Assembly (NCBI GenBank): GCA_965208325.1
Contig: OZ242326.1
Span: 736,001-800,000 of the forward strand
DNA from: Candidatus Poribacteria bacterium
Lineage (GTDB): Bacteria > Poribacteria > WGA-4E > PCPOR2b
Direction of reading: 5' to 3'
Length of the DNA stretch: 64,000 nucleotides
Shown here: in pieces, positions 1-64,000 of the stretch
How positions within the stretch are numbered: position 1 is the first letter of the stretch
Layout: each line of letters begins with the position of its first letter
Position numbers and translations under genes: made by a program
Notes under the pieces: generated by a model
Database searches by the model: none
Told to the model about the DNA's origin: nothing
The model's input: the letters and a program-made list of their open reading frames with translations, nothing else

Positions 1-287
1 AGCAGCCGATTTTGAATGACAGCACGAACAACGGGTGCTGTCCCTTCTGGCCGCAGCGTGACGCTCCGGTTGGCTTTATCGTTGAAAGTGTACATCTCCT
101 TTTCAACGATGTCAGTAGTATCCCCCACACCTCGGACAAATAGATCGGTGTTTTCAAAAATTGGGGTGCGGATTTCGTGATACCCGTATGTCGAAAACAC
201 AGATCTCGCGACACTCTCCACCCACTGCCATGTTTGAGTCTGTGAAGGAAGGATATCTCTGGTGCCCTTTGGTGATTGAATCTCCAT
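1..287 (-). CDS. hisS: Histidyl-tRNA synthetase, N-terminal part (runs off the left edge)
   Basis: Manual translation from ATG 287 gives [14 protein letters not shown]...[56 protein letters not shown], the HisRS motif-1 region. Not in the ORF track. Confidence 0.97.
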
Positions 288-296
288 GTCGTGCTG

Positions 297-1445
297 TTAA
301 CTCCCAATTACCCGCTGAATCTTCCTTAACGATTCCGTTGCCGCATGCCGCAATTCCTCATTTTCGTCATTTCCAAGCGCTTGTAAGGCGGCAACGACTT
401 CACTGTCGCAATAGATGACCTTTCCTAATGCTTTTGCTGCCCAAATCCTATCAGCCTTCTCAAGTAAGACTAGCTGCTCGCCGTGCGCAATGGCGGATTG
501 GATTTCTCCATTTTCAATTTTCTGGCGCAACCGTTGTTCGCAAAACCCAATGTGCCCTACTGCTTCCGTCACCGAAAGCCACAAGCTGTTAACCTTCACA
601 TTTTCCAATTCGCCGAGCAAAAATTCTTTGTAGAGACTTAAGAAATAGTTTTCAAATGCTAAAGTCCGCTCACAGATGTTTTTGAGTTGTTTCCTGTCAT
701 CTGTATCTTCAGGAACGCAATACTCCCATGTTCTACGGCATTTGGCATAAACGTCTTGGATAAGGTCTGTCCATTCATCGTTGATGCGTGTTCGATATTG
801 TTTCAGACAATCGTTTTTATCATTGACATATATATTGGCTTTGAACGCTATAATCGCCAATGCGGATTTGCCTACACAGTTGATTATCTCCTTGGTGCCT
901 GGGCGTAACGTTCCAACCGCGTCGCGCGCTTTTCGTTTGTCGTAACCATAAAACTGCCCTTCAGGGTCAGGATAATTCAGTGGGAACACGAGACATTCTG
1001 GTTTCCCGCGGATTCGTGAATAGAAACGATACGGGACATGCATCGCGGCGCGTCTATACCAATCAAGAGGTATTAACCTTATTTCATCGCGTACATCTTC
1101 CCCATATAGCAAGGTACTGGCAAACTTAAGCGTTGGAAATCCGAGGCGTAACGCCTGTCCTTCACTATAAAGATTGAGTTCCAATGGAATTGGACTCATC
1201 AACGAACAATTTTGGCTCGTCTGCTGTGCTTTTTCATTTTCTTCTAAACTGATGAAATTGTCAATGAACAGGATGTCAACGTCAATGTCGCTTGCCGGAA
1301 CCGCAGTGCCATCCGTATAACTTCCTGTCAAGTAGTAACCTCGAATTCGATTGGGAAAAACCGATTCAAATATTCCAATTGCACCACGTAAAATATCGTC
1401 AACCCTTCGGTTGCCGACAGAATTGAGTAGGGAGACGGTGTTCAT
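297..1445 (-). CDS. Nucleotidyltransferase-domain protein with C-terminal HTH-like and HEAT-like segments
   Basis: Pol-beta-type motif GYYLTGSY..G...SDIDV. Likely start is ATG 1445 (MNTVSLL), just after the upstream stop. Confidence 0.75.
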   Translation of the reverse strand: MNTVSLLNSVGNRRVDDILRGAIGIFESVFPNRIRGYYLTGSYTDGTAVPASDIDVDILFIDNFISLEENEKAQQTSQNCSLMSPIPLELNLYSEGQALRLGFPTLKFASTLLYGEDVRDEIRLIPLDWYRRAAMHVPYRFYSRIRGKPECLVFPLNYPDPEGQFYGYDKRKARDAVGTLRPGTKEIINCVGKSALAIIAFKANIYVNDKNDCLKQYRTRINDEWTDLIQDVYAKCRRTWEYCVPEDTDDRKQLKNICERTLAFENYFLSLYKEFLLGELENVKVNSLWLSVTEAVGHIGFCEQRLRQKIENGEIQSAIAHGEQLVLLEKADRIWAAKALGKVIYCDSEVVAALQALGNDENEELRHAATESLRKIQRVIGS

Positions 1446-1452
1446 CTGAAAT

Positions 1453-4400
1453 TTACGATTTCGGTTGCATCGCTGCCTGAATCTTGCGCCGTTGCTCTTG
1501 AAGTTCCGCAACACTGGGGGCAAGGCGAAGCGCTTCGGCATTAGCTTTCAATGCATCGCCATATCGCTTCTGTGACAAGTAAAAATCCGCCAAATCTTTG
1601 TGTAACAGCGGCTCGTCCGGTGCAATGCGAATTGCACGCTTGTACGAATCAATTGCTTCGCTAATTGCCTTCTCGCCCGCATATATATTGCCTAAAATAT
1701 AATGCCCACGCCACAAATTTGGGTTAACTTCCAAAGTCTTCTCTGCATACTGGCGCGCTTCCGGCATCATGTTTTTAAGACGGTAGATAGATGCCATAGC
1801 CGCGAATATTTCAGCGGGAAGATTTGAATCTAACGCCTCAAGGCGTTGGTAAGTCCGCAGCGCTTCATCATTGCGTTCTTGGCGTTCATAAATAGGTCCG
1901 AGTAGGAGGTAAAAGTCTAGACGATTTGGTTCAAGTTCAATCGCAGTCTCAATGGCTTTAGCGGCCTCGTTTAATTTCCCTTGGCCTTCGTTGATGACCG
2001 CGAGTTGAACGTAGCCTTCCGTATCGCGAGGATTAGTTCGCAAGGCCTGTTTCACGACCTGTTCAAGTCGCTTGAGCTCGTTTTGCTCCTCCTTACGAAC
2101 CAATCCGGCTGCAACACCAAGATGGTATCGAATCACCTCGTCGCCGGGATTAATTGCCAATCCACGGTTAAAATGGCCAAATGCGTCCTCATATTCTCCC
2201 GCGACATGGGCAAGTTGGCCTTGAATGAGATTCTGAGTGGCGTCGAAGTAAAGGGCCGCCCGTTTTCTCACTTCGGTTTTCTCCGCCATCGATTTACCAT
2301 AATTCTTCAGGTACGGGTTGACGCGTTCGCGGTGTTTCGCCAGTGCTGAAATAATTCTCCTACTGGCTCCTACAGACTGGTTTGTACGGATTAACCCCAA
2401 ATTCGGACGGCTATCCGAATAAACAGCGCCGTATCCGGCATAGTTTCGGAGAGCATCCTCACTCATCATAAACGAATCCAGCAACGACATACCGTCAAGG
2501 TCATCCCCTGCGAGCGCATCGCTGATGTTTGCAATTTGTGTTCTGCCCATAAAGTCTACAAAATCAATCTTGAGTCGTTCAGATGTGCCAATCAAGACGG
2601 CGAAGTCAGGCGAGTATTTGTACCATAGTGTTGTGTGAGGAAAAACTTCAAGCATTGTCCTCAAAGCCATTTTGAAATGCACGTCGGAGTTTAACCGGAG
2701 CGGAAGCCACTGGCATAAAATACCATCTTCGTTCAAAGCCCGTTTGCAGAGTCGGTAGAATTCTGTCGTGTTGGTTTGCGAATACCATGCCGCGGGAGAG
2801 GATGTGAAGGACCTCACTGAGATGATGTCGTACTTTTCGCCCGTTACTAGCAGATGGTTCCGCTCGCCATCAATCGTCAACTTGAATTGGGGATTGCTGA
2901 GAATATGGTGATTTACATTAGCGAAATGTGCGCGCGTTTCTTCGACGACATCTTTTGAAGATTCGACCGTATCCACATAAACGCCATGTTTCGTCATTGA
3001 GTAGGCTGTTAAGCCCATGCCGAACCCAACTACAAGTGCACGTTTCGGCTCAGGATGTAAGAGTACCGGGAGGTGGGCGATTAGACGATGTGAAGGAGAG
3101 TCCCAGCGGGAAGTATCAGCAATCTTACGCGCACCTATATACAGCTGATGGGCTCCCTTATCATCCTTTAGCACCGACACATCAGCATCAACGCCATGTT
3201 TTTGGGAAATGATTGTGCTGCCCACGCCTCGTGTGAGGTAGCCCGAATTGCTGATGAACAGAGGGTTATCTCCTGTGTATAACACAACCAGTCCGAACCC
3301 AACGGTAAGGATTACTCCACCGGCCGCTGTGCCATTAAGGATTTGCCTGGTGCGTACGGCGTTAGCTTGTGCTGAGAAAACCGTGGCGCAACCTAAAATC
3401 GCGCTCAGGGCCGATGTCAGGACAATGCCCGGACGAACGCCAATAAACGGCACAATGATGAACCCCGCGCAGAAAATTCCCGCGATTGCACCAACGATGT
3501 GAATCGCGCTGACGATGCCAATACTGCGCCCTAGTCGCGCGCCGTCGTGTGAGAAAATCCGCACTGCCATCGGAAAACACCCGCCAATCAACACTGCTGG
3601 AACAACTATCACGACCGTACACCCAAAAAGCGACGCAATCCCGCCGCCGATTGGAAGTAGTTCGCTCAGAATCGGTATCGACGCTACGCCAAAAATCCCG
3701 ATGGCAATCTGCATCAATCCGAACAAACTAAAAAGAGACTTAACGCGGTCAGTTACTCGAGCGAATAACATACTCCCGATAGCGATGCCAAACAGTAAGA
3801 CTGCCAAGAAAAATGTTGTCGCCGCAAAATCGAGCGAGTGCACCAAGGCACGCCTCCAGAGCATTGCATAAGTCATCGTGCAGAAGCCGGAGACAGCAAA
3901 TGCCAAGAAAGCTAACCGATTTGGCGCAAGCGGTTCGGTTGTATCTGGGCGAGATTCCGCGTGCGTTGCGGTTATATGCTTCTCGTCCTTAACACTCGAA
4001 ATACCACTTACCGACTGCCGAGGCAGCCCAAAGGCTACGGCTGCGGCAACCAAATTAATGCCCGCGCATAAATAAAGAGACGGCTGAACCCCTAAAGTTT
4101 GTAATAGGAAATATCCCACCGCGAGGCATCCGATGGCGCCGCCAAGCATCTTGATACCGTTGAGAACGCCGACGTGGAATCCAAGACCGTCCGCACTCCG
4201 CACGAAAACCCTGCACAACACAGGTAATGTGCCTCCCATCAGAATCGACGGGACAATCAGGACGAGAAAGGATAAAGCAAACCGAATGAACAAAAGCGAA
4301 TAGAACTCCCCATTAAGCGCGCGAAAGGCTAGAATGTGCGCGGCGTTTAGCACATTCAATAGCAATGGGGAGACAAGGGCAAATACACCGATACCTAATT

Positions 4401-4629
4401 CAAGAATAGCATATAACCGTAATGGACGGTCTTCACGATCCGCGGCCCGGCCAAAGTACAATGCCCCTACTGCTAATCCCGACATCAGTGCTATCAGCAC
4501 CGTGCTCACCGGCAGTGTCGTGCTGCCAAAGATCAGAGTGAGTTGGCGTATCCAGATTACCTCGTATATCAAGCCAATGGCACCCGCAAAGAGGAAGATT
4601 AGCCGCACAACCGGTTTAATGTTTCGCAC
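1453..4629 (-). CDS. Fused membrane (MFS-like)/spermidine synthase-like protein with C-terminal TPR repeats
   Basis: Two related multi-TM halves (YEVIWIRQL.LIFGST and YAMLWRRAL), SAM-fold segment HPEPKRALVVGFGMG...GILCQWLP, then TPR helices. Confidence 0.85.
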   Translation of the reverse strand: MRNIKPVVRLIFLFAGAIGLIYEVIWIRQLTLIFGSTTLPVSTVLIALMSGLAVGALYFGRAADREDRPLRLYAILELGIGVFALVSPLLLNVLNAAHILAFRALNGEFYSLLFIRFALSFLVLIVPSILMGGTLPVLCRVFVRSADGLGFHVGVLNGIKMLGGAIGCLAVGYFLLQTLGVQPSLYLCAGINLVAAAVAFGLPRQSVSGISSVKDEKHITATHAESRPDTTEPLAPNRLAFLAFAVSGFCTMTYAMLWRRALVHSLDFAATTFFLAVLLFGIAIGSMLFARVTDRVKSLFSLFGLMQIAIGIFGVASIPILSELLPIGGGIASLFGCTVVIVVPAVLIGGCFPMAVRIFSHDGARLGRSIGIVSAIHIVGAIAGIFCAGFIIVPFIGVRPGIVLTSALSAILGCATVFSAQANAVRTRQILNGTAAGGVILTVGFGLVVLYTGDNPLFISNSGYLTRGVGSTIISQKHGVDADVSVLKDDKGAHQLYIGARKIADTSRWDSPSHRLIAHLPVLLHPEPKRALVVGFGMGLTAYSMTKHGVYVDTVESSKDVVEETRAHFANVNHHILSNPQFKLTIDGERNHLLVTGEKYDIISVRSFTSSPAAWYSQTNTTEFYRLCKRALNEDGILCQWLPLRLNSDVHFKMALRTMLEVFPHTTLWYKYSPDFAVLIGTSERLKIDFVDFMGRTQIANISDALAGDDLDGMSLLDSFMMSEDALRNYAGYGAVYSDSRPNLGLIRTNQSVGASRRIISALAKHRERVNPYLKNYGKSMAEKTEVRKRAALYFDATQNLIQGQLAHVAGEYEDAFGHFNRGLAINPGDEVIRYHLGVAAGLVRKEEQNELKRLEQVVKQALRTNPRDTEGYVQLAVINEGQGKLNEAAKAIETAIELEPNRLDFYLLLGPIYERQERNDEALRTYQRLEALDSNLPAEIFAAMASIYRLKNMMPEARQYAEKTLEVNPNLWRGHYILGNIYAGEKAISEAIDSYKRAIRIAPDEPLLHKDLADFYLSQKRYGDALKANAEALRLAPSVAELQEQRRKIQAAMQPKS

Positions 4630-5483
4630 AATTCTTTTCCCTATACACCATCTCCAATTATTCAGGAGTTTACATTCGTTATCGGATTCCGCCGCTCAAA
4701 AACTCATTATATCACATACATCCCCGCATTGTGTACATCAAAATAGGAAGGTGTGGTGCGCGCAAACAATGCAACCACTCATTTGGAAATTCTCCAATCA
4801 AAATGCCACTGAAGCAAAAAGTTTTCCTGGTACAAGGAGCTTTTTTTATGCGCGGCGGGCTGGTCGTCAGGTTACGCGTTAATTATTGACCTTGACGTGA
4901 TATGACCAAGAACTGCAATTTCATGAGTGAAGCGTGCGCAAGATCTGCCCCATACTATAATCTTGATTTGGAGTATTCGCAGGAATAAATTGCGGCTGTG
5001 GAAAATGGAGACAGGTATGGGGCATGACAACAAAGTTACTAGATCCGCAGTCCTTTGTCACAATCTCGCTTTGAGGTAGGAAGAAATCGCTATTAACGAT
5101 TTCTGGAATTAAGAATTAATGGATAATCCCGAACGACGAGATCTGGGACGACAAGGTTTCCATCAACGCTAAGCGTTCGCAGCGGTTGTTCAAAACCGTT
5201 CAGGGTATCAATGCCAAATATGCTTTTTTCCGAGAAGTCTTGACGGGTCACGGTTGCTTTTGCGCCGAGGGCGGTGTTGTGAGGCACAACGTCGTCACAC
5301 AGGGAAATTAGGTAACCTCCATCAGGCAGGGCAAATCTATATCACGCAATCTGATCGGCATGCGTTGTGATTTGTCAGGGTAGTTCGAATGCCCTTGCAC
5401 CCGTAGGTTTTCATGTCGTGTTTTCTGTGACACTGCAAATTTCCGCCATTCGCTCTTTTGGACTTGAATTATCAAATCCGCAA

Positions 5484-6248
5484 TCATCGGTTTGTTTTGG
5501 CGTTTGCCCAGGTGGTAGCCAATGAATCGCGGAGAGATACGGAAAACACGCCCGGATTGAATTCAAACAGTCCAGCCATCTCTTTTTCATCTAGCGGGCG
5601 GCTATAAATTCGCACCTCATCTAGAATGCCCACAAAACCGGCGAGTCCACAGCAGAACCCCAAGCGAAGCGGCGATACGCTTGGATCGAGAGTGGCATTA
5701 TTGGTTGCCACGCGACCTATGAGTTTGCCATTGGCATAGTAGGCGCCGCTCTGATTTTTCGACTCAAAGGTTCCTGCGATATGATGCCAAGTTTCCAATT
5801 CCAACTGTGGCCCCGTACGCGTCCCCTGCCATCCGCCGCCCGAAAACAGGTCAAGCCGACCGCCGCCGCGCAATAAGTCCAGATTGTATTGATCCGTGAA
5901 GATGACTCGATTTTCCCCGGCGAAATCCAATTCAGTAGGGAAAACCCATGCAGCGGCAGTGAAATCCTTTTGCACGGTTAAAGCCGGGTTTGCTGGGATA
6001 CGGGCTTGGGCGTTCTTATCGGGAAAGCGCAATCCTCTCCCGAATTTTCCCCTATTCTCTCGAACGGATGTCTGTATATTTCCGTCAATTTCGCCCCCGC
6101 CAGCGTCCCTGATTGAATCATCTCTTCCCTCAAAAGGATAATACGCAATAAGACCTTCGTCGAACTCAGCAGACATCACTGGACCAGACCATCCTAAAAG
6201 TACAAAAAGCCAAAAGGCAAATCCATATGACCATTGAGTTTTCACCAA
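5484..6248 (-). CDS. Secreted LamG-like jellyroll protein
   Basis: Signal peptide, GLIAYYPFE, WHHIAGTF, GILDEVRIYSRPL; tail VSLRDSLATTWANAK. Confidence 0.85.
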   Translation of the reverse strand: MVKTQWSYGFAFWLFVLLGWSGPVMSAEFDEGLIAYYPFEGRDDSIRDAGGGEIDGNIQTSVRENRGKFGRGLRFPDKNAQARIPANPALTVQKDFTAAAWVFPTELDFAGENRVIFTDQYNLDLLRGGGRLDLFSGGGWQGTRTGPQLELETWHHIAGTFESKNQSGAYYANGKLIGRVATNNATLDPSVSPLRLGFCCGLAGFVGILDEVRIYSRPLDEKEMAGLFEFNPGVFSVSLRDSLATTWANAKTNR

Positions 6249-6543
6249 ATCTTTCTTTCCAATTCGTAATGAATGCTTAACGTGAATCTATAATATGTAT
6301 TGAGTTGGATTTTGAGGATGGTGTGGACAAATCGTGGATAGCATCCCGCGTCGCGGAAAACTATGGCTTCTATGTTCAAATCTGCAGACTAAGTTATGGG
6401 GAGTGACAGATAGTAAACACGTGTTTGTTTAGCTAAGTCTAATATTGCTTTGAGGGAAGGACACAAGCGGAAGTTGGATTGAAACCTGAATAATTGCGGA
6501 CTTACTAACACTTTATCAGGCGGCAAGGTTTTGAATCATTGTG

Positions 6544-6579
6544 TTGAGACCAAGTGTAGCCGTATCCGCTTGGTCTCAA
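6544..6579 (-). terminator. Hairpin downstream of LamG gene, probable terminator or stabiliser
   Basis: TTGAGACCAAG(6544-6554)...CTTGGTCTCAA(6569-6579), 11-bp perfect inverted repeat; no clear U-tract. Confidence 0.45.
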
Positions 6580-6653
6580 TACAATCTTTTGCTCAATCAG
6601 CACTCGTCCTTAACGAGCTACTGATTTGACGCTCTTGGTTGAGACGAAATCGC

Positions 6654-7424
6654 TCATTCGCGGGCGTCCTTCAGACTAGCCCACGTAACCACCAGAGAAC
6701 CTTCCGGCGAAACCGAAGTGGGATATTCAAGCAACGCCATAACGTCTTCGGCGCTAAAGGCGCGGCCGTAAAACCGTACATCGTCGAGACTCCCAACCAT
6801 ACATTGAATACCCATATGGCCAAAACGAATTGGAGACTGCTCGACAGCAACTCCTTCTGGTTGGGCAGTGCCATCCAAGTTACCGTTGACGTAGTGTGAA
6901 ATCATGTTTTCATCTGCGTTATAGGTGCCTACGATGAGATGCCATTCCCCCAACGCCAGCGGTTCGTCTTTCCAAGGGGTGCCGACCCACGGGGGAGCGT
7001 CCGAGGTATTTTTGACTTCAAAGCGTCCCCTGCCGTGGAGAACGTCGAGATTAAACTGGTTGCTGAAAATCAGCCTATTTTCAAACTGGGGCCATTCACC
7101 ACCCATACCGAGTTCATCCGGCCGAATCCAAGCGGTAATGGCAAAACTCCCTGTAAAAGTGAGGCTTTCAGAACCGGGTACTGAAGCATTGCCTGTGTTA
7201 TCGGTGAAACGGATAGCCTTGCCAAATCTACCATCATCTTCCCGTACGGCAGAACCGAGATTGCCATCGTTATCTCCAGCCGAGTCTTCGAGGACGTCTC
7301 CATCTCCCTCAAACTCGTAATGTGAGATGAGTCCCTCGTGCAACGTTGCAGACACCGGCGCAACCGACACGCACAAGAACACAAAAAGCGTTGAGACAAA
7401 ACTCAAAACCAACACACGTTGCAT
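6654..7424 (-). CDS. Secreted LamG-like jellyroll protein
   Basis: Signal peptide, GLISHYEFE, WHLIVGTY, GSLDDVRFYGRA; tail VSPEGSLVVTWASLK. Confidence 0.85.
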   Translation of the reverse strand: MQRVLVLSFVSTLFVFLCVSVAPVSATLHEGLISHYEFEGDGDVLEDSAGDNDGNLGSAVREDDGRFGKAIRFTDNTGNASVPGSESLTFTGSFAITAWIRPDELGMGGEWPQFENRLIFSNQFNLDVLHGRGRFEVKNTSDAPPWVGTPWKDEPLALGEWHLIVGTYNADENMISHYVNGNLDGTAQPEGVAVEQSPIRFGHMGIQCMVGSLDDVRFYGRAFSAEDVMALLEYPTSVSPEGSLVVTWASLKDARE

Positions 7425-7517
7425 AAAATTTCCTCCAATTGTTTAATTGTTCAGTTTCAAATTGAATATCGGGTCAAGAAAATCAGCGCACCAGCGAATC
7501 TTTTCCCCTGCCCGTTT

Positions 7518-8312
7518 TCACCATTTTCCTTTCAGGTTTGCCCACGTGGTTGCGAGCCTACCCGAAGGTGACACAGCCACAAAAAGCCTGCCGTCCATAT
7601 CGCTTCTAATCTCGTCCTGCGTAAGCACGTGGTTGTAAAGTGCGACCTCATCCACAGCGCCGCCGAAGAACTCACCCGGTGCGTGGACTGAGTGGCTGCC
7701 GACCACAAAATGAGGCGATCCCTCGAACGTGGTGTTTCCTATAATCGAATTGTCGTTGTATATCAATTCACCGTTTAAATATGACTTTCGCGCCATGCCG
7801 TCGAACGTCATGGCGATATGATACCAGTTATCGGGTTGGATTTCGTTTTCGGCTTTGAACTCGCTGAAAGGCGGGAATTGTCGATTTGTGCCTTCAATAT
7901 TCAGCCAACTCAGGAACTGTTTCTTTTCGATGCCGATCTGGTGCCCAACCCACGGGTTGTTCCAGACTCTTGTGTCTCGGTAGGGTATTCCGGCCGCAAA
8001 CTGAATGGGCGACGGATTACGGACAGTCACCCACGCTTCCAGCGTTATGTCCTTCGGTAATCGCAAATTGGGATGATCATCAAATGTAATCATACCGGTT
8101 TCACCATCGAAGTCTATAGCCGAACCGAGTTGACCTTTGACCCAAACCGCACCGTCATTCAGTGTCCCTACGTACCCACTCCCACTCTTGTCTTGGGTGG
8201 AATTTCCGCTGCCTTCCTCAAAAGGAAGATATAGGAGTAGCTCGGCTACTCCAGTCCCAACAAACCCTGCTAGCAACAAGACGAGTCCACAAACTACAGT
8301 ATTTAACTTCAT
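7518..8312 (-). CDS. Secreted LamG-like jellyroll protein
   Basis: Likely start ATG 8312 (MKLNTVV signal peptide), LLYLPFEEGSG, WYHIAMTFDG, GAVDEVALYN; tail VSPSGRLATTWANLK. Confidence 0.85.
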   Translation of the reverse strand: MKLNTVVCGLVLLLAGFVGTGVAELLLYLPFEEGSGNSTQDKSGSGYVGTLNDGAVWVKGQLGSAIDFDGETGMITFDDHPNLRLPKDITLEAWVTVRNPSPIQFAAGIPYRDTRVWNNPWVGHQIGIEKKQFLSWLNIEGTNRQFPPFSEFKAENEIQPDNWYHIAMTFDGMARKSYLNGELIYNDNSIIGNTTFEGSPHFVVGSHSVHAPGEFFGGAVDEVALYNHVLTQDEIRSDMDGRLFVAVSPSGRLATTWANLKGKW

Positions 8313-8552
8313 TGTTAACGTCCTATATTCAAATCTCGTTGTATCCAAATTTCCTCGTTTTAATCAATTTACACGTCGTGGCTGCCTTGCCCGATGCCGA
8401 AACGATGAGCGACCCATTCACCGTGTCCGCAAAGCCAAACCCAACAAATCCATTATAAAGGATTATCAAAATAAAAACAAGTACAAATCGGCTATGTAAA
8501 GACGACTAACCACGCCTATACTATTGTCTTGCTGTGTAGTCGGCTAATTGTC

Positions 8553-9530
8553 CTATCCTTCCACCCCTCCGCCGTATGATGTATCACCTGCTGTCCTATC
8601 TTCCACCAATCCACCGGCATCTACCCAGTCTTTGATGCTCCGAATGCTATCCGCTACCGAGTAAATCGGCTCGAAACCCATGCGCGCTTTGGCTTTCGAC
8701 ATATCGAAGGAGATTTCACCTCCCTGCGCCATACTCCACGGGAACCCAACATCTACCTCTAGGTTTGGCGAAAGACGTTTGATAATCTCAACAAATTCTG
8801 AACCCCGCGTTGGGTTGGGACCGCAGCAGTTAAAGATTTGGCCCGCGGCGGCTGGATGCACCGCGGCAGCGATATGCATGCGGGCCACATCCCGGTAATC
8901 CACATAGTGGCAAAGTTCTTCGTTGGAAAAGTGTGGAATTTCAACTCGCACCCCTTCTTCCAATTGCTCTGCGAATTTACGCCAACCGCGTCCGCCTCCC
9001 CGCCCAAACGGACCGATAACGGCAGTCAACCGCAACACGGTCGCCGGAAGATTGAATTGATGGTAGTAGGTCAGCGCTAACTCTTCCTGCATTCGCTTTG
9101 TCGTCGAATACATGTCCTGCGGACGGCAGGGATGGTTCTCATCGACAGGCATGTAATCGGGAGGGTTAAACTTTGTTGCAGGATACCATTCATACGCGGA
9201 TATGCTACTAGCCAGTACGAAGCGATTTACTTCCATCATGCGTGCATTTTCAAGGAGGTTTTGCAAGCCGTTGACATTGACATCCACCATCTGAAGCGGA
9301 TCGCCAGTGTCACCCGGCAGTGAAGCGAGATGCATGATACAATCGAACGATTTATCTTTCAACGCCAGGTTCAGTTCGTCAGCTTTGGTCAAGTCTGCTT
9401 GGATAAAAGAAATATTTTCGCTCGGCTGTGAACGCCCGAGGGCGGTGACTGACTTCCCATTTGCCAACAACTGATGAACGACTTCACGGCCGACGTATCC
9501 GGTCACACCCGTTACCAGTACATTTTGCAT
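8553..9530 (-). CDS. NAD-dependent epimerase/dehydratase (extended SDR)
   Basis: Start MQNVLVTGVTGYVG (ATG 9530); YxxxK motif (YSTTK). Confidence 0.9.
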   Translation of the reverse strand: MQNVLVTGVTGYVGREVVHQLLANGKSVTALGRSQPSENISFIQADLTKADELNLALKDKSFDCIMHLASLPGDTGDPLQMVDVNVNGLQNLLENARMMEVNRFVLASSISAYEWYPATKFNPPDYMPVDENHPCRPQDMYSTTKRMQEELALTYYHQFNLPATVLRLTAVIGPFGRGGGRGWRKFAEQLEEGVRVEIPHFSNEELCHYVDYRDVARMHIAAAVHPAAAGQIFNCCGPNPTRGSEFVEIIKRLSPNLEVDVGFPWSMAQGGEISFDMSKAKARMGFEPIYSVADSIRSIKDWVDAGGLVEDRTAGDTSYGGGVEG

Positions 9531-9535
9531 TATCT

Positions 9536-10711
9536 TCAAGCCTCCTTTGGCGGCGGGATGTAATACGGAGGAATTACCTCTTCCGTTAACGGCAGATCGA
9601 CCCACCCACCGGTCTCCATACTCTTCCAAATTGCGCACATCACCTCGACAGCGCGGGCACCATCCTCGCCGCTTACTAGCGGCGGTTTATCGTTGATTAT
9701 GCAGTCCAAGAAATGTTCGGCCATACGCTCATAGTTATTCGGCCGCCGGGGAGGGCAGATGGGTACCCATCGTTTGCGGACATTCTCGTCAATGATGTCC
9801 TCAACCCAGAAGAGCTCTGGCCAACGATAATCCTTCAAAATCTGGGGCAACGTATCGACTGTAAAATCCTTATTGGTAAAAACTGCCATAGGCCAACTCT
9901 GAAAAGGGTTTGTGGCATCTGTCGCGGTAAATATTGTTCCCTCCGTACCGCATAATTCCGTCGCTTGGTTCACTGCCGGTGAAAATCGATTGCAGCTTAT
10001 CGTGCCAAACGCACCATTCTCGAACTCGACCATGACTAGAGCGGTGTCATCGCACAGGGTGTAACTTTCCGGCATTGCTAACCGTTTGGCTACGCCGACC
10101 GTCCTCTTGACTTTGCTGTCGTTCAGCCATGTCAATAAATCGATGGCGTGCGCCCCCGTATCGTTCAGTGCCGCGCCTCCCGCAACCTCGCAGTCCAGGC
10201 GAAACCCAGTTTTAGCTACGTGGTTTTGGTAGTTGTGCCAATGTTCGTGCAGCGAAGCCCGGCTCATTAACAAATTGCCAATCGCACCGCCTTCAATCAA
10301 TTCTTTTGCCCATTGATTGTGCGTCCAAAAACGCCGGTCGCAACCAACCATGAGTTTCACGCCAGCATCATTGCATGCGTCAACGATTTCCCACGCTTCC
10401 GTATTAGTTACGGCGAGCGGTTTTTCCACCACGACATTCACGCCGGCGTTCGCAGCGGCAACAGCGATGTTTCGGTGAACATTGTTCGGAGCAGCAATCA
10501 CCACCGCGTCAAGGTTAACCTTGTCAAACATAATCCGGTAGTCCGTGAACCACGCTTCTGCCCCCCATTTGGCGGCAGATGACTGCGCCTGTTCTTCGTC
10601 TACATCACAGACTGAAAGTAGTCTCGCTTCCTTCCGCTGGTCGATTGACGGAAAGTGGGCAATCTCTGCAATGCTTCCGCACCCGATAATCCCCATTTTA
10701 ATGTCAGCCAT
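9536..10711 (-). CDS. Gfo/Idh/MocA family oxidoreductase
   Basis: GIIGCGSIA, VVVEKPLA, GGAALNDTGAHAIDL. Confidence 0.92.
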   Translation of the reverse strand: MADIKMGIIGCGSIAEIAHFPSIDQRKEARLLSVCDVDEEQAQSSAAKWGAEAWFTDYRIMFDKVNLDAVVIAAPNNVHRNIAVAAANAGVNVVVEKPLAVTNTEAWEIVDACNDAGVKLMVGCDRRFWTHNQWAKELIEGGAIGNLLMSRASLHEHWHNYQNHVAKTGFRLDCEVAGGAALNDTGAHAIDLLTWLNDSKVKRTVGVAKRLAMPESYTLCDDTALVMVEFENGAFGTISCNRFSPAVNQATELCGTEGTIFTATDATNPFQSWPMAVFTNKDFTVDTLPQILKDYRWPELFWVEDIIDENVRKRWVPICPPRRPNNYERMAEHFLDCIINDKPPLVSGEDGARAVEVMCAIWKSMETGGWVDLPLTEEVIPPYYIPPPKEA

Positions 10712-10756
10712 TTAACATTCCCTTACTCAAAAATTTTCCATTCCAAACTCGTCGAA

Positions 10757-11668
10757 TTAATATCCCTCATCTGCTCGTGCTTGAACCCGCGAGCGGGTTG
10801 GCATGCGGTCTAACCGTACGCCTCCGGTTTGCTCAATCACAGATATTGCCGTAGCGCAGCCCCATTGCGCAGCTTTCAAAGGATCGGCACTTCGGAGATA
10901 TTCGGAAAGAAATCCCGCCATAAACGTATCGCCGCCGCCGGTTGTATCCATCACTTTACCGCGCAGTGGTGGAACATGCCATTGTTTACCAGCGCTATGC
11001 ACTAATGCACCCTTTGCGCCCATAGTAATTACGACGACGTTCGGTCCGGAATCCAACAACCGCATCGCCGCTTCAACCGGGTTATTCCAGCCGAAAATCG
11101 TCGCTGCGTCTTCATCCGAAGCTTTGACAATGTCAAAGTGTTCAGAAACCCCGCATGCCAATTCTGAAAGCGAAGCGACCGCATCGCGATTGACCTTGCT
11201 CATATGCACGCCGCCATAACCTCCAAGGTCCACCGCACTGGTTTCTCCTAGCTTAACGACATCGGCGATATCTTCTGGAACTACATCGTTATCCATCGGA
11301 CAAAGATAGATTAGACGGCATCCGTGGTAGGACTCAGGTATATCCGCTGCGTTAATTGGCGGCGCCTTGCTCGGATAGCGGATTTCTTTGTTTCCATTTT
11401 CGTCATAATTTAACTCGGTTGTCGTCGTTCGATCGCGGTTTTGCACCCCGGCGGTATCGACCCCTGCGTCAATTATGAGTTGCAGCAAATCTTGCGGCAT
11501 GTCAGGACCGATTTTGGTCGATATTCCTGTTGCCGTGCCCTGGCGGCTTGCTGCGACGGAGCAATAGGCTGGCGGACTCCCCAGAAAAGGTCCTTTGACG
11601 CCGTCGGGGAAGTATATCATCTCCGAAATCACATGACCGACGCAAACTAGATCAGGAGTTGAATCCAT
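10757..11668 (-). CDS. PfkB family carbohydrate kinase
   Basis: PfkB signature DTTGGGDTFMAGF; ITMGAKGAL. Confidence 0.92.
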   Translation of the reverse strand: MDSTPDLVCVGHVISEMIYFPDGVKGPFLGSPPAYCSVAASRQGTATGISTKIGPDMPQDLLQLIIDAGVDTAGVQNRDRTTTTELNYDENGNKEIRYPSKAPPINAADIPESYHGCRLIYLCPMDNDVVPEDIADVVKLGETSAVDLGGYGGVHMSKVNRDAVASLSELACGVSEHFDIVKASDEDAATIFGWNNPVEAAMRLLDSGPNVVVITMGAKGALVHSAGKQWHVPPLRGKVMDTTGGGDTFMAGFLSEYLRSADPLKAAQWGCATAISVIEQTGGVRLDRMPTRSRVQARADEGY

Positions 11669-11804
11669 TTATCACCGCGTTATTTGAATGCGCTGCCGAT
11701 AGAAAATAAGAAGTCTCACTAAAATATTATCAGTATTGTCAAACGTTGCCGCCGGATTCTGAGGCATAATATTTGGCTATGTTTTTGAGCGTGGTCAACG
11801 GTTT

Positions 11805-14111
11805 TCACGCCTTTGCTGCGCGCGCCACCCGGTCAACTAACTCACCGGGGGCGCAGAACGATTCAAGGGTGTGCCCAAGTACTGCAACCGGGAAACTGCA
11901 CAACATAGTGTTATGGTAATATTCAAGACCCCACCGGTGAAAGCCGCTTGGAGTCAACCCGCCAGGCATATCCCAAGCCATCTGCAAATCAATTACGAGT
12001 CGATGCCAGACGCGGTGCATTAGTTCCAAGCCTTGCGCACGATTCCCTTCATAGATGGCTACCATTGACGGTACATGTGTGGAATAGGACGGGTGAAGCC
12101 CGGTTGAATAGAAGCCTTCCGTATCCTCACCGCCGTCAGGCCGAATCGCGATTCTCACACCATGCGGCGTAATATTATGGCGCCATACTGTTTCGAGGAC
12201 CGACTTTACTCGGTTTTCCGGAAAAACGCCATCTAACCCATGAAGGTGCGTAAACCACTGTCCAATCAGTTGATCGGACAACACGGATTCCGAGCGTTTT
12301 CCGGTTTCCGGTTGGTGAAATAGCAAAAAGGACTCGGATGCTTGGTTCCAGAGTTTCTCCTCCATAGAGCGGCTTCCCTTTGAGATCCACGCGCGGCAAT
12401 CCTCGGCAAATGCGTTATCGCCCCGATGTGTTGCCATTCGCTCAACAATTCGCAAAGTAGCCAGCCAATATCCGGAAACATGAACGGCTGCACCCGCCAT
12501 TGTAGGCCAGTTGTCGTAATACTGATTGCTCCCTGCCACGTCAATTAGGCCGTCGTCGTCCTGATCCACTGTCTTCATGAAGTTCAACTGCGCCTTGACC
12601 GAATCATAATACTCTTCTAGGAAATCGTCCTCACCGGTAACCTGCCAATACCGATCGACCATATGAATATAAATCATCCCGTCCATCGGCAGCTGCTGGT
12701 CATACCAAGGCTGATCCGGCTCTGTACCCGAACCAAGGGTGGAAGGTACTTGCCCGTTCCGGCGTTGGTAGTGTTTAAATTGCCGCAGCTTATTGCGTGC
12801 CAAATCGGGAAAGAATATGTTCAGCGGCCATTCCCCAAACTCGTCGTTGGCGATACAAGACTGCTGAGGACAGGAGAGAAGGCTCTCATTCACGCAGAAA
12901 AGTCCGTCCTCACCCCACCAGTGATTCGGATCGAGGCTCTTAAGCCAGAAACTCTCCTGAGGTAGCACGGCAAACACGTTAATCAACGCATCTCTCAACC
13001 AGATTGGCAGCCTTTCGTCTGCGTAAATTATTTCTTGCCAAGCCAATATGCGTCCCAATAAAGCGTCGTGTTGCGCCGCTAAATGTTCCGCAACGTCCTG
13101 CGCACCTTGAAATCTCGCAGCGTACATGTGCTGGTATTCGTTGAGGGTTACTTCTTCCTTTCTGCCCATTGCACGCCAATAAGGGGCATACCAACTCAGC
13201 ACAAAGTTTACAGTCCGGTATTGCCCCGGTTGCAGCGCAAAATCGATCGCGACGCTAGCGCCCGCATCAGTTGATTCGGGCGTTGGAAGGATTCCGCCGA
13301 GAGCGTCCCAGCCACTCCCCTCCAGTTCACCGCCAATTCGTACGTCATTTTCCCCCGCCGCGCCAAGCGCATAACTGTACGGCATGTCTTCCCAGTTGGT
13401 GTCCACTGTGACACCTGTGAACACTCCCTCGACGTCTTGGCGATCGTATTCGACTTGACGGACAACGGGCTGTCTGAGGCCGTGCGCGTTAAACGCCATC
13501 TCTTCTCGGCGGGGACCATGAAAACTGAAACCAAGACTGCCCTCCTGTAATACGCCGCTAGTATTATTCAGGCAGACTTGAAACACCGCTCCGGGAACGT
13601 TGCAACTCACTCCATCTCTTGGAAAAAACGGCGCCCATGCCCGCAGATTGACGCCGATAGGTGCATCAATCTCATACTCCAAGTCCGCGACAGGATAATG
13701 CCCCCAATAATGGATTTGGCTAGCCGACTCAATCCCCTTTATCTGCTTCAATGAAAGAACGTAAGTTTTGTTTCCTACCGACAAACCTAGGAACGGCAAT
13801 TTTAAACTGGGGATATCGGATCTGTGGCGAGTAAAAATAACGAGTCCGTCGGTTCCGCCTCGGGCAGACGCAAGACGGTCACGCTCCAAGAATGCGTTAA
13901 AAATGGTACTGTAGTAGTTGAGCGTTCCATCTGTGCCCAGAGCAATTGCCCCAGTCCCTAAGCCGCCAAGCGGAACGCCCGGATCAACCTTAGCGTCGCG
14001 GACGATTACACCAGCCACCGGCCGCGCGTAGCCCTTTGCCTTGAATTCCACCCATTCCGGCCCGGGCAAGTCCGTAGGAAATAGTGGCATCTGTTTGACG
14101 CTGTTCGTCAT
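11805..14111 (-). CDS. GH116 family (non-lysosomal glucosylceramidase-like) glycoside hydrolase
   Basis: N-terminal GVPLGGLGTGAI, YWGHYPVADLEY, and an (alpha/alpha)6 region with DQDDDGL..NQYYD and SDQLIGQW. Confidence 0.82.
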   Translation of the reverse strand: MTNSVKQMPLFPTDLPGPEWVEFKAKGYARPVAGVIVRDAKVDPGVPLGGLGTGAIALGTDGTLNYYSTIFNAFLERDRLASARGGTDGLVIFTRHRSDIPSLKLPFLGLSVGNKTYVLSLKQIKGIESASQIHYWGHYPVADLEYEIDAPIGVNLRAWAPFFPRDGVSCNVPGAVFQVCLNNTSGVLQEGSLGFSFHGPRREEMAFNAHGLRQPVVRQVEYDRQDVEGVFTGVTVDTNWEDMPYSYALGAAGENDVRIGGELEGSGWDALGGILPTPESTDAGASVAIDFALQPGQYRTVNFVLSWYAPYWRAMGRKEEVTLNEYQHMYAARFQGAQDVAEHLAAQHDALLGRILAWQEIIYADERLPIWLRDALINVFAVLPQESFWLKSLDPNHWWGEDGLFCVNESLLSCPQQSCIANDEFGEWPLNIFFPDLARNKLRQFKHYQRRNGQVPSTLGSGTEPDQPWYDQQLPMDGMIYIHMVDRYWQVTGEDDFLEEYYDSVKAQLNFMKTVDQDDDGLIDVAGSNQYYDNWPTMAGAAVHVSGYWLATLRIVERMATHRGDNAFAEDCRAWISKGSRSMEEKLWNQASESFLLFHQPETGKRSESVLSDQLIGQWFTHLHGLDGVFPENRVKSVLETVWRHNITPHGVRIAIRPDGGEDTEGFYSTGLHPSYSTHVPSMVAIYEGNRAQGLELMHRVWHRLVIDLQMAWDMPGGLTPSGFHRWGLEYYHNTMLCSFPVAVLGHTLESFCAPGELVDRVARAAKA

Positions 14112-14147
14112 ATTTTCATGTCCTTCTGAATCTATTGGCGTTGGTTG

Positions 14148-14957
14148 TTAGTAATTGCGCGCCGCTGCCGCGGCGCTATAGATGCTATTTTGGGCGGGCA
14201 CCCGGCGAATGTCGGAGTAGGTGACTACCTTGCAGAGTTCCCGGCCGCCATCCATCACCGGCGTCGGCTTGCGCAGTATAAATTCCGCAATATCGAAGGC
14301 ATTGTAGCACACAAACGCCACAGAAAACCGTTCGATTGAACGCTCGGAAGAACAAGTTAAGTCCGGGAACGGAAGCGGACCTGAATCTACCTGGAACAAT
14401 TCATGCTCCCGGTTAATATTCATCGTCTTAATTGGGTATTCAATTATCGCACGAACGCTCGTCACTTCGTTCCAAATCGTGGTCCGACCTATCAGCGCTT
14501 CATTCGCTTGGGTCGATTGGATTATCTGCTCTGAATTCACGAGAGTTTGGATTACCGGGTGCGTCCGTATTGAAAGGTTAAAGTCCGTAAACCAATCCTG
14601 GATGAGGAATGCGGTGTGCTTTACTTTATTATCGGTAATGCCATACCCGACATTAAGGAATTCAGATTCTGACCAAATGGCGCAGTATTCGCCGCTTGGA
14701 AACTGAAAGAGTGTGTCTGAGCGGTACATCCATTCGGTACGGCAGGGGGTAATTAGAAAGAACTCCTCCGAAGCCCCGTCCTCTTCATTTATAATTTTGC
14801 AGCGGGCATCCAGTTGAATTCGCGCACTGTTGCGAATGTGCATGTGTCCCGGTGTTCGCTCGTCATCGGGATTGGGTTCGACAACCCAAGTCATATACGA
14901 ATTGTAAAAATCGCAAATGTCCATGGCGAATCGCGGTTCCCGTGTAGCAAGGCGCAA
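14148..14957 (-). CDS. Hypothetical protein (start may be ATG 14924)
   Basis: 269-aa ORF co-oriented and closely spaced with the GH116 gene; no recognised motif. Confidence 0.65.
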   Translation of the reverse strand: MRLATREPRFAMDICDFYNSYMTWVVEPNPDDERTPGHMHIRNSARIQLDARCKIINEEDGASEEFFLITPCRTEWMYRSDTLFQFPSGEYCAIWSESEFLNVGYGITDNKVKHTAFLIQDWFTDFNLSIRTHPVIQTLVNSEQIIQSTQANEALIGRTTIWNEVTSVRAIIEYPIKTMNINREHELFQVDSGPLPFPDLTCSSERSIERFSVAFVCYNAFDIAEFILRKPTPVMDGGRELCKVVTYSDIRRVPAQNSIYSAAAAARNY

Positions 14958-15024
14958 TTTTTAACCGTAGATGGGTCGTAAGTGAAACCGAGACAGGCAA
15001 TGAGTGCATGACACAATAATGAAG

Positions 15025-15072
15025 AAAAGGTCGGCGCGCGCACAAACGTAACGTGCGGGCCGACCCTTTTTT
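15025..15072. terminator. Probable bidirectional intrinsic terminator
   Basis: AAAAGGTCGGC...GCCGACCCTTTTTT, a GC stem with A/T tracts on both sides. Confidence 0.6.
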
Positions 15073-15189
15073 ATTCGGTGTCATCTAAAACTCAACTCAT
15101 GGAATCGCGGCAATCGCGATGCGACTGCATTAGCTGCCGCGGTCAAACCCATAACCTTGAAAGATTCCGCGTGTATTGAGTCGGAAAGA

Positions 15190-16050
15190 TTACTGTTTTT
15201 TGAGTCGAGCCCAAGTGGTGACGAGTTTAGACCTCGCCTCAACAGAAGTGAGTGATGCCAAGTTTGTGCTAGCAAGTTCGGCAATTTCATCAGCAGAAAG
15301 TGCGCGGTCAAAAAGCGCTACATCATCGATCATACCGTCAATGAATTTGTAATTGTCGACTTCACCCCCGTGTCCTCGTGATGTCCCCAAGTAAATTGGG
15401 TGATCCGGGAAAACGGCGTAAGGAGCTGTCAATGTAACGGGCTCCATACCCGAGCGGTGATGGAACCCCCAAGTAACATCAGCCGGAACTCCGTTAAGGA
15501 ATGCCTGCAGCGTTTGTCCGTTTGCAACTTGCGCCATGTGTATCCAGGTGTTCAGTTCGTACGAATTATCGACGTTTAACCACCCTTCCGCATTGTGCGC
15601 ATCCGGTTCTTGCTCGCCGTCGACAGCCCCCTTAATATTGTTGGAACCATATGAAAGACTAGTGTCGTTAGAGGTAATCAATCGTATGTGAAAGTGCGGC
15701 CCCCATCCGACTTTTTCGCCCTTAAACATGATGCCGCCGTGATCGCCGGAGGCTCTAATGAACGCCCGCACGGCGTGCGTGAATGCGTTTTCCATCGCAT
15801 CCATAGTAGGATGGTGCGGTATTTCCGCGTAGGCATCGACGCCGTTGACATCAAGGGCGCGTCCGTGCATGCCGTCGGAATAACCGGCGCGGCCCACTAA
15901 TTTGCCGTTAGCGTTTCCCATCAAATCATTTACGTTGTCGCCCTCAAATGTCCACGCAGAAATTAGGCCGTCCGTCAAGGCAGCCGAAGCGACGCTAGTC
16001 ACAACGCAAAATAGCAAAATCACAAAGATTCGAGTATACAAACGTAACAT
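15190..16050 (-). CDS. Secreted LamG-like jellyroll protein
   Basis: Signal peptide, GLISAWTFE, GMIDDVALFDRAL; tail VEARSKLVTTWARLK. Confidence 0.85.
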   Translation of the reverse strand: MLRLYTRIFVILLFCVVTSVASAALTDGLISAWTFEGDNVNDLMGNANGKLVGRAGYSDGMHGRALDVNGVDAYAEIPHHPTMDAMENAFTHAVRAFIRASGDHGGIMFKGEKVGWGPHFHIRLITSNDTSLSYGSNNIKGAVDGEQEPDAHNAEGWLNVDNSYELNTWIHMAQVANGQTLQAFLNGVPADVTWGFHHRSGMEPVTLTAPYAVFPDHPIYLGTSRGHGGEVDNYKFIDGMIDDVALFDRALSADEIAELASTNLASLTSVEARSKLVTTWARLKKQ

Positions 16051-16406
16051 TATTAATCTCCTTATTTGGAAGTGTAAATACTAAACTTAAAGTGAATTCT
16101 TTCAAATTCACGCGTCGTAAATCATTAATTGCGCTCGACTTTGGATTCAACACAATTTTGTGCAAACCGTTAATGATTGCACCAGTATTAAAATCAACTT
16201 GGATGTTGCTTCCCTGCAGTCTCCGGTTTCGCGTTAACCGTACAAGCTTTTTCCCAGAATCCGCAAGCTGTTGAGGCGGAATGCCATTTTATCACGCAAG
16301 TGACCTATGATTCACCTCCTTATTCCGATTTGTTCAGTACACCACTCAAATTGAATTGTGGCAATTTGCCGCTAATCCACGGTCTACCATGCAATTTTTC
16401 GTTCCC

Positions 16407-17441
16407 CTAACGCTCATGTTTTACTGCCAGTTTCATCTTTCCCCAAATTGCCGTTAGCTTGGCAGCCGGTGAAACTGAAAACGCAATCCGCGGATCGAAC
16501 CATGCGGGATACAGGTCATTTGATGCATTATTCGTTAGGTTGGTTGGGTTGCCCCCATCAGCGTCCATCACGTAAATTTCTACGTCTCCATCACGCAGAG
16601 AGGAAAATGCTATTCGCCTGCCGTCCGGTGACCATGCAGGATAATCGTCCCAACTGAATTCATTGGTCAGGTTCGTGGGATTCCCGCCGTCAGCGGCGTC
16701 GATTATGTATATTTCATTGTTAAAGTCCCGGGTCGCCGAAAAAGCAATCTTCAGGCCGGTTCGCGTCTGCCAGGCAGGATTTCTGTCATCGTTGGGATCG
16801 TCCGTCAGACGCTTTTGATTTTCACCATTCGCATCCATGGAATAGATTTCAAAATTTCCATCCCTACTGCTAGCCCAAGCAATCTTTTTCCCGTCGGGCG
16901 ACCAAGTAGGTTCCATATCCTGATCTTTATGCTTCGTAACTCGAAAAGTGTTTTCCTGATCACCAAATTCAGCAATTTCCCAAGGAGCGAAATCACCGTC
17001 CAGCGCCCTGACAACCCAAAGGTCGAAATTCCAGCCTTCATTAACATTTGCGTGGACGAATGCTATCCACTCACCGTCAGGCGACCAAGACGGTGTCAGG
17101 TCTCGCACGCCAGCAGTCAGTTTGCGGCTCTCCTTCCCTCCAGAATCCATAATGTGAATATGCTCCCAGTGCCCCCCTCGATTTGAGGCGAACACGATTC
17201 GCGTTCCATCCGGCGACCACGAAGGCGATAGGTCCCGAGCGCTGTCCTTCGTTAATTTTTTCGGATTCTGCCCGTCGACGTCCATTATCCAAATCTCTTC
17301 GTTCTTGCTTCTGTCGGATTCGAAAACGATTACGGCTCTATCGGGCGGTTCTTGCGCAACGCCGTGCATCGTCGAAAGACACACCGCCATCGCAATTGTA
17401 ACATATTGCCCAATGTACAGTAGCATGTTACGGTGATGCAT
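16407..17441 (-). CDS. Secreted TolB-like PD40 beta-propeller protein
   Basis: Repeated PxWSPDG..IAF.S.RDG..EIY.MD blades; tail VSPAAKLTAIWGKMK. Confidence 0.88.
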   Translation of the reverse strand: MHHRNMLLYIGQYVTIAMAVCLSTMHGVAQEPPDRAVIVFESDRSKNEEIWIMDVDGQNPKKLTKDSARDLSPSWSPDGTRIVFASNRGGHWEHIHIMDSGGKESRKLTAGVRDLTPSWSPDGEWIAFVHANVNEGWNFDLWVVRALDGDFAPWEIAEFGDQENTFRVTKHKDQDMEPTWSPDGKKIAWASSRDGNFEIYSMDANGENQKRLTDDPNDDRNPAWQTRTGLKIAFSATRDFNNEIYIIDAADGGNPTNLTNEFSWDDYPAWSPDGRRIAFSSLRDGDVEIYVMDADGGNPTNLTNNASNDLYPAWFDPRIAFSVSPAAKLTAIWGKMKLAVKHER

Positions 17442-17511
17442 GTGATCCCCCTTTGCATCTGCTCAATGTATTTAAATGACCACTCCCGCCGCTACATGGG
17501 TTCTTTACCGC

Positions 17512-18516
17512 CTATAGCTTGCTTGTTACCCACTTGACTTTGCCCCAAGTAGTTGTAACTTTGTCGGCAGGAGACACCGAGAATGCAACAACTGGGTCAA
17601 ACCAAGCTGGGTTGGCGTTGAATACATCTTCAGTGTTAGTCAGGTTGGTCGGATTTCCGCCGTCCGCATCCATCACAAAGATTTCTCCGTTGCCATCCCT
17701 CAGCGTCGCAAAGGCAATCTTACTGCCGTTCGGTGACCACTCTGGAAAATCGTCCCAATTAAAGTCATTCGTCAAATTTGTTTGGTTGCCTCCATCGACA
17801 TCCATAACGTAGACTTCATTGTTGAAGTCGCGAGTCGACGAAAAGGCAATCTTCCGCCCGATTTTCGGCTGCCATGCCGGCGATTTATCGTCTCCAGGGT
17901 CGTTTGTAAGCCTTTTTTCATTCTCGCCGCCGGCATCCATCACATAAATCTCAAAGTTGCCATTCCGATTTGTTGACCAAACAATCTTCTTGCCGTCTGG
18001 CGACCAATCAGGCTCAACGTCCGTGTCCCCGTGCTGTGTCAACTGCAACGGCTCGACGCCTATATCTCCGTGCTCAACATCTACGAGATAGATTTCGTAG
18101 TTCCATTCCGCGGCCCGAGGAGATCCGATAAGAATGGAAGCGCCGTCCGGCGACCACCTCGGCCCCTTGTCCTGTGCGCCATTTTCGGTCAACCTACGCA
18201 CGTCTTTACCTGCGTTGGACATTATAAACACATCTTCAAAGTGCGCCGCACGATTGGACATGAAAGCAATCCATTCACCATCTGGAGACCAAGCCGGTTC
18301 TGCGTCTTCCCTTTTGTCCTTTGTCAACCGAACCGGATTTCCTCCATTCGCATCCATAATGTAAATTTCGCTGTTGCCATCTCGATTTGATTCAAAGGCT
18401 ATTTTAGCTACATTGGGTGGATCCGCAAATAAACCAGCCTCGAAAATGAGCATAACAATTAAGAACATGCTGCAAGGCCATCGGTATCCGACTTTTCCAC
18501 GCGGTAACATCCTCAA
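17512..18516 (-). CDS. Secreted TolB-like PD40 beta-propeller protein (tandem paralog)
   Basis: Same PD40 blades and long shared stretches with 16407-17441; tail VSPADKVTTTWGKVK. Confidence 0.88.
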   Translation of the reverse strand: MRMLPRGKVGYRWPCSMFLIVMLIFEAGLFADPPNVAKIAFESNRDGNSEIYIMDANGGNPVRLTKDKREDAEPAWSPDGEWIAFMSNRAAHFEDVFIMSNAGKDVRRLTENGAQDKGPRWSPDGASILIGSPRAAEWNYEIYLVDVEHGDIGVEPLQLTQHGDTDVEPDWSPDGKKIVWSTNRNGNFEIYVMDAGGENEKRLTNDPGDDKSPAWQPKIGRKIAFSSTRDFNNEVYVMDVDGGNQTNLTNDFNWDDFPEWSPNGSKIAFATLRDGNGEIFVMDADGGNPTNLTNTEDVFNANPAWFDPVVAFSVSPADKVTTTWGKVKWVTSKL

Positions 18517-18772
18517 CAGCCCTTTCGTGATATGCTATTACAATTCTCGAATGCCATTCCGGTGTACCGACTTGCAAAGTGTTCGCGCCAGACAAAATCC
18601 ATGATAATTGGTGAGTAGCCGAAGCTGCCAGAATTTGGAGGAACTGAATGCCGCAAAATTCTGACAGTTTCGACGCTATTGATTTTACGATAGGTTAACT
18701 GTAACGCCGTCCCCTTACAGGTCTGATACCTGAATACGGCGAGCCATCGTTGCAATTGCATACTCACATGTC

Positions 18773-19576
18773 CTAATCTCGCCGCGACTTGACATAGCCC
18801 CAACTCGTGGGCAATTTGCCCCCGGGTTGAACACTTAATGGGATGCCGCTCATGAATTCATTGATGTCGTCCTCTGATAGTGCCGCCTTAAAAAGAGCGA
18901 CTTCATCAATCAATCCGCCAAACGGCTCCCCAATAGCAATATGTGACCGTTCGCCAATCATAAATAGCGGGTCTCCAACGAATTGTATTTCTCCTTTGCG
19001 ATCTTTGTGATTTGCAACTTCTTCACCGTTCACGTACGAGATTGCCTCGTCGCCGGTAAACACAAATGCGAGATGAGTCCATTCTTTCGAGGCAATCTGT
19101 CCGGAGTCGTACTCACGGTCCTTCGCCACACCGCCTTCCACCAAATTAAGCCACGTCGCCATAGCACCGCCTCGAACTCCGATTTGATGCCCGACCCAAG
19201 GGTCGTCCCATTGCGCTTGATCGTCGTGCGGAACACCTGCGACATATTGAGTCGGTCCCGAGTCATCCGGATTTGCCCATGCCATCAGTGTCAAGTTCTG
19301 AGAAATGCGTAAATCGGCCGAGTTTGCAATCTGTACGGCATTCCCATCTTTTTTCAAAAACTTGACGGCGCCCTTGGGGCCCTCAATCGGCGCGCCGTCA
19401 TTCTTTACGAGTGCGGCGACGCCTTTCATCTGGCCGTCATGCCCGTTTCCGGTTGCGTCTTTCGGATCGCCGTCAAATTTCCAGTACGCTACGAGATCGT
19501 CAACCTGCGAAATCCCCGCGACTGGCATTGCCATCGATAGACTCAAGATGGCTAATGTAACTACAAGAAATTTCAT
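18773..19576 (-). CDS. Secreted LamG-like jellyroll protein
   Basis: Signal peptide, LVAYWKFDG, WDDPWVGHQIG, GLIDEVALF; tail VQPGGKLPTSWGYVK. Confidence 0.85.
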   Translation of the reverse strand: MKFLVVTLAILSLSMAMPVAGISQVDDLVAYWKFDGDPKDATGNGHDGQMKGVAALVKNDGAPIEGPKGAVKFLKKDGNAVQIANSADLRISQNLTLMAWANPDDSGPTQYVAGVPHDDQAQWDDPWVGHQIGVRGGAMATWLNLVEGGVAKDREYDSGQIASKEWTHLAFVFTGDEAISYVNGEEVANHKDRKGEIQFVGDPLFMIGERSHIAIGEPFGGLIDEVALFKAALSEDDINEFMSGIPLSVQPGGKLPTSWGYVKSRRD

Positions 19577-19688
19577 TATTGCTGATTCCTCCTACCTAAG
19601 ATATGTGTGTTACGTACTCAACCTTCGGTGGTTATTTTTACCCGAGTCGAAGGTTGAATTTATTTTACGAAATAGGAACACGACAGGG

Positions 19689-20471
19689 TTAACGGTCCCG
19701 CTTCAGGTCGCCCCAGGTAGCGGCTAATTTACCTGTCATTTCCACTGCGCCGCCAGGCTCGATTCCATCCATGTCTGCTTGGATTTGTTCTGGGCTTCTT
19801 ACGCCGTTCCACAGTGCAACTTCGTCAATAGCACCCTTGAAAAATTCGCCCATAGCTTCTTTCGATCGAACACCGACCACGAAACTCGGTGAACCCCCGT
19901 ATGTAGTTTCGCCATCGCGGTCACCATAGTTGGCAACCTCCTCACCATTGACGTAGGAAATGGCTGAGTCCCCATCAAATGTAAATGCTATGTGAGTCCA
20001 GACACCGGATTCAATTGATCCCGAGTCGTATTCGCGATCTACGCCAGCGATGCTCACCCATGTTGCCATTGCGCCGCCGCGAACGCCAATTTGCTGACCG
20101 ACCCAGGGATCGTCCCATTCAGCGCCATCATCAAAAGGCGTTCCACAAGCGAATTGAGTAGGACCCGCATCTTCGGAATTGACCCATGCTTCAAGTGTGA
20201 CGTTATTTGCAATTTGGAACATGTCGGAATTCCCGGCATCAATGAAGTCGTCTGCACCATCAAACTGAACAGCGCCGCCCATCGGGCCCGATGTCCTAGC
20301 AACGCCGTTCATCAGAGTACCATGATTCCCGTTGCCGCTACCATCCATAGCCGTATCACCGGAACCCTCTTCAAAGTTGAAATACAGCACTAAATCTTGG
20401 GCGACTCCAATAGAGGTAAAACCCGCCGCCAACAACGCTGCAAGTGCAAGCGTTAAACTCAAATTTCTCAT
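19689..20471 (-). CDS. Secreted LamG-like jellyroll protein
   Basis: Signal peptide, LVLYFNFEEGSG, WDDPWVGQQIG, GAIDEVALWN; tail VEMTGKLAATWGDLK. Confidence 0.85.
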   Translation of the reverse strand: MRNLSLTLALAALLAAGFTSIGVAQDLVLYFNFEEGSGDTAMDGSGNGNHGTLMNGVARTSGPMGGAVQFDGADDFIDAGNSDMFQIANNVTLEAWVNSEDAGPTQFACGTPFDDGAEWDDPWVGQQIGVRGGAMATWVSIAGVDREYDSGSIESGVWTHIAFTFDGDSAISYVNGEEVANYGDRDGETTYGGSPSFVVGVRSKEAMGEFFKGAIDEVALWNGVRSPEQIQADMDGIEPGGAVEMTGKLAATWGDLKRDR

Positions 20472-20766
20472 TCAAATTCTCCTAGTCTAATTTTAATGTT
20501 TTCAGAATTTTCAGTGTCATCTGTGAATCTACTATTATACTAATTTTCAAAAAAAAATCCAAGAAAAATATTGAGCGTTGGACATACGCAGATTGACATC
20601 CAAATTTTGGAACGCGGGTTACGGCATACGGCACATGCCAACCGCCTTTTCGATGAGAAGTGTCTGATGCCTAATGGCTTGAACAGATCCAATAATGACG
20701 GACGCACGTAGAATTTTAAAGCCTTGTGAGAGAAGTTTTTGGACGGTTACATGTCACAAATTTTCG

Positions 20767-20795
20767 TTGCAGGCGCCATTCAGGTATGCTATAAT
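20767..20795 (+). promoter_or_regulatory. Putative sigma-70 promoter upstream of the ppa-like/mtnA genes
   Basis: TTGCAG-17nt-TATAAT with a TGc extension. Confidence 0.5.
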
Positions 20796-21030
20796 GTGAT
20801 AAAATGAAAATTAATTTACAGTCTTAATCCCGATACGCTATTTCATAATAGGAGGTGTGGCAAAAAGGCAATTATTTTTAGTCCAATTAACGTGTAGGAA
20901 CCGGAATTCTCGTTAAGAAATGCTGCTATATTTCAACTGAAGAACGGTTGATATTTTTTCTTGAATTTTTCAGATCTCATAGGCCGAGAATACCAAAACT
21001 AACTGTTAGCTACAATAGAAGGTAATAAAG

Positions 21031-21666
21031 ATGAATCTGCAGGAAATCTCCCTTGGACGTCATGCACCTTCGATAGTCAATGTCGTCATTGAAGCATCGA
21101 AGAACAGTCAGGAGAAATATCACTTCCACGCCAAGAGCGGCAGATTTAAACTGGCGTATAAGTTCAGCGTGCCGGTTCCAACAGAATACGGTTGGATACC
21201 AGAAACCATAGCGGAGGATGGACACTTCCTCAATGCCATGGTGATTGGTCGTGAGCCGACTCACCCGGGTTATATCTGTGAGGCGCGCCCGATTGGCATG
21301 CTGAAACGGAAAGACAACGATCATCACATAATTTGTGTTTTGCTGGGCGACGAAGAGTACGCTTCTATTCAGGATATTGCCGACCTGAATATCAATTGGA
21401 TACGGAAGATTGTCGCCTTTTTTGAACCTTACTTTGAGTTGTCCGGGTGGTTGACCAGAATTGAAGCAATAGAGGCGATTAAATCCGCACACGGGAAATA
21501 CCGGACTAGGCGCAGACGGCCGCACACAGCAAGAGGGCGCAGAAACAAACCGGCTCTAAGTAGTTCAATCAATAGCCGCACGCCGCAAGCCGACTTTGGC
21601 GATGACCGTGAGCGAGTTGATGCACCTTATCCGGCGGAGGAAGAGGATGCCCACCCCAACAATTGA
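21031..21666 (+). CDS. Family I inorganic pyrophosphatase-like protein with degenerate active site
   Basis: VNVVIE..K.S..KY, PTEYGWIPET and RPIGML match the family, but DGDPLD reads DGHFLN. Confidence 0.7.
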   Translation: MNLQEISLGRHAPSIVNVVIEASKNSQEKYHFHAKSGRFKLAYKFSVPVPTEYGWIPETIAEDGHFLNAMVIGREPTHPGYICEARPIGMLKRKDNDHHIICVLLGDEEYASIQDIADLNINWIRKIVAFFEPYFELSGWLTRIEAIEAIKSAHGKYRTRRRRPHTARGRRNKPALSSSINSRTPQADFGDDRERVDAPYPAEEEDAHPNN

Positions 21667-22717
21667 GTGGGTTGATGGCGGCGTACGTTTGATTGATCAA
21701 ACGTTGCTGCCGAATGAACTCAAACAGATAGATTGTGATGATGTAGAATGCGTTTGGGAAGCGATAAAGTCGCTTAGGGTTCGCGGTGCACCCGCGATTG
21801 GAATAGCGGGTGCCTTGGGCACAGTGTTAGGCATCTGGAACTCAAAAGAAACAAGATTCGCTGAATTTGTCGATGAACTTCATGGGGTGACAGACTATCT
21901 TGCGTCCTCTCGTCCAACGGCCGTGAACCTGTTTTGGGCGCTTGACCGCATGAAGATGACAGCAGCAAAGCACAAACATCTAGAGATTGCCGAGATCAAG
22001 CAGGTGTTGCTGGATGAAGCACTGAAAATCATCGATGAAGACCGCGCGATGTGCCGCGCGATCGGAGAACACGGTCTGAGTCTCATCAAAAACAACGATA
22101 CAATTTTGACACATTGTAATGCCGGAGGATTAGCGACTGCTGACTATGGGACGGCTCTAGCAGTGATGTTCAAAGCTCATGAGTCCGGTAAGAATATTCG
22201 AGTCTACGCCGATGAGACGCGGCCGCTGCTCCAGGGATCCCGCTTGACGACTTGGGAGCTGATGCAAGCGGGTATAGATGTGACGCTTATCTGCGACAAC
22301 ATGGCAGCACAAGTGATGAAAGAGGGTAAAATTCAGTGCGTTATTGTGGGCGCGGACCGTATCGCAGCAAATGGAGACGCAGCAAATAAAATTGGAACCT
22401 ACGGCGTCGCTGTACTAGCTGAAGCACATGAAATCCCATTCTATGTCGCTGCCCCAACATCAACACTTGATTTCTCCATAGACACCGGAGCGCAAATCCC
22501 CATTGAACAGCGCCGCGCTGAAGAAATAACAGAGGGGTTTGGGAGACAGACTGCTCCGGAAGGCGTCAAAGTTTACAGTCCTGCCTTCGATGTTACACCA
22601 GCCCGCCTAATTGATGCAATTATCACGGACAAGGGAATCGCCCGCCCGCCCTATGAAATCAACCTGAAGGCGCTTGCCGAAAATCGAGAAATGCCCAACT
22701 ACGCTCAGAGTAGCTAA
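21647..22717 (+). CDS. mtnA: S-methyl-5-thioribose-1-phosphate isomerase
   Basis: VRGAPAIG, RPTAVNL, LTHCNAGGLAT, ETRPLLQGSRLT, NKIGTY; GGAGG RBS before ATG 21647. Confidence 0.95.
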   Translation: MPTPTIEWVDGGVRLIDQTLLPNELKQIDCDDVECVWEAIKSLRVRGAPAIGIAGALGTVLGIWNSKETRFAEFVDELHGVTDYLASSRPTAVNLFWALDRMKMTAAKHKHLEIAEIKQVLLDEALKIIDEDRAMCRAIGEHGLSLIKNNDTILTHCNAGGLATADYGTALAVMFKAHESGKNIRVYADETRPLLQGSRLTTWELMQAGIDVTLICDNMAAQVMKEGKIQCVIVGADRIAANGDAANKIGTYGVAVLAEAHEIPFYVAAPTSTLDFSIDTGAQIPIEQRRAEEITEGFGRQTAPEGVKVYSPAFDVTPARLIDAIITDKGIARPPYEINLKALAENREMPNYAQSS

Positions 22718-22793
22718 AATAGCTCGAAGTTGGTTCAGTGAGTTTGGCTTTAACCGAAACACCGCTAACCGGCACACCATTTTAAGGATGAAA

Positions 22794-24152
22794 ATGGCAA
22801 CCCCTGTTGTGATGCCCAAGCTAGGGCAGTCTGTAGAAAGTTGCATTATCGTCAGTTGGAAAAAAGAAAAAGGGGATTCTATCGCTGAAGGCGATTTGCT
22901 CTGCGAAATAGAAACCGATAAGGCAACGCTGGAACTGGAAAGCACCGCTACTGGGACGATATTGGAACTATTTTTCAGCGAAGGCGATGAGGTCCAGGTT
23001 CAGTCCAATATCGCCGTCATTGGGGAACCTGGAGAAGATGTGAATAGCTGGCGGACTGACTCGGTGGCAGAGACCCCCGCGGGCGAAGGCACTTATCGTA
23101 ATACCGGTGCCGCAGTTGAGCCGGCTCCAAACGAACAGAATACCACGTCGCAGACTCCTATCATCCAAGCGACTCCGACACGAACAAGTTTAAATTCTAC
23201 TAGGATATCGCCTCGTGCCGCGCATTTGGCAGCAAAGCACAGCGTAAATATTGCACATATTCGTGGAACAGGCCCTAGCGGCCGCATAATCGAACGAGAT
23301 ATACAAACGTCCCTCGCCGACAGACAGCCGTTGACACCTCGTGCGAAGACTGCGGCGGCACAGGACCACCTCATTGCACCAACCCATGGTTCAGGAATTG
23401 GCGGGCGAGTGACCGCTGGAGATTTGCGTGCTAATGCGATTACACCTTCACCGGAGAGTGAAATTCACGAGATTCCGCTCAAAGGAATAAGAAAGATTGT
23501 CGCCGAGCGTATGTTACGTTCCATGCAATCCACCGCTCAACTCACACTCAATGCATCGGCGAATGCAAGCGCGTTACTCGCGTACCGTGAGTGTTTGAAG
23601 CAAAGCGAGGAATCGCTCGACTTACGAGGCATCACCGTCAACGATTTAATGCTATTCGCCGTGTCAAGGACATTGGCTGAATACCCTGATTTAAATGCGC
23701 TTTTTACGGAAGACACAATTTACCGATATCGGGACGTACACCTAGGGTTTGCAGTGGATACGGCTCGCGGTTTAATAGTGCCGGTAATCCAGAATGCCAA
23801 CACGTTGAATTTGAAAGGCATTTCCCAAGAATCGAAAAGGCTCGCCGACGCATGTATAAAAGGAAATGTATCGCCCGACGCATTGACCGGCGGAACCTTT
23901 ACAGTGACGAACCTCGGGGGATTAGGGATCGAGAACTTTACACCCATTCTCAATCCGCCTCAGGCAGGAATTCTTGGAATAGGAAGCGTAAACCTAAAAC
24001 CCATGGAAATTCAAGGCGACGTGCAGTTTGTTCCGCACATTGCATTATCTTTAACAATAAACCACCAAGTGGTTGATGGCGCGCCTGCCGCGCGGTTTCT
24101 GCAGACTTTATCGAAACGATTAGCAAATTTCAATTTTTTGTTGGCTATGTAA
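22794..24152 (+). CDS. Dihydrolipoamide acyltransferase (E2) of a 2-oxoacid/acetoin dehydrogenase
   Basis: Lipoyl domain ETDKAT, E3-binding GTGPSGRI, GGTFTVTNLG, and catalytic region NHQVVDGA. Confidence 0.92.
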   Translation: MATPVVMPKLGQSVESCIIVSWKKEKGDSIAEGDLLCEIETDKATLELESTATGTILELFFSEGDEVQVQSNIAVIGEPGEDVNSWRTDSVAETPAGEGTYRNTGAAVEPAPNEQNTTSQTPIIQATPTRTSLNSTRISPRAAHLAAKHSVNIAHIRGTGPSGRIIERDIQTSLADRQPLTPRAKTAAAQDHLIAPTHGSGIGGRVTAGDLRANAITPSPESEIHEIPLKGIRKIVAERMLRSMQSTAQLTLNASANASALLAYRECLKQSEESLDLRGITVNDLMLFAVSRTLAEYPDLNALFTEDTIYRYRDVHLGFAVDTARGLIVPVIQNANTLNLKGISQESKRLADACIKGNVSPDALTGGTFTVTNLGGLGIENFTPILNPPQAGILGIGSVNLKPMEIQGDVQFVPHIALSLTINHQVVDGAPAARFLQTLSKRLANFNFLLAM

Positions 24153-24252
24153 CCGAGCTAAATCATCGCAGAAATAGCGGTCGACATGGATTTGGCGAGT
24201 CGATGTGTGCTTGAGATGTCGGAAATAGGTAACCACATAACGGGAGATTGGA

Positions 24253-25041
24253 ATGCCGAAATATGGCATTATCGCTTTATTACTGATCGTACCTATGACT
24301 GCGGGCTGCGCCACACCGTATGTGCGACAATGGGAGTCACAACTTTGGCAAGTGCCAAACGAAACCGATGGCGCAACACCTGAATTCGGCAAGTTCAAAG
24401 CGGAGGATTTAGATTTTGGAATAATCTGTACAGAATTCCGGCAGGTCGGTAATCCAAATAACCGTATCATCGGCATTGGTGTCTCATGCCGCAATGACGC
24501 TAGGGAGCCAATGTCTTTGCCGTTAAATCCAATTCAGGTTGTTGACGTGTCAAAAGTATTGGTAAAACCTCTCTCCCTGAACCACGTTATGTATAAGTTT
24601 TACGGGGGCGGGTTGCGTGAAGATGCACAGATTGAACGCCTTGCCGAAACCAGTAAGCCGTTAGCCGCTTACGGGAGTTCATTCTTGGATAACGTGCTTA
24701 TCGGGGTAATAAATGCATACCGGGAATACGAACACGGGGCAATTATTACTGAATTCCACCGCAAGGAAGCATTGCCCTACGATTTGTATTACAAGCGATT
24801 CACGCCTACTGTACTACCGGCGGAGGTGTCAACAGTCTGGGTAACATATTACCCTTTTGCAACCGACACAATTACAATCATGTTTCACGGAGGAAACGTC
24901 GAAGATGGTGTACTATTCCAGCAACCCCCGCCACCACCACCGACAGCCGCTTCCGATCCACCACCGTCTAATGCGAGACGCCTATTTATGTCATTTTTGG
25001 CAGGGGTCACCATTTGGATTTTTGTAGTTAGTATCACGTAA
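24253..25041 (+). CDS. Hypothetical lipoprotein with Pro-rich linker and C-terminal TM helix
   Basis: Lipobox-like TAG-C after a hydrophobic stretch; QPPPPPP linker; hydrophobic C-terminus. Confidence 0.65.
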   Translation: MPKYGIIALLLIVPMTAGCATPYVRQWESQLWQVPNETDGATPEFGKFKAEDLDFGIICTEFRQVGNPNNRIIGIGVSCRNDAREPMSLPLNPIQVVDVSKVLVKPLSLNHVMYKFYGGGLREDAQIERLAETSKPLAAYGSSFLDNVLIGVINAYREYEHGAIITEFHRKEALPYDLYYKRFTPTVLPAEVSTVWVTYYPFATDTITIMFHGGNVEDGVLFQQPPPPPPTAASDPPPSNARRLFMSFLAGVTIWIFVVSIT

Positions 25042-25152
25042 CCAACCGCGCAATTTCATTCGGGACGACGCTGAGAAGTTTCTATTACGGTATGTAAAAT
25101 CCCGAGGATAGATTCGCATCGTGTTTTGTTCATACACTACTACACTGAGTTT

Positions 25153-26109
25153 TTAACCAATCCGATATTTACCCAACCCGAACATGGCGTTTTTGCCGAT
25201 GTGTAGGAGTTCCCCTAGCACAACAAACGGCATAAACATCGCTAATTCACCTTCATACGTCACATTACCAACCAGTCCGTCGAACTGCGCCTTCTTATCC
25301 TGCCGCGAGGTATGTTGTGTCACATCTTTCCACTCAAGTGAGGTTTCGGTCGTCTCAACTGTCTTCGCCTTTTCAATTAGTTCTTTAAAGTCGATTTCTA
25401 GCGATTCGCCGCAATGGAAATACGCCAGCGCCGAGATGCGTTCAATCAAATGCTTCCAGAAGATGTGGAACGGCAGCTTATCCGCTAACTTTCCGTCATG
25501 CGCAATCCGTGTTGGTGCCAGTAGGTGGAGCGTCAAGGTATTCAACGAGTCAAAACGCGCAGCGAGCAATGATAAGGCTTCCCTCTGAATCTCGGCGAAT
25601 CTGAGCGCGTTATCAAAATTGTGCACCATCTGCGTGTCGCTATCATAGACCGATTCTCTGCTGTCAGTCAGGACTTGGGTTAACTGAAAGCGTCCACGCT
25701 TCTTGCCAATGCCACTCTCGCCCAAGTCGCGGAAACTGACTAAAAAATATGGGAGGTGATCAATAGCGCGGCCGATGAGTGTAAGTTGAAATGCGAAGGA
25801 TTCGCCGCGGCGGTATTCGCCTTGCGTGCCCAACGGGTCAATTACGAACGGCCTGGGCACATCGTCGTAAGCTGGGAATTGATCCGCGCCCTCGAAGGGG
25901 GCGGTTTCGAAGTTGTAAGGGTAGGAACAGACTGTATTGAGGGTGCATTCTCGGCAGTCAATGGATCCTTGCGTGCAGACCAACTTTCGGAATGCCGGTC
26001 CGAATCCGGCCTGGAGGGTAGAGCCGGTGTAAGGCGGCATCATAATTGTCGATCTCGCCGTTAGAATCACATGGTAACGCGCAAGACGGAAGTTTTGGAG
26101 TAAGCTCAT
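25153..26109 (-). CDS. cas6: CRISPR pre-crRNA processing endoribonuclease Cas6 (orphan)
   Basis: GSTLQAGFG, Cys cluster C-x6-CxxC-x5-C, VPRPFVI, and C-terminal G-loop HIGKNAMFGLGKY. Confidence 0.88.
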   Translation of the reverse strand: MSLLQNFRLARYHVILTARSTIMMPPYTGSTLQAGFGPAFRKLVCTQGSIDCRECTLNTVCSYPYNFETAPFEGADQFPAYDDVPRPFVIDPLGTQGEYRRGESFAFQLTLIGRAIDHLPYFLVSFRDLGESGIGKKRGRFQLTQVLTDSRESVYDSDTQMVHNFDNALRFAEIQREALSLLAARFDSLNTLTLHLLAPTRIAHDGKLADKLPFHIFWKHLIERISALAYFHCGESLEIDFKELIEKAKTVETTETSLEWKDVTQHTSRQDKKAQFDGLVGNVTYEGELAMFMPFVVLGELLHIGKNAMFGLGKYRIG

Positions 26110-26119
26110 CGGTTTAATC

Positions 26120-26149
26120 TTTTTACCATCTTGTGTTGATAATTGTCAA
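26120..26149 (-). promoter_or_regulatory. Putative cas6 promoter, near-leaderless
   Basis: Minus strand TTGACA(26149-26144)-18nt-TAAAAA(26125-26120), preceded by TGG; ends 10 nt before the ATG, with no SD. Confidence 0.45.
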
Positions 26150-26295
26150 TGAAAAAATGCACCATCTAATCGCGCCGCAAACAAAACAATCGAGTCGATT
26201 CATGCTAATTTAACAATGATTTGAAATTCTCAACCCAGGCAACGCAGGCTTGGTTATATTCCTTAGTACGGCGGAGTACATCAAGCAGATTAGAC

Positions 26296-26324
26296 TTGTT
26301 AATTTATTAACAACGCGCTATAAT
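26296..26324 (+). promoter_or_regulatory. Sigma-70 promoter overlapped by a Rex-box-like palindrome
   Basis: TTGTTA-17nt-TATAAT; palindrome TTGTTAATTTATTAACAA at 26296-26313. Confidence 0.6.
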
Positions 26325-26510
26325 ATACATCATATCTCGTACCGGGTAGGACTGAAAATTAGTGCATGAATCAACCGATTCTAACGTTGATTTTACCGCT
26401 GTCCGCTAAGCGGAGTCCACCGAACCGTCGCAGTATTTTTGAATTAGCGTTGACCGAGCCCGTCTCAACTCATCCTGGACGTTTTTGTACATTTGAACAG
26501 GAGGAATTTT

Positions 26511-27887
26511 ATGAACAGCGGCGAAAAAGCAATTCGTTGGTTCAGAATTAAATTGGCAATGTTAATGGTACTAAAAAAGATGCTCGCGGCCGCAACGGTT
26601 TGGGGGTTGCTTTGGGGCACCGCGATTATCGTGCTCCGCGCAACTATCGGGATGCCGCGTTTCACGCTGCTGGTCGGCGTTATCGGTCTATCAATTGCCG
26701 TAATCGTTGCTATTATACTCGCGTTGCGTAAAATTCCGAATCGGATTGCCGTAAGAGCTAGCCTAGACAAATACAGCGGCTCCGGCGGGCTTGTGATGGC
26801 GGCAGAAACTGAAGCACTTGGAAAATGGTCTGAACAAATGCCGCGGATCCACCAGCCGCGTTTCCGTTGGCGTGGGGGCATTTCTTTAATCCGCTTTGCA
26901 GGGGCTGCCGTATTCTTATTTATTAGCTTCTTGATTCCGCAACGGTTTGTCGAAATCTCTAAAGCACACCCTCTTGATATCAGCGAAGAGGTCAACAAAT
27001 TGGCGGACGGACTTGATGTGCTCAAAGAAGAAGAGATTATAGAATTAACCCAGGCGGAAGCGCTCGAAGAAAAACTGGATCAGCTGCAAACGGAGGCTGC
27101 AGGCGAAGATCCAGCCAAGACATGGGAAGCGTTGGATCATCTCACGGATGTCATCTCGCAAGAATCCACGGCCGCTGCGGAGGACGCCCTGAACGAAACC
27201 GAAAGCTTGATGGAGGCAGAAACCCTGTCTGATGCGTTAATGAACGATGCATCAGAGATGGAATCCCGTCTGTTAGCGGAGGCAATGACGGCGTTGTCCG
27301 GTTTGCTTCAGAAGGCGGGTGAAGAGAATGAGCTGCTCGCTGAACAGCTTTCAAATTTGGATGCCGATGCGGCTGAGTTTACGTCCGAGCAGCTTAAAGA
27401 AATCTCCGCGGCGTTGCGTCTTTCTAAACGAGAAATCATGGATCGCCTAGCGAAGCTTTATGAAGTAAACCTAATTGATTTGGAAACGCTGAATGCATGT
27501 GAGAAGCTTGGGGAGTGCAACAGCGATGGCCTTGCCGCTTTCCTCGCCGAAAACTCGGGACTCATGTCGGTATCCGATTGCGTCGGCGGTTGGTGTCGAG
27601 GCGGTATCGGACGCGGACCTGGCCATGCCCCCATGACCTGGACCGACGGCTCCACGGAGGAAGGTGCGGAGTTCAAGGAAGAAACTCTTCCACTATCGAA
27701 CATAGCGTCTCTAGAGGATAGTGAAATCTTTGGGGTTAGCGCGGCTGCACCGTCAATAGAGGCATCCAATCCGATAAAGCAATCGGCAGCACTCAATGGT
27801 GCGGCGGTTGGCGGCGGTTCATCCGTTACGCAAACCGTCCTGCCCCGCCACAAAGCGTCGGTTAAACGATATTTTGACAGACCGTAA
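26511..27887 (+). CDS. Membrane-anchored coiled-coil protein of the MoxR/VWA cluster
   Basis: N-terminal TM helices, long acidic helical region, GRGPG motif and a C-terminus VKRYF; AGGAGG RBS before ATG 26511. Confidence 0.7.
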   Translation: MNSGEKAIRWFRIKLAMLMVLKKMLAAATVWGLLWGTAIIVLRATIGMPRFTLLVGVIGLSIAVIVAIILALRKIPNRIAVRASLDKYSGSGGLVMAAETEALGKWSEQMPRIHQPRFRWRGGISLIRFAGAAVFLFISFLIPQRFVEISKAHPLDISEEVNKLADGLDVLKEEEIIELTQAEALEEKLDQLQTEAAGEDPAKTWEALDHLTDVISQESTAAAEDALNETESLMEAETLSDALMNDASEMESRLLAEAMTALSGLLQKAGEENELLAEQLSNLDADAAEFTSEQLKEISAALRLSKREIMDRLAKLYEVNLIDLETLNACEKLGECNSDGLAAFLAENSGLMSVSDCVGGWCRGGIGRGPGHAPMTWTDGSTEEGAEFKEETLPLSNIASLEDSEIFGVSAAAPSIEASNPIKQSAALNGAAVGGGSSVTQTVLPRHKASVKRYFDRP

Positions 27888-28374
27888 TGCGTCGTTGACG
27901 TAAGCATAGTTTTATTGACTCGCAATTAAATTTACACGGTAATTTTTGAACCTACCGAAACGCGATGATGCCAGCCATCATATCTCCTACTAATGTCACT
28001 AACAAAACACGGGGCGCTAGGTGTTGTATTGCCGGTGGTATGCCGCGTAAAGAAGCCAAATTGTTTCAAAAGGCTATTTCAATTTCGATGATGATAGATA
28101 CTCATGGTTAGCTTTCTTGATATAGATACTCTAATTCACATCAGCCGTCGGAATTGGCACTATCCGGCAATCCAGTGGCGAGTGCGATAGGCTTTACTGT
28201 AGGTTAAAACTATCACCCTCCTTTATTAGCCAGTTGATCCGCTTTTGACTAAGGGCGGAATCCTCGATTGAAGCGCAACGCGCAAGTAATATCTCTTGAC
28301 TGGTAAAGTTCTTCGCAAAAATTTTGGATTTTCCGGACAGCTTATTCACCCTCTCACTCCGCACCGAAGATATA

Positions 28375-29430
28375 ATGCCAGATAACGAGAAATCCGAAAG
28401 CCTTCTTCAACCTGAAGAACTGAGGCCCGCTGTCGATCTTGCGGCGAGAGCACTTGCGGAACTCGACCGAATCCTGCTCGGTCGTTCCGATTTGCATCGC
28501 ATGGTACTCATCGGAATTCTGAGTCATGGACACATTCTGCTTGAGGGTGTGCCCGGTGTTGGTAAAACTGCGCTTGTCAAGGCGTTGGGTCAGCTACTTA
28601 ACCTCGAATTCAACCGCGTACAGTTCACGCCAGACTTGATGCCGGGCGACATTGTCGGTACACATATCCTGCAGCAATCCCCGGAGGGGAGTCGGGAAAT
28701 GACGTTCCAAGCGGGACCAGTTTTCACGAACATCCTGCTCGCCGATGAGATTAATCGCGCTTCTCCGAAAACCCAATCCGCATTGCTTGAGGCAATGCAG
28801 GAGCGTTGCGTCACGCTGCTTGGGAATACTCGCCCGTTGCCGAATCCTTTTTTCGTCCTCGCCTCCCAAAACCCAATCGAATTGGAGGGAACGTACCCGC
28901 TCCCCGAAGCACAGTTGGATCGATTCCTGTTCAAACTAATCGTCCCAAGCGCCGACGTGGCGGTGCTCGACGACATTATCTCAACCCGCCGGCGCGGCGA
29001 ACCGCCCGTACCCGCATGGTCAATGAGCGCCGAGGAACTGCATCAGCTATTCGACGTGATGGATAAAATATTTTTGCCCAAGCCCGTTTCGCGGTACATT
29101 TCACGTTTGACCGCATCTACCCATCCAAATTTTCCTGAGTCTACCGATGATGTTCGAAGATACGTTACCTACGCCGCATCGCCGCGAGCCGCGATAGCGA
29201 TGGCGGAGGCGGCGCGAGCCTCTGCTTTGATTTCGGGCCGCCCAACGGTTGGATTTGAAGATGTGAAATCGGTCGCTTCGTCCGTGCTGAATCATCGCGT
29301 AATTTTGAATTATCAGGCCCGCTTCGATAGTGTGGATACCTTCGCAGTAGTAAGTAGTCTTCTTGACTCCCTTGACGAAACTAACATGAATCTGCCCGAC
29401 GACGTTGAGATTCGATTCGAGTCAGAGTGA
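28375..29430 (+). CDS. moxR: MoxR family AAA+ ATPase
   Basis: LLEGVPGVGKT, RVQFTPDLMPGD, LADEINRASPKTQSALLEAMQE, NPIELEGTYPLPEAQLDRF. Confidence 0.95.
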   Translation: MPDNEKSESLLQPEELRPAVDLAARALAELDRILLGRSDLHRMVLIGILSHGHILLEGVPGVGKTALVKALGQLLNLEFNRVQFTPDLMPGDIVGTHILQQSPEGSREMTFQAGPVFTNILLADEINRASPKTQSALLEAMQERCVTLLGNTRPLPNPFFVLASQNPIELEGTYPLPEAQLDRFLFKLIVPSADVAVLDDIISTRRRGEPPVPAWSMSAEELHQLFDVMDKIFLPKPVSRYISRLTASTHPNFPESTDDVRRYVTYAASPRAAIAMAEAARASALISGRPTVGFEDVKSVASSVLNHRVILNYQARFDSVDTFAVVSSLLDSLDETNMNLPDDVEIRFESE

Positions 29431-29556
29431 GTTTGGATCGTGAACCATCGTAACTAGAATTTGGCAATAGCTGAAAATCAACCCTCATTTAATACCAATT
29501 GATACAAGACAGCGTATCACTTTTGCCAAAACTGACATAATCGGAGGAATCTACCA

Positions 29557-31671
29557 GTGAAGTATTCTACGCCTTATTCCATCCTCATTCTAACCGCCGT
29601 ATGGCTGTGTCTTACCAATTCTAGCACGTACGCACTGAAAGAGTTTGGCGATATTATAATTACACCGGAACTCACCCCTAGCGGCAGTAGTTTCCACGGA
29701 TATGCGGAATACAGAATTAATGTATCCAATCGCTCGCCTGACAAAGCGCATCTCGTAACATTGGCGTTGCCGAAGACCAATTACGGAATGTTTGGCAATC
29801 AAATCCGAAAAATCACCCGTTCAGTAATTGTCGGCCCCTCTGCTACTGCCCGGGTCGCCTTGTTTCAGCCTTCAGTAAGCCTAGATGGACACGGTCTAGA
29901 AGTCACCATAGACGGTAAAGTGCAAGATGACGCGGTTCCACTGTCTATCGGCAATCACGGCCGCCACGACAACGTTTTCATGCCTCACCACCCGGCGGGA
30001 ATGCCGCACACGATACGTAGCAGCAATCCTGAGATTCGAATTTTGATAAGCCGCAATGTGGACACGGCTGATTTGCATTCCCACGTTGGAAACCAACTCA
30101 ACACTTCGAGGTCAACAGGCGGTTTCTCACCATCTGGAGGTGTACCTCACCCATTTGCGCCGCCAAGATCGGGAACCGGCTATGAAACCATTGACCTCGG
30201 ATTCCCGGTTTCAGCGTGGAGCAGCAATTGGCTCGGTTATTCTCGATACGACAGCGTCATTGTCACAGGCGATGACGTGAAAATGATGCCGGCGGATGTT
30301 CAATCCGCGTTGTGGCGCTACGTGGAATGCGGCGGCGCTCTACTTGTATTGGGAGGACGGGAACTTCCCAATATTTGGGGGTTGAAGGCCGCCGCCGATA
30401 CCTCCGAATTTGTTAACTATTATGCCGGTTTCGGTCAGTGTATCGTGACGGCTGACGTGAATACATTTCACTTAACGCCGGAGCAGTGGTCTGAGATTGT
30501 GTCTTCGTGGTTGAAGACTGAAAATCCGCGGAGAACCAGCCGGACGGTTGAGGGTGCTAACGCGATGTTTCCGGTGGTGGAAGGTTTAGGGGTTCCTGTG
30601 CGCAGTATGTACCTATTGATGCTTCTTTTCGCCGTATTGATTGGACCGGTGAACCTCATAGTACTGTCGCGAAAAAAACGCGGCATCTGGATGCTTTGGA
30701 CAGTGCCGGCAATCTCGCTTATTACATGTCTCGCTGTCTTCGTGTACGCGACGTTCGCCGAAGGGTGGGAACGACACGCCCGAATCGAAGCACTGACACT
30801 ACTCAACGAAAAGACTCACCGCGCCACAACGATTGGTTGGACCGCGTTCTATTCAGCGCTCACGCCATCCGACGGTTTGCACTTCGGCTATGATACTGAG
30901 TTGACGCCCCAAATTGCCTCTACTCAGATGGCAGGAACGCCTCGCTCGGTCGACTGGACGCACGACCAACACCTAGAAAGTGGTTGGATGACTGCGCGAG
31001 TACCGGCGCATTTCATGCTGCGCAAGAGCGAAGTGAGGCGTGAGCGTGTCACGGTTAGACGGGGAACAGATAAACGCCTAAGCATTGTTAACGGTCTGGG
31101 CGCTGTCATAAAACAGTTCTGGTTGGCGGATTACGATGGTGAAATCTATTTTGGAAAGGACATTCCTGCGGGCGCGGAAGCGGAATTGAGTGCGCGTACG
31201 CAATTGCGTCTAGGCAACCCGGGTGGAGTTGATGGGACATTTCAATTTGAACTATGGGATTCATCCGTCAATATGGACCTGGATTCCGGGGAAATTTCCC
31301 CATTGCTAAGGGACGAGATGAAATGGCGAGGCGAGCCGCTCTCCGATGATGTTTCCATAGCCGTTTCAAAGCACGGTTATGAGTGGGTAATAACGGATCG
31401 CCTCTCGAATCGGACTTACACCATTAAGGCGGACACTATCGACGGCCCACTCCGAATTCATAGTAACGCAGCGCCTATTTTGCGGGGTATATTTGCCTCC
31501 GATGATTGGATTTACAACATCAATTTTCTCAAGGAAGCTCCGGTAAACTATCTCCGCCCCAACTGTTATATCGCAGAATTATCGTCTGCTCCATTTATTG
31601 AGGATGGTCTTCGAAACACGACAGAAAAAAGATATAGCTCGGTCGTTTATGGCATTTTGGATGTGCAATGA
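29557..31671 (+). CDS. Exported/membrane protein of the MoxR-ABC cluster
   Basis: Signal peptide, GATase-like segment (ALWRYVECGG), TM pair LIGPVNL...LWTVPAIS. Confidence 0.7.
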   Translation: MKYSTPYSILILTAVWLCLTNSSTYALKEFGDIIITPELTPSGSSFHGYAEYRINVSNRSPDKAHLVTLALPKTNYGMFGNQIRKITRSVIVGPSATARVALFQPSVSLDGHGLEVTIDGKVQDDAVPLSIGNHGRHDNVFMPHHPAGMPHTIRSSNPEIRILISRNVDTADLHSHVGNQLNTSRSTGGFSPSGGVPHPFAPPRSGTGYETIDLGFPVSAWSSNWLGYSRYDSVIVTGDDVKMMPADVQSALWRYVECGGALLVLGGRELPNIWGLKAAADTSEFVNYYAGFGQCIVTADVNTFHLTPEQWSEIVSSWLKTENPRRTSRTVEGANAMFPVVEGLGVPVRSMYLLMLLFAVLIGPVNLIVLSRKKRGIWMLWTVPAISLITCLAVFVYATFAEGWERHARIEALTLLNEKTHRATTIGWTAFYSALTPSDGLHFGYDTELTPQIASTQMAGTPRSVDWTHDQHLESGWMTARVPAHFMLRKSEVRRERVTVRRGTDKRLSIVNGLGAVIKQFWLADYDGEIYFGKDIPAGAEAELSARTQLRLGNPGGVDGTFQFELWDSSVNMDLDSGEISPLLRDEMKWRGEPLSDDVSIAVSKHGYEWVITDRLSNRTYTIKADTIDGPLRIHSNAAPILRGIFASDDWIYNINFLKEAPVNYLRPNCYIAELSSAPFIEDGLRNTTEKRYSSVVYGILDVQ

Positions 31672-31898
31672 GTATCGAATTACATTACAATTTGGGTGGG
31701 AATAAACTTAACTTTTGTTGGAGATTGTACGCAGCGCAACAAGAAACTTGTCTCGATCTATCACTTTGGGAAGAAAACTTAATAACGAACATTTTGACCT
31801 ACAAATCAAGACCGATTGGTTTTTGTGTGCCGCGTCCATGCCGCGTATAGTGCCATGAATAGCGGTGCAAACCGTTTTAAACCCAAGGGAGTTTTCCA

Positions 31899-32828
31899 AT
31901 GCAAATCAATGTCGATCACGTCAAGAAATATTTCGGCCGAACTCGCGCCGTTGACAATATTTCATTCTCGTTTTCATCGGGAGACGTTGTCGGATTTGTC
32001 GGTCCCAATGGCGCCGGCAAAACTACGATGATGAGAATCTTGGCGACACTTGATGAGCCGACAAGCGGTGACGCCACGATTGACGGTGTCTCAATTGTCG
32101 AAGCCCCGGAAAATGCCCGTCGGCTGATTGGGTATGTGCCGGACGCCCTTCCGGCGCACCGGGATATCTCGGTACACGACTATTTAGACTTTTTCGCCCG
32201 CGCTTACGGACTAGACGGCGTCAAGCGTAAACAAGTGGTCGAAAGTATAGAAGGTTTTACTAACCTTACCGGTATTCGAGAAAAAACTCTTTATGCACTA
32301 TCAAAGGGTATGAAACAGCGGGTTAGTCTTGCACGCGCGCTCGTACACGACCCGCCGGTATTGGTGATGGATGAACCAGCCGCCGGGCTCGATCCGCGGG
32401 CACGGGTCGAACTGAGAGAACTCTTGAGGATTCTTTCCGGTGATGGAAAAGCCATCCTAATTAGCTCACACATCCTAACTGAACTCTCGGAAATCTGCGG
32501 CGGCGCCGTCATAATTGAACAGGGCAAGATTGTCGCATCTGGAAACCTGCAAGAAATCGCTGGCCAGGGTACAGAGCAGTGCACGGTTGTGATTCGGTCT
32601 CTCAACCGGCAAGACGAAATGTATAAGGCGATGCTCATAATGCCGAACGTGGCGGCGGTAAATCAGTTGGGCGGCGAGATAGAGGTGAAAGTCTCCGGAT
32701 CGGAAGACACCTGCAGCGAACTGCTCGAAATCCTGATAAGGAGTGGATATCGAATCATTGAGTTCAAACAACGTGGCAGCGATTTGGAATCGGTGTTCAT
32801 GAGCGTAACAACAGGGGTAGTGCAATGA
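31899..32828 (+). CDS. ABC transporter ATP-binding protein
   Basis: GPNGAGKTT, LSKGMKQR, DEPAAGLDP, SSH. Confidence 0.95.
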   Translation: MQINVDHVKKYFGRTRAVDNISFSFSSGDVVGFVGPNGAGKTTMMRILATLDEPTSGDATIDGVSIVEAPENARRLIGYVPDALPAHRDISVHDYLDFFARAYGLDGVKRKQVVESIEGFTNLTGIREKTLYALSKGMKQRVSLARALVHDPPVLVMDEPAAGLDPRARVELRELLRILSGDGKAILISSHILTELSEICGGAVIIEQGKIVASGNLQEIAGQGTEQCTVVIRSLNRQDEMYKAMLIMPNVAAVNQLGGEIEVKVSGSEDTCSELLEILIRSGYRIIEFKQRGSDLESVFMSVTTGVVQ

Positions 32829-34342
32829 ACTACGTTACGGTTCTTCTTGAAAAATTTACCGACTCGCTTAATCCCATCGTAGTCAAAGAATTGCGGCAAG
32901 CGGTGCAAGGCAGACTCTTTAGCGTGATATTGATGGTTTTTCTCGGATTGCTGCTGCTTACTATGGGATTATTCTTATCAAGTGAAACCATGGAATCGTC
33001 TTTCAATGCGGGACGTAACCTTTTTGGAGTATTGATCAGTATTTTACTAGGCACATGCTTACTGTTCGTACCGGCATATACGGGCATCCGGTTGGGAGCC
33101 GAACGGTCAGACGCTAATGTCGACTTGCTGTTCATAACGACGCTGCTGCCGCGTTCCATAATATGGGGCAAATTCCTCGCCGCCCTTGTGCTTACCGTCT
33201 TGCTTTACAGCGCGTGCCTGCCGTTTATGACCTTTACTTATCTGTTGCGGGGCGTTGACCTGCCGTCCATATTTGTCCTCATGGCGTTCACTTTTATTAT
33301 AGCGGGGGTTGCCATCCAGTGCGCCATCTTTCTCGGTTGCATTCCTGCCAATCGGTTCTTCAGAGTAATACTCGGCGTTGGGTGGCTTGTCGCTGTTGCT
33401 TCCAGCATTCCGACATTGAGTAACATGATGTATGCTCCTGGTGGACTCCTTAACTCCGGCATAGGCGGCCTCATAGGAACATGGCGATTCTGGCGTATCG
33501 CACTGAGCGTGTTGGCTGGCGGGATGGCACTGATAAGTCTACTTGGTCTATTGTCAATCGCACTAATTAGCCCGCTGTCGAGTAATCGAGCACTGCCGGT
33601 GCGGCTTTTTGTCACCGGAGTTTGGTTCTTAACCGGCATAGGCACCGTGATTTGGAGCATTGCATCACATAACCTCACTCCAGTCGGAGTGTGGGCAGCC
33701 GCGCACGTTCTTCTACATTCCATCGGTCTATTAATTGCAGTGAGCGAGAGAGAGCATTTAGGGCTGCGCATTCGCCACAGCATTCCGCGTAGACGTTGGC
33801 GCCGTCCGCTCGCATTTCTCTTATTCAGCGGTGCAGCCGGTGGCGTATTGTGGTCATCGCTAATGATTGTTCTCACTCTAATAACTATTGTCGTATTAGT
33901 AGAGCGTTACCCGCTTATGTGGACCGGACAGTTTTATAACGATTTTCTGACAATAAATATCGTCATGCCACTTCACGCGCTCGCCTATGCTCTAGGTGCC
34001 TCAATCATACGAAGACGCTTCTTCGGGAATCGCATCGCTGGAGGTTACACGTGCGTGATAGCCATCATATTGTTGGGCGTTACGACCATGATTGTACCGC
34101 TCATTCTGTTTTTCATAACCGGAACTTGGCAAAAAGACTGGTTGATTGGCAGTCCTATTGGTCCCATCCTCGCCGTCCCGGACGGTGAGTATCACCTTGC
34201 CTACAGCAGTTTGGGAATAGCGGCCGTTGGTGCATTGCTAGTCTGTGCCTTAAGTATTCCGTGGTTTTTCAGGCAAATTCGTGATTTTCATCCGCCAAAT
34301 AAAAACACCGCGCCTCAATTCCGGACGAATGAGTCTAGTTAA
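32825..34342 (+). CDS. ABC-2 type permease
   Basis: NPIVVKELRQ, ERS...DLLFITTL.P..I..GKF, many TM helices; ATGA overlap with the ATPase gene. Confidence 0.85.
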   Translation: MNYVTVLLEKFTDSLNPIVVKELRQAVQGRLFSVILMVFLGLLLLTMGLFLSSETMESSFNAGRNLFGVLISILLGTCLLFVPAYTGIRLGAERSDANVDLLFITTLLPRSIIWGKFLAALVLTVLLYSACLPFMTFTYLLRGVDLPSIFVLMAFTFIIAGVAIQCAIFLGCIPANRFFRVILGVGWLVAVASSIPTLSNMMYAPGGLLNSGIGGLIGTWRFWRIALSVLAGGMALISLLGLLSIALISPLSSNRALPVRLFVTGVWFLTGIGTVIWSIASHNLTPVGVWAAAHVLLHSIGLLIAVSEREHLGLRIRHSIPRRRWRRPLAFLLFSGAAGGVLWSSLMIVLTLITIVVLVERYPLMWTGQFYNDFLTINIVMPLHALAYALGASIIRRRFFGNRIAGGYTCVIAIILLGVTTMIVPLILFFITGTWQKDWLIGSPIGPILAVPDGEYHLAYSSLGIAAVGALLVCALSIPWFFRQIRDFHPPNKNTAPQFRTNESS

Positions 34343-34595
34343 CTCTATATCTCAATTCTCGCTTGGCGGCGCAATAATCGCGGCGTAATTTCCCCGCCGG
34401 TAATTTGCGTAGATTCAACCTAGTTCAGTTTACACCAGCACTGTACATTACACGCCCAATAATCATCTACGCGCTTGTAAACCGCCTGAGATACTATTTT
34501 GCGCAAAAAGCGGAATTGAGACTGAATCTTGGCGGAAGTAGCCGATGGCCTTAATTATCTCTGCACTAACTCTCTAAAACTCTGGAGGAAACACT

Positions 34596-35843
34596 GTGAA
34601 AAATGTCATCAACATCTCACTGATTTTGAGTTTGCTTTTCGTTTTCCTGGTGCTCGAAATTGAGGCAGAACCTTCATCTACCGTCGCAATACTCGGTGCA
34701 TTCGATGAAGAAATCAGACTCCTTGAGGGTCAGCTTGCAAATTCAACGATTCACATAATCGAGAAACTGCAATTCATGACAGGTTTACTCAACGAACAAA
34801 ATGTGGTAATCGCTACCACTGGCATCGGCAAGGTCAATGCAGCAATGACGGCGACTCTTGCCATCGAGCATTTTCGCCCAAATCAAGTTATCTTTACAGG
34901 GGTAGCTGGCGGACTCAACCCGGATTTGAATTTAGGAGATATTGTTATTGCGGAGCGGACAGCCCAACACGATTTGGGTAAATTGGCGTCCGTAGAAATC
35001 GAAAATTTCGGCGTGCGGAACCCGATTACCGGGAAACGAAATCCTGTTTTCTTTCCAGCCGATCCGCGGCTTTTGCAAACCGCTCAGACCGCTCAACAAC
35101 GGGTTGAACTGAGTCCATTAGACACGCCCGACGGCAAGCGTCAACCGCGAATCGTCACGGGCACCGTCGTGACCGGCGATATTTTTGTCGCATTTGATGG
35201 CAAAAGGGCAGCCTTGCATGAAAATCTCGGCGGGGACGCTGTAGAGATGGAGGGCGCATCGGTCGCGCAGATTTGCTGGCAGCAAAATATACCTTGCTTG
35301 GTCATACGCAGCCTCAGCGATTACGCGGGTTCGGACGCTACTGACGACTTCAAGAAATACTACAAAATCGCTGCTCGCAACTCGGCGGCGTTAGTAACCC
35401 AGATTGTCGACGAACTCCATTCCTCCGAATCGCTTCCGTGGGAATCTGAACAAAATGAATTACTTTCCGCCAATGAAAAGAAATTTCAAGAGATGCTTTC
35501 GAACGTAATTTTGGTTGGCAACTTCACAGTCGCTGGAGGTGAAGATCGACATGCACTCCATGAAGAAAAATACACTATCGAAAGAGTCTCAAAATTGGGT
35601 GGCGACCGCTGGTTGTTCGTTGCAAGAGTCCAATACGCCGGGAGAGACGTAACCGTACCGCTGCCGCTCGAAGTCAAATGGGCGGATGATACACCCATTA
35701 TCACACTCACCGATATGGAATTGCCGCAGCTAGGAACCTACACGGCAAGAGTCTTGATGTATCGCGGCAAATACGCCGGCACCTGGAGCAGCAAAATGCA
35801 CGGCGGGCACCTGTTCGGGAAAATTATCAAAAATACGGAATAA
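34596..35843 (+). CDS. mtnN: Secreted MTA/SAH nucleosidase with an extra C-terminal domain
   Basis: ILGAFDEE, GIGKVNAA, FTGVAGG, AVEMEGA, IRSLSD; signal peptide; about 130-aa C-terminal extension. Confidence 0.85.
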   Translation: MKNVINISLILSLLFVFLVLEIEAEPSSTVAILGAFDEEIRLLEGQLANSTIHIIEKLQFMTGLLNEQNVVIATTGIGKVNAAMTATLAIEHFRPNQVIFTGVAGGLNPDLNLGDIVIAERTAQHDLGKLASVEIENFGVRNPITGKRNPVFFPADPRLLQTAQTAQQRVELSPLDTPDGKRQPRIVTGTVVTGDIFVAFDGKRAALHENLGGDAVEMEGASVAQICWQQNIPCLVIRSLSDYAGSDATDDFKKYYKIAARNSAALVTQIVDELHSSESLPWESEQNELLSANEKKFQEMLSNVILVGNFTVAGGEDRHALHEEKYTIERVSKLGGDRWLFVARVQYAGRDVTVPLPLEVKWADDTPIITLTDMELPQLGTYTARVLMYRGKYAGTWSSKMHGGHLFGKIIKNTE

Positions 35844-36038
35844 CACAGGACGATTCCTCCGTACAATAACCGGCCGCCTCATATTTCCGGCTTTATCGCT
35901 TGTCCGCAAACATATGATAGCGTTTGAAAGTCCTAACAAGTTTTTACTGAAGACTCACCTCAAATATCAATTTGAACAGGGACACTCCCAGATTAGTTCC
36001 CCACGTCTCTCAAATTTAGCAAGGAAACCCATCGTCCT

Positions 36039-36908
36039 ATGAAGTCAATAAATACCGATTTCTACTTAGGGGATTGCTTAGATATACTCTCCGGTTTTGA
36101 CGCAAATTCATTCGATCTGATCTTAACTTCTCCTCCTTATGCTGACCGCCGATCTAAGACATATGGCGGCGTCAAACCCGATGAATATGTGGATTGGTTT
36201 CTACCACGAGCCGATGCCTTTTTTCAAGTCCTTAAATCGTCGGGTACTTTTATCTTGAACATCAAAGAAAAAGCCGTTAATGGAGAACGTCATACGTACG
36301 TCATCGAGTTGATACTAGCGATGAAAAAGCAGGGCTGGATTTGGACTGAGGAGTTTGTTTGGCATAAGAAAAACTGTTATCCCGGCAAATGGCCAAACCG
36401 GTTTAGGGACGCTTGGGAGAGATGTTTGCAGTTCAATAAATCCAAGAAGTTTAACATGTATCAAGACGCTGTCATGGTGCCGATGGGGGATTGGACGGAA
36501 AAGCGCTTGAAACATCTCAGTGAAACTGACCAGAGTCGCGATACATCGAGAGTCGGCAGCGGTTTCGGCAAAAACGTCTCAAATTGGGTAAATCGAAAAA
36601 TGGCATACCCCACGAATGTTTTGCACTTGGCGACAGAAACAGGAAATCGTAAACACAGCGCAGTATTTCCCAAGACGTTGCCTGAATGGTTTATCAAACT
36701 GTTTACAAAAGAAGGTGATTGGGTGCTAGATCCGTTCGCCGGCGCAGGTACAACGTGTCAGGTTGCTCAGGAACAGTTCAGGAATTCCACCGGCATTGAA
36801 ATCTTGCCTGAATATTATCATTTGGCAAGGGATAATATCAAGCCAACGCAGTATCTGCTATTTGAGGAGACTCAATATGAAACCCATTACACAACAGGAG
36901 ATAACTGA
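36039..36908 (+). CDS. Beta-class DNA amino-methyltransferase (SPPY type, likely N4-cytosine)
   Basis: Motif IV TSPPY precedes motif I DPFAGAGTT; H.A.FP motif. Confidence 0.9.
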   Translation: MKSINTDFYLGDCLDILSGFDANSFDLILTSPPYADRRSKTYGGVKPDEYVDWFLPRADAFFQVLKSSGTFILNIKEKAVNGERHTYVIELILAMKKQGWIWTEEFVWHKKNCYPGKWPNRFRDAWERCLQFNKSKKFNMYQDAVMVPMGDWTEKRLKHLSETDQSRDTSRVGSGFGKNVSNWVNRKMAYPTNVLHLATETGNRKHSAVFPKTLPEWFIKLFTKEGDWVLDPFAGAGTTCQVAQEQFRNSTGIEILPEYYHLARDNIKPTQYLLFEETQYETHYTTGDN

Positions 36909-37620
36909 TTATGTTGAGGCGAACATTAAATCGTTTCACCAAAAACGGTTAGATAAACTCCAAGCGTTGAGACTAATGGATGTCATAAAACGAAAAAATC
37001 CATATCTATTCAAAGCGAAAAACATCAACACGGCACAAGACTTTGTAAAGACCATCCTAGATGCTTTTCTGTCCTCGCAAGAAGAAGGTATTTTTGGTGG
37101 GTTTCTGGAGGAACTTGCGATTTTCATCTGTTCAGAGGTTTATGGCGGCCAGAAATCTTCAGCAGAAGGGATTGATCTAGAATTTGAAAAAGACAGTTTA
37201 AGATTCGTTGTATCAATCAAATCCGGACCAAATTGGGGAAATAGTAGCCAGATTGCAAAACTTCGGGACAACTTCAGGAAAACTAAACAAATCCTCAGCT
37301 CGAATACATCATCGGCAAATGTCGTCGCTGTTAATGGATGCTGCTATGGACAGGATCGAAAGCCAAACAAGGGCGACTATTTTAAGCTGTGTGGACAAGA
37401 GTTTTGGGCATTTATTTCCGGAGATGACAACTTGTACATAGACATAATTGAGCCTTTAGGGCATCAAGCGAAAGAAAAAAATGAGCAGTTTTTGAATGAA
37501 TACGTGAAGGTCCTCAATAGATTTACGTTAGAGTTCCTCACCAAATTCTGCACCCCTGACGGAAATGTCTGTTGGGAAGATATTGTCAAATTTAACTCGG
37601 CAAAACCCGCAGTATCATAA
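36877..37620 (+). CDS. Type II restriction endonuclease (PmeII-like)
   Basis: KRKNPYLFK, G.FLEELAIF, GIDLEF...SIKSGPNWGNSSQ; GAGGAG RBS before ATG 36877; overlaps the MTase end. Confidence 0.8.
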   Translation: MKPITQQEITDYVEANIKSFHQKRLDKLQALRLMDVIKRKNPYLFKAKNINTAQDFVKTILDAFLSSQEEGIFGGFLEELAIFICSEVYGGQKSSAEGIDLEFEKDSLRFVVSIKSGPNWGNSSQIAKLRDNFRKTKQILSSNTSSANVVAVNGCCYGQDRKPNKGDYFKLCGQEFWAFISGDDNLYIDIIEPLGHQAKEKNEQFLNEYVKVLNRFTLEFLTKFCTPDGNVCWEDIVKFNSAKPAVS

Positions 37621-37717
37621 TGGGTATAGTGATACCTTCCTGATTGCCGGAATCGTTATCATGTGATTCCGCCAAGCGACGACACCATCTGCAAAATTCA
37701 CTCAATCTTCGCTGCTC

Positions 37718-40504
37718 ATGCTGACACTACTCCAACCAATCTGGTTATTATTAATAATTCCGCTTGGCATATCGCTGTGGGTCTGGAAACCGAGTTCGAG
37801 GTTACTCTGGATTTTCCGAGTCGTAATATTAAGTCTTGTCCTGTTAGCGATGTGCGGGCTTGCCGTGGAATTGCCGAGACGTGCCGGCACCATTGTCGTT
37901 ATCGCGGACCGTAGCTTGTCGATGCCGCCCGGCAGCGAAGCTAGGCAGAAAGAGGCTATTGATTTAATACAGAGCGAGATGCCGAGCGATTCCCGCCTTG
38001 GCGTCGTCTCCTTTGGACGAGTGTCCGCGGTCGAACAGTCACCACAAAGTGGAAAGTTCGCGGGTTTTGTCAACGAAGTGAACGGCGATGCGTCGGATCT
38101 AAACGCCGCAGTTGCGCAAGCGATAGCACTCATACCGCGAGATTCGCCCGGCAGAGTGATTCTTCTGTCGGACGGCAGATGGACTGGTAACGACCCGATG
38201 GGCACAGCTGCCCACGCCGCAGCGCGAGGTATCCCCATTGATTACCGCGCCATGCGCCGGGACTCCGTAAACGATGTTGCCATCTCCCATGTAGATGCCC
38301 CCGATGTTGCAACACCCGGTGAATCGTTTATGATTGCCGCATGGATACACGCGCCGATTTCAGGAGAAATTTCATACGAGTTGTTGCGTAATAATCAACG
38401 CCTAACGGCTGGCAAGCGGAGCGTTCCGTCCGGGCTGAGCCGTCTGATTTTCCGGGACAAAGCCGCGCAGCCGGGTACTCATCAATACGCTGTGCGAATT
38501 GGGGGAAGCGAATCCGACCCGGTGCCAGAGAACAATACGGCAAAGGTCTTGGTCGGCATTCAAGGGTCTCGCCCCATTCTTCATATCACATCCACTTCCA
38601 ATTCTGGGCTGTCGAATCTGCTGAAAGCGGGCGGTTTGGACGTAGAAACCGCTCCGCCGTCCGCATACATTTGGTCGATTGATGAACTATCAGGATTTTC
38701 GGCAGTGTTGATAGAGAATGTGTTGGCAGGTGAAATTGGCTTCCACGGCATGGATAATCTAGCCGCTTGGGTCAGAGAGACTGGGTCGGGGTTCATGATG
38801 ACCGGCGGTAAACACGCCTATGGACCGGGCGGCTATTTCAAATCTCCGCTCGAGCCAATTATGCCGCTCTCCATGGAGTTGAGACGCGAACATCGGAAGC
38901 TGTCGCTCGCGATAGTGGTGGCGATGGACCGGTCGGGCAGCATGTCAATGCCGGTAGGCGGCGGTAGGACGAAAATAGATCTCGCAAATCTCGCGACAGC
39001 GGAAGTTTTTGACATGTTGTCACCGACGGATGAGTTTGGCGTAATTGCGGTTGACAGCGCCCCGCACATTATTGCCAACCTTGCTCCTGTTGACAAACTC
39101 GGCGGAACCCGGAGCAGAATCCTTCGGATTGCCTCGCAGGGCGGCGGAATCTTCGTCTACGAAGCGCTTAGCGCCGCCTCTTCAATGTTACTCCGCGCTC
39201 AAGCCGGCACGCGGCACATCATTCTGTTTGCGGACGCCGCCGATTCCGAGCAACCCGGACGCTATATAAAGTTGCTGGATGAATGTCGAAAGGCTAACAT
39301 TACTGTCAGCGTCGTAGGACTCGGAACACCGTCCGATGTCGACGCTAAACTGCTGCGTGACATCGCCCGGCGCGGCGAGGGGCGTTGTTTTTTCACCGAA
39401 GATGCCCAAGAGTTGCCGCGTCTGTTCGCTCAGGACACGTTTGTAGTGGCGCGCGGCACGTTTGTTGACGAACCTACGCCGATTAAAACCACAGGCGGGA
39501 TGGCCGCGTTGACCGGCACTCAATATCAGATTCCGTCTTCAATCGGCGGGTACAACTTATGTTACATTCGTCCCGATGCAAACCTCGCTGCCGTGACCTT
39601 GGACGAATACAACGCGCCTGTGGTAGCGGCGTGGCAGGCAGGTACTGGACGCGTGCTCTGCTATACAGGAGAAGCGGACGGGGCACACACCGGCGCAATT
39701 GCCAATTGGAATGGTATTGGAAACCTGTTCACGAGCTTAGCACGCTGGACTGCTGGAGATTCTGCCAACCTCCCCGATGGGATGTTGCTCACACAAAAGG
39801 TCAGGAACGGCGTCGGCAAAATACAACTTCATCTCGACCCGGAACGAGAGGGTGAAATGTTCAGGGCTCTACCCAGCGTGACGATACTGCGCGGCGTAGT
39901 TGGGGAAGCGCCGACCGTGAGCAAAACCAAGTTGTCATGGACATCCGCCGACTCGCTCACTGCTGATGTGCCCATACACGGCGGTGAAACAGCGCTAGCA
40001 TCCGTGGAGGTACCGGGGGCTGGAACTGTATCGCTGCCGCCGATCTGCCTGCCGTATTCACCGGAGTTTAAGCCCGCGCCGGACGAATCCGGGCTAGCGA
40101 CAATGGAACGGCTTTCCAAAACGTCCGGGGGAAAATCGAGAGTCAGCCTCGGTGGCATTTGGGACGATTTGCCGCGCAATCCCCGTCTAATAGGTCTCGC
40201 ACCGTGGTTACTAATCGCGGCGCTCATCCTTCTGCTGCTCGAAACACTCGAACGCCGTACAGGGTTGTTTTCCATGAAACGGGCGTACAGAGTTGCAGCA
40301 GCAGTTACGCAACGAATACCCCGGAAGGCGCGCCGCACATCTCGGACGCTTTCATCGTCCGTAAAAACATCGCCGCCCACGGAGCCCGAGCACGCTGAAT
40401 CGCCGCACACTTCTCCAGAACCGGAGGCTAGCGTGGAGCGGGGTGGAATGCTAGACGCCTTAACCCAAGCGCGAAGGCGTGCCAGCGGACGGACAGGGCG
40501 TTGA
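37718..40504 (+). CDS. Membrane protein with two VWA domains and a GATase-like region
   Basis: MIDAS motifs DRSLS and DRSGS, LLSDG, N- and C-terminal TM helices. Confidence 0.88.
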   Translation: MLTLLQPIWLLLIIPLGISLWVWKPSSRLLWIFRVVILSLVLLAMCGLAVELPRRAGTIVVIADRSLSMPPGSEARQKEAIDLIQSEMPSDSRLGVVSFGRVSAVEQSPQSGKFAGFVNEVNGDASDLNAAVAQAIALIPRDSPGRVILLSDGRWTGNDPMGTAAHAAARGIPIDYRAMRRDSVNDVAISHVDAPDVATPGESFMIAAWIHAPISGEISYELLRNNQRLTAGKRSVPSGLSRLIFRDKAAQPGTHQYAVRIGGSESDPVPENNTAKVLVGIQGSRPILHITSTSNSGLSNLLKAGGLDVETAPPSAYIWSIDELSGFSAVLIENVLAGEIGFHGMDNLAAWVRETGSGFMMTGGKHAYGPGGYFKSPLEPIMPLSMELRREHRKLSLAIVVAMDRSGSMSMPVGGGRTKIDLANLATAEVFDMLSPTDEFGVIAVDSAPHIIANLAPVDKLGGTRSRILRIASQGGGIFVYEALSAASSMLLRAQAGTRHIILFADAADSEQPGRYIKLLDECRKANITVSVVGLGTPSDVDAKLLRDIARRGEGRCFFTEDAQELPRLFAQDTFVVARGTFVDEPTPIKTTGGMAALTGTQYQIPSSIGGYNLCYIRPDANLAAVTLDEYNAPVVAAWQAGTGRVLCYTGEADGAHTGAIANWNGIGNLFTSLARWTAGDSANLPDGMLLTQKVRNGVGKIQLHLDPEREGEMFRALPSVTILRGVVGEAPTVSKTKLSWTSADSLTADVPIHGGETALASVEVPGAGTVSLPPICLPYSPEFKPAPDESGLATMERLSKTSGGKSRVSLGGIWDDLPRNPRLIGLAPWLLIAALILLLLETLERRTGLFSMKRAYRVAAAVTQRIPRKARRTSRTLSSSVKTSPPTEPEHAESPHTSPEPEASVERGGMLDALTQARRRASGRTGR

Positions 40505-40531
40505 CGCTGAACTTAGAACAGTTCCAATTCC

Positions 40532-40560
40532 TTGAATTTCTGATGTAGATGTGCTAGAAT
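40532..40560 (+). promoter_or_regulatory. Sigma-70 promoter of the candidate selenoprotein gene
   Basis: TTGAAT-17nt-TAGAAT with a TGc extended -10; GGAG RBS at 40574-40577. Confidence 0.6.
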
Positions 40561-40585
40561 TAACATCCATAACGGAGAAGCCATT

Positions 40586-41263
40586 ATGTTAATTCGATAT
40601 CTATTTTACTTACCGCTACTGGTAGCAGCTATGTACGGATGGGCGGATGTGGATGAATCAATATCCACACAGCAGCAAGCCAACCGTCCGACCTCCATAA
40701 CGCCCGCCTGAAGTGCCTGACCGGGCGAAGGTGCACCGCTTCGGGGAAGCGGGATTCAAAAAAATTGGGCAATTTCGTGGCGTTATATCCGTACAGAGTT
40801 GGACCGGCCTCGCTGGCGGACGACACTGAATTACGCGGTGGCAAATAGACTTCAACTCGGCGTCGAATTCAATCCCGCTGCACGTGAGTTCGCACCGCTC
40901 GCCAACTTGTTTCTCTTCACTGAAACCAACGTCCGACCCGCGGCTGTTATAGGAACAAGTTCAGACCGTGTCGGGTCGCCGCCAAAAGAACAGGCATACT
41001 TTTTGACAATCGCCAAGCGTCTGCCCAGCGTGCCAATCTCGGCCTATGCAACCATCAACTACTCCGAATGGGACAACGGGTTCAATTTCCCTTTCGGTGC
41101 TAGCATTGATCTCGGTAATGGCTTCACTGTGCGCGGCATGTACGACGGAGATCTACCTCACCTGATGTTGAACTACTACTTTAAAGAGTTCAGCTTAAGT
41201 CTAATGTACATAAGTATCGATCAATCGCAAAGGCCGGGCATCGCGCTTTCCTCATCATTCTAA
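40586..41263 (+). CDS. Candidate exported selenoprotein with a UxxU motif and outer-membrane beta-barrel-like body (225 aa)
   Basis: ATG 40586 is in frame with the 40799 ORF. It reads MLIRYLFYLPLLVAAMYGWA|DVDE...TPA-TGA-S-A-TGA-PGEG, followed by a SECIS-like hairpin; C-terminal Phe. Confidence 0.75.
40736..40752 (+). promoter_or_regulatory. Putative bacterial SECIS hairpin
   Basis: CCGCTTC-GGG-GAAGCGG, a perfect 7-bp stem with G loop, starting 15 nt after the second UGA. Confidence 0.65.
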
Positions 41264-41294
41264 ACATTTTAATTTCCTGTTCACAACGTGTCTG

Positions 41295-42167
41295 ATGGAC
41301 GAGAATTTCCGCCAATTTCTCATTGACGGCGAACGCGCAGGAATGCAGTACGCACTGACTGCACCGCGCAATGTGCCCTTTGGGTTAGCCGGAAATCTAA
41401 CAGGGAAGCGTCCGGGGAGTTCACTGGAGTTTATTGACCACCGGGAATACCAACCGGGCGACGACCTGCGAAGAATTGATTGGGGCGGCTTCGCTCGAAG
41501 CGACAAATTGACGGTAAAGTTGTACCGTGACGAAGTCAACCCGCATCTAGACCTTGTCATTGATGGATCGCGCTCCATGGCACTTGAAAACTGCCCCAAA
41601 GCGCAAGCTACGCTTGGGTTAGCGGCAGTTTTTGCAACGGCGGCTGCGAATGCCGGTTACTCCCACTCCACCTGGATGGCGGGGGATGGATATCGCAGGG
41701 TGGGAAACGGCGCAGACCGACCCTCAATTTGGCAGGGGATTGACTTTGAATATCGGGGCGACCCTTCCACGTCTTTCGCCAAACTCCCGCCCTCGTGGCG
41801 TCCCTATGGGATGCGCGTGTTACTTAGCGACCTGCTCTGGCCGAGCGACCCGACCGCGGCGCTGTCTCGATTCGCTGAACGCGCCGCCGCCGTAATTCTG
41901 GTCCAAGTCTTATCGGAGGTAGACGTTAATCCCATTGAACGCGGCAACATTCGACTTGTTGATTCAGAGACCGATGATGTGCAAGAAATATTCTTGGACG
42001 CGGTTGCTGAAAAGCGGTACCGCGCCGCATTCGCACACCATCAGGAGAACTGGAATCTCGCCGCGAAACGCGCTGGAATTGTGATGACAACGGTTATGGC
42101 AGAGCGCATCCTGAGCGATTGGAGATTAGAAACGCTGGTTGCCGCTGAGGTGCTAAACACGGCATAG
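41295..42167 (+). CDS. DUF58 family protein (MoxR-associated)
   Basis: GSSLEFIDHREYQPGDDLRRIDW, IDGSRSM, LLSDL. Confidence 0.92.
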   Translation: MDENFRQFLIDGERAGMQYALTAPRNVPFGLAGNLTGKRPGSSLEFIDHREYQPGDDLRRIDWGGFARSDKLTVKLYRDEVNPHLDLVIDGSRSMALENCPKAQATLGLAAVFATAAANAGYSHSTWMAGDGYRRVGNGADRPSIWQGIDFEYRGDPSTSFAKLPPSWRPYGMRVLLSDLLWPSDPTAALSRFAERAAAVILVQVLSEVDVNPIERGNIRLVDSETDDVQEIFLDAVAEKRYRAAFAHHQENWNLAAKRAGIVMTTVMAERILSDWRLETLVAAEVLNTA

Positions 42168-42273
42168 ACACTCAATATAACCGAAAACCATTACATTCAA
42201 TCCGCGGACTAGTTGAAACAACATCGTGACATATAGCAATCGAATAAACTTTTTATATTATTCAGATTCACGC

Positions 42274-42303
42274 TTGACCTAACTTGCAGACTCATTATAT
42301 AAT
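42274..42303 (+). promoter_or_regulatory. Putative sigma-70 promoter of the TonB-dependent receptor
   Basis: TTGACC-18nt-TATAAT. Confidence 0.5.
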
Positions 42304-42467
42304 ACCCGTTGATCTCTACGGATTTGAGCGCTGAAACACGATTCATGACGCCGATTCCTCGCAAAGCAATTTTTCAATTGATAAATCTTCCGTAAATTCT
42401 GATTCCGAGTTGCTGCTTATGAGCGCAGCCATCAAAAACCTTTCTTAGTACATAAGGAGATTGCAAA

Positions 42468-45359
42468 ATGCAACAATCCAAGTTAAAAAATATTTTGTTA
42501 TTAATCGTGGTTTTGACGGTAGCTGGGCTGATGGCGCCGGTACAATCCGCCTCCCAAACCATGACCGATTCAAATGCTCAATCCAGTGACGAATTCGACG
42601 ATTCGGACATGGATGCCGCGTCCGATACCGGCGATGCCATGGAGGACATGACCGATCAGTCGTCAGAAATCATTGAACTGGAACAGGTATCCGTCACAGC
42701 GTCCCGGCGCAGGGAAAAGGTGCTTGAAGCACCGGCGTCAGTTGCCGTAGTGGGGTCTACCCAAATCAAAGACCGAGTCACGTCAACCCTGTCCGAGCAC
42801 GTAAAGTCCGTGCGCGGCGTAGACCTTGCTAAGACAGGATTGGGAGCGTCGCATGTCGTTGTGCGCGGCTTCAATAACGTCTTCTCAGGGACGCTGCTGT
42901 CGCTCGTTGACAACCGGATTGCCCGCGTTCCTTCGCTGCGTTTGAACGCTTACACGCTCATCCCGACATCGAACGAGGATATTGAACAGATTGAAGTCGT
43001 ATCGGGTCCTGGCGCTGCGCTTTACGGCCCTAACAGCGCCAACGGCGTCATGCACATCCTCACGAAATCTCCTTTCAACTCGCAAGGAACCACCGTCAGC
43101 ATCGGCGGCGGCGAGCGGAGCGTGCTCCTGGGATCGCTTCGGCACGCTGGCGTAATCAATGAAAATATCGGCTACAAGTTTTCTGCCAACGCATTCCGAG
43201 GTGATGACTGGGAAGAGGGACGCGCAGAAGCTGATTTAAACGGCGTAAAACCGCCCGAGTTTGATACTTACAGAGCTGGCGGTGACTTTCGCGTTGACTA
43301 CCGCCCGACTAGCGACCTAACGACAATTGTTGCAAGTGGATTCACCCAAACGACGGGTTTGGAAATGACTGGCATCGGCGCCGGGCAAGCCAAGAACTGG
43401 ACTTACGGCTATGTCCAGGGCCGCCTAATCTACAAAGACCTTTTCGCGCAGGCCTTTTGGAACCGCAGTGACGCCGGGGATACCTACACGCTGCGGGCAG
43501 GTGACCCAATTATCGACAATTCCGATTTGTATGTTGGGCAGATACAACACGGATACAGCTTGAGTGAGAATCAACGGTTCACGTATGGCTTGGATTTATT
43601 GCTGACCCGCCCTGATACTGAAGGCTCAATCAACGGACGCAACGAAGACAATGACAACGTCAACGAGGTCGGCGCTTACTTGCAGTCGGAAACAAAAATT
43701 CTTCCCGAGTTAAAGTTCATCGCCGCGGCGAGGGTTGATGACCACAACCACCTCAATGACCTAGTGCTTTCGCCGCGTGCAGCACTCGCCCTTCAGCCAA
43801 ACGATAACCACAACATCAGACTCACTTACAACCGCGCCTTCAGCACACCGTCTTCCTCGAACCTGTTCCTTGATGTCGTTTCGATTCCTGACGCGTTCGG
43901 TATTGGCGCGGCGTTCCAGCCCGCATTGGGATTCAATCCAGCAATCGATATTCGTGCACAGGGGGTTAGCAGCGAAACCGGATTTACCTTCAAGAGAAGC
44001 GCGGATGGTCGGCCAGAATTCCGTTCACCGTTCTCAGCGGTTGCAAATCTTCCTGCTGACCAATACATTCCGCTTGACGACCCAGTCTTTACCAACGTTA
44101 TGTGGAATGTCGGCAGATCCGCTATCTTGAGTGAAGCGCAGCCGCAGTTTGAAGCCGGCTTAAAGCAAGCGTTTACTCCTGAAGCACTGCCGCAATTACT
44201 GCAAAGCCAGTCGCCGGCGCAGATTGAGGGCATCGTGTCAACGCTGCCGACAGAAGTGACGCAGCTTTTACCGCCAGCATTTCAACAGCCGGGCGCCATT
44301 GCGGCGCTGCCGCCCGAAATACTTCAACCGCTAATTCCACAAATTCTCGGATCGCTACCCGCCCCAGTGGTTGAAGGACTCACTGCTTCTCTCATCGCCG
44401 ACCTGTCAGCCGGTTTTGCAAACGCCGTACCGGCACAGGTTTCAGGCGTGAAAAACTCCCTGCTTGCGCTAAATCCGGAGACAGAGGAATTTGAGCCGAT
44501 TGCGGACGTAAACGACGTTGACCCCATTACTCCAACGATTACACAAACATATGAAATGGGTTACAAAGGGATTCTCATGGATAAAATCGCGTTCTCCGCG
44601 GACGTGTATCACACAAGAATTAACGATTTCATCGGTCCCTTGGTGGTTGAAACGCCCAACGTCTTCTTGGACGCAAATACTTTAGGCGCTTCCATTGCCC
44701 AACAACTCACCGAAACATTGAGCGATCCGAAGAACGCATTGCTCAACCAGGCGCTGCTCGCATTCGACTCGCCGGCGCAAGGTGGAAATGGGGATGGTTC
44801 AGCCGTCGATGAGTTGACGAAGTTGTTCGTCGCCGGCACCGATAACAACGGCGCCGCGTTCATTCCCTTTGGCACCGTGTCCCCCGATCAGGCAGGTGAC
44901 CCGAACGCAGTGATGCTTACCTATCGTAACTACGGCGACATCTCGCTTAACGGAGCCGACCTAAGCCTGACTTACTATCTCAACCATAGTCTGAGCGTGA
45001 CCGGGAATTACTCGTTCGTCAGCAAGGACCTTTTTGAGACCGATATTCGCAACATCGCCCTAAACGCGCCAAAGAATAAGTTCGGCACGAACGTCCAATA
45101 CCTCAACCCCAATTTAGGTCTTGGCGCTGGCGTCGCGATGCGCTATGTCGCTGGATTCCCGATGAACTCCGGTGTCTATATCGGTGACGTTGAGTCGTAT
45201 TACACCATTGATGTTAGTGCGGGTTACGATTTACCGTTCGGCCCCAAACCCCGCCTGTCGCTAACCGTACAAAACCTTCTGGACAAAATGCACCAGCAAT
45301 TTGTCGGTGCCCCGTACATTGGCCGTCTGTCAATGTTGCGCTTGACACAGACATTTTAA
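42468..45359 (+). CDS. TonB-dependent receptor
   Basis: Signal peptide, TonB-box-like EQVSVTASR, plug motif IEQIEVVSGPGAALYG.N...GV, NLLDK and terminal Phe. Confidence 0.92.
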   Translation: MQQSKLKNILLLIVVLTVAGLMAPVQSASQTMTDSNAQSSDEFDDSDMDAASDTGDAMEDMTDQSSEIIELEQVSVTASRRREKVLEAPASVAVVGSTQIKDRVTSTLSEHVKSVRGVDLAKTGLGASHVVVRGFNNVFSGTLLSLVDNRIARVPSLRLNAYTLIPTSNEDIEQIEVVSGPGAALYGPNSANGVMHILTKSPFNSQGTTVSIGGGERSVLLGSLRHAGVINENIGYKFSANAFRGDDWEEGRAEADLNGVKPPEFDTYRAGGDFRVDYRPTSDLTTIVASGFTQTTGLEMTGIGAGQAKNWTYGYVQGRLIYKDLFAQAFWNRSDAGDTYTLRAGDPIIDNSDLYVGQIQHGYSLSENQRFTYGLDLLLTRPDTEGSINGRNEDNDNVNEVGAYLQSETKILPELKFIAAARVDDHNHLNDLVLSPRAALALQPNDNHNIRLTYNRAFSTPSSSNLFLDVVSIPDAFGIGAAFQPALGFNPAIDIRAQGVSSETGFTFKRSADGRPEFRSPFSAVANLPADQYIPLDDPVFTNVMWNVGRSAILSEAQPQFEAGLKQAFTPEALPQLLQSQSPAQIEGIVSTLPTEVTQLLPPAFQQPGAIAALPPEILQPLIPQILGSLPAPVVEGLTASLIADLSAGFANAVPAQVSGVKNSLLALNPETEEFEPIADVNDVDPITPTITQTYEMGYKGILMDKIAFSADVYHTRINDFIGPLVVETPNVFLDANTLGASIAQQLTETLSDPKNALLNQALLAFDSPAQGGNGDGSAVDELTKLFVAGTDNNGAAFIPFGTVSPDQAGDPNAVMLTYRNYGDISLNGADLSLTYYLNHSLSVTGNYSFVSKDLFETDIRNIALNAPKNKFGTNVQYLNPNLGLGAGVAMRYVAGFPMNSGVYIGDVESYYTIDVSAGYDLPFGPKPRLSLTVQNLLDKMHQQFVGAPYIGRLSMLRLTQTF

Positions 45360-45531
45360 CAATAGGCATGACTGAGTCGAGATTTTGGGTTGACTGGGTT
45401 AATATTGGCAAATTCGTTATTGCATTTTCCTTCAGTTTGCCAAGAATTTGCTCCAATTTTCATGTTGTTGGATTAGCATGGGGATTTCCCAAAATCTTGT
45501 CGCAGCCGAATTTTACCTTCAATCCAAGCAC

Positions 45532-45594
45532 AGAAACCGAGTTTATTTCAATCCTTAAGCTACGAGAACTTTATCGTGAATAAACTCGGTTTCT
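45532..45594. repeat. Palindromic intergenic element (AGAAACCGAGTTT family)
   Basis: 16-bp perfect inverted repeat AGAAACCGAGTTTATT...AATAAACTCGGTTTCT; related copy at 62622-62653. Confidence 0.65.
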
Positions 45595-45778
45595 CTTAAA
45601 TTTTTTGTAGGACGCTGCTCCTCCCAAAAATGGCGTTGCCTTCAACTGACGCCAGTCGGATTCCGTCTCATCTTATTGGTGACTTGCACGCCTAGAGCCC
45701 GCCCGCCTCGCGCCATGGCACTGTCAACGCGGAAGTGTCAAAGCCCCGTGAAAATTCAATTGCAAAAGGAAACAGCCC

Positions 45779-48700
45779 TTGAAAAAATTTGTCCTGATTG
45801 CACTCGCCACCCTCATCCTTTCACAAGTCAACACTACGCGAAGTACCACTGACCACGCCTCGCACGAGCCCATACAATCTGCGCTACAGTCAAAGCGTTT
45901 CAATGATGCGGTACACCTCATTGATACCGCATTGACGGCATCAGAGAATCAACCTGACTATCTGCTCTATCTTAAGGGGCTTGCGCTGTTCCATAATGGG
46001 GATTACCGGAACGCAATTGGGACGTGCGGCCAGGTCATACAGGATTACCCTGATTCCACTTGGTTGAGGAAAGCGGCGTTTCTTCAAGCCAAGAGTCATC
46101 TCAAACTGAAGGAATTTAAGCAGGCTGAAGCAATCTACAGCAAAGAGGTTAGTCGGCTTCTCTCGTCCAGACGCAAATCGGAAATTGCCCAAATTTACAT
46201 TCAGCTTGCCGAAACCTTCGCGCAAAAACCCAATGACGCAGATCTCGATGCCCCCCAGCCGAACTACCAGAAAGCGTACGAACTGTATCAAAAGGTATTG
46301 ACGCTAGAGATTGACGCTAACCTACGCGAAACGGCCGCCTTCCAACTCGGACGCATGATGCAGTTGCAGGAGAATTACGCACAAGCCGTTGTTGACTACG
46401 AAGCCTACCTTACACAATTTGATCCCAGTTTTCAGCGCCCGCCCGCTTTGCCAATGCCTTCAAAGAAGAGCAAAACGCTTGATGGCCGACGCTATCATGC
46501 CCGTTACCATCTTGCGGAATGCCAGATAGCGTTGAATCAGCACCTACAGGCGCGATTGACACTTGAGGACATGTTAAAATTGGCTGATGTTGGAAGCAAG
46601 GCACTATTACCTCTCGCCAAAGACGCTCGCTTCTTGTTGACCCGGACCTACCGTTTCCCGGCGCCCAACTCCAACGAGGAGTTGGAATTAGGCGTACAAT
46701 CCGCCAGAAGGTTTCAGGAGCAGTTTCCTCGTGACTTGCGCTCAATGACGCTAGCGCACGAAATCGCTGAAGCATATCGGGCGCGGCATCGAAGCGAGGA
46801 AGCGCTCGCCGCCTACCAAGATGTTATCGACAAAAAGAGCTTCAAAGTAACCCAAAAGAAGTGGCAAATTTCAAATCTCAACAACCAAGATTACCATTAC
46901 CTCCGTACTTCCGCCGCATTTCAAATCGGAAACATTCTGTTCGAACAGCGAAAATATAACCATGCAATTGAAGCGTGGAATAGATACATTCGAGAATTTC
47001 CCAACGGACCTCAATGGACCGACGCCCAACAGGGAATTGTTAACGCCGAATTCCAAATTGGTGTAACGCTCCTCGCCGCGGAAAAACACGAAGAAGCCGT
47101 GAATGCGTTCGATGCCTTCCAAGCAAAACACCCGCTGGATGAACGAGTGCGGCAGATAATGTTTATTTATGGCCAAATTCACGCTCACAAATCCGAGCAT
47201 CAGCTTGCAATTGCCGAGTGGGAAAAGCTCGTGAGAAAATTCCCGAACACTGAAGAATCATCGCTAGCGCTCTTTCGCATCGGGCAGACCTACGAAATTA
47301 AATTGGGAGATCTGGAAAATGCGCTAGAATCTTACCGAAGGCTAACCTGGGGAAGCTGGCACCCTCATGCGCAAGAGGTAATTCGCCAGATGACGGAAAA
47401 AAGCCTTCAACTTGTCACACCGCGCACTTTCCGCACGAATGAACCGCCTTACGTACACGTGTCGCTTCGCAATATTGAATCCCTCACGGTGAATCTTTAC
47501 AAGCTCAATCTTGAAGCCTACTGGCGCAAGATGCACGAAGTGAAAGGCGTGGAGGATCTCGATCTTGGGTTGATTGAGCCGAACAAAACTTGGCAATACA
47601 ATGTGCCTGAATACGAGAAGCACAAAAGCTTTGAGTGCGAAATCAACATCCCGTTTGCCGGACCCGGCGTTTACGCGGTACAACTCGGCGATGAGTCGCT
47701 CGAATCAACCACACTCCTCATTCGCAGCGATATTGAGACTATCACCAAGACATCCCGCCGCGAGGTACTTGTATTCGTGCAAAATATGCTGAACGGAGAA
47801 GTGGTCGCCGATGCTAAGGTGCTTGTAAGCGACGGCTCAAGCGTAATTTTCGAAGGACGCACTGGAGCGGACGGTGTACTCCATGCAACTGAACGCGGCA
47901 TTTTGGATTACGCGTCAGTAGAGAACCAACTTAAGGATGCGAGTCGGGTGGCGGCATTCGTCGTCAAGGGTGGACACGCCGCCGCAGACGGGTTAGACAT
48001 TTCAGGGCTTGGCTTCAGCAAAGGCTTGACGCCGCGCGGCTATATCTACACCGACCGGCCCGCATACCGACCGCGAGAAAGCGTTTCATTGCGCGGCATA
48101 ATCCGCGATGTTAGCGATGGCGCCTACGTGGTACCGGACGGCGCACCATTTAACGTCTCGGTCATTGATGCTCGGGGACGCCAAATCCATAAAGAGGAGG
48201 TCACACTCTCTCAGTTTGGCGGGTTTGATACGCAGTTGCAGCTTGACAATGCCGCCTCTGTCGGCGAATACCGCATCCGTGTGGCACAATTCGACCCAGA
48301 TACAAAGCTAGATATCCCAAGCCACATATTCACAGGAAACTTCCAAGTTCAGCGATTCCAACTCGAAAAGGTACAGTTGCTGCTCGATTTTCCGCGCAGC
48401 GTCTACTTTCGCGGTGAACAGGTGGATGCTACCTTTACGGCACGATACTATTACGGCCAGCCGGTGAAGAACGCAAAAATTCAATACAAACTTCCCGACG
48501 GCCGGAGCTATACTGAAACCGCTGATAATCGGGGAATACTGAAGGTCAATTTCGATACGGCATCTATGCAACCCGGCAAACCGCTTCATTTCAGCGGGAC
48601 GGTTCTGGGTGAGAATGTTAGCGTTAAAACCTCTGTGACGCTTGCGCATCTCGGATATTCAATTTCGGTGCAACCTGACGCTAAACTTGTGCTCTCCGGT

Positions 48701-51700
48701 GAACCGTTCCACGTAACAGTTCACACTAAAGGAGCTGATGGGCGTCCGGTTGGCAAGAAATTAACCGTCAAGGTGGTAAAAAAGCAGAGCAGCAGTCCCA
48801 TTTCGCCAGTGATGTCTCAGGTTCCTTGGATTAATAGAGAAGGTGTGTTCCGTTCTGCCGAAATTATCATCCAAGAACACAGCCTGCAGACAGATTCCCT
48901 AACTGGTGCCGGTACAATTCAGTTGGCCCTAAACACCGGCGGCGTTTTTGAAGTCCGCGCCAGTGGTACCGATCGGTTCGGTCAAACTGTCGTCGGCTCT
49001 CGGAGCGTCACTATCTCCGACGACGGCGATAAAACCAAACTTCGCATTTTCGCCCAGGGTACAAAGACGCAGGTGGGCGCCTCCGAAACGCTTCGCCTTC
49101 ACTCGCGATTGAAACCCGTACACACTCTGATCACATACGAAGGTGAAGTCATTATCGGATATGAAGTCCGCGTGCTGAAACCGGGAAATAATCGGCTTCA
49201 GTTCACAATCGGGCACCAACACTTCCCGGATTTTTACATTGGGGTAGCGGCAATTGAAGATCGAAGCCTACACACCGCAAGGAAACGCTTTACCGTCGAA
49301 AGGCAACTAAATTTATCCGTGACTTGGACGGATACCGATCCGATTCACGGCTCCAACCAGACGCTTCCCGGCTATATGCCCGGTGCGGCCGCGAAAATCC
49401 AAGTCCGCGCTACTGATCAACTTGGTCAGCCGGTCAGGGCTGAATTTTCACTCGCGTTGGTGGACGAAGCGCTGTTCGCCATATACAAAGATGGCGTGAT
49501 GAATATTAACGATTTCTTCCAGAAAGGGCTCCGGCGCCGTGCAGCCATGCGCACCGCTTCAAGCTGTACCTTCCAATACATGCCAACTACACGGCCTGTA
49601 GTTCAGGAGGCTTTAGCTGAGGCACGACGGCTCTTAATTGAAGCGGAGGCGCTTAGTCTTGAGGACATTGATTCTGGGAAAACGGCAGAAAGAGTATTTT
49701 CAAGGAAACGGCGCGTGCGCCCATCTGTTCTTAAGCGGGCAATGCGCGAAAGACGCCCTAATGTGCCTTCTTATGATGAACCAAAGGTACGAGAAGAATC
49801 TACCTACGCCGGTTTTTGGATAGGAATCGTCATCACAGACGATGCTGGCTTGGCAATTGTAACCATCCCCATGCCGGAAAAGACGACGAAATGGCGGCTG
49901 ACTGCGCGTGGATCCACCGTTGATACACTCGTTGGACAAGTCAGTGTGAACGCCGTGACGCGGAAAGATCTCTTCCTCAACGTGCGCACCCCGGCATTCG
50001 TTACCGAAGGCGATGAGCTGCGATTAGGCGTCCGACTCCATAACATGACCGACTACAGAGGAGAAGCCGACGTTCAAATCACGATGTCCGTTGATGAATC
50101 ACAGCCCGTTTACCGAGACCACAAAAGAACTACGATTACGGCCCAAGATGCGGCAGAGATAATCTTCGACAGGTTCACTATCCCCTCTGGAAAACTGCAC
50201 ACCAGTTCACAACCAAGCCAAATTACCATTGAGGCGATGGCAACTGCGGGCTCATTGAGCGATGGAATTCAGCGCACAATCCCGGTTCGCCCGTGGGGTC
50301 TGGAATACACCGATACGCAGAGCGGAACGGCGGCTAGCAATAAAACAGTTTACGTGCAACTCCCGTCCGATTTGCGCTACACGCGGAAAGGACTTTCAGT
50401 CAATATTGGTCCGAGCGTATCGCGGCTAATTTATGATCTCGCACTCGACCACTATCCCCGGCCATACCAGATTGGGTCTGTAAGACGACCGCTCATCATT
50501 CCCAGTGATGCCGGCAGCGACCTACTCGCGGTGGCGTCCGCCATCGACTATCAAAAACAAGTGGACGGCAATCCGACCGATAACCGCAGGTTGCTGACTC
50601 GGGCGATGACGCTCGTCAATCGACTCGTAACGACACAAAATGAAGACGGCGGCTGGAGTCTGGTTCGTGGTGCGGCAGGGAGCAACGGCCGTGTATCAGC
50701 CCGCAACCTTTGGGCGTTGACAACGACACGCGGCAGCGGCGTTGCGGTTAACGACCAGACGATTGCCAACGCTGTACATTTCCTCAAAACAGCTTTCGCC
50801 CAGACCGATAAAAACGGCGAAGACACACAGGCGTCAACCCTCCATGCCCTCTCGACGCTAGGTGACGTGGATTTCGCGCACGCAAACCGCCTGTATCGGC
50901 GTCGGAATCAGTTGAGCAATGTTTCGTTGGCATACGCTGCATTGGTCTTTGTTAATCTCAACCGCTTGGAGATTGCGGGCGAGATACTTGATATATTGGA
51001 ACGCCGCGGTCTATTGCCCGATGAAAAAAGGAACTCAAAGGCTTCTACTTCGTACGCAGCCAGCGGTCAAGTGGAGACCGTGGCTTTGGCGCTGTTAAGC
51101 ATGCAAGCAGTCCGCCCAAGTTCTGCGTGGGTAAAGGATGCGGTGGATTATCTAATTGATCAACGCCGTTACTACGGTTATTCGCCGTACGCCGCTAAGG
51201 GCGCCGTCGTCGCCGCACTAGCAACCTACTATCAGGCGGCGCAATATGCGGCAGACGACTACAGACTAATCTTGCTCGTGAACGGTGAACCGCTCGAAAC
51301 AATTGCAATTCAGAAGGATTCTATTAACCGCCTAATTCACGTGCCCGCCGCGCAAATTCTCGACGGACAGAACCGCGTCGAGATGCAAATCGAAGGGCAG
51401 GGGACTTATACGTACCTTGTTACAATCAGCGGGTTTTCTCAAGACGTGCCGAACTGGGTCGGCGCTGAACCGGAGATGGGCGGAAGTTTGAAAAACACAC
51501 GAATTAACCGCCGTTACCTTCACCCACCGCTTGAATATCGGGGCAAGCCCATCGGCGTGCAGAGTACGTCAGGAATTACTCAATTGGAAGCCGGGGCAAA
51601 GATGCAAGTCTCTGTCAACATCGTGCATGGCATTGGCGCGCTCACGCCCGACCACAGGTCTAAGGGCGCGTACGTCGTTGTGGATGAATTTTTCCCCGCC

Positions 51701-53638
51701 GGGACAACGGTCATTGACAGTACTGTTAATGGCGATTTTCAACACTACGATGTCGGAGACGGTGTAATCCGTTTCTACTATGGGCCCCGCGCTGCCTTTA
51801 GGCACTACAGCTATCAGCTAGTCAGCTATGCGCCAGGCGAATACCGCGTCGCCCCAACTGTAATGCGCGACATTCAAAGCCCCGATAATATGCGGCTGGG
51901 ACCAGCGGCTTCGCTAACCGTGCTAGGACCAGGCGAAAAATCCAAAGACACCTATGAGATGAATAACGCAGAAAACTTTGCACTAGGGAAAGCCTATTTC
52001 GACGACGGGAAGTATGGCGATGCGCGCCCATTGCTCGAAACACTATACAAAGACAGTCCAAAATTCGACGCAAAAGAGACCGCGAGGATGCTTTTGTGGA
52101 TTTACACGACAGACGAACACTACGGTGCGAGGCATGTCGTCCAAGCTTTTGAGGGTTCTCGCTACCACTATCCAGATCTCGAAATTCCTTTTGACAGGAT
52201 TCAGGTAGTCAGCTCGGCATACCGTGATATTGGAGAATTTGAACGCGCAACCATGGTTCATCGCTCCGCAATCGATTCCAGCTTTGCTCGGGACGCGAAT
52301 GTTAGCGCGGCTCTTCAGGACCAAGGTGAATTCTTGCGTTCGATCGAATTCATTGAAGATTTGTGGCGTGAATACCCTGATACTCCTACGACCATTCCCG
52401 CCTACTTCGCAATCGCACAGTCTCTCTATGCGAGTAAAGATGCCGCGGATGGTAGAGCAAAACCAGCGCCCAAAATTCAAACCCTTAATCGAACGGTGGA
52501 GATTCTGTCTCAATTCTTGACGCTGTACCCGACGAATCCGCTAGCCGACGACGCCGCGTTTTCGCTCGCGAACGCATATATGGACCTGGAGGATTTTCAG
52601 AATGTAGTGCAACTTTGCCGCTTGAATCAGGCGTACCGCCCGGACAGCGTGCTGTTGAGCAGTTTTCAATATATGGAAGCGCTCGCGCTCTTTGCACTGA
52701 ACCAATATGACAAAGCCATTAAAGCAGCGACGCTTGTGGCATCAAGTGAAAGCGAAGACCGTGATTTTGCGCGGTACATCGTCGGGCAAATTTACCATGC
52801 GCAGGGCAAACCGGCACAAGCGATTGACTGGTACAGCCGTGTCAGGCAAATCTACCCCGATGCGGATGAATCCATCGCTCATTTTGAAGCGCAGCAGATT
52901 ACCATCCCCGAAGTCACAATTAAGCGCCCGAATACTGATGTGATTGTAGCGATGAATCATCGAAACATCAAGTCGGCAGAAATTCAGGTGTACCGTATTG
53001 ATCTGATGAATCTCTATCTGCGCGAGAAAAATCTCAGCCGTGTAACTCAAGTACATTTAGCGGGCATAGAACCGGAGGTCAGCCAAACCGTTGAGTTGAG
53101 TGACGAGAAAAATTACAAAGAGGCAACCCGCGACATCTCTCTACCAATTGCAGAAGATGGGGCATACCTCGTCATCTGCCGCGGCGGCAATCTGTCCGCG
53201 AGCGGTTTGATTTTGATTACGCCGTTGGAGATTGAGGTACAGGAGGGCGCCGTGAGCGGCCGTGTACGCGTCGTTGTGCGGGACGCGCTTTCAGGCAAAT
53301 ATCAATCGAGCGTCCATGTCAAAGCGGTAGGTTCTGCAGGCGGGCGATTTATCTCAGGCGAAACAGATTTCCGCGGCATTTTCATCGCCGACGGTATACA
53401 CGGCACGACTACTGTCATCGCCCGCCAAGGCACGAACCGTTATGCGTTCCATCGCGGCAATTTGTGGCTTGGTTCCCCACCCTCCGATTCAGAATCGCCC
53501 CCAATCCCAAGGGCAGCAACAGACTATCGTCAGCATCTCAAACATAAAAATCAAGCAATCCAAACGTCAAACATTGAGAGGTTTGACCGTCTGCGACGAG
53601 CACCCAGCAACGGAGTCCAGCTCCAGCACACTTATTAA
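45779..53638 (+). CDS. Giant TPR plus alpha-2-macroglobulin family protein (2619 aa)
   Basis: N- and C-terminal TPRs, MG2 motif YTDRPAYRP, LALVDEAL, TD..G.A....MP...T.WR, QNEDGGWS. Confidence 0.88.
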   Translation: MKKFVLIALATLILSQVNTTRSTTDHASHEPIQSALQSKRFNDAVHLIDTALTASENQPDYLLYLKGLALFHNGDYRNAIGTCGQVIQDYPDSTWLRKAAFLQAKSHLKLKEFKQAEAIYSKEVSRLLSSRRKSEIAQIYIQLAETFAQKPNDADLDAPQPNYQKAYELYQKVLTLEIDANLRETAAFQLGRMMQLQENYAQAVVDYEAYLTQFDPSFQRPPALPMPSKKSKTLDGRRYHARYHLAECQIALNQHLQARLTLEDMLKLADVGSKALLPLAKDARFLLTRTYRFPAPNSNEELELGVQSARRFQEQFPRDLRSMTLAHEIAEAYRARHRSEEALAAYQDVIDKKSFKVTQKKWQISNLNNQDYHYLRTSAAFQIGNILFEQRKYNHAIEAWNRYIREFPNGPQWTDAQQGIVNAEFQIGVTLLAAEKHEEAVNAFDAFQAKHPLDERVRQIMFIYGQIHAHKSEHQLAIAEWEKLVRKFPNTEESSLALFRIGQTYEIKLGDLENALESYRRLTWGSWHPHAQEVIRQMTEKSLQLVTPRTFRTNEPPYVHVSLRNIESLTVNLYKLNLEAYWRKMHEVKGVEDLDLGLIEPNKTWQYNVPEYEKHKSFECEINIPFAGPGVYAVQLGDESLESTTLLIRSDIETITKTSRREVLVFVQNMLNGEVVADAKVLVSDGSSVIFEGRTGADGVLHATERGILDYASVENQLKDASRVAAFVVKGGHAAADGLDISGLGFSKGLTPRGYIYTDRPAYRPRESVSLRGIIRDVSDGAYVVPDGAPFNVSVIDARGRQIHKEEVTLSQFGGFDTQLQLDNAASVGEYRIRVAQFDPDTKLDIPSHIFTGNFQVQRFQLEKVQLLLDFPRSVYFRGEQVDATFTARYYYGQPVKNAKIQYKLPDGRSYTETADNRGILKVNFDTASMQPGKPLHFSGTVLGENVSVKTSVTLAHLGYSISVQPDAKLVLSGEPFHVTVHTKGADGRPVGKKLTVKVVKKQSSSPISPVMSQVPWINREGVFRSAEIIIQEHSLQTDSLTGAGTIQLALNTGGVFEVRASGTDRFGQTVVGSRSVTISDDGDKTKLRIFAQGTKTQVGASETLRLHSRLKPVHTLITYEGEVIIGYEVRVLKPGNNRLQFTIGHQHFPDFYIGVAAIEDRSLHTARKRFTVERQLNLSVTWTDTDPIHGSNQTLPGYMPGAAAKIQVRATDQLGQPVRAEFSLALVDEALFAIYKDGVMNINDFFQKGLRRRAAMRTASSCTFQYMPTTRPVVQEALAEARRLLIEAEALSLEDIDSGKTAERVFSRKRRVRPSVLKRAMRERRPNVPSYDEPKVREESTYAGFWIGIVITDDAGLAIVTIPMPEKTTKWRLTARGSTVDTLVGQVSVNAVTRKDLFLNVRTPAFVTEGDELRLGVRLHNMTDYRGEADVQITMSVDESQPVYRDHKRTTITAQDAAEIIFDRFTIPSGKLHTSSQPSQITIEAMATAGSLSDGIQRTIPVRPWGLEYTDTQSGTAASNKTVYVQLPSDLRYTRKGLSVNIGPSVSRLIYDLALDHYPRPYQIGSVRRPLIIPSDAGSDLLAVASAIDYQKQVDGNPTDNRRLLTRAMTLVNRLVTTQNEDGGWSLVRGAAGSNGRVSARNLWALTTTRGSGVAVNDQTIANAVHFLKTAFAQTDKNGEDTQASTLHALSTLGDVDFAHANRLYRRRNQLSNVSLAYAALVFVNLNRLEIAGEILDILERRGLLPDEKRNSKASTSYAASGQVETVALALLSMQAVRPSSAWVKDAVDYLIDQRRYYGYSPYAAKGAVVAALATYYQAAQYAADDYRLILLVNGEPLETIAIQKDSINRLIHVPAAQILDGQNRVEMQIEGQGTYTYLVTISGFSQDVPNWVGAEPEMGGSLKNTRINRRYLHPPLEYRGKPIGVQSTSGITQLEAGAKMQVSVNIVHGIGALTPDHRSKGAYVVVDEFFPAGTTVIDSTVNGDFQHYDVGDGVIRFYYGPRAAFRHYSYQLVSYAPGEYRVAPTVMRDIQSPDNMRLGPAASLTVLGPGEKSKDTYEMNNAENFALGKAYFDDGKYGDARPLLETLYKDSPKFDAKETARMLLWIYTTDEHYGARHVVQAFEGSRYHYPDLEIPFDRIQVVSSAYRDIGEFERATMVHRSAIDSSFARDANVSAALQDQGEFLRSIEFIEDLWREYPDTPTTIPAYFAIAQSLYASKDAADGRAKPAPKIQTLNRTVEILSQFLTLYPTNPLADDAAFSLANAYMDLEDFQNVVQLCRLNQAYRPDSVLLSSFQYMEALALFALNQYDKAIKAATLVASSESEDRDFARYIVGQIYHAQGKPAQAIDWYSRVRQIYPDADESIAHFEAQQITIPEVTIKRPNTDVIVAMNHRNIKSAEIQVYRIDLMNLYLREKNLSRVTQVHLAGIEPEVSQTVELSDEKNYKEATRDISLPIAEDGAYLVICRGGNLSASGLILITPLEIEVQEGAVSGRVRVVVRDALSGKYQSSVHVKAVGSAGGRFISGETDFRGIFIADGIHGTTTVIARQGTNRYAFHRGNLWLGSPPSDSESPPIPRAATDYRQHLKHKNQAIQTSNIERFDRLRRAPSNGVQLQHTY

Positions 53639-53854
53639 GCGCGGCCATGTGGTATACCCCAACCGTCCCGCTTAGGTTACCACCACCACCCCGTTATTTA
53701 CCCTACGCTCCCTTACGAATTCTAAACCAATTTGGTGTTCTTCATGCAAAAAAAATCGTCCTGTTGGGAACATCCGTTGAGAATTCGCGTCTTAATAATC
53801 AAATGTGTATTTCCAGAAAACCGGCAATCTAACGCTTAACACCGGGAGATTTCA

Positions 53855-56707
53855 GTGGCGCAAAGTGATGCCGAACTTATAAGGCGTACGTTGGACGGCG
53901 ATGATAACGCATTCGGCTTTTTGGTGGACAAATACAAGGGCGCCGTGCACGCCCTCGCTTACCGAAAAATCGGTGACTTTCACATTGCTGAAGACATTAC
54001 GCAAGACACTTTCCTCAAGGCATACCAGAAACTTTCTACGCTGAAGCGTCACGAAAACTTTTCGGGATGGTTATATGTGATTGCGGCGCGGTGCTGCATC
54101 TCCTGGCTTCGAGAAAATCAGCACCCAATGCAATCTCTTGAGCAGGTAGGTGCGGCACAGGTCGAAGCATCCGCAGAACGGGAGTATTCGGCCGATCGGG
54201 TGCGTAAGCAACTGCAGGAAGCGCTGGAAAACCTACCTGAAAGCGACCGAACCGTTCTGACGCTGCACTACCTTGGCGGGATGACCTACGAAGAGGTAAG
54301 CCGTTTCATCGGTGCTTCAACCGGCGCCGTCAAGAACCGTCTCTATCGGGCACGACACCATCTGAAGGAGGAGCTAATTAAAATGATACATCAGACTTGG
54401 GGGACTCTCCAACTTCCACCAACTTTCACGCAGCAGTTGGTTGAAAAAATCTACCGTCTCAATCCAGCTCCAGCACCGGTCAGCAAACCGCAGGCGCCAT
54501 GGATCACTGCGGTAACGCTTGGCGTGGCGGCACTTTTTGTTGTGGCTGGCAAGTTATTCACATCTGAATTCCAGCAGCCCTATTCGCTCAATCCATCTAC
54601 ATCAGTAAAATTAATCGAATTGACAGAGGCACCAATAGTTGAGACACCTTTGCCGAAACCGTCATTTGCCAATCACTATGATGGAGATGGCAATCCTGTT
54701 ATGGCTTTCGCAGCCGGCGGCGGCGATACGAAACAGGTAGATAAACTGCGAGGTAGCATTTCTGGGCACGTCATTTACGCCGGTACTGGGAAACCTGCCG
54801 CTGACGTACCCATTCGTGCTGCAGGAATCCAGCCGGGTATCGGAGATGCGCACGCGCACACGGGTGCAGATGGAACGTATGTTTTGGAGAATGTTCCCGT
54901 TGGACCATACGTTGTCATGATCGGCGACACCTGGGAATGGCATGAAACCTTTGATTGGCGGGCGCCGGCTAATGAAGGCATCCATGTCGAACCAGACAGC
55001 ATCTCGACGGGTGTTGATTTTTCATTAACGCCGGGAGGATTCGTTGAAGGCAAGATAACCGACGGCGACACAGGCGAACCTGTCGCGGGCGTACAGATCC
55101 AGGTTTATGATGCCGCACACCCAAACAGTCAAGGCGTGGGGCATCGGCTTAACACCGACAACCAAGGGCGTTATCGTTTTCGTGTAACGCCCGGAAGAGT
55201 CCTTGTTGTAGCCAACACAACCAACAACGACGCACCGTATTACATACCATTCCCTGGCGGTGAATTTTACGGGGAAGTCGCAGAGAGTGAAACGCTTTCT
55301 GATATCGACTTTGAATGTCTACGTGGCTATAGCATACACGGCACGTTGGTTACAGCGGACGAGCAGCCGATCGCGGGCGCGTCCGTCCGGGCAAATATCA
55401 TTCCAATCAAGGGTTTAGTCGAATTGCCGAATCACGCTGCGACAGATGCACAAGGAAGATTCACATTGAAAGGAATACCAGTAAACGAAGAAACTGAACA
55501 GTTAGTAATCATTGCAGAACATGATAATCTCCGCGGCAGAGCGAGCTGGTCCAAGGAACAAGTTAGTGCCGTCGAAATTACGCTCGTACCCCGACCTACC
55601 GCTACCATTGTCGGTCAAGTAATTGACGTGCAAGGAAGTCCAATTTCCCATGCCGGAATTGGGTTGAGTTGGGAGGAGGGCTTCGCAGGCACAGCCACTA
55701 CTTCACCCAATTCACCAGTTGTAGTGACAAGCCCAGAGGGTAATTTCACTGTCGGTCCAACATTCTCGTTCGGTAAATCGTGGTTGGAAGTCGGTGGAAA
55801 ATATCAGATTCATGCCACGGCGGCGGAGTATGGAAGAACTTCTTCAGAATGGTTTACTCTGCAAGAAGGCGAACACACAATTCCGGCGCTTGTTTTGCAT
55901 AGAGCAGAACACTTCATTGCCGGGCAAGTTGCGGACTGGAAGGGTCAGCCTGTCAGTGGCGCAACCGTTTTCGCAGAAGGCAGTCGCACAGCAGTAAACG
56001 GCGTCTCTGACCACGAAGGGAGATTTAGTCTGAGTAATATTGCTGATAGTCGAATTAAAGTGTATGCATTTCATCAAGGTCCCGACTGTTCTGACACAGA
56101 TGCCGAATTTGATGCAAATCGGGAGGATGTGCGCGTTATATTGGCACCGAATAAACCCATGATTAGTGATGTTGCAGGCAATAGTATCCGATTCGACCCT
56201 TTTCCGTACCCACTTGAAGGTAAGCAGGCACCCGAACTGAAAATCTATAGCCGGCACAGTTGGTTGAACTCCGAACCCATTGCGCTGAGTTCACTGCGCG
56301 GCAAAATTGCTGTCTTAAATTTTTGGTCGACCTATGTCAACCAAGAAAGTTGCGACCCTTGGCTTCCAACGCTAAATCGCATCCATGAGAAATATAGCGA
56401 TAAGGGAGTAATTGTAATCGGTGTACATACGTCCGTGCATCAATTGGAGGGACACCCTGACATTCAAGAAATTGAGAAATCGGTTATCCAGTGGCGGATA
56501 AAATACCCGATTGCTATTGATTCGGCAGGAGCTAACGCTAATGTTGACGTGAATGACTGGCCGAGTCAATTCGGCGCAACGTTTAACGACTACCTCGTAC
56601 GGTCCCTTCCAACAATCCTATTCGTCGACAGGGCGGGCAAAGTCAGAACACTTTTTCTCATCGGAGGTACCCTCGACGAGAAAGTGAACGCGTTATTGAA
56701 CGAGTAA
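53855..56707 (+). CDS. ECF sigma factor fused via a TM helix to carboxypeptidase-regulatory-like repeats and a TlpA/redoxin-like domain
   Basis: AEDITQDTFLKAY..L, FSGWLY.IA, region 4 VKNRLYRAR, TM WITAVTLGVAALFVV, repeated G.V.D..G.P..GA, and LRGKIAVLNFW...LPT..FVDRAGKVR. Confidence 0.88.
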   Translation: MAQSDAELIRRTLDGDDNAFGFLVDKYKGAVHALAYRKIGDFHIAEDITQDTFLKAYQKLSTLKRHENFSGWLYVIAARCCISWLRENQHPMQSLEQVGAAQVEASAEREYSADRVRKQLQEALENLPESDRTVLTLHYLGGMTYEEVSRFIGASTGAVKNRLYRARHHLKEELIKMIHQTWGTLQLPPTFTQQLVEKIYRLNPAPAPVSKPQAPWITAVTLGVAALFVVAGKLFTSEFQQPYSLNPSTSVKLIELTEAPIVETPLPKPSFANHYDGDGNPVMAFAAGGGDTKQVDKLRGSISGHVIYAGTGKPAADVPIRAAGIQPGIGDAHAHTGADGTYVLENVPVGPYVVMIGDTWEWHETFDWRAPANEGIHVEPDSISTGVDFSLTPGGFVEGKITDGDTGEPVAGVQIQVYDAAHPNSQGVGHRLNTDNQGRYRFRVTPGRVLVVANTTNNDAPYYIPFPGGEFYGEVAESETLSDIDFECLRGYSIHGTLVTADEQPIAGASVRANIIPIKGLVELPNHAATDAQGRFTLKGIPVNEETEQLVIIAEHDNLRGRASWSKEQVSAVEITLVPRPTATIVGQVIDVQGSPISHAGIGLSWEEGFAGTATTSPNSPVVVTSPEGNFTVGPTFSFGKSWLEVGGKYQIHATAAEYGRTSSEWFTLQEGEHTIPALVLHRAEHFIAGQVADWKGQPVSGATVFAEGSRTAVNGVSDHEGRFSLSNIADSRIKVYAFHQGPDCSDTDAEFDANREDVRVILAPNKPMISDVAGNSIRFDPFPYPLEGKQAPELKIYSRHSWLNSEPIALSSLRGKIAVLNFWSTYVNQESCDPWLPTLNRIHEKYSDKGVIVIGVHTSVHQLEGHPDIQEIEKSVIQWRIKYPIAIDSAGANANVDVNDWPSQFGATFNDYLVRSLPTILFVDRAGKVRTLFLIGGTLDEKVNALLNE

Positions 56708-56746
56708 CCGAAATCTCCCAGTTGACTTTGCACCAGACTGTTTATT

Positions 56747-57057
56747 GTAGGTTGGGTGGAGTGCCACTATGTTCAGTCGAGCGTTCGGGTGAGACTGTAG
56801 GTTGGGTTGAGCGGTGTAAACGAACCAACGCATGTATGCCCGGTGCGTTACAAGTTCTGATTGCGTTCAAAATTTGACCTGATGAAGCGTAACCCAACGT
56901 TTTTTGTTAAATGCGAAGTGTATTGCTGACCAGTGGTTGCAGCATGTGAATAGCGTCGGGTTACGCTCCGCACGTTTCGCACGCCACGTCGTTCAATAAT
57001 CGGGATGAAACTCGACGGAGTATTGCGTTTGGAATTTCCCGCTTAACCCAACCTACA
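56747..57057. repeat. REP/REPIN-like nested inverted-repeat element
   Basis: TGTAGGTTGGGTTGAGCG(56796) pairs with CGCTTAACCCAACCTACA(57040-57057); inner GCGTAACCCAAC / GTCGGGTTACGC; extra left copy at 56747. Confidence 0.75.
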
Positions 57058-57082
57058 AGAGCTAGGGCTGGTGAGCGGGGGT

Positions 57083-57454
57083 TCATAACTGAATCCCAAG
57101 TCTTCGACACCGCTTGCGAATCTTTTTGATTGCGCCTCCGACCTGTTTCCCGTTTCGTGTAACGCCGAAAAGATGTTGACTCACAACTCGCCGCCGAATC
57201 CCAAGGATATTGCCAATCTCCTCCTGCGTCTTACCCTCATAAAAGTAGAGTTGGACACACCGCGCCTGTTGGGCGGTCAATTCGTTGCCGATAATCTGGC
57301 GAATCTGCTGTAAGACCTGCTGCTGTTTGGCGCGATATTCGTTTGTATGTGCATCGACGAATGGTTGATACCGAAGATAATCTTCTGTGCTGAACTGCTC
57401 AAAATACTCTGGTGGAACCGGAACTTCCCAAAAGTCCGGATTGAAATTTGGCAT
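57083..57454 (-). CDS. Small sigma-70 region 4 (HTH) protein
   Basis: LTAQQARCVQLYFYEGKTQEEIGNILGI.RR.VSQHL; AAGGAG RBS. Confidence 0.8.
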   Translation of the reverse strand: MPNFNPDFWEVPVPPEYFEQFSTEDYLRYQPFVDAHTNEYRAKQQQVLQQIRQIIGNELTAQQARCVQLYFYEGKTQEEIGNILGIRRRVVSQHLFGVTRNGKQVGGAIKKIRKRCRRLGIQL

Positions 57455-57850
57455 AGATCACTTCTCCTTTAGTAACCGCAAGTTACCCGCATTGCAGCAG
57501 GGTGCCTATGCCGTATTCAATACCAACTCAGAGATAAAATCCCTTAACGGTAAACTCGGAGGACAAGGCACCACCGCGTTAGATTAGTAAAGTCAGTGTG
57601 AATTACCGCCCCTTTCAAGGTGGTCATTCTGTTCCTCCTTTCCTACCCATAGTGTTTCAATTGGTTGAGTTACGCGAACAGCGTTCGATCGAGTGAATAA
57701 ATTAAGCGTACGAATATCGAGCGCGATAGTTCTTAATGGAACGACTACCCAGCTGCCTTCACATGCTGCTTGCAACCATGACTCATTTCAAATGCCAAAA
57801 CGCTTCGGCCTTCTCCGCCGGCCAACCTCGTCAAAATCGCGCCCTACTCG

Positions 57851-57892
57851 TTACCCATTACGCATTACTCTTTACGCATTACTCTTTACTCT
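57851..57892. repeat. Six tandem heptamers TTAC(CCA/GCA/TCT)
   Basis: TTACCCA TTACGCA TTACTCT TTACGCA TTACTCT TTACTCT. Confidence 0.8.
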
Positions 57893-58176
57893 GCATCTTC
57901 CGAGTTATTCGAGTCTTCCGGCGAGTTTGCACCAATCCACTGTGGCAGACGCGAGTGGTGAATGACCCAATAGAAAAACACTACTAACACGCCGCCTGCG
58001 AGTATCGCAAAAGACCAAATAATGGGCCAAACGAGAACCGGTTTTTCAGGCAGTCGCTTTGCGTCGCAAAACACCGCTACGGCAAAGCAAACATGCACAA
58101 TGATCGAAAGTACCGCAAAACAGATTCCGTACGCCTCAAGAAAATCTGTCCCCAAAATCTGAAATAGATACGCCAT
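57886..58176 (-). CDS. Small membrane protein with two TM helices
   Basis: GGAGGAGG RBS before ATG 58176; VFCDA..L and W..A.L.GG....FYW..HHS pattern. Confidence 0.65.
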   Translation of the reverse strand: MAYLFQILGTDFLEAYGICFAVLSIIVHVCFAVAVFCDAKRLPEKPVLVWPIIWSFAILAGGVLVVFFYWVIHHSRLPQWIGANSPEDSNNSEDAE

Positions 58177-58478
58177 CTCCGTTTTCCTCCTCCGGATGAA
58201 CACTACCCTCTTTTACACAAGTTCGGATGCACTTTTGAAGGCGTTGCGTGAAAATTAACGACACTCATGCGTTCCTAGTCAGCGAACCTTGATGCCCAAC
58301 TGAAACATTATAGTTGTGCGTTACTCTGAATTCAAGCAAAAACTCTCCGCACGCATACGAGCGGCTGCATAATATTGCTTTCATGTGATACAATAAATCC
58401 CCAATCGCACACCGTGTTCTGATACTGTGTAAAACCTCTCGGTTCCATTCGATTCAAAGCCATAGGAGATTAAGTGAC

Positions 58479-60155
58479 ATGTGTTCAAAAATGCCGCCGC
58501 CAAAATCCGGCACTGACAATCGCACACCGAAGGAAAAAATTGACGCCATCCACCGCCCGAAGTGGTGCATTGACACAGACGACGGCAGGCTTTACTGGGA
58601 CCTAATCTGTGCGGCAATTCGCAACGATGAAAAGACGCTCGCTGAACATCTGGAGAGAAACCCAGACTGCGCACGCCTTGAGTTCTGGTATACGCCGCCG
58701 ATTCATTTTGCAGTACGCGAGGGGAATTTGGAGGCAACGCGGCTGTTATGGAATACCTATGCCTACGAAGACGTGACCAAGCTCATCGCCATGGCGGACG
58801 ACCGCGGCCATGCCGTGGTAGCGGAGTTTTTGCGCGGTTCAATCCGACATGGATTTGCCGACGCGGATTTCCGCCTTCACAAGGTCGTTCAGACCCGAAA
58901 TTACAGCGCCGTGGGACGGCTGTTAAGAACTCATCCGGAAATCGCCGAACACCGCGATTCAGAAGGCAGAACCGCGCTCCACCTCGCGGTCATCTCCGGC
59001 AACCTGCGCGCTGCGCGTTCACTATTAGCCGCCGGGGTGGAGATTGACCCTGTCGATCACTTCGGCTTTCGACCGGTTCACTACACCTGCTGGAAAAACC
59101 AATACTGGGCATGCGTTAAAGGCGGCGCCGCCCTCCTAAATGCCCTGCTCGACACTGGCGCCGCCGACAGTGTTACGCTCGCGGCAGCCCGCGGAGACCT
59201 AAACTCTGTCCGTGCATTCGTCGAGGCGAATTCGGCGGCTGTAAATGACGGTGAGTCGCTCCAGAAACGGCCCCTATCTGCAGCGGTGGAGCGCGGCCAC
59301 CGCGAAATCGTGCGTTACCTGCTTGACCGCGGCGCCGATCCGACACTGTCGGAGAGCCGGCTCTGCCCGCACGGTTCCGCACTCATGACGGCATCGGTAA
59401 ACGATTATGTAGAGATTGCCCGATGGCTGTTGGACGCCGGCGCCAACCCCAACCACGGAATCGACTCGTCGGGAACGCCTGCGACTCGCGCATCGTCAGA
59501 TGAAATGCGTGGGCTAATGTACGAATACGGCGGGCGCCCCGAAGCCGCCTGGGGCGTCGCTCAACGCGGTGACCTTGAAACCTTAGCTGTGATTTTGAGT
59601 TACTGCGACGATCCTTTCAGCATTACGGAGAGTGAATTTCTTTCGACGCCTTACACCGCCATCGTGAGCGGCTGCGGACGCCGCCTCGATAGGGGAGAGT
59701 CTACTGCTGGCTGCGAAGCCATGCTGCGCATTTTCTTGCAACGCCAGTTTCCCATGCCCAAGGTGCTAACCGAGTGCAAGAGTTACCTGTACCATGCGCC
59801 GCACATGACGCGGCAGCTGCTGGAGAACGGACTCGACCCCAACTTGCACGACTGGCAGCGGCGCACGCCGCTGCACGACCTGTGCGCCGGATTGCGGCAC
59901 GTCGCGGATTCAGCGCAGTTGGTGCAGATGTTTATCCAACACGGCGCCGATGTCAACGCGATTGACGAAGAAGATTTGTCAACCCCGCTTGGCATCGCGG
60001 TGCGTGAAGGGAATGCGGCGCTCGTCAAACTGCTACTGGAGAACGGAGCAGACCCAAACGGCGCCGGCGCAAACTGGGCTAAACCGCTGGCATGGGCGCA
60101 GCGGCGGGGGCACGATATGATTGAGGCGACATTGCGTGAGTGCGGCGCTAACTAG
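58479..60155 (+). CDS. Ankyrin repeat protein
   Basis: Multiple GRTALHLA, TPLHD and TPLGIA...LLENGADPN repeats. Confidence 0.92.
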   Translation: MCSKMPPPKSGTDNRTPKEKIDAIHRPKWCIDTDDGRLYWDLICAAIRNDEKTLAEHLERNPDCARLEFWYTPPIHFAVREGNLEATRLLWNTYAYEDVTKLIAMADDRGHAVVAEFLRGSIRHGFADADFRLHKVVQTRNYSAVGRLLRTHPEIAEHRDSEGRTALHLAVISGNLRAARSLLAAGVEIDPVDHFGFRPVHYTCWKNQYWACVKGGAALLNALLDTGAADSVTLAAARGDLNSVRAFVEANSAAVNDGESLQKRPLSAAVERGHREIVRYLLDRGADPTLSESRLCPHGSALMTASVNDYVEIARWLLDAGANPNHGIDSSGTPATRASSDEMRGLMYEYGGRPEAAWGVAQRGDLETLAVILSYCDDPFSITESEFLSTPYTAIVSGCGRRLDRGESTAGCEAMLRIFLQRQFPMPKVLTECKSYLYHAPHMTRQLLENGLDPNLHDWQRRTPLHDLCAGLRHVADSAQLVQMFIQHGADVNAIDEEDLSTPLGIAVREGNAALVKLLLENGADPNGAGANWAKPLAWAQRRGHDMIEATLRECGAN

Positions 60156-60289
60156 ACCTCGCATCCTGCCTGCATAGGTTCTCCCGCGTAATGTGAGATG
60201 CGTGGTGGTCATTGTCTGAACTTTGAAATTTAGGATTCAAGGGTTTGCAGAACTAGCGGCACTTCTGGATTGAGAATCCTCAATCAAGC

Positions 60290-60353
60290 AAAAAAAATGC
60301 GGAGCCAACCCGGACGGACGGTATCTTACTTCCCGTTCGGGCTGAACTCCGCA
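60290..60353 (-). terminator. Intrinsic terminator of the 60368-61162 gene
   Basis: Minus strand TGCGGAG...CTCCGCA long stem followed by a T8 tract. Confidence 0.7.
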
Positions 60354-60367
60354 CCTAAATTTCCAAC

Positions 60368-61162
60368 CTAATAATCTTGGTCGGACTTGTCATGATCATG
60401 TTTCGACTTGTCATAGTCGTGTTTTGGTTTCCCATGTCCATGGTCATGTTTCCACTTGCCATAACCATAGTCGTGTTTCGACTTGCCGTGTCCACAATCG
60501 CGCTTCGACTTGCCATGGTCATCATAGTGTTTCGACCTGCCATGTCCTTGGCGGCGATGCCGCCGGTCCCGCCGATGATCACGATCCTTAAATTTTTTCT
60601 TGCCGTGTCCACGCCAGTCTTTAAACATCTCGAAACCGCCGCGTTTGCCGGCGACGCCGGAAAGCGTCAGTAACGCTTCCTGCCGCGGGGTTAACCCTTC
60701 AAGAAGAGAGGCCTCCAACGCCTTTAATTCTGTCTCTAGCGCGGACCGCTTATTTTTGAATTCATCAAGTGTAGACGCGACCGTCGCGTCATCGCCCGCG
60801 ACCATGGTTTTCTTGAGGTCTTTTAACATCGGCCCTAACGCCTTGGCGCGCATCATTCGATGCTGTAGCACAGCTTCAATCTTCGGCGCTAGGCTTTTTG
60901 CGTCTTCGTCCGAGAGATTCAGCTTCGCAAGGACTTTCTTCGTTTTCCATTCGATACGTTTCGCGGCCTTTAGCTTCGCCATCTCCATTTTCTCAGCCTT
61001 TTCCTGCTCCCACTTCTCGGATTCAGAATCTTCTGTTTCAGCTTCCGCATGCGCGAGGAAGAAGCAGCTCCCGGCGAGAACAAAGGCAATCGTTACCAAA
61101 AGCGCAATTGAACGATTAAATGCCAACTTAGACAACTTAGGTTTGTGCGACAAAATAGACAT
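60368..61162 (-). CDS. Exported helical protein with His/Lys/Asp-rich C-terminal tandem repeats
   Basis: Signal peptide (AHA|EA), Spy/CpxP-like LTPRQ helix, and GHGKSKHDY-type repeats. Confidence 0.75.
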   Translation of the reverse strand: MSILSHKPKLSKLAFNRSIALLVTIAFVLAGSCFFLAHAEAETEDSESEKWEQEKAEKMEMAKLKAAKRIEWKTKKVLAKLNLSDEDAKSLAPKIEAVLQHRMMRAKALGPMLKDLKKTMVAGDDATVASTLDEFKNKRSALETELKALEASLLEGLTPRQEALLTLSGVAGKRGGFEMFKDWRGHGKKKFKDRDHRRDRRHRRQGHGRSKHYDDHGKSKRDCGHGKSKHDYGYGKWKHDHGHGKPKHDYDKSKHDHDKSDQDY

Positions 61163-61413
61163 CTTCTTTTCCTCCGTAGTTTAGTGAATTCTGTTGATTC
61201 GTTGTGATACAACCCGTGTCACTGTCCCTTTTGACAAATGGTGTCACAAAATGTTCGCAGTTTCCGCAAAAAGAAAAAAGACGTTCCTTTTCCTCACCAT
61301 TTACTAAAGGGGAGCGACAGGGGGTTTTGTGCGCGGCGAATTTGGGCAGCTGGCACACATAAAACACAGTTTTTACAGTCTACAAAAAAGGGGGTAAATT
61401 TGTGCAAGATTTC

Positions 61414-61520
61414 GTAGATTGGGTAGAGCGGGAATGATTGAGATGACCCCGAGATTTACAAATGGTGAGAATTTTGAGGTCGATGGCAAGTGTTAATGGC
61501 GTAGCGAAACCCAACGTTTT
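61414..61520. repeat. Second, partial copy of the REP-like element
   Basis: GTAGATTGGGTAGAGCG...GCGAAACCCAACGTTTT matches the left half of the 56796 element. Confidence 0.6.
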
Positions 61521-62129
61521 TGAGGCGTCTGGTTAATGGAGCGGCGAAAACGAACCAGGAAGATGGCTTCAAGAACTGGTATGCTGGGAATTGACGTACC
61601 TTCGAAATTCAAGGTAACCAAAAGGTAACCAAAAAAAAAAGATCGGTATTGAACTTGATGTCACAAATCTTAACATTTTGTCAAGTTTTGTCACATTACG
61701 TTACGTGCCCTGTAACATGAGAACTTCGTGATTCGAAAAGGCGGCAGATCCGCTTGTAATGCAGGTTTATTGTATGTTTATGTTTGAAAACATTTTGAGT
61801 TTAAATCACACCATGCCGTTTTTTTGAGTCGCCTTTAAGACGCAAACCCGTCCACATAAAAACTACCAAATTCCGATATTCACGGCGTTTTTTAGGATTG
61901 TTGGTTACCTTTAAACGCCAATAAATGTCACAACATTTCGCATTGTCGGAAATTTCGGCTGATTTGGGATTTGCAGCATATTGGATTGATACAGGAGGAG
62001 ATTTTGACCCTGATTTCAGCGCGTTGGATGGGGGTGCCCGCTAGCAGATTATGGGCATGAGGGATACCAAGCCGTATGCGGCGAACAGCAAACTTAAATC
62101 ATTATCACTGTAGGTTCATCAGGATTCGG

Positions 62130-62501
62130 TTAAGACCCGAATCGTAGGATGTGACCGTCTGGGTCCTCGACTCTTAGCTCGTATGCCCACGGATAGTTTG
62201 TCGGCGTTTCTCGAAACGCCGCGCCCTTGGCTTTGAATTCCTCATAAATTGCGTCTGTATCCGAAACGCCAATCCAGAGCCAGGTGCCGGGCTGGCCTTG
62301 TCCCCCTTCGCATAGCAAGATGGGAAAATCATCGCGAGACACACTTGCGAAGTTGGGCGGATCGCCCCAGTCCCATTCTTTTTTAAAGCCGAGGCGGTTA
62401 ATATAATAGTCAACGCTCACAGCGACGTCCTTAACATATAAAATGGGTGTGATGCACTCTAACTCAATTCTAGTTTCTTTTTTATCGTTTGTTTCCGACA
62501 T
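62130..62501 (-). CDS. Glyoxalase/bleomycin resistance (VOC) family protein
   Basis: PILYVKDV..S..YY...LGF and PW..ELRVEDPDGHILRF. Confidence 0.9.
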   Translation of the reverse strand: MSETNDKKETRIELECITPILYVKDVAVSVDYYINRLGFKKEWDWGDPPNFASVSRDDFPILLCEGGQGQPGTWLWIGVSDTDAIYEEFKAKGAAFRETPTNYPWAYELRVEDPDGHILRFGS

Positions 62502-62621
62502 TTGAAGATTCTCCTTTGTTTACAATTCGCATAGTCATATTGAAACGTTACTTCGCTTTTTTAGATGCAACGATACTTTAACCATGTTTAAATTATATCC
62601 GAAATCTAATACGTTTTGAAA

Positions 62622-62653
62622 GAAACCGAGTTTTGAAGAAAAAACTCCGTTTC
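62622..62653. repeat. Palindromic element, AGAAACCGAGTTT family
   Basis: GAAACCGAGTTTT-gaagaa-AAAACTCCGTTTC. Confidence 0.55.
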
Positions 62654-62737
62654 ACTGCTGGTCATTGTGTGATTGTGGAAGCGTTAAAATTGCGCTAAAG
62701 CGGCACGTTTGATGTTTCAAAAACGGCTGAGCGCTTC

Positions 62738-63065
62738 CTATTGATGTGCTTCCATATACGCCCGCAACACGGCGTTCATGCGGGGCTGGTAACCTTTTCC
62801 CTGAGATTTGAATCACTTGAGCACATCGCTGTCAGGGATTATTATCGCGCGGAAAATCCTATCGCCTTCGCTATTCGCTCAGTTGATCCTCATCTTTCGG
62901 CTGAGCGTCGGGGTCCGATACCGCTGCCGCGTTAATTTCGGCCTCGGTCATATTTTTGACCCTCTCCCAATCGGTTTGCGTGTTTTTCGGGAGGTTTTTG
63001 AGAGAAACTCTCAAGGTACGTTCTTCTTTCACGGCAATTCGCTCCACTTGTTGAAATGATGAGGC
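62738..63065 (-). pseudogene. brnA: Decayed BrnT/BrnA toxin-antitoxin module
   Basis: BrnA-like TDWERVKNMTEAEINAAAVSDPDAQP ends in a stop. The C-terminal part DSDVLK*FKSQGKGYQPRMNAVLRAYM is in another frame with W replaced by TGA. Only a BrnT-like C-terminal remnant IISTSGANCRERRTY lies upstream. Confidence 0.75.
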
Positions 63066-63077
63066 CGACCTACAAAT

Positions 63078-63106
63078 AGTCTACAATGTGTACATACAAA
63101 TGTCAA
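63078..63106 (-). promoter_or_regulatory. Sigma-70 promoter in front of the brnTA remnant
   Basis: Minus strand TTGACA-17nt-TAGACT. Confidence 0.6.
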
Positions 63107-63165
63107 ACATATGTGGGCTACCCCATGAAACGGTATCCCTATTCAATCTCAACTCTTTGCCTCGA

Positions 63166-63476
63166 GTAAAAACCTCTACCACGATGGAAAATGGACTGAA
63201 GGCTTTTTCATTCCAGCGCAGATGTCATAATTTCGCGCGGTAGTATCAATCTCTACCGCGATGAAAATCGAATTGGTAGCTTTTTCATTCCAGCGTAGAT
63301 GTCATATTTTCGCGTGACAGCAACAGCTTTTACCGCGTGAATAGCGGACTGACGGCTTTTCATTCCAGCGTACCTGTCATATTTTCCCATGACAGTAACA
63401 ACCTCTACCGCGAGGAAAATCGGACTGAAAGTTTTATTCAATAATGCATAATGCGTAACCCGTAAAGAGTAACAAC
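63166..63476 (+). CRISPR. Degenerate CRISPR mini-array: four repeats plus a partial fifth, first three spacers homologous
   Basis: 36-37-nt repeats at 63166, 63243, 63320 and 63395, consensus about GTAACAACCTCTACCGCGATGAAAA(T/G)CGGACTGAAAG; partial GTAACAAC at 63469; spacers of 40, 40, 39 and 37 nt. Confidence 0.72.
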
Positions 63477-63559
63477 ATTTAATGCTAGGTAAGGCGATAG
63501 TCTTGCCTGTTGAACTTCAGTCCGCCTCCAACGCAAAGTGATTAAGTGGGCTGGATATC

Positions 63560-64000
63560 CTACCGTGAACGCCGAGCGCCGGAACCTCTTGAGACGAGTC
63601 CAACTGTCAGGAAATTGGCGGCTAGCCCCCAAACCCCGGCGTGGATACCCATGGGTTTCGTTGCGATTCCCAGCCCAGCAAGGTTGGCGAACATGATTGC
63701 CAGTGCAACGCAGGTTCCGATCACGAGCCCCGACAAAACCGCATCGGAACGCAGCGATTTCAAATGTACGCCGAGAAAGATCGCGGGCGCGGCTTGACAC
63801 AACAGTTCGAGTTTAATCTCTGTTAACCGCCAGAGTGTTTGTGGGAGTTGAATTGCCAGAATCACGAGTATTGCCATAAGCCCCCACGAGAAAACTTTAC
63901 CCGTGACGGTCAGGCGATGCTGAGAAGACTTTGGACGAATCCGCATATACAGGTCCTGCGTGAATACGGAGGAGATCGCGAGGAGCGCGGAGTCAACGGT
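63560..64000 (-). CDS. Sodium:solute symporter family protein, C-terminal part (enters from the right edge)
   Basis: Frame open to the edge: TVDSALLAISSVFTQDLY..., an SSS-type motif, followed by TM helices. Confidence 0.82.
   Translation of the reverse strand, partial: TVDSALLAISSVFTQDLYMRIRPKSSQHRLTVTGKVFSWGLMAILVILAIQLPQTLWRLTEIKLELLCQAAPAIFLGVHLKSLRSDAVLSGLVIGTCVALAIMFANLAGLGIATKPMGIHAGVWGLAANFLTVGLVSRGSGARRSR

Follow-up and report, generated by a model that had tools for sequence, protein, structure and literature searches.

Does the interval between a VWA gene (37718-40504) and a DUF58 gene (41295-42167) in this Poribacteria genome encode a single protein translated through two in-frame UGA codons, or does it hold only the 154-residue open reading frame that starts at a TTG codon (40799-41263)? 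In the window, by which we mean the whole stretch of 64,000 nt that was analysed, this reading frame is the tail of a longer one on the forward strand (the strand of all features given here), running from ATG 40586 to TAA 41263 with TGA 40709 and TGA 40718 as its only in-frame stops. With TGA translated as U, the full coding sequence (40586..41263) comprises 225 residues followed by the TAA. The first UGA (40709..40711, Sec42) and the second (40718..40720, Sec45) are spaced as the cysteines of a CxxC motif, in the context TGA AGT GCC TGA (U42-S-A-U45). A GGAG ribosome-binding site (40574..40577) is followed by the ATG 8 nt further on, and a purine-rich stretch lies ahead of the equivalent ATG in many orthologues. 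The promoter-like element TTGAAT-17-TAGAAT, with a TG immediately ahead of the -10 hexamer (40532..40560), is a consensus match only, and is one of 4 such sites observed in 1.2 kb where a consensus scan would expect 0.8. Residues 1-20 (MLIRYLFYLPLLVAAMYGWA, 40586..40645) read by eye as a signal peptide cleaved between YGWA and D, and equivalent hydrophobic N-termini are present in the orthologue sequences throughout the family. The initial annotation had proposed the longer frame, its ribosome-binding site and promoter, the signal peptide and the CxxC-like spacing of the two TGAs, and all were recovered at the positions given. It had also placed the gene between the VWA and DUF58 genes, which holds for the window but not for the family, as this arrangement is local to the genus (the window and locus L051).

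The two TGAs are not assembly errors: in independent contigs from three other studies, two of which cover the whole stretch (X5, X7) and one 40668 to 41146 only (X6), no difference is reported at 40709-40720 or 40736-40752. Global reassignment of TGA (codes 4 or 25) was considered and ruled out, since TGA terminates the upstream VWA gene (40502) and is the ordinary stop in 12 of 30 Poribacteria orthologues. When 40400-41400 was scanned against Rfam at E<=10, no match was obtained, and a search for RNA evidence found no RNA run among the 24 runs listed.

Conservation of the UGA pair was assessed in two samples. In 61 related Poribacteria genomes, exactly two TGAs are present in all 35 motif-spanning full-length matches; the three further matches cover short fragments, of which two lie at the very start of a contig. 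A one-genome-per-species collection gave 181 relatives, from which 80 loci were kept, 27 from Poribacteria and 53 from other phyla (including Latescibacterota, Gemmatimonadota, Acidobacteriota and Eisenbacteria), and every one of the 80 has TGA-6nt-TGA inside the gene and exactly two U in the translation. A quick tree shows the Sec clade to be uniform for both UGAs. The entropy at the three codon positions is 0.48/0.45/0.98 upstream of the TGAs and 0.23/0.26/0.85 downstream, a coding pattern on both sides, such that the conserved in-frame UGAs lie within conserved coding sequence, as in bacterial selenoproteins. A lack of conservation upstream of 40799 had been named at the outset as evidence against the longer gene; this region proved to be conserved and to evolve as coding sequence.

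Cysteine-type homologues provide a further view of the same positions. When 1.84 billion representatives were searched with a profile, 236 proteins were obtained at E<=0.001, of which 150 were listed; most of these 150 begin at position 50 of the profile or beyond it, and 8, among them P0039, P0041, P0054 and P0109, reach the motif. The sequences PTCAGCAGEA (P0039, P0041, P0109, and also P0047) and ATCAGCAGEA (P0054) align their cysteines on U42 and U45, so that Cys-aligned homologues exist for both UGA positions, and the CAGC motif is also found in two-stretch YHS fusion proteins. In 9 of 10 Cys-type metagenome loci both sites are TGC/TGT, with no equivalent hairpin; the remaining locus, L147, did not match the motif pattern used. 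Thus, to the question whether homologues carry TGA or Cys, the answer is TGA at both sites in the close clade and Cys at both in the distant clade. Judging from its sequence, P0021 (C-x-x-W) may be a CxxU form. Tryptophan at both sites, suggested by P0009, P0012 and P0111 and originally regarded as a finding that would count against selenocysteine, is a gene-calling artefact, as the P0009-like locus L119 has TGA in its DNA.

Downstream of both UGAs, starting 15 nt after the second, is a SECIS-like hairpin (40736..40752) with a 7-bp stem, CCGCUUC/GAAGCGG, and a GGG loop, exactly as first described. Its loop is 22 nt from UGA2 and 31 nt from UGA1; the spacing used by bSECISearch is 16-37 nt. The stem positions are paired in 99.1% of 539 alignment cells, and 3 of the 7 pairs show changes on both sides. 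In 500 shuffles the observed values were never reached on four of five measures and were reached 4 times on the fifth, which counts the pairs with changes on either side, while slid controls were at most 69.6% paired. The compensatory substitutions are synonymous, at the third codon position (CCG/AGC to CCA/AGT, CTT/GGA to CTC/GGG), the same helix is independently predicted by RNAalifold, and synonymous-site entropy is 0.36 at the hairpin vs. 0.82-0.98 in the flanks. Conservation of the hairpin, on which the initial proposal had been made to depend, is therefore accompanied by covariation. As both the two TGAs and the hairpin recur in 35/35 related-genome matches and 80/80 loci, they represent more than chance. 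Across the family the loop is GGG or GUG, in agreement with the rule that a SECIS carries G in its apical loop at either the first or the second position (PMC13582414), and the stem-loop lies 3' of the UGA. When a second hairpin for UGA1 was sought, RNAalifold gave the one helix and a trivial 2-bp pair only; the suggestion that one SECIS might serve two UGAs is consistent with this single hairpin being the only conserved structure downstream of both.

The genome encodes the machinery for selenocysteine insertion that the initial annotation had called for: selA (588.7 bits), selB (373.5 bits), selD and a single tRNA-Sec (selC, 77.5 bits), with selA above the cut-off in 163 of 176 Poribacteria genomes. 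In-frame TGAs are also found in selD (one) and in four AhpC/TSA-family frames of this genome, and the barrel gene would add to the large selenoproteome of these sponge symbionts. In selD the UGA is followed by 11 nt, a 6-bp stem and a GGG loop, and in a UxxC TlpA-like gene by 10 nt, a 7-bp stem and a GGU loop. Because the UGA-to-loop spacing is 17-21 nt in the three clear SECIS examples of the genome, compared to 31 nt for UGA1, decoding efficiency, or even the inserted residue, is less certain at UGA1 than at UGA2. From comparison of the sequences, we consider the identity of the protein as a selenoprotein highly probable.

Two other accounts of the TGAs have to be weighed against this. One is that no read-through takes place, and that the locus consists of a leader ORF up to UGA 40709 and a separate barrel ORF (e.g., from TTG 40799), or is a decaying pseudogene. 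Gene callers give exactly such a split, and among 12 database relatives 10 begin downstream of the TGAs, but the barrel ORF alone would be without a signal peptide and its start codons are not conserved, while no protein sequence in the family is better conserved than the stretch from UGA2 to 40799 (PGEGAPLRGSG...RYVDTELDRPRWR), which evolves as coding sequence. Moreover, the frame and both TGAs are retained in several phyla at ~50% identity, and the reading frame of the Cys-type homologues continues across these positions, which makes this account extremely unlikely. The other is recoding of one or both UGAs to a residue other than selenocysteine: to Cys, by a tRNA-ReC (selC*)-type tRNA that depends on the SECIS, or to Trp, through near-cognate read-through. 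It draws on the unusual distance of UGA1 from the loop and on the enrichment of tRNA-ReC-like genes in genomes with UxxU hydrogenases, where one or both UGAs might be Cys (PMC13582414). Against it, the 49 tRNA genes of this genome (found with ARAGORN, which may miss unusual allo-tRNAs) include a single tRNA-Sec (tca), a single tRNA-Trp and one tRNA-Cys (gca), which is ordinary and 75 nt long. All further Rfam tRNA-Sec matches score less than the gathering threshold, and the five that were checked are ordinary Ser, Leu, Trp and Cys tRNAs. The tryptophans in the databases correspond to TGA in the L119 DNA, and both UGAs are kept across the Sec clade even though a one-base change to TGC or TGT would give Cys. 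We regard such recoding as very unlikely.

Returning to the selenoprotein, the AlphaFold2 model (pLDDT 78.1, pTM 0.73) predicts a 12-strand beta-barrel domain at residues 61-225 (40766..41260), with the 12 main strands over residues 61-224, an extra 3-residue strand at 165-167 and a C-terminal Phe that is nearly invariant in the family. Tail residues 20-34 and 49-53 are modelled with a pLDDT below 50. The top Foldseek matches are mostly outer-membrane barrels (FapF, KdgM, NanC). The even strand number, the C-terminal aromatic residue and the signal peptide read by eye are those of a predicted outer-membrane beta-barrel, in line with the initial view of a barrel-like protein ending in Phe. With C substituted for U in the query, the protein matched no family in Pfam-A at E<=0.01 and none in NCBIfam release 20 at E<=1 (including NF041115, NF041027 and NF049945); the similarity to the KdgM/NanC porins is thus one of fold, not of sequence family. 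In 72 of 80 family members the mature protein has no Cys, so the two selenocysteines must act as a pair.

The gene directly downstream in 46 of 53 non-Poribacteria loci encodes a secreted protein that combines a four-Cys YHS/TRASH domain (CxxC...FCxxxC) with a TlpA-like thioredoxin fold (WATWCxPC); it matches the AhpC/TSA-Redoxin fold and, weakly, SCO1/SenC, and has a signal peptide. This partner is adjacent in none of the 27 Poribacteria loci (one with only 24 nt of downstream sequence), and in the window its place is taken by the DUF58 gene. A search of this genome for the YHS-TlpA partner returned thioredoxin-fold matches only, together with one YHS-like match below the cut-off. The latter, at 24 bits, is a His/Met-rich protein of 224 aa, encoded far from the barrel gene. 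Since no YHS-TlpA partner was found in this genome, the partner argument is borrowed from other phyla. In the Cys-type proteins P0035, P0045, P0053 and P0057, YHS domains are fused to the barrel itself, in tandem in three of the four, and the Pfam matches beside YHS include a putative metal-binding domain of cation-transport ATPases. YHS domains have a copper role. No wider conserved operon was seen in 8 loci scanned, and the flanks beyond the pair are unrelated and give no pathway. The flanking genes in these 8 loci encode ankyrin, amidohydrolase, peptidase, aminotransferase and other proteins.

Overall, the best explanation is that 40586-41263 is one gene for a secreted two-Sec outer-membrane barrel protein, which we consider likely. 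Translation would start at ATG 40586 and proceed through both UGAs, at which SelB and tRNA-Sec would insert selenocysteine, with the single hairpin at 40736-40752, through its G-first apical loop, directing the decoding of both. Cleavage of the signal peptide would then leave a flexible N-terminal tail of ~40 residues in front of the 12-strand barrel ending in Phe, and the tail motif P-[TA]-U-x-[AG]-U would hold the only chalcogen nucleophiles of the protein, perhaps facing the periplasm or the barrel lumen. There, the selenol pair or diselenide might bind a soft metal ion (Cu(I)-like) or some chalcogen species and pass it on, or might carry reducing equivalents, in partnership with a periplasmic YHS-plus-TlpA-like protein, for which the Cys-type relatives would substitute YHS domains fused to the barrel. 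We infer from the partner gene and the YHS fusions that soft-metal or redox handover may take place at the outer membrane; to metal handover as the actual function we give slightly less than even odds.

The same gene and fold could also accommodate a catalytic redox centre at the UxxU motif in place of a metal site, where a diselenide/selenol couple reduces peroxides, disulfides or oxidised chalcogen compounds at the outer membrane and is recycled by the TlpA-like neighbour. Many catalogued bacterial selenoproteins have UxxC/CxxU-type motifs or resemble thiol oxidoreductases, and most of the uncharacterized ones are probably redox in function (PMC13188914); the conserved neighbour with its AhpC/TSA-Redoxin fold and WCxPC motif would suit such a cycle, and the lack of any other Cys in 72 of the 80 mature proteins fits a self-contained U-U couple. 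However, the neighbour always has the four-Cys YHS/TRASH domain, Cys-type relatives fuse YHS to the barrel, and a catalytic redox site would be unusual in a disordered tail, so that a purely catalytic centre appears rather unlikely. The metal and redox roles need not exclude each other, and nothing in the present data separates them. Finally, within the proposed handover at the outer membrane, the diselenide tail might thread its own barrel as a swinging selenol arm, recharged by a periplasmic reductase of the YHS-TlpA type, to form a trans-outer-membrane relay. We consider this version improbable; if true, what crosses the outer membrane would be a soft metal ion, a selenium/sulfur species or reducing equivalents, and nature would provide an example of two UGAs 9 nt apart that are decoded through one bacterial SECIS.

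If the two-Sec barrel protein is accepted, it adds a selenoprotein family spread across several phyla. Its Sec-type members are usually cut short by gene callers, and consequently the databases hold mostly headless barrels or false-Trp versions. A Sec pair on a channel of the outer membrane, and so in the cell envelope, is an unusual location and architecture for Sec chemistry, and the deep clade with uniform UGA pairs beside a Cys-Cys sister clade offers a clean natural system for comparing diselenide with disulfide. The locus is, in addition, a compact (~45 nt) test case in which to ask if two UGAs can share a single bacterial SECIS, a question raised in 2026 (PMC13582414). We found the UxxU barrel family in none of the selenoprotein catalogues checked. 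It is absent from Table 1 of PMC13188914 (2026; 119 selenoprotein families), whose supplementary tables, or BSepDB, could list it, and full-text literature searches, together with the portions consulted of PMC9312934, PMC13582414 and PMC13326102, gave no paper describing it.

When compared to known systems, the barrel itself is closest in fold to KdgM (4fqe; TM 0.54/0.69, rmsd 4.3 over 176 columns) and to the FapF amyloid secretion channel (5o68; E 2.2e-5), with NanC (2wjr) also matched. Identity to these three is 8-14%, and none has a Sec pair or a Cys pair. Barrels of the MtrB/PioB family and of TonB-dependent receptors are much larger than 12 strands. Members of both that carry Sec in a predicted outer-membrane beta-barrel have been catalogued (PMC13188914), namely GSU2204/MtrB-PioB-like (NF041027) and an FCYXU-type TonB-dependent receptor (NF049945); these have one Sec, in contrast to the small 12-strand barrel with two Sec outside it described here, and their models do not match it. 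The two-Sec families with CxxC spacing in Table 1 of the same paper share the Sec spacing and a presumed soft-metal or redox role, but are soluble domains of known folds, whereas the UxxU motif here is in a disordered tail that precedes a barrel.

The partner resembles the TlpA-type reductases in its WCxPC thioredoxin fold, weak SCO1/SenC matches and signal peptide. Periplasmic thiol:disulfide reductases of this type act on copper-site proteins (ScoI/CoxB in Bradyrhizobium). Unlike them, the partner adds a four-Cys YHS/TRASH domain, pairs with a barrel and not with a cytochrome oxidase subunit, and is not adjacent in this genome. With regard to decoding, there is a known system, reported in Poribacteria among other phyla, in which two UGAs are likewise 9 nt apart and one downstream SECIS-like hairpin has been proposed for both, with G as the first or the second base of the loop, as here; clades of that system contain both Sec and Cys forms, whereas the barrel family has a uniform Sec clade.

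The reading frame put forward in the initial annotation, that of a double-selenocysteine UxxU protein, runs on the forward strand from the ATG at 40586 to the TAA at 41261-41263, with the TGA codons at 40709 and 40718 (U42 and U45) as its sole interruptions; translation identifies the previously called 154-aa ORF at 40799 as its tail, as had been claimed. Around the UGAs it reads ...TPA-U-S-A-U-PGEGAPLRGSG..., and the hairpin CCGCTTC-GGG-GAAGCGG lies at 40736-40752, beginning 15 nt past the second TGA. The claimed GGAG ribosome binding site is present at 40574-40577. The promoter-like TTGAAT-17-TAGAAT with its TG extension, at 40532-40560, is a consensus match only, and four such sites occur in 1.2 kb against 0.8 expected. 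The upstream VWA neighbour is a 928-aa protein whose gene stops at a TGA (40502-40504). The placement between VWA and DUF58 genes holds in the window and in L051, a locus from the same genus, whereas other Poribacteria have different neighbours. Contigs of three other studies span the barrel stretch, in two cases completely, and differ from it at 2, 1, and 19 positions, none of which falls in the TGAs or the hairpin. A 44-nt contig of run X7 (depth 221) is confined to 40718-40758, where the second TGA and hairpin lie, and shows a few differences, as do short contigs in X1 and X5; these resemble the conserved SECIS segment of further family members present in those samples.

In 61 related genomes, a search that reads through stop codons gave 38 matches, of which all 35 motif-spanning ones hold exactly two TGA codons; the remaining three are short pieces, and two of these lie at the very start of a contig. 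A scan with one genome per species yielded 181 relatives, and in the best 80 of these TGA-6nt-TGA lies within the gene in every case, under record names of Poribacteria, Latescibacterota, Gemmatimonadota, Acidobacteriota/Thermoanaerobaculia, Eisenbacteria, Calditrichia, Planctomycetota, and others. The motif of these 80 members is P-[TAS]-U-x-[AG]-U. Conservation extends upstream of 40799: codon-position entropy in 30 Poribacteria orthologues is of coding type on both sides of the UGAs (0.48/0.45/0.98 upstream, 0.23/0.26/0.85 downstream), so that either side is translated in this frame. TGA still acts as a stop codon, terminating 12 of 30 Poribacteria orthologues. Within the phylum (176 genomes), the gene is confined to a single order, where three families have it (21/28, 11/11, and 4/7); it was found in none of the 112 genomes of the largest family.

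Protein databases suggest other residues at these positions. Of the 12 relatives from the protein search, 10 begin past the TGAs and two, on short contigs, read W-x-x-W; Trp is printed at both Sec positions in P0009, P0012, and P0111 from public protein collections. A tryptophan reading fails at L119, the single W-x-x-W locus with readable DNA: it encodes a P0009-like protein and reads TGA twice, so that the printed Trp is an artefact of calling genes with a different code. The likely origin of the Trp entries is gene prediction on short contigs with TGA taken as Trp. When 1.84 billion representatives were searched with a profile built from 48 family members, 236 proteins reached E<=0.001; of the 150 listed, most start at profile position 50 or later, being truncated calls or fragments, and eight extend to the motif. 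Four of these eight (P0039, P0041, P0054, and P0109) carry PTCAGCAGEA or ATCAGCAGEA, in which the Cys residues line up with U42 and U45; Cys in homologues was among the checks named in the initial annotation. P0111 shows W-x-x-W and P0021 C-x-x-W, and in P0058 and P0142 the motif region is reached and the pair is absent altogether. In P0021, a distant relative, the protein sequence alone gives P-A-C-V-G-W-PGEG, which would be a mixed CxxU form if its Trp is also a TGA artefact.

The CAGC motif also occurs in P0047 and in two-stretch YHS fusion proteins. In metagenome DNA of the Cys-type, TGC or TGT stands at both sites in nine of ten loci (the tenth missed the motif pattern), and the sequence downstream does not form the conserved hairpin. 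A quick tree, rooted at the midpoint only, separates 80 Sec-type, 10 Cys-type, and seven motif-less rows by a branch each (SH-aLRT 94, 100, and 88), with 27 Poribacteria rows nested within the Sec clade (support 94).

The hairpin is conserved as a structure. Across 81 sequences (77 distinct), 99.1% of the 539 cells of the 7-bp helix are paired, with both-side changes at three pairs in 39 cells: one pair is G-C in 53, G-U in 13, and A-U in 7, a second is C-G in 44 and U-A in 29, and the third is a lone G-C versus 76 C-G. On four of five measures none of 500 shuffles reached the observed value, and on the fifth, the number of pairs with both-side changes, four did; with the partner strand slid by 1-3 columns, at most 69.6% stayed paired. 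RNAalifold recovers this helix, and no other of note. The compensatory changes sit at synonymous third positions of Pro/Ser and Leu/Gly codons, and third-position entropy is 0.36 in the hairpin codons versus 0.82-0.98 alongside. The apical loop is GGG or GUG. Comparable elements follow the UGA in selD (11 nt, 6-bp stem, GGG loop), a UxxC TlpA-like gene (10 nt, 7-bp stem, GGU loop), and another AhpC/TSA gene (15 nt, 6 bp, GUU loop) of the same genome. The UGA-to-loop distance is 17-21 nt in those three genes, and 22 nt from UGA2 and 31 nt from UGA1 in the barrel gene. The spacing of UGA2 fits the local SECIS pattern and UGA1 lies further out, making decoding efficiency at UGA1 less certain.

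The genome (4.7 Mb, single contig) encodes the Sec machinery that the initial annotation had asked to look for: selA (588.7 bits), selB (373.5 bits), selD, and a tRNA-Sec gene (77.5 bits) adjoining selB. ARAGORN found 49 tRNA genes genome-wide, with one each for tRNA-Sec (tca), tRNA-Cys, and tRNA-Trp, and no second selC-like gene; those sub-threshold Rfam tRNA-Sec matches that were inspected proved to be ordinary tRNAs for Ser, Leu, Trp, and Cys. Of the phylum's 176 genomes, 163 have selA above its cut-off; Sec use is therefore general there and does not by itself single out the barrel gene. The selD gene (G000:C1:4481278-4482201, reverse strand) has one in-frame TGA. Four AhpC/TSA-family frames (G000 C1:1378231, 4184435, 135149, and 4409456) also hold one, in the contexts TSG-U-TAEVC, WTTS-U-GPC, GTW-U-PNS, and GQW-U-PSC, and short G-first hairpins lie 17-21 nt downstream of the TGA in three of these five genes.

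The barrel-like character proposed initially is supported by an AlphaFold2 model built with a 48-row alignment (pLDDT 78.1, pTM 0.73), which has 12 main strands over residues 61-224, besides a strand of 3 residues that DSSP assigns at 165-167. Confidence is low in the tail, with residues 20-34 and 49-53 below 50. No Pfam or NCBIfam model matches the protein. Foldseek against the PDB returns chiefly outer-membrane barrels, including FapF (E 2.2e-5), KdgM 4fqe (TM 0.54/0.69, rmsd 4.3), NanC, a designed 10-strand barrel, and porins. Phe at the C-terminus is nearly invariant across the family. In even-stranded barrels the N-terminus usually begins in the periplasm, and the N-terminal tail would accordingly start there. 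By the same topology, and judged from the strand list of the model, the strongly conserved DRPRWR, GTSSDRxGSP, NYSEWD..FPFG, and MYDG..H would fall in or beside its outward loops. In 72 of 80 members, no Cys occurs between a point 15 residues ahead of the motif and the C-terminus.

Outside Poribacteria, a YHS-TlpA-like gene lies within a few tens of bases downstream in 46 of 53 loci, two of the seven negative loci having <250 nt of downstream sequence. This partner is secreted and combines a four-Cys YHS/TRASH domain with a TlpA-like fold; it matches AhpC-TSA, Redoxin, YHS and, weakly, SCO1/SenC, and WATWCxPC is invariant in eight aligned sequences. In the eight loci scanned, flanking genes beyond barrel and partner are not conserved. 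In Cys-type homologues of 389-418 aa, YHS domains are fused ahead of the CxxC barrel, in tandem in three of four, which links YHS and barrel independently of gene neighbourhood. We infer a module in which either a soft metal ion would be transferred between a carrier in the periplasm and a channel in the outer membrane, or reducing equivalents would be passed on; in both cases the acceptor would be the selenol pair of the UxxU tail. Unlinked to the barrel gene, locus L146 (1285-1959; G000:C1, ~3.259 Mb) encodes a 224-aa secreted/membrane protein with a His-rich stretch, a Met-rich segment, and a weak YHS-like motif (24 bits), possibly copper-binding.

Elsewhere in the window, a type II restriction-modification pair occupies 36039-37620, comprising an N6_N4 DNA methylase (36039-36908) and an EcoO109I-type endonuclease (36763-37620) that overlap by ~145 nt as listed ORFs. 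A 2619-aa ORF (45779-53638) carries TPR repeats and bacterial alpha-2-macroglobulin domains (MG2, A2M, bait region). The 950-aa ORF at 53855-56707 is an unusual fusion in which regions 2 and 4 of an ECF sigma factor are combined with several CarboxypepD_reg domains and, at the C-terminus, an AhpC/TSA domain. At 58479-60155 lies a gene for a 558-aa ankyrin-repeat protein; ankyrin genes flank the barrel family in two Latescibacterota/Gemmatimonadota loci too.

Decoding is ordinary bacterial Sec insertion; the protein family, its location, and the two-Sec tail are uncatalogued within Table 1 of a selenoprotein review of May 2026. That table holds 119 families, with UxxU only in a Prx-like oxidoreductase, a metal-binding protein (NF041115), and an FmdB-family protein, and with GSU2204/MtrB-like (NF041027) and an FCYXU TonB-dependent receptor (NF049945) as the only outer-membrane entries (PMC13188914). 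The barrel protein matches none of the models of these families, and full-text literature searches returned no description of the family. For UXXU hydrogenases, a 2026 paper likewise proposes that one SECIS serves two UGAs, and considers tRNA-ReC-mediated Cys insertion as another possibility (PMC13582414).

Follow-up and report, generated by a model that had tools for sequence, protein, structure and literature searches.

A degenerate CRISPR mini-array in a poribacterial chromosome, most likely a decaying relic of the genus's ancestral CRISPR locus

Results

We analyzed a 64,000-nt stretch of a poribacterial chromosome (genome G000; the whole stretch is referred to here as the window), near the end of which, at positions 63166-63476, lies a short array of degenerate CRISPR-type repeats. 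To its left are a glyoxalase-family gene, the remains of a brnA-like antitoxin gene, and a noncoding stretch; a solitary cas6 gene is located 37 kb away among housekeeping genes. The features are as follows, in window positions.

25153-26109, minus strand: solitary cas6, intact (PF10040, 5.3e-16; 68% amino acid identity to the Cas6 of the main CRISPR locus by tblastn)
62130-62501, minus strand: glyoxalase-family gene (PF00903, E=1.8e-10), the left synteny anchor
62674-63047, minus strand: brnA-like antitoxin pseudogene, split by a dispersed repeat of REP/MITE type at ~62834-62891
63048-63165, no strand: what was once the brnA/cas1 intergenic region, immediately 5' of R1
63166-63202, plus strand: repeat R1, 31/37 identical to the main-array repeat, with handle ACTGAAGG; canonical hairpin not predicted
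63203-63242, plus strand: spacer copy S1, a variant of one spacer
63243-63279, plus strand: repeat R2, the most degenerate, with handle ATTGGTAG
63280-63319, plus strand: spacer copy S2, whose first 34 nt equal the single copy of congener G002
63320-63355, plus strand: repeat R3, 36 nt, canonical 4-bp hairpin kept, with handle ACTGACGG
63356-63394, plus strand: spacer copy S3, a variant of the same spacer
63395-63431, plus strand: repeat R4, 35/37 identical to the main-array repeat, with a perfect 8-nt handle, ACTGAAAG
63432-63467, plus strand: "spacer 4," a heptad microsatellite of TAATGCG type
63468-63508, plus strand: fragment R5, ~9 nt of a repeat 5' end followed by a dispersed REP/MITE remnant

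Tandem Repeats Finder (TRF) reported a 77-nt period at 63165-63429 (3.5 copies; 76% matches), and a direct-repeat search recovered five in-register copies of the 5' 25 nt of the repeat at spacings of 77, 77, 75, and 74 nt. These results agree with coordinates computed by script (four repeats of 36-37 nt; start-to-start distances of 77, 77, and 75 nt) and bear out the original prediction, made from the sequence alone, of four such repeats and a truncated fifth. The fifth scored as a copy with 76% matches in the repeat search, which also paired it as an inverted repeat with 62859-62873; only its first ~9 nt belong to the repeat. The R5 stretch has an 18-nt exact match to three dispersed copies of the same element that splits the brnA remnant, and it is 78% identical to its counterpart in G002.

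The spacers depart from those of an ordinary array. Rather than being unique, the three true spacers are all variants of a single sequence, as had been predicted, and the 4.7-Mb genome has exactly three occurrences of their 14-nt core (TTTTCATTCCAGCG), all in the mini-array. The stretch between R4 and R5 had been taken for a unique fourth spacer. This assignment had to be revised: the stretch comprises approximately three heptads, TRF assigns it a period of 7 in G002, the two genomes differ there by a 7-nt indel, and 17 nt of it recur identically elsewhere in the genome. It is thus a heptad microsatellite and not a true spacer. A scan of the whole window against Rfam at the gathering threshold gave 0 matches. 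Just 3' of the mini-array, in noncoding surroundings that are 94% identical to G002, positions 63515-63525 read CTTCAGTCCGC, the reverse complement of the repeat part GCGGACTGAAG, possibly what remains of a repeat unit in inverted orientation.

Given that TRF sees a plain 77-nt tandem repeat and that a 62-amino-acid open reading frame (ORF) on the minus strand (63253-63441) spans units 2 to 4, the locus could in principle have nothing to do with CRISPR and be a simple 77-bp minisatellite or a gene for a small protein. This reading is almost certainly wrong, however, since it is refuted by the homology of the repeats, R4 above all, to the cas-linked array described below. As a gene, the ORF was rejected: it changes frame from unit to unit because the period (77, 77, and 75 nt) is no steady multiple of 3, and the single-unit locus of G002 does not preserve it.

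We searched the same chromosome with a degenerate repeat pattern. Both forward-strand matches fell in the mini-array, and 42 reverse-strand matches formed one block at 3,307,256-3,310,498. This block is the main array, with 42 regular repeats GTAACAACCTCTACCGCGATGAAAAGCGGACTGAAAG (GTAACAACC...ACTGAAAG) and spacers of ~35 nt, located 2.5 Mb from the mini-array. Of the genes surveyed, those upstream of it are cas4, cas1, a DUF433/PIN-like gene pair, a brnA-like gene, cas3, cas5t, cas7/cst2, cas8b1/cst1, cas6, a REP-associated tyrosine transposase, and a WYL regulator. The main locus is a type I-B system. The original prediction had proposed a search for an intact array with the mini-array repeat and had named the lack of any relation to a cas-linked array among the grounds for its own refutation. 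Such an array exists, beside type I-B cas genes, and differs from R4 at 2 of 37 positions and from R1 at 6 of 37, with R2 and R3 more divergent. The mini-array shares its repeat with a cas-linked I-B array and is therefore CRISPR derived. With nhmmer, R1 to R4 gave E values of 6e-9 to 2e-6, scores that are circular because the profile was built from those same repeats.

Beyond the two arrays, the nhmmer search for solitary repeats returned a single convincing match, a 17-nt core located 5' of the cas6 gene in the main locus; another match, of 35 nt (E=0.18), was set aside, as by eye it appears to fall in the 3' end of a protein-coding gene. The 17-nt core, CGCGATGAAAAGCGGAC, is an exact copy of the repeat hairpin core 22 nt upstream of the cas6 ATG (G000:C1:3321533-3321549; L010 11533-11549, minus strand), with ~0.01 such matches expected by chance genome-wide. 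It could be a Cas6-binding or autoregulatory site in the 5' untranslated region of the cas operon. DNA searches with the region upstream of the main-locus cas6 found no match in the congeners, and no CGCGATGAAAAGCGGAC-like motif is present upstream of the solitary cas6.

The repeats of the mini-array have decayed unevenly. By RNA folding, the canonical 4-bp hairpin is the minimum-energy fold of the main repeat, but among R1 to R4 it is so only for R3; R2 folds into a different, longer hairpin that sequesters its handle. The handle itself is perfect in R4, near-canonical in R1, and degraded in R2 and R3. These features bear on the idea that the locus is a small defense array still at work, supplying I-B crRNAs against an unsampled virus, with the triplication yielding more crRNA. 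For such an array, it counts that the repeat family is that of an active-looking I-B locus and that the R3 hairpin and R4 handle are intact. However, the canonical fold is lost in three of the four repeats, and the flank upstream of R1 has no match to the main-array leader, which is itself visibly homologous to the leader of congener G003.

The original prediction had also stated that no cas gene is adjacent. This holds for the immediate neighbors of the mini-array; it overlooked the intact solitary cas6 within the same window. The gene is present in all four genomes of the genus (82-96% amino acid identity in G001 to G003). With the main-locus Cas7 as the query, a search did not find Cas7 in two of the three congeners searched. 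The solitary Cas6 is a possible processing enzyme for a transcript of the mini-array.

To the left of the mini-array, the window retains the flank of an older CRISPR site. Two congeners have this site intact, with cas1-cas2-cas4, a leader, and an array of 20 to 29 repeats. In G003, Pfam and repeat searches gave the order glyoxalase gene (minus strand), brnA (minus strand), cas1, cas2, cas4, leader, and 29-repeat array; in G001, a glyoxalase homologue, cas1, and an array with 22 repeat-like matches follow in the same succession. The glyoxalase homologues, which lie directly upstream of brnA-cas1 in both genomes, have 78% DNA identity to the gene in the window. The brnA remnant of the window matches the brnA-like gene downstream of the main-locus cas3 on both sides of its insert (62674-62833, 91%; 62892-62946, 93%), and within the insert, 62859-62889 matches dozens of copies dispersed in the genome. 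While the brnA orthologue of G003 was recognized as an antitoxin (PF14384 BrnA_antitoxin, 3e-18), the 58-amino-acid ORF of the window had no Pfam match. A sponge-metagenome contig, X5, has a different, 71-nt insert at the 62834-62891 site.

The intergenic region between brnA and cas1 in G003 aligns to window positions 63048 to ~63155. The alignment ends ~10-20 nt before R1, and past this point G003 runs on into cas1. The window and G002 have this deletion junction in common; therefore, the segment from cas1 through most of the array had already been lost in the ancestor that G000 and G002 share. The comparison across related genomes that the original prediction had suggested thus shows a full array at the site in G001 and G003 and the same junction in G002. 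In addition, the derived bases of R3 (T9, GAATAG, and C35) recur in the degenerate repeats that terminate the arrays of G001 and G003, which fits descent from the trailer end of the old array. In a consensus scan, the captured intergenic region contained a promoter-like element on each strand (minus strand, TTGACA-17-TAGACT, 63106 to 63078, 10/12; plus strand, TTGAAA-18-AATAGT, 63051-63080, 9/12, a pattern match only). The region may therefore have promoter activity. Among the sequencing runs on record, none listed as RNA contained the stretch, and the four runs compared with it consist of contigs.

The number of spacer units differs among close relatives. G002 has a single spacer copy between an R1-like and an R4-like repeat, and its R1 is split by a 1.3-kb insertion (L022 2323-3642) with three minus-strand ORFs of 110, 177, and 105 amino acids that belong to no clear family (the sole Pfam match, to DUF6773, is weak). 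Contig X5, which is independent of the reference, contains three copies and shows 2 differences from it across 62913-63700. In a second sponge metagenome, X6, one contig passes from R1 directly into the heptad stretch, with 241 nt missing, and other contigs carry spacer units. Both X5 and X6 are short-word contig assemblies, and the X6 joint could be an assembly collapse, though its letters differ from the reference. Unit copy number among close relatives thus appears to be 3, 1, and possibly 0. The spacer was not found in G001 or G003. Their full arrays each contain one spacer that occurs twice as an exact duplicate (G003, L023 6660-6694 and 6807-6841; G001, L031, before the repeats at 4089 and 4449); therefore, repeat-mediated spacer duplication is common in the genus. 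Unequal recombination between repeats would be the simplest cause of the triplication in the window.

We next compared rates of change within the locus and around it. From S3 to R5, G000 and its closest congener, G002, are identical at 125 of 154 positions (81%), compared to 93% for the glyoxalase gene, 89% for the brnA remnant, 91.5% for the old intergenic region, 94% for the 3' flank, and 95% for a symporter gene. The mini-array is therefore the fastest-drifting segment of its neighborhood. Within it, however, the spacers have changed less than the repeats: when the three paralogous units are aligned, 18/37 columns are variable in the repeat and 10/40 in the spacer (Fisher P=0.036), in agreement with what had been noticed by eye at the outset. 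For the first 27 spacer columns alone, 4/27 vary (P=0.007), for a segment picked after the data were seen. The 34/34 identity between S2 and the G002 copy has a chance of ~0.02-0.1 under uniform drift by a rough estimate, and the 14-nt core is unchanged in all four copies seen (three here and one in G002). The two tests are not independent, and the positive signal is modest. Nevertheless, this conservation at the spacer 5' end is the pattern that would be expected of a guide under seed selection.

These data raise the second option of the original prediction, a repurposed guide RNA. In its CreA/CreR-type form, the old spacer would have been co-opted as a crRNA-like regulator that guides the type I-B Cascade in trans and binds a chromosomal promoter through its seed without cleavage, the three copies raising the dose and repeat decay tuning processing. 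Along with the better-kept spacer 5' part, this reading can draw on the near-canonical handles of R4 and R1, the plus-strand promoter-like site upstream, an I-B Cascade and two cas6 genes in the same genome, and the persistence of the locus in two species ~10% diverged and a third, metagenomic strain. On the other hand, sequence change is faster across the mini-array than in its flanks, the handles of R2 and R3 are degraded, the G002 copy is cut off from the upstream region by the insertion inside R1, one X6 contig is without any spacer units, and the spacer is missing from G001 and G003. We consider a regulator of this type, the main rival to the reading favored below, somewhat unlikely.

Target searches bear on this idea and on the defense array alike. 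The protospacer pattern TTTTCATTCCAGCGNANNTGTCAT had 0 matches in viral contigs and, among species-representative genomes, matched only congener G002; in metagenome contigs, it matched one locus, which lacks repeats, shows no similarity outside the pattern, and was taken as chance. A blastn search of 63195-63325 against 50,697 phage records returned no match. In the host genome, the 14-nt core had 65 matches with two or fewer mismatches, 3 of which are the array itself. A seed scan that ignored every 6th base and called for a seed of at least 9 gave 83, 83, 66, and 56 matches, compared to means of 36-42 and maxima of 75-111 for shuffled spacers; genome-wide seed matches are thus at the level of shuffled spacers, i.e., chance. 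Of the seed matches listed, not one falls within the cas locus or close to the mini-array. The best, at 143218, is intergenic and without an evident link to the locus, and two matches conserved in G002 that we examined are both inside coding regions. The promoter-like region of the solitary cas6 contains a 9-nt match (TTTTTCATT), which was rejected as too short and T rich. Therefore, the proposed comparison of the spacer core with the host genome and viromes yielded no target beyond chance, the cas locus included. This outcome is weak evidence, because partial seed matches of 10-12 nt, the length on which known regulatory guides rely, are indistinguishable from chance in a 4.7-Mb genome.

Matches exceeded those of a reversed-pattern control ~1.8-fold (73 versus 40 in G000; 65 versus 34 in G002). 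By eye, the opposite strand of the spacer resembles a ribosome-binding site plus start codon (GGAATGAAAAAG), and this resemblance is probably the reason for the excess. A gene-start-like sequence is also what a protospacer taken from a phage gene would look like, a point in favor of the working defense array. However, searches of viral contigs, metagenome contigs, and phage records turned up no protospacer, and divergence of the three copies at a quarter of their positions (10/40) is unexpected if they serve against one target, though escape variants could explain it. Taken with the state of the repeats, we regard continued defense as quite unlikely.

Discussion

The reading that we favor, with a probability of about 0.6, is that the mini-array is a decaying relic left over from the ancestral CRISPR locus of the genus. 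Of the two options in the original prediction, this corresponds to the first, an array end in decay that was amplified by duplication. The repeat of a cas-linked array, the synteny of the site, the deletion junction, the derived bases of R3, the variation in copy number, and the rate of drift relative to the flanks all point this way. The second option, the repurposed guide, draws weak support from the relative conservation of the spacer 5' part; no target was found for it. We infer that the mini-array lacks a function of its own, even if it may be transcribed and processed.

The relic could have arisen as follows. The ancestral site would have comprised the glyoxalase-brnA pair, then cas1-cas2-cas4, a leader, and a long array. 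In the lineage of G000 and G002, a deletion would have removed cas1 through most of the array, so that the repeats left over came to abut the old brnA/cas1 intergenic region. A paralogous block (brnA-cas1-cas4-leader-array) now sits beside the type I-B effector operon 2.5 Mb off. One old spacer would then have been multiplied by unequal recombination between repeats, followed by drift. A transcript of the relic may start in the promoter region captured from the cas1 side and may be cut by either Cas6 paralogue. The resulting RNAs would have no detectable target, and the locus would be in the course of being lost.

The relic reading places the locus among orphan and degraded arrays, which it resembles in several ways: its degenerate repeats are homologous to those of a cas-linked array, it has neither a leader nor cas genes beside it, its position and content are kept only in the closest relatives, and no target was found. 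It differs from them in that its history is readable, with cas1-cas2-cas4 and a full array retained at the syntenic site of congeners and a deletion junction common to two species, and in that the true spacers still present are all copies of one. Shmakov et al. (2023; PMC10120712) describe such repeat pairs near type III loci as "degraded, non-functional CRISPR repeats," a judgment passed on mini-arrays near type III loci that show neither conservation nor targets.

Comparison to regulatory mini-arrays is less favorable. CreA antitoxin RNAs of CreTA modules and the cas-regulating mini-CRISPRs termed CreR have been described (PMC8501985; PMC9458426; bioRxiv 10.1101/2023.03.10.532045). According to PMC10120712, regulatory mini-arrays occur in ~18% of I-B loci, with a spacer partially complementary to a cas promoter, and mini-arrays are proposed to originate from terminal array units or truncated arrays. 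The present element is similar in that R1 to R4, which are degenerate, surround a better-conserved spacer, in its type I-B context, and in the origin from terminal units or truncated arrays that is proposed for mini-arrays (PMC10120712). In contrast, CreA and CreR lie inside or beside cas operons and have a spacer seed plus PAM match in a nearby cas or toxin promoter. The element studied here is 2.5 Mb from the I-B operon, has no such target that we could find, contains four repeats and three spacer copies, and varies in copy number among close relatives.

A more specific arrangement that does not depend on proximity to cas genes can be imagined: a chromosomal guide cassette, rescued from the dismantled array, in which the seed-proximal 30 nt have been kept and the spacer tripled as the repeats decayed, which would use the captured cas1-side promoter and the solitary Cas6, and which would direct the I-B Cascade in trans to silence a chromosomal or viral target. 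Such a cassette would amount to a regulator of CreA/CreR type that had moved away from the cas locus. We hold this arrangement to be unlikely.

Racr are RNA anti-CRISPRs, and the original prediction had offered a Racr-like decoy as a further role. Like solitary repeat units and phage mini-arrays, such RNAs derive from repeats outside a normal array and could compete for Cas6 or Cascade, a property that the present element might share. However, the idea is a misfit, as the locus is chromosomal, syntenic between G000 and G002, and flanked by housekeeping genes with no phage genes. For phages, viral crlRNAs have been described (bioRxiv 10.1101/2024.10.29.618823), and the regulatory mini-arrays in the I-B host-phage cases of PMC10120712 lie upstream of cas6.

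In a literature search for Poribacteria and CRISPR, no such mini-array was evident by title among the matches listed. The locus offers a clean, datable case of the dismantling of a CRISPR locus, in which two species share the junction and two retain the intact locus. The remaining mini-array is of a type from which regulatory crRNA-like RNAs have been proposed to arise. Should the weak spacer conservation prove genuine, the element would represent a regulatory guide far from cas genes, of a sort that current surveys confined to cas loci would overlook; otherwise, it is an ordinary relic and cautions that a conserved spacer between degenerate repeats can arise by array decay. In its sponge-symbiont host, most of the old CRISPR locus has disappeared, and the remainder, with its one triplicated spacer, has so far given no indication of a new role.

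Additional observations

The REP/MITE-type element (with ends like ...GATCAACTGAGCG.ATAGCGAAGGCGATAG...) was also found inserted in CRISPR repeats in the arrays of three genomes, at or beside the same repeat position, after GATGAAAAG/GATGAAAAGCG (G000 main array, ~3307280-3307530; L031, 4595-4770 and 4995-5170; L024, reverse complement, 4700 and 6227). This recurrence suggests that the repeat hairpin is a preferred insertion site of the element. The main array of G000 ends abruptly, and by eye the stretch downstream of its last repeat (G000:C1 ~3307000-3307250) resembles a transposase or integrase fragment. In the window, a 27-nt tandem repeat (60412-60547; 5 copies; 72% matches) lies inside an ORF of 264 amino acids with a C terminus rich in His, Asp, and Lys.
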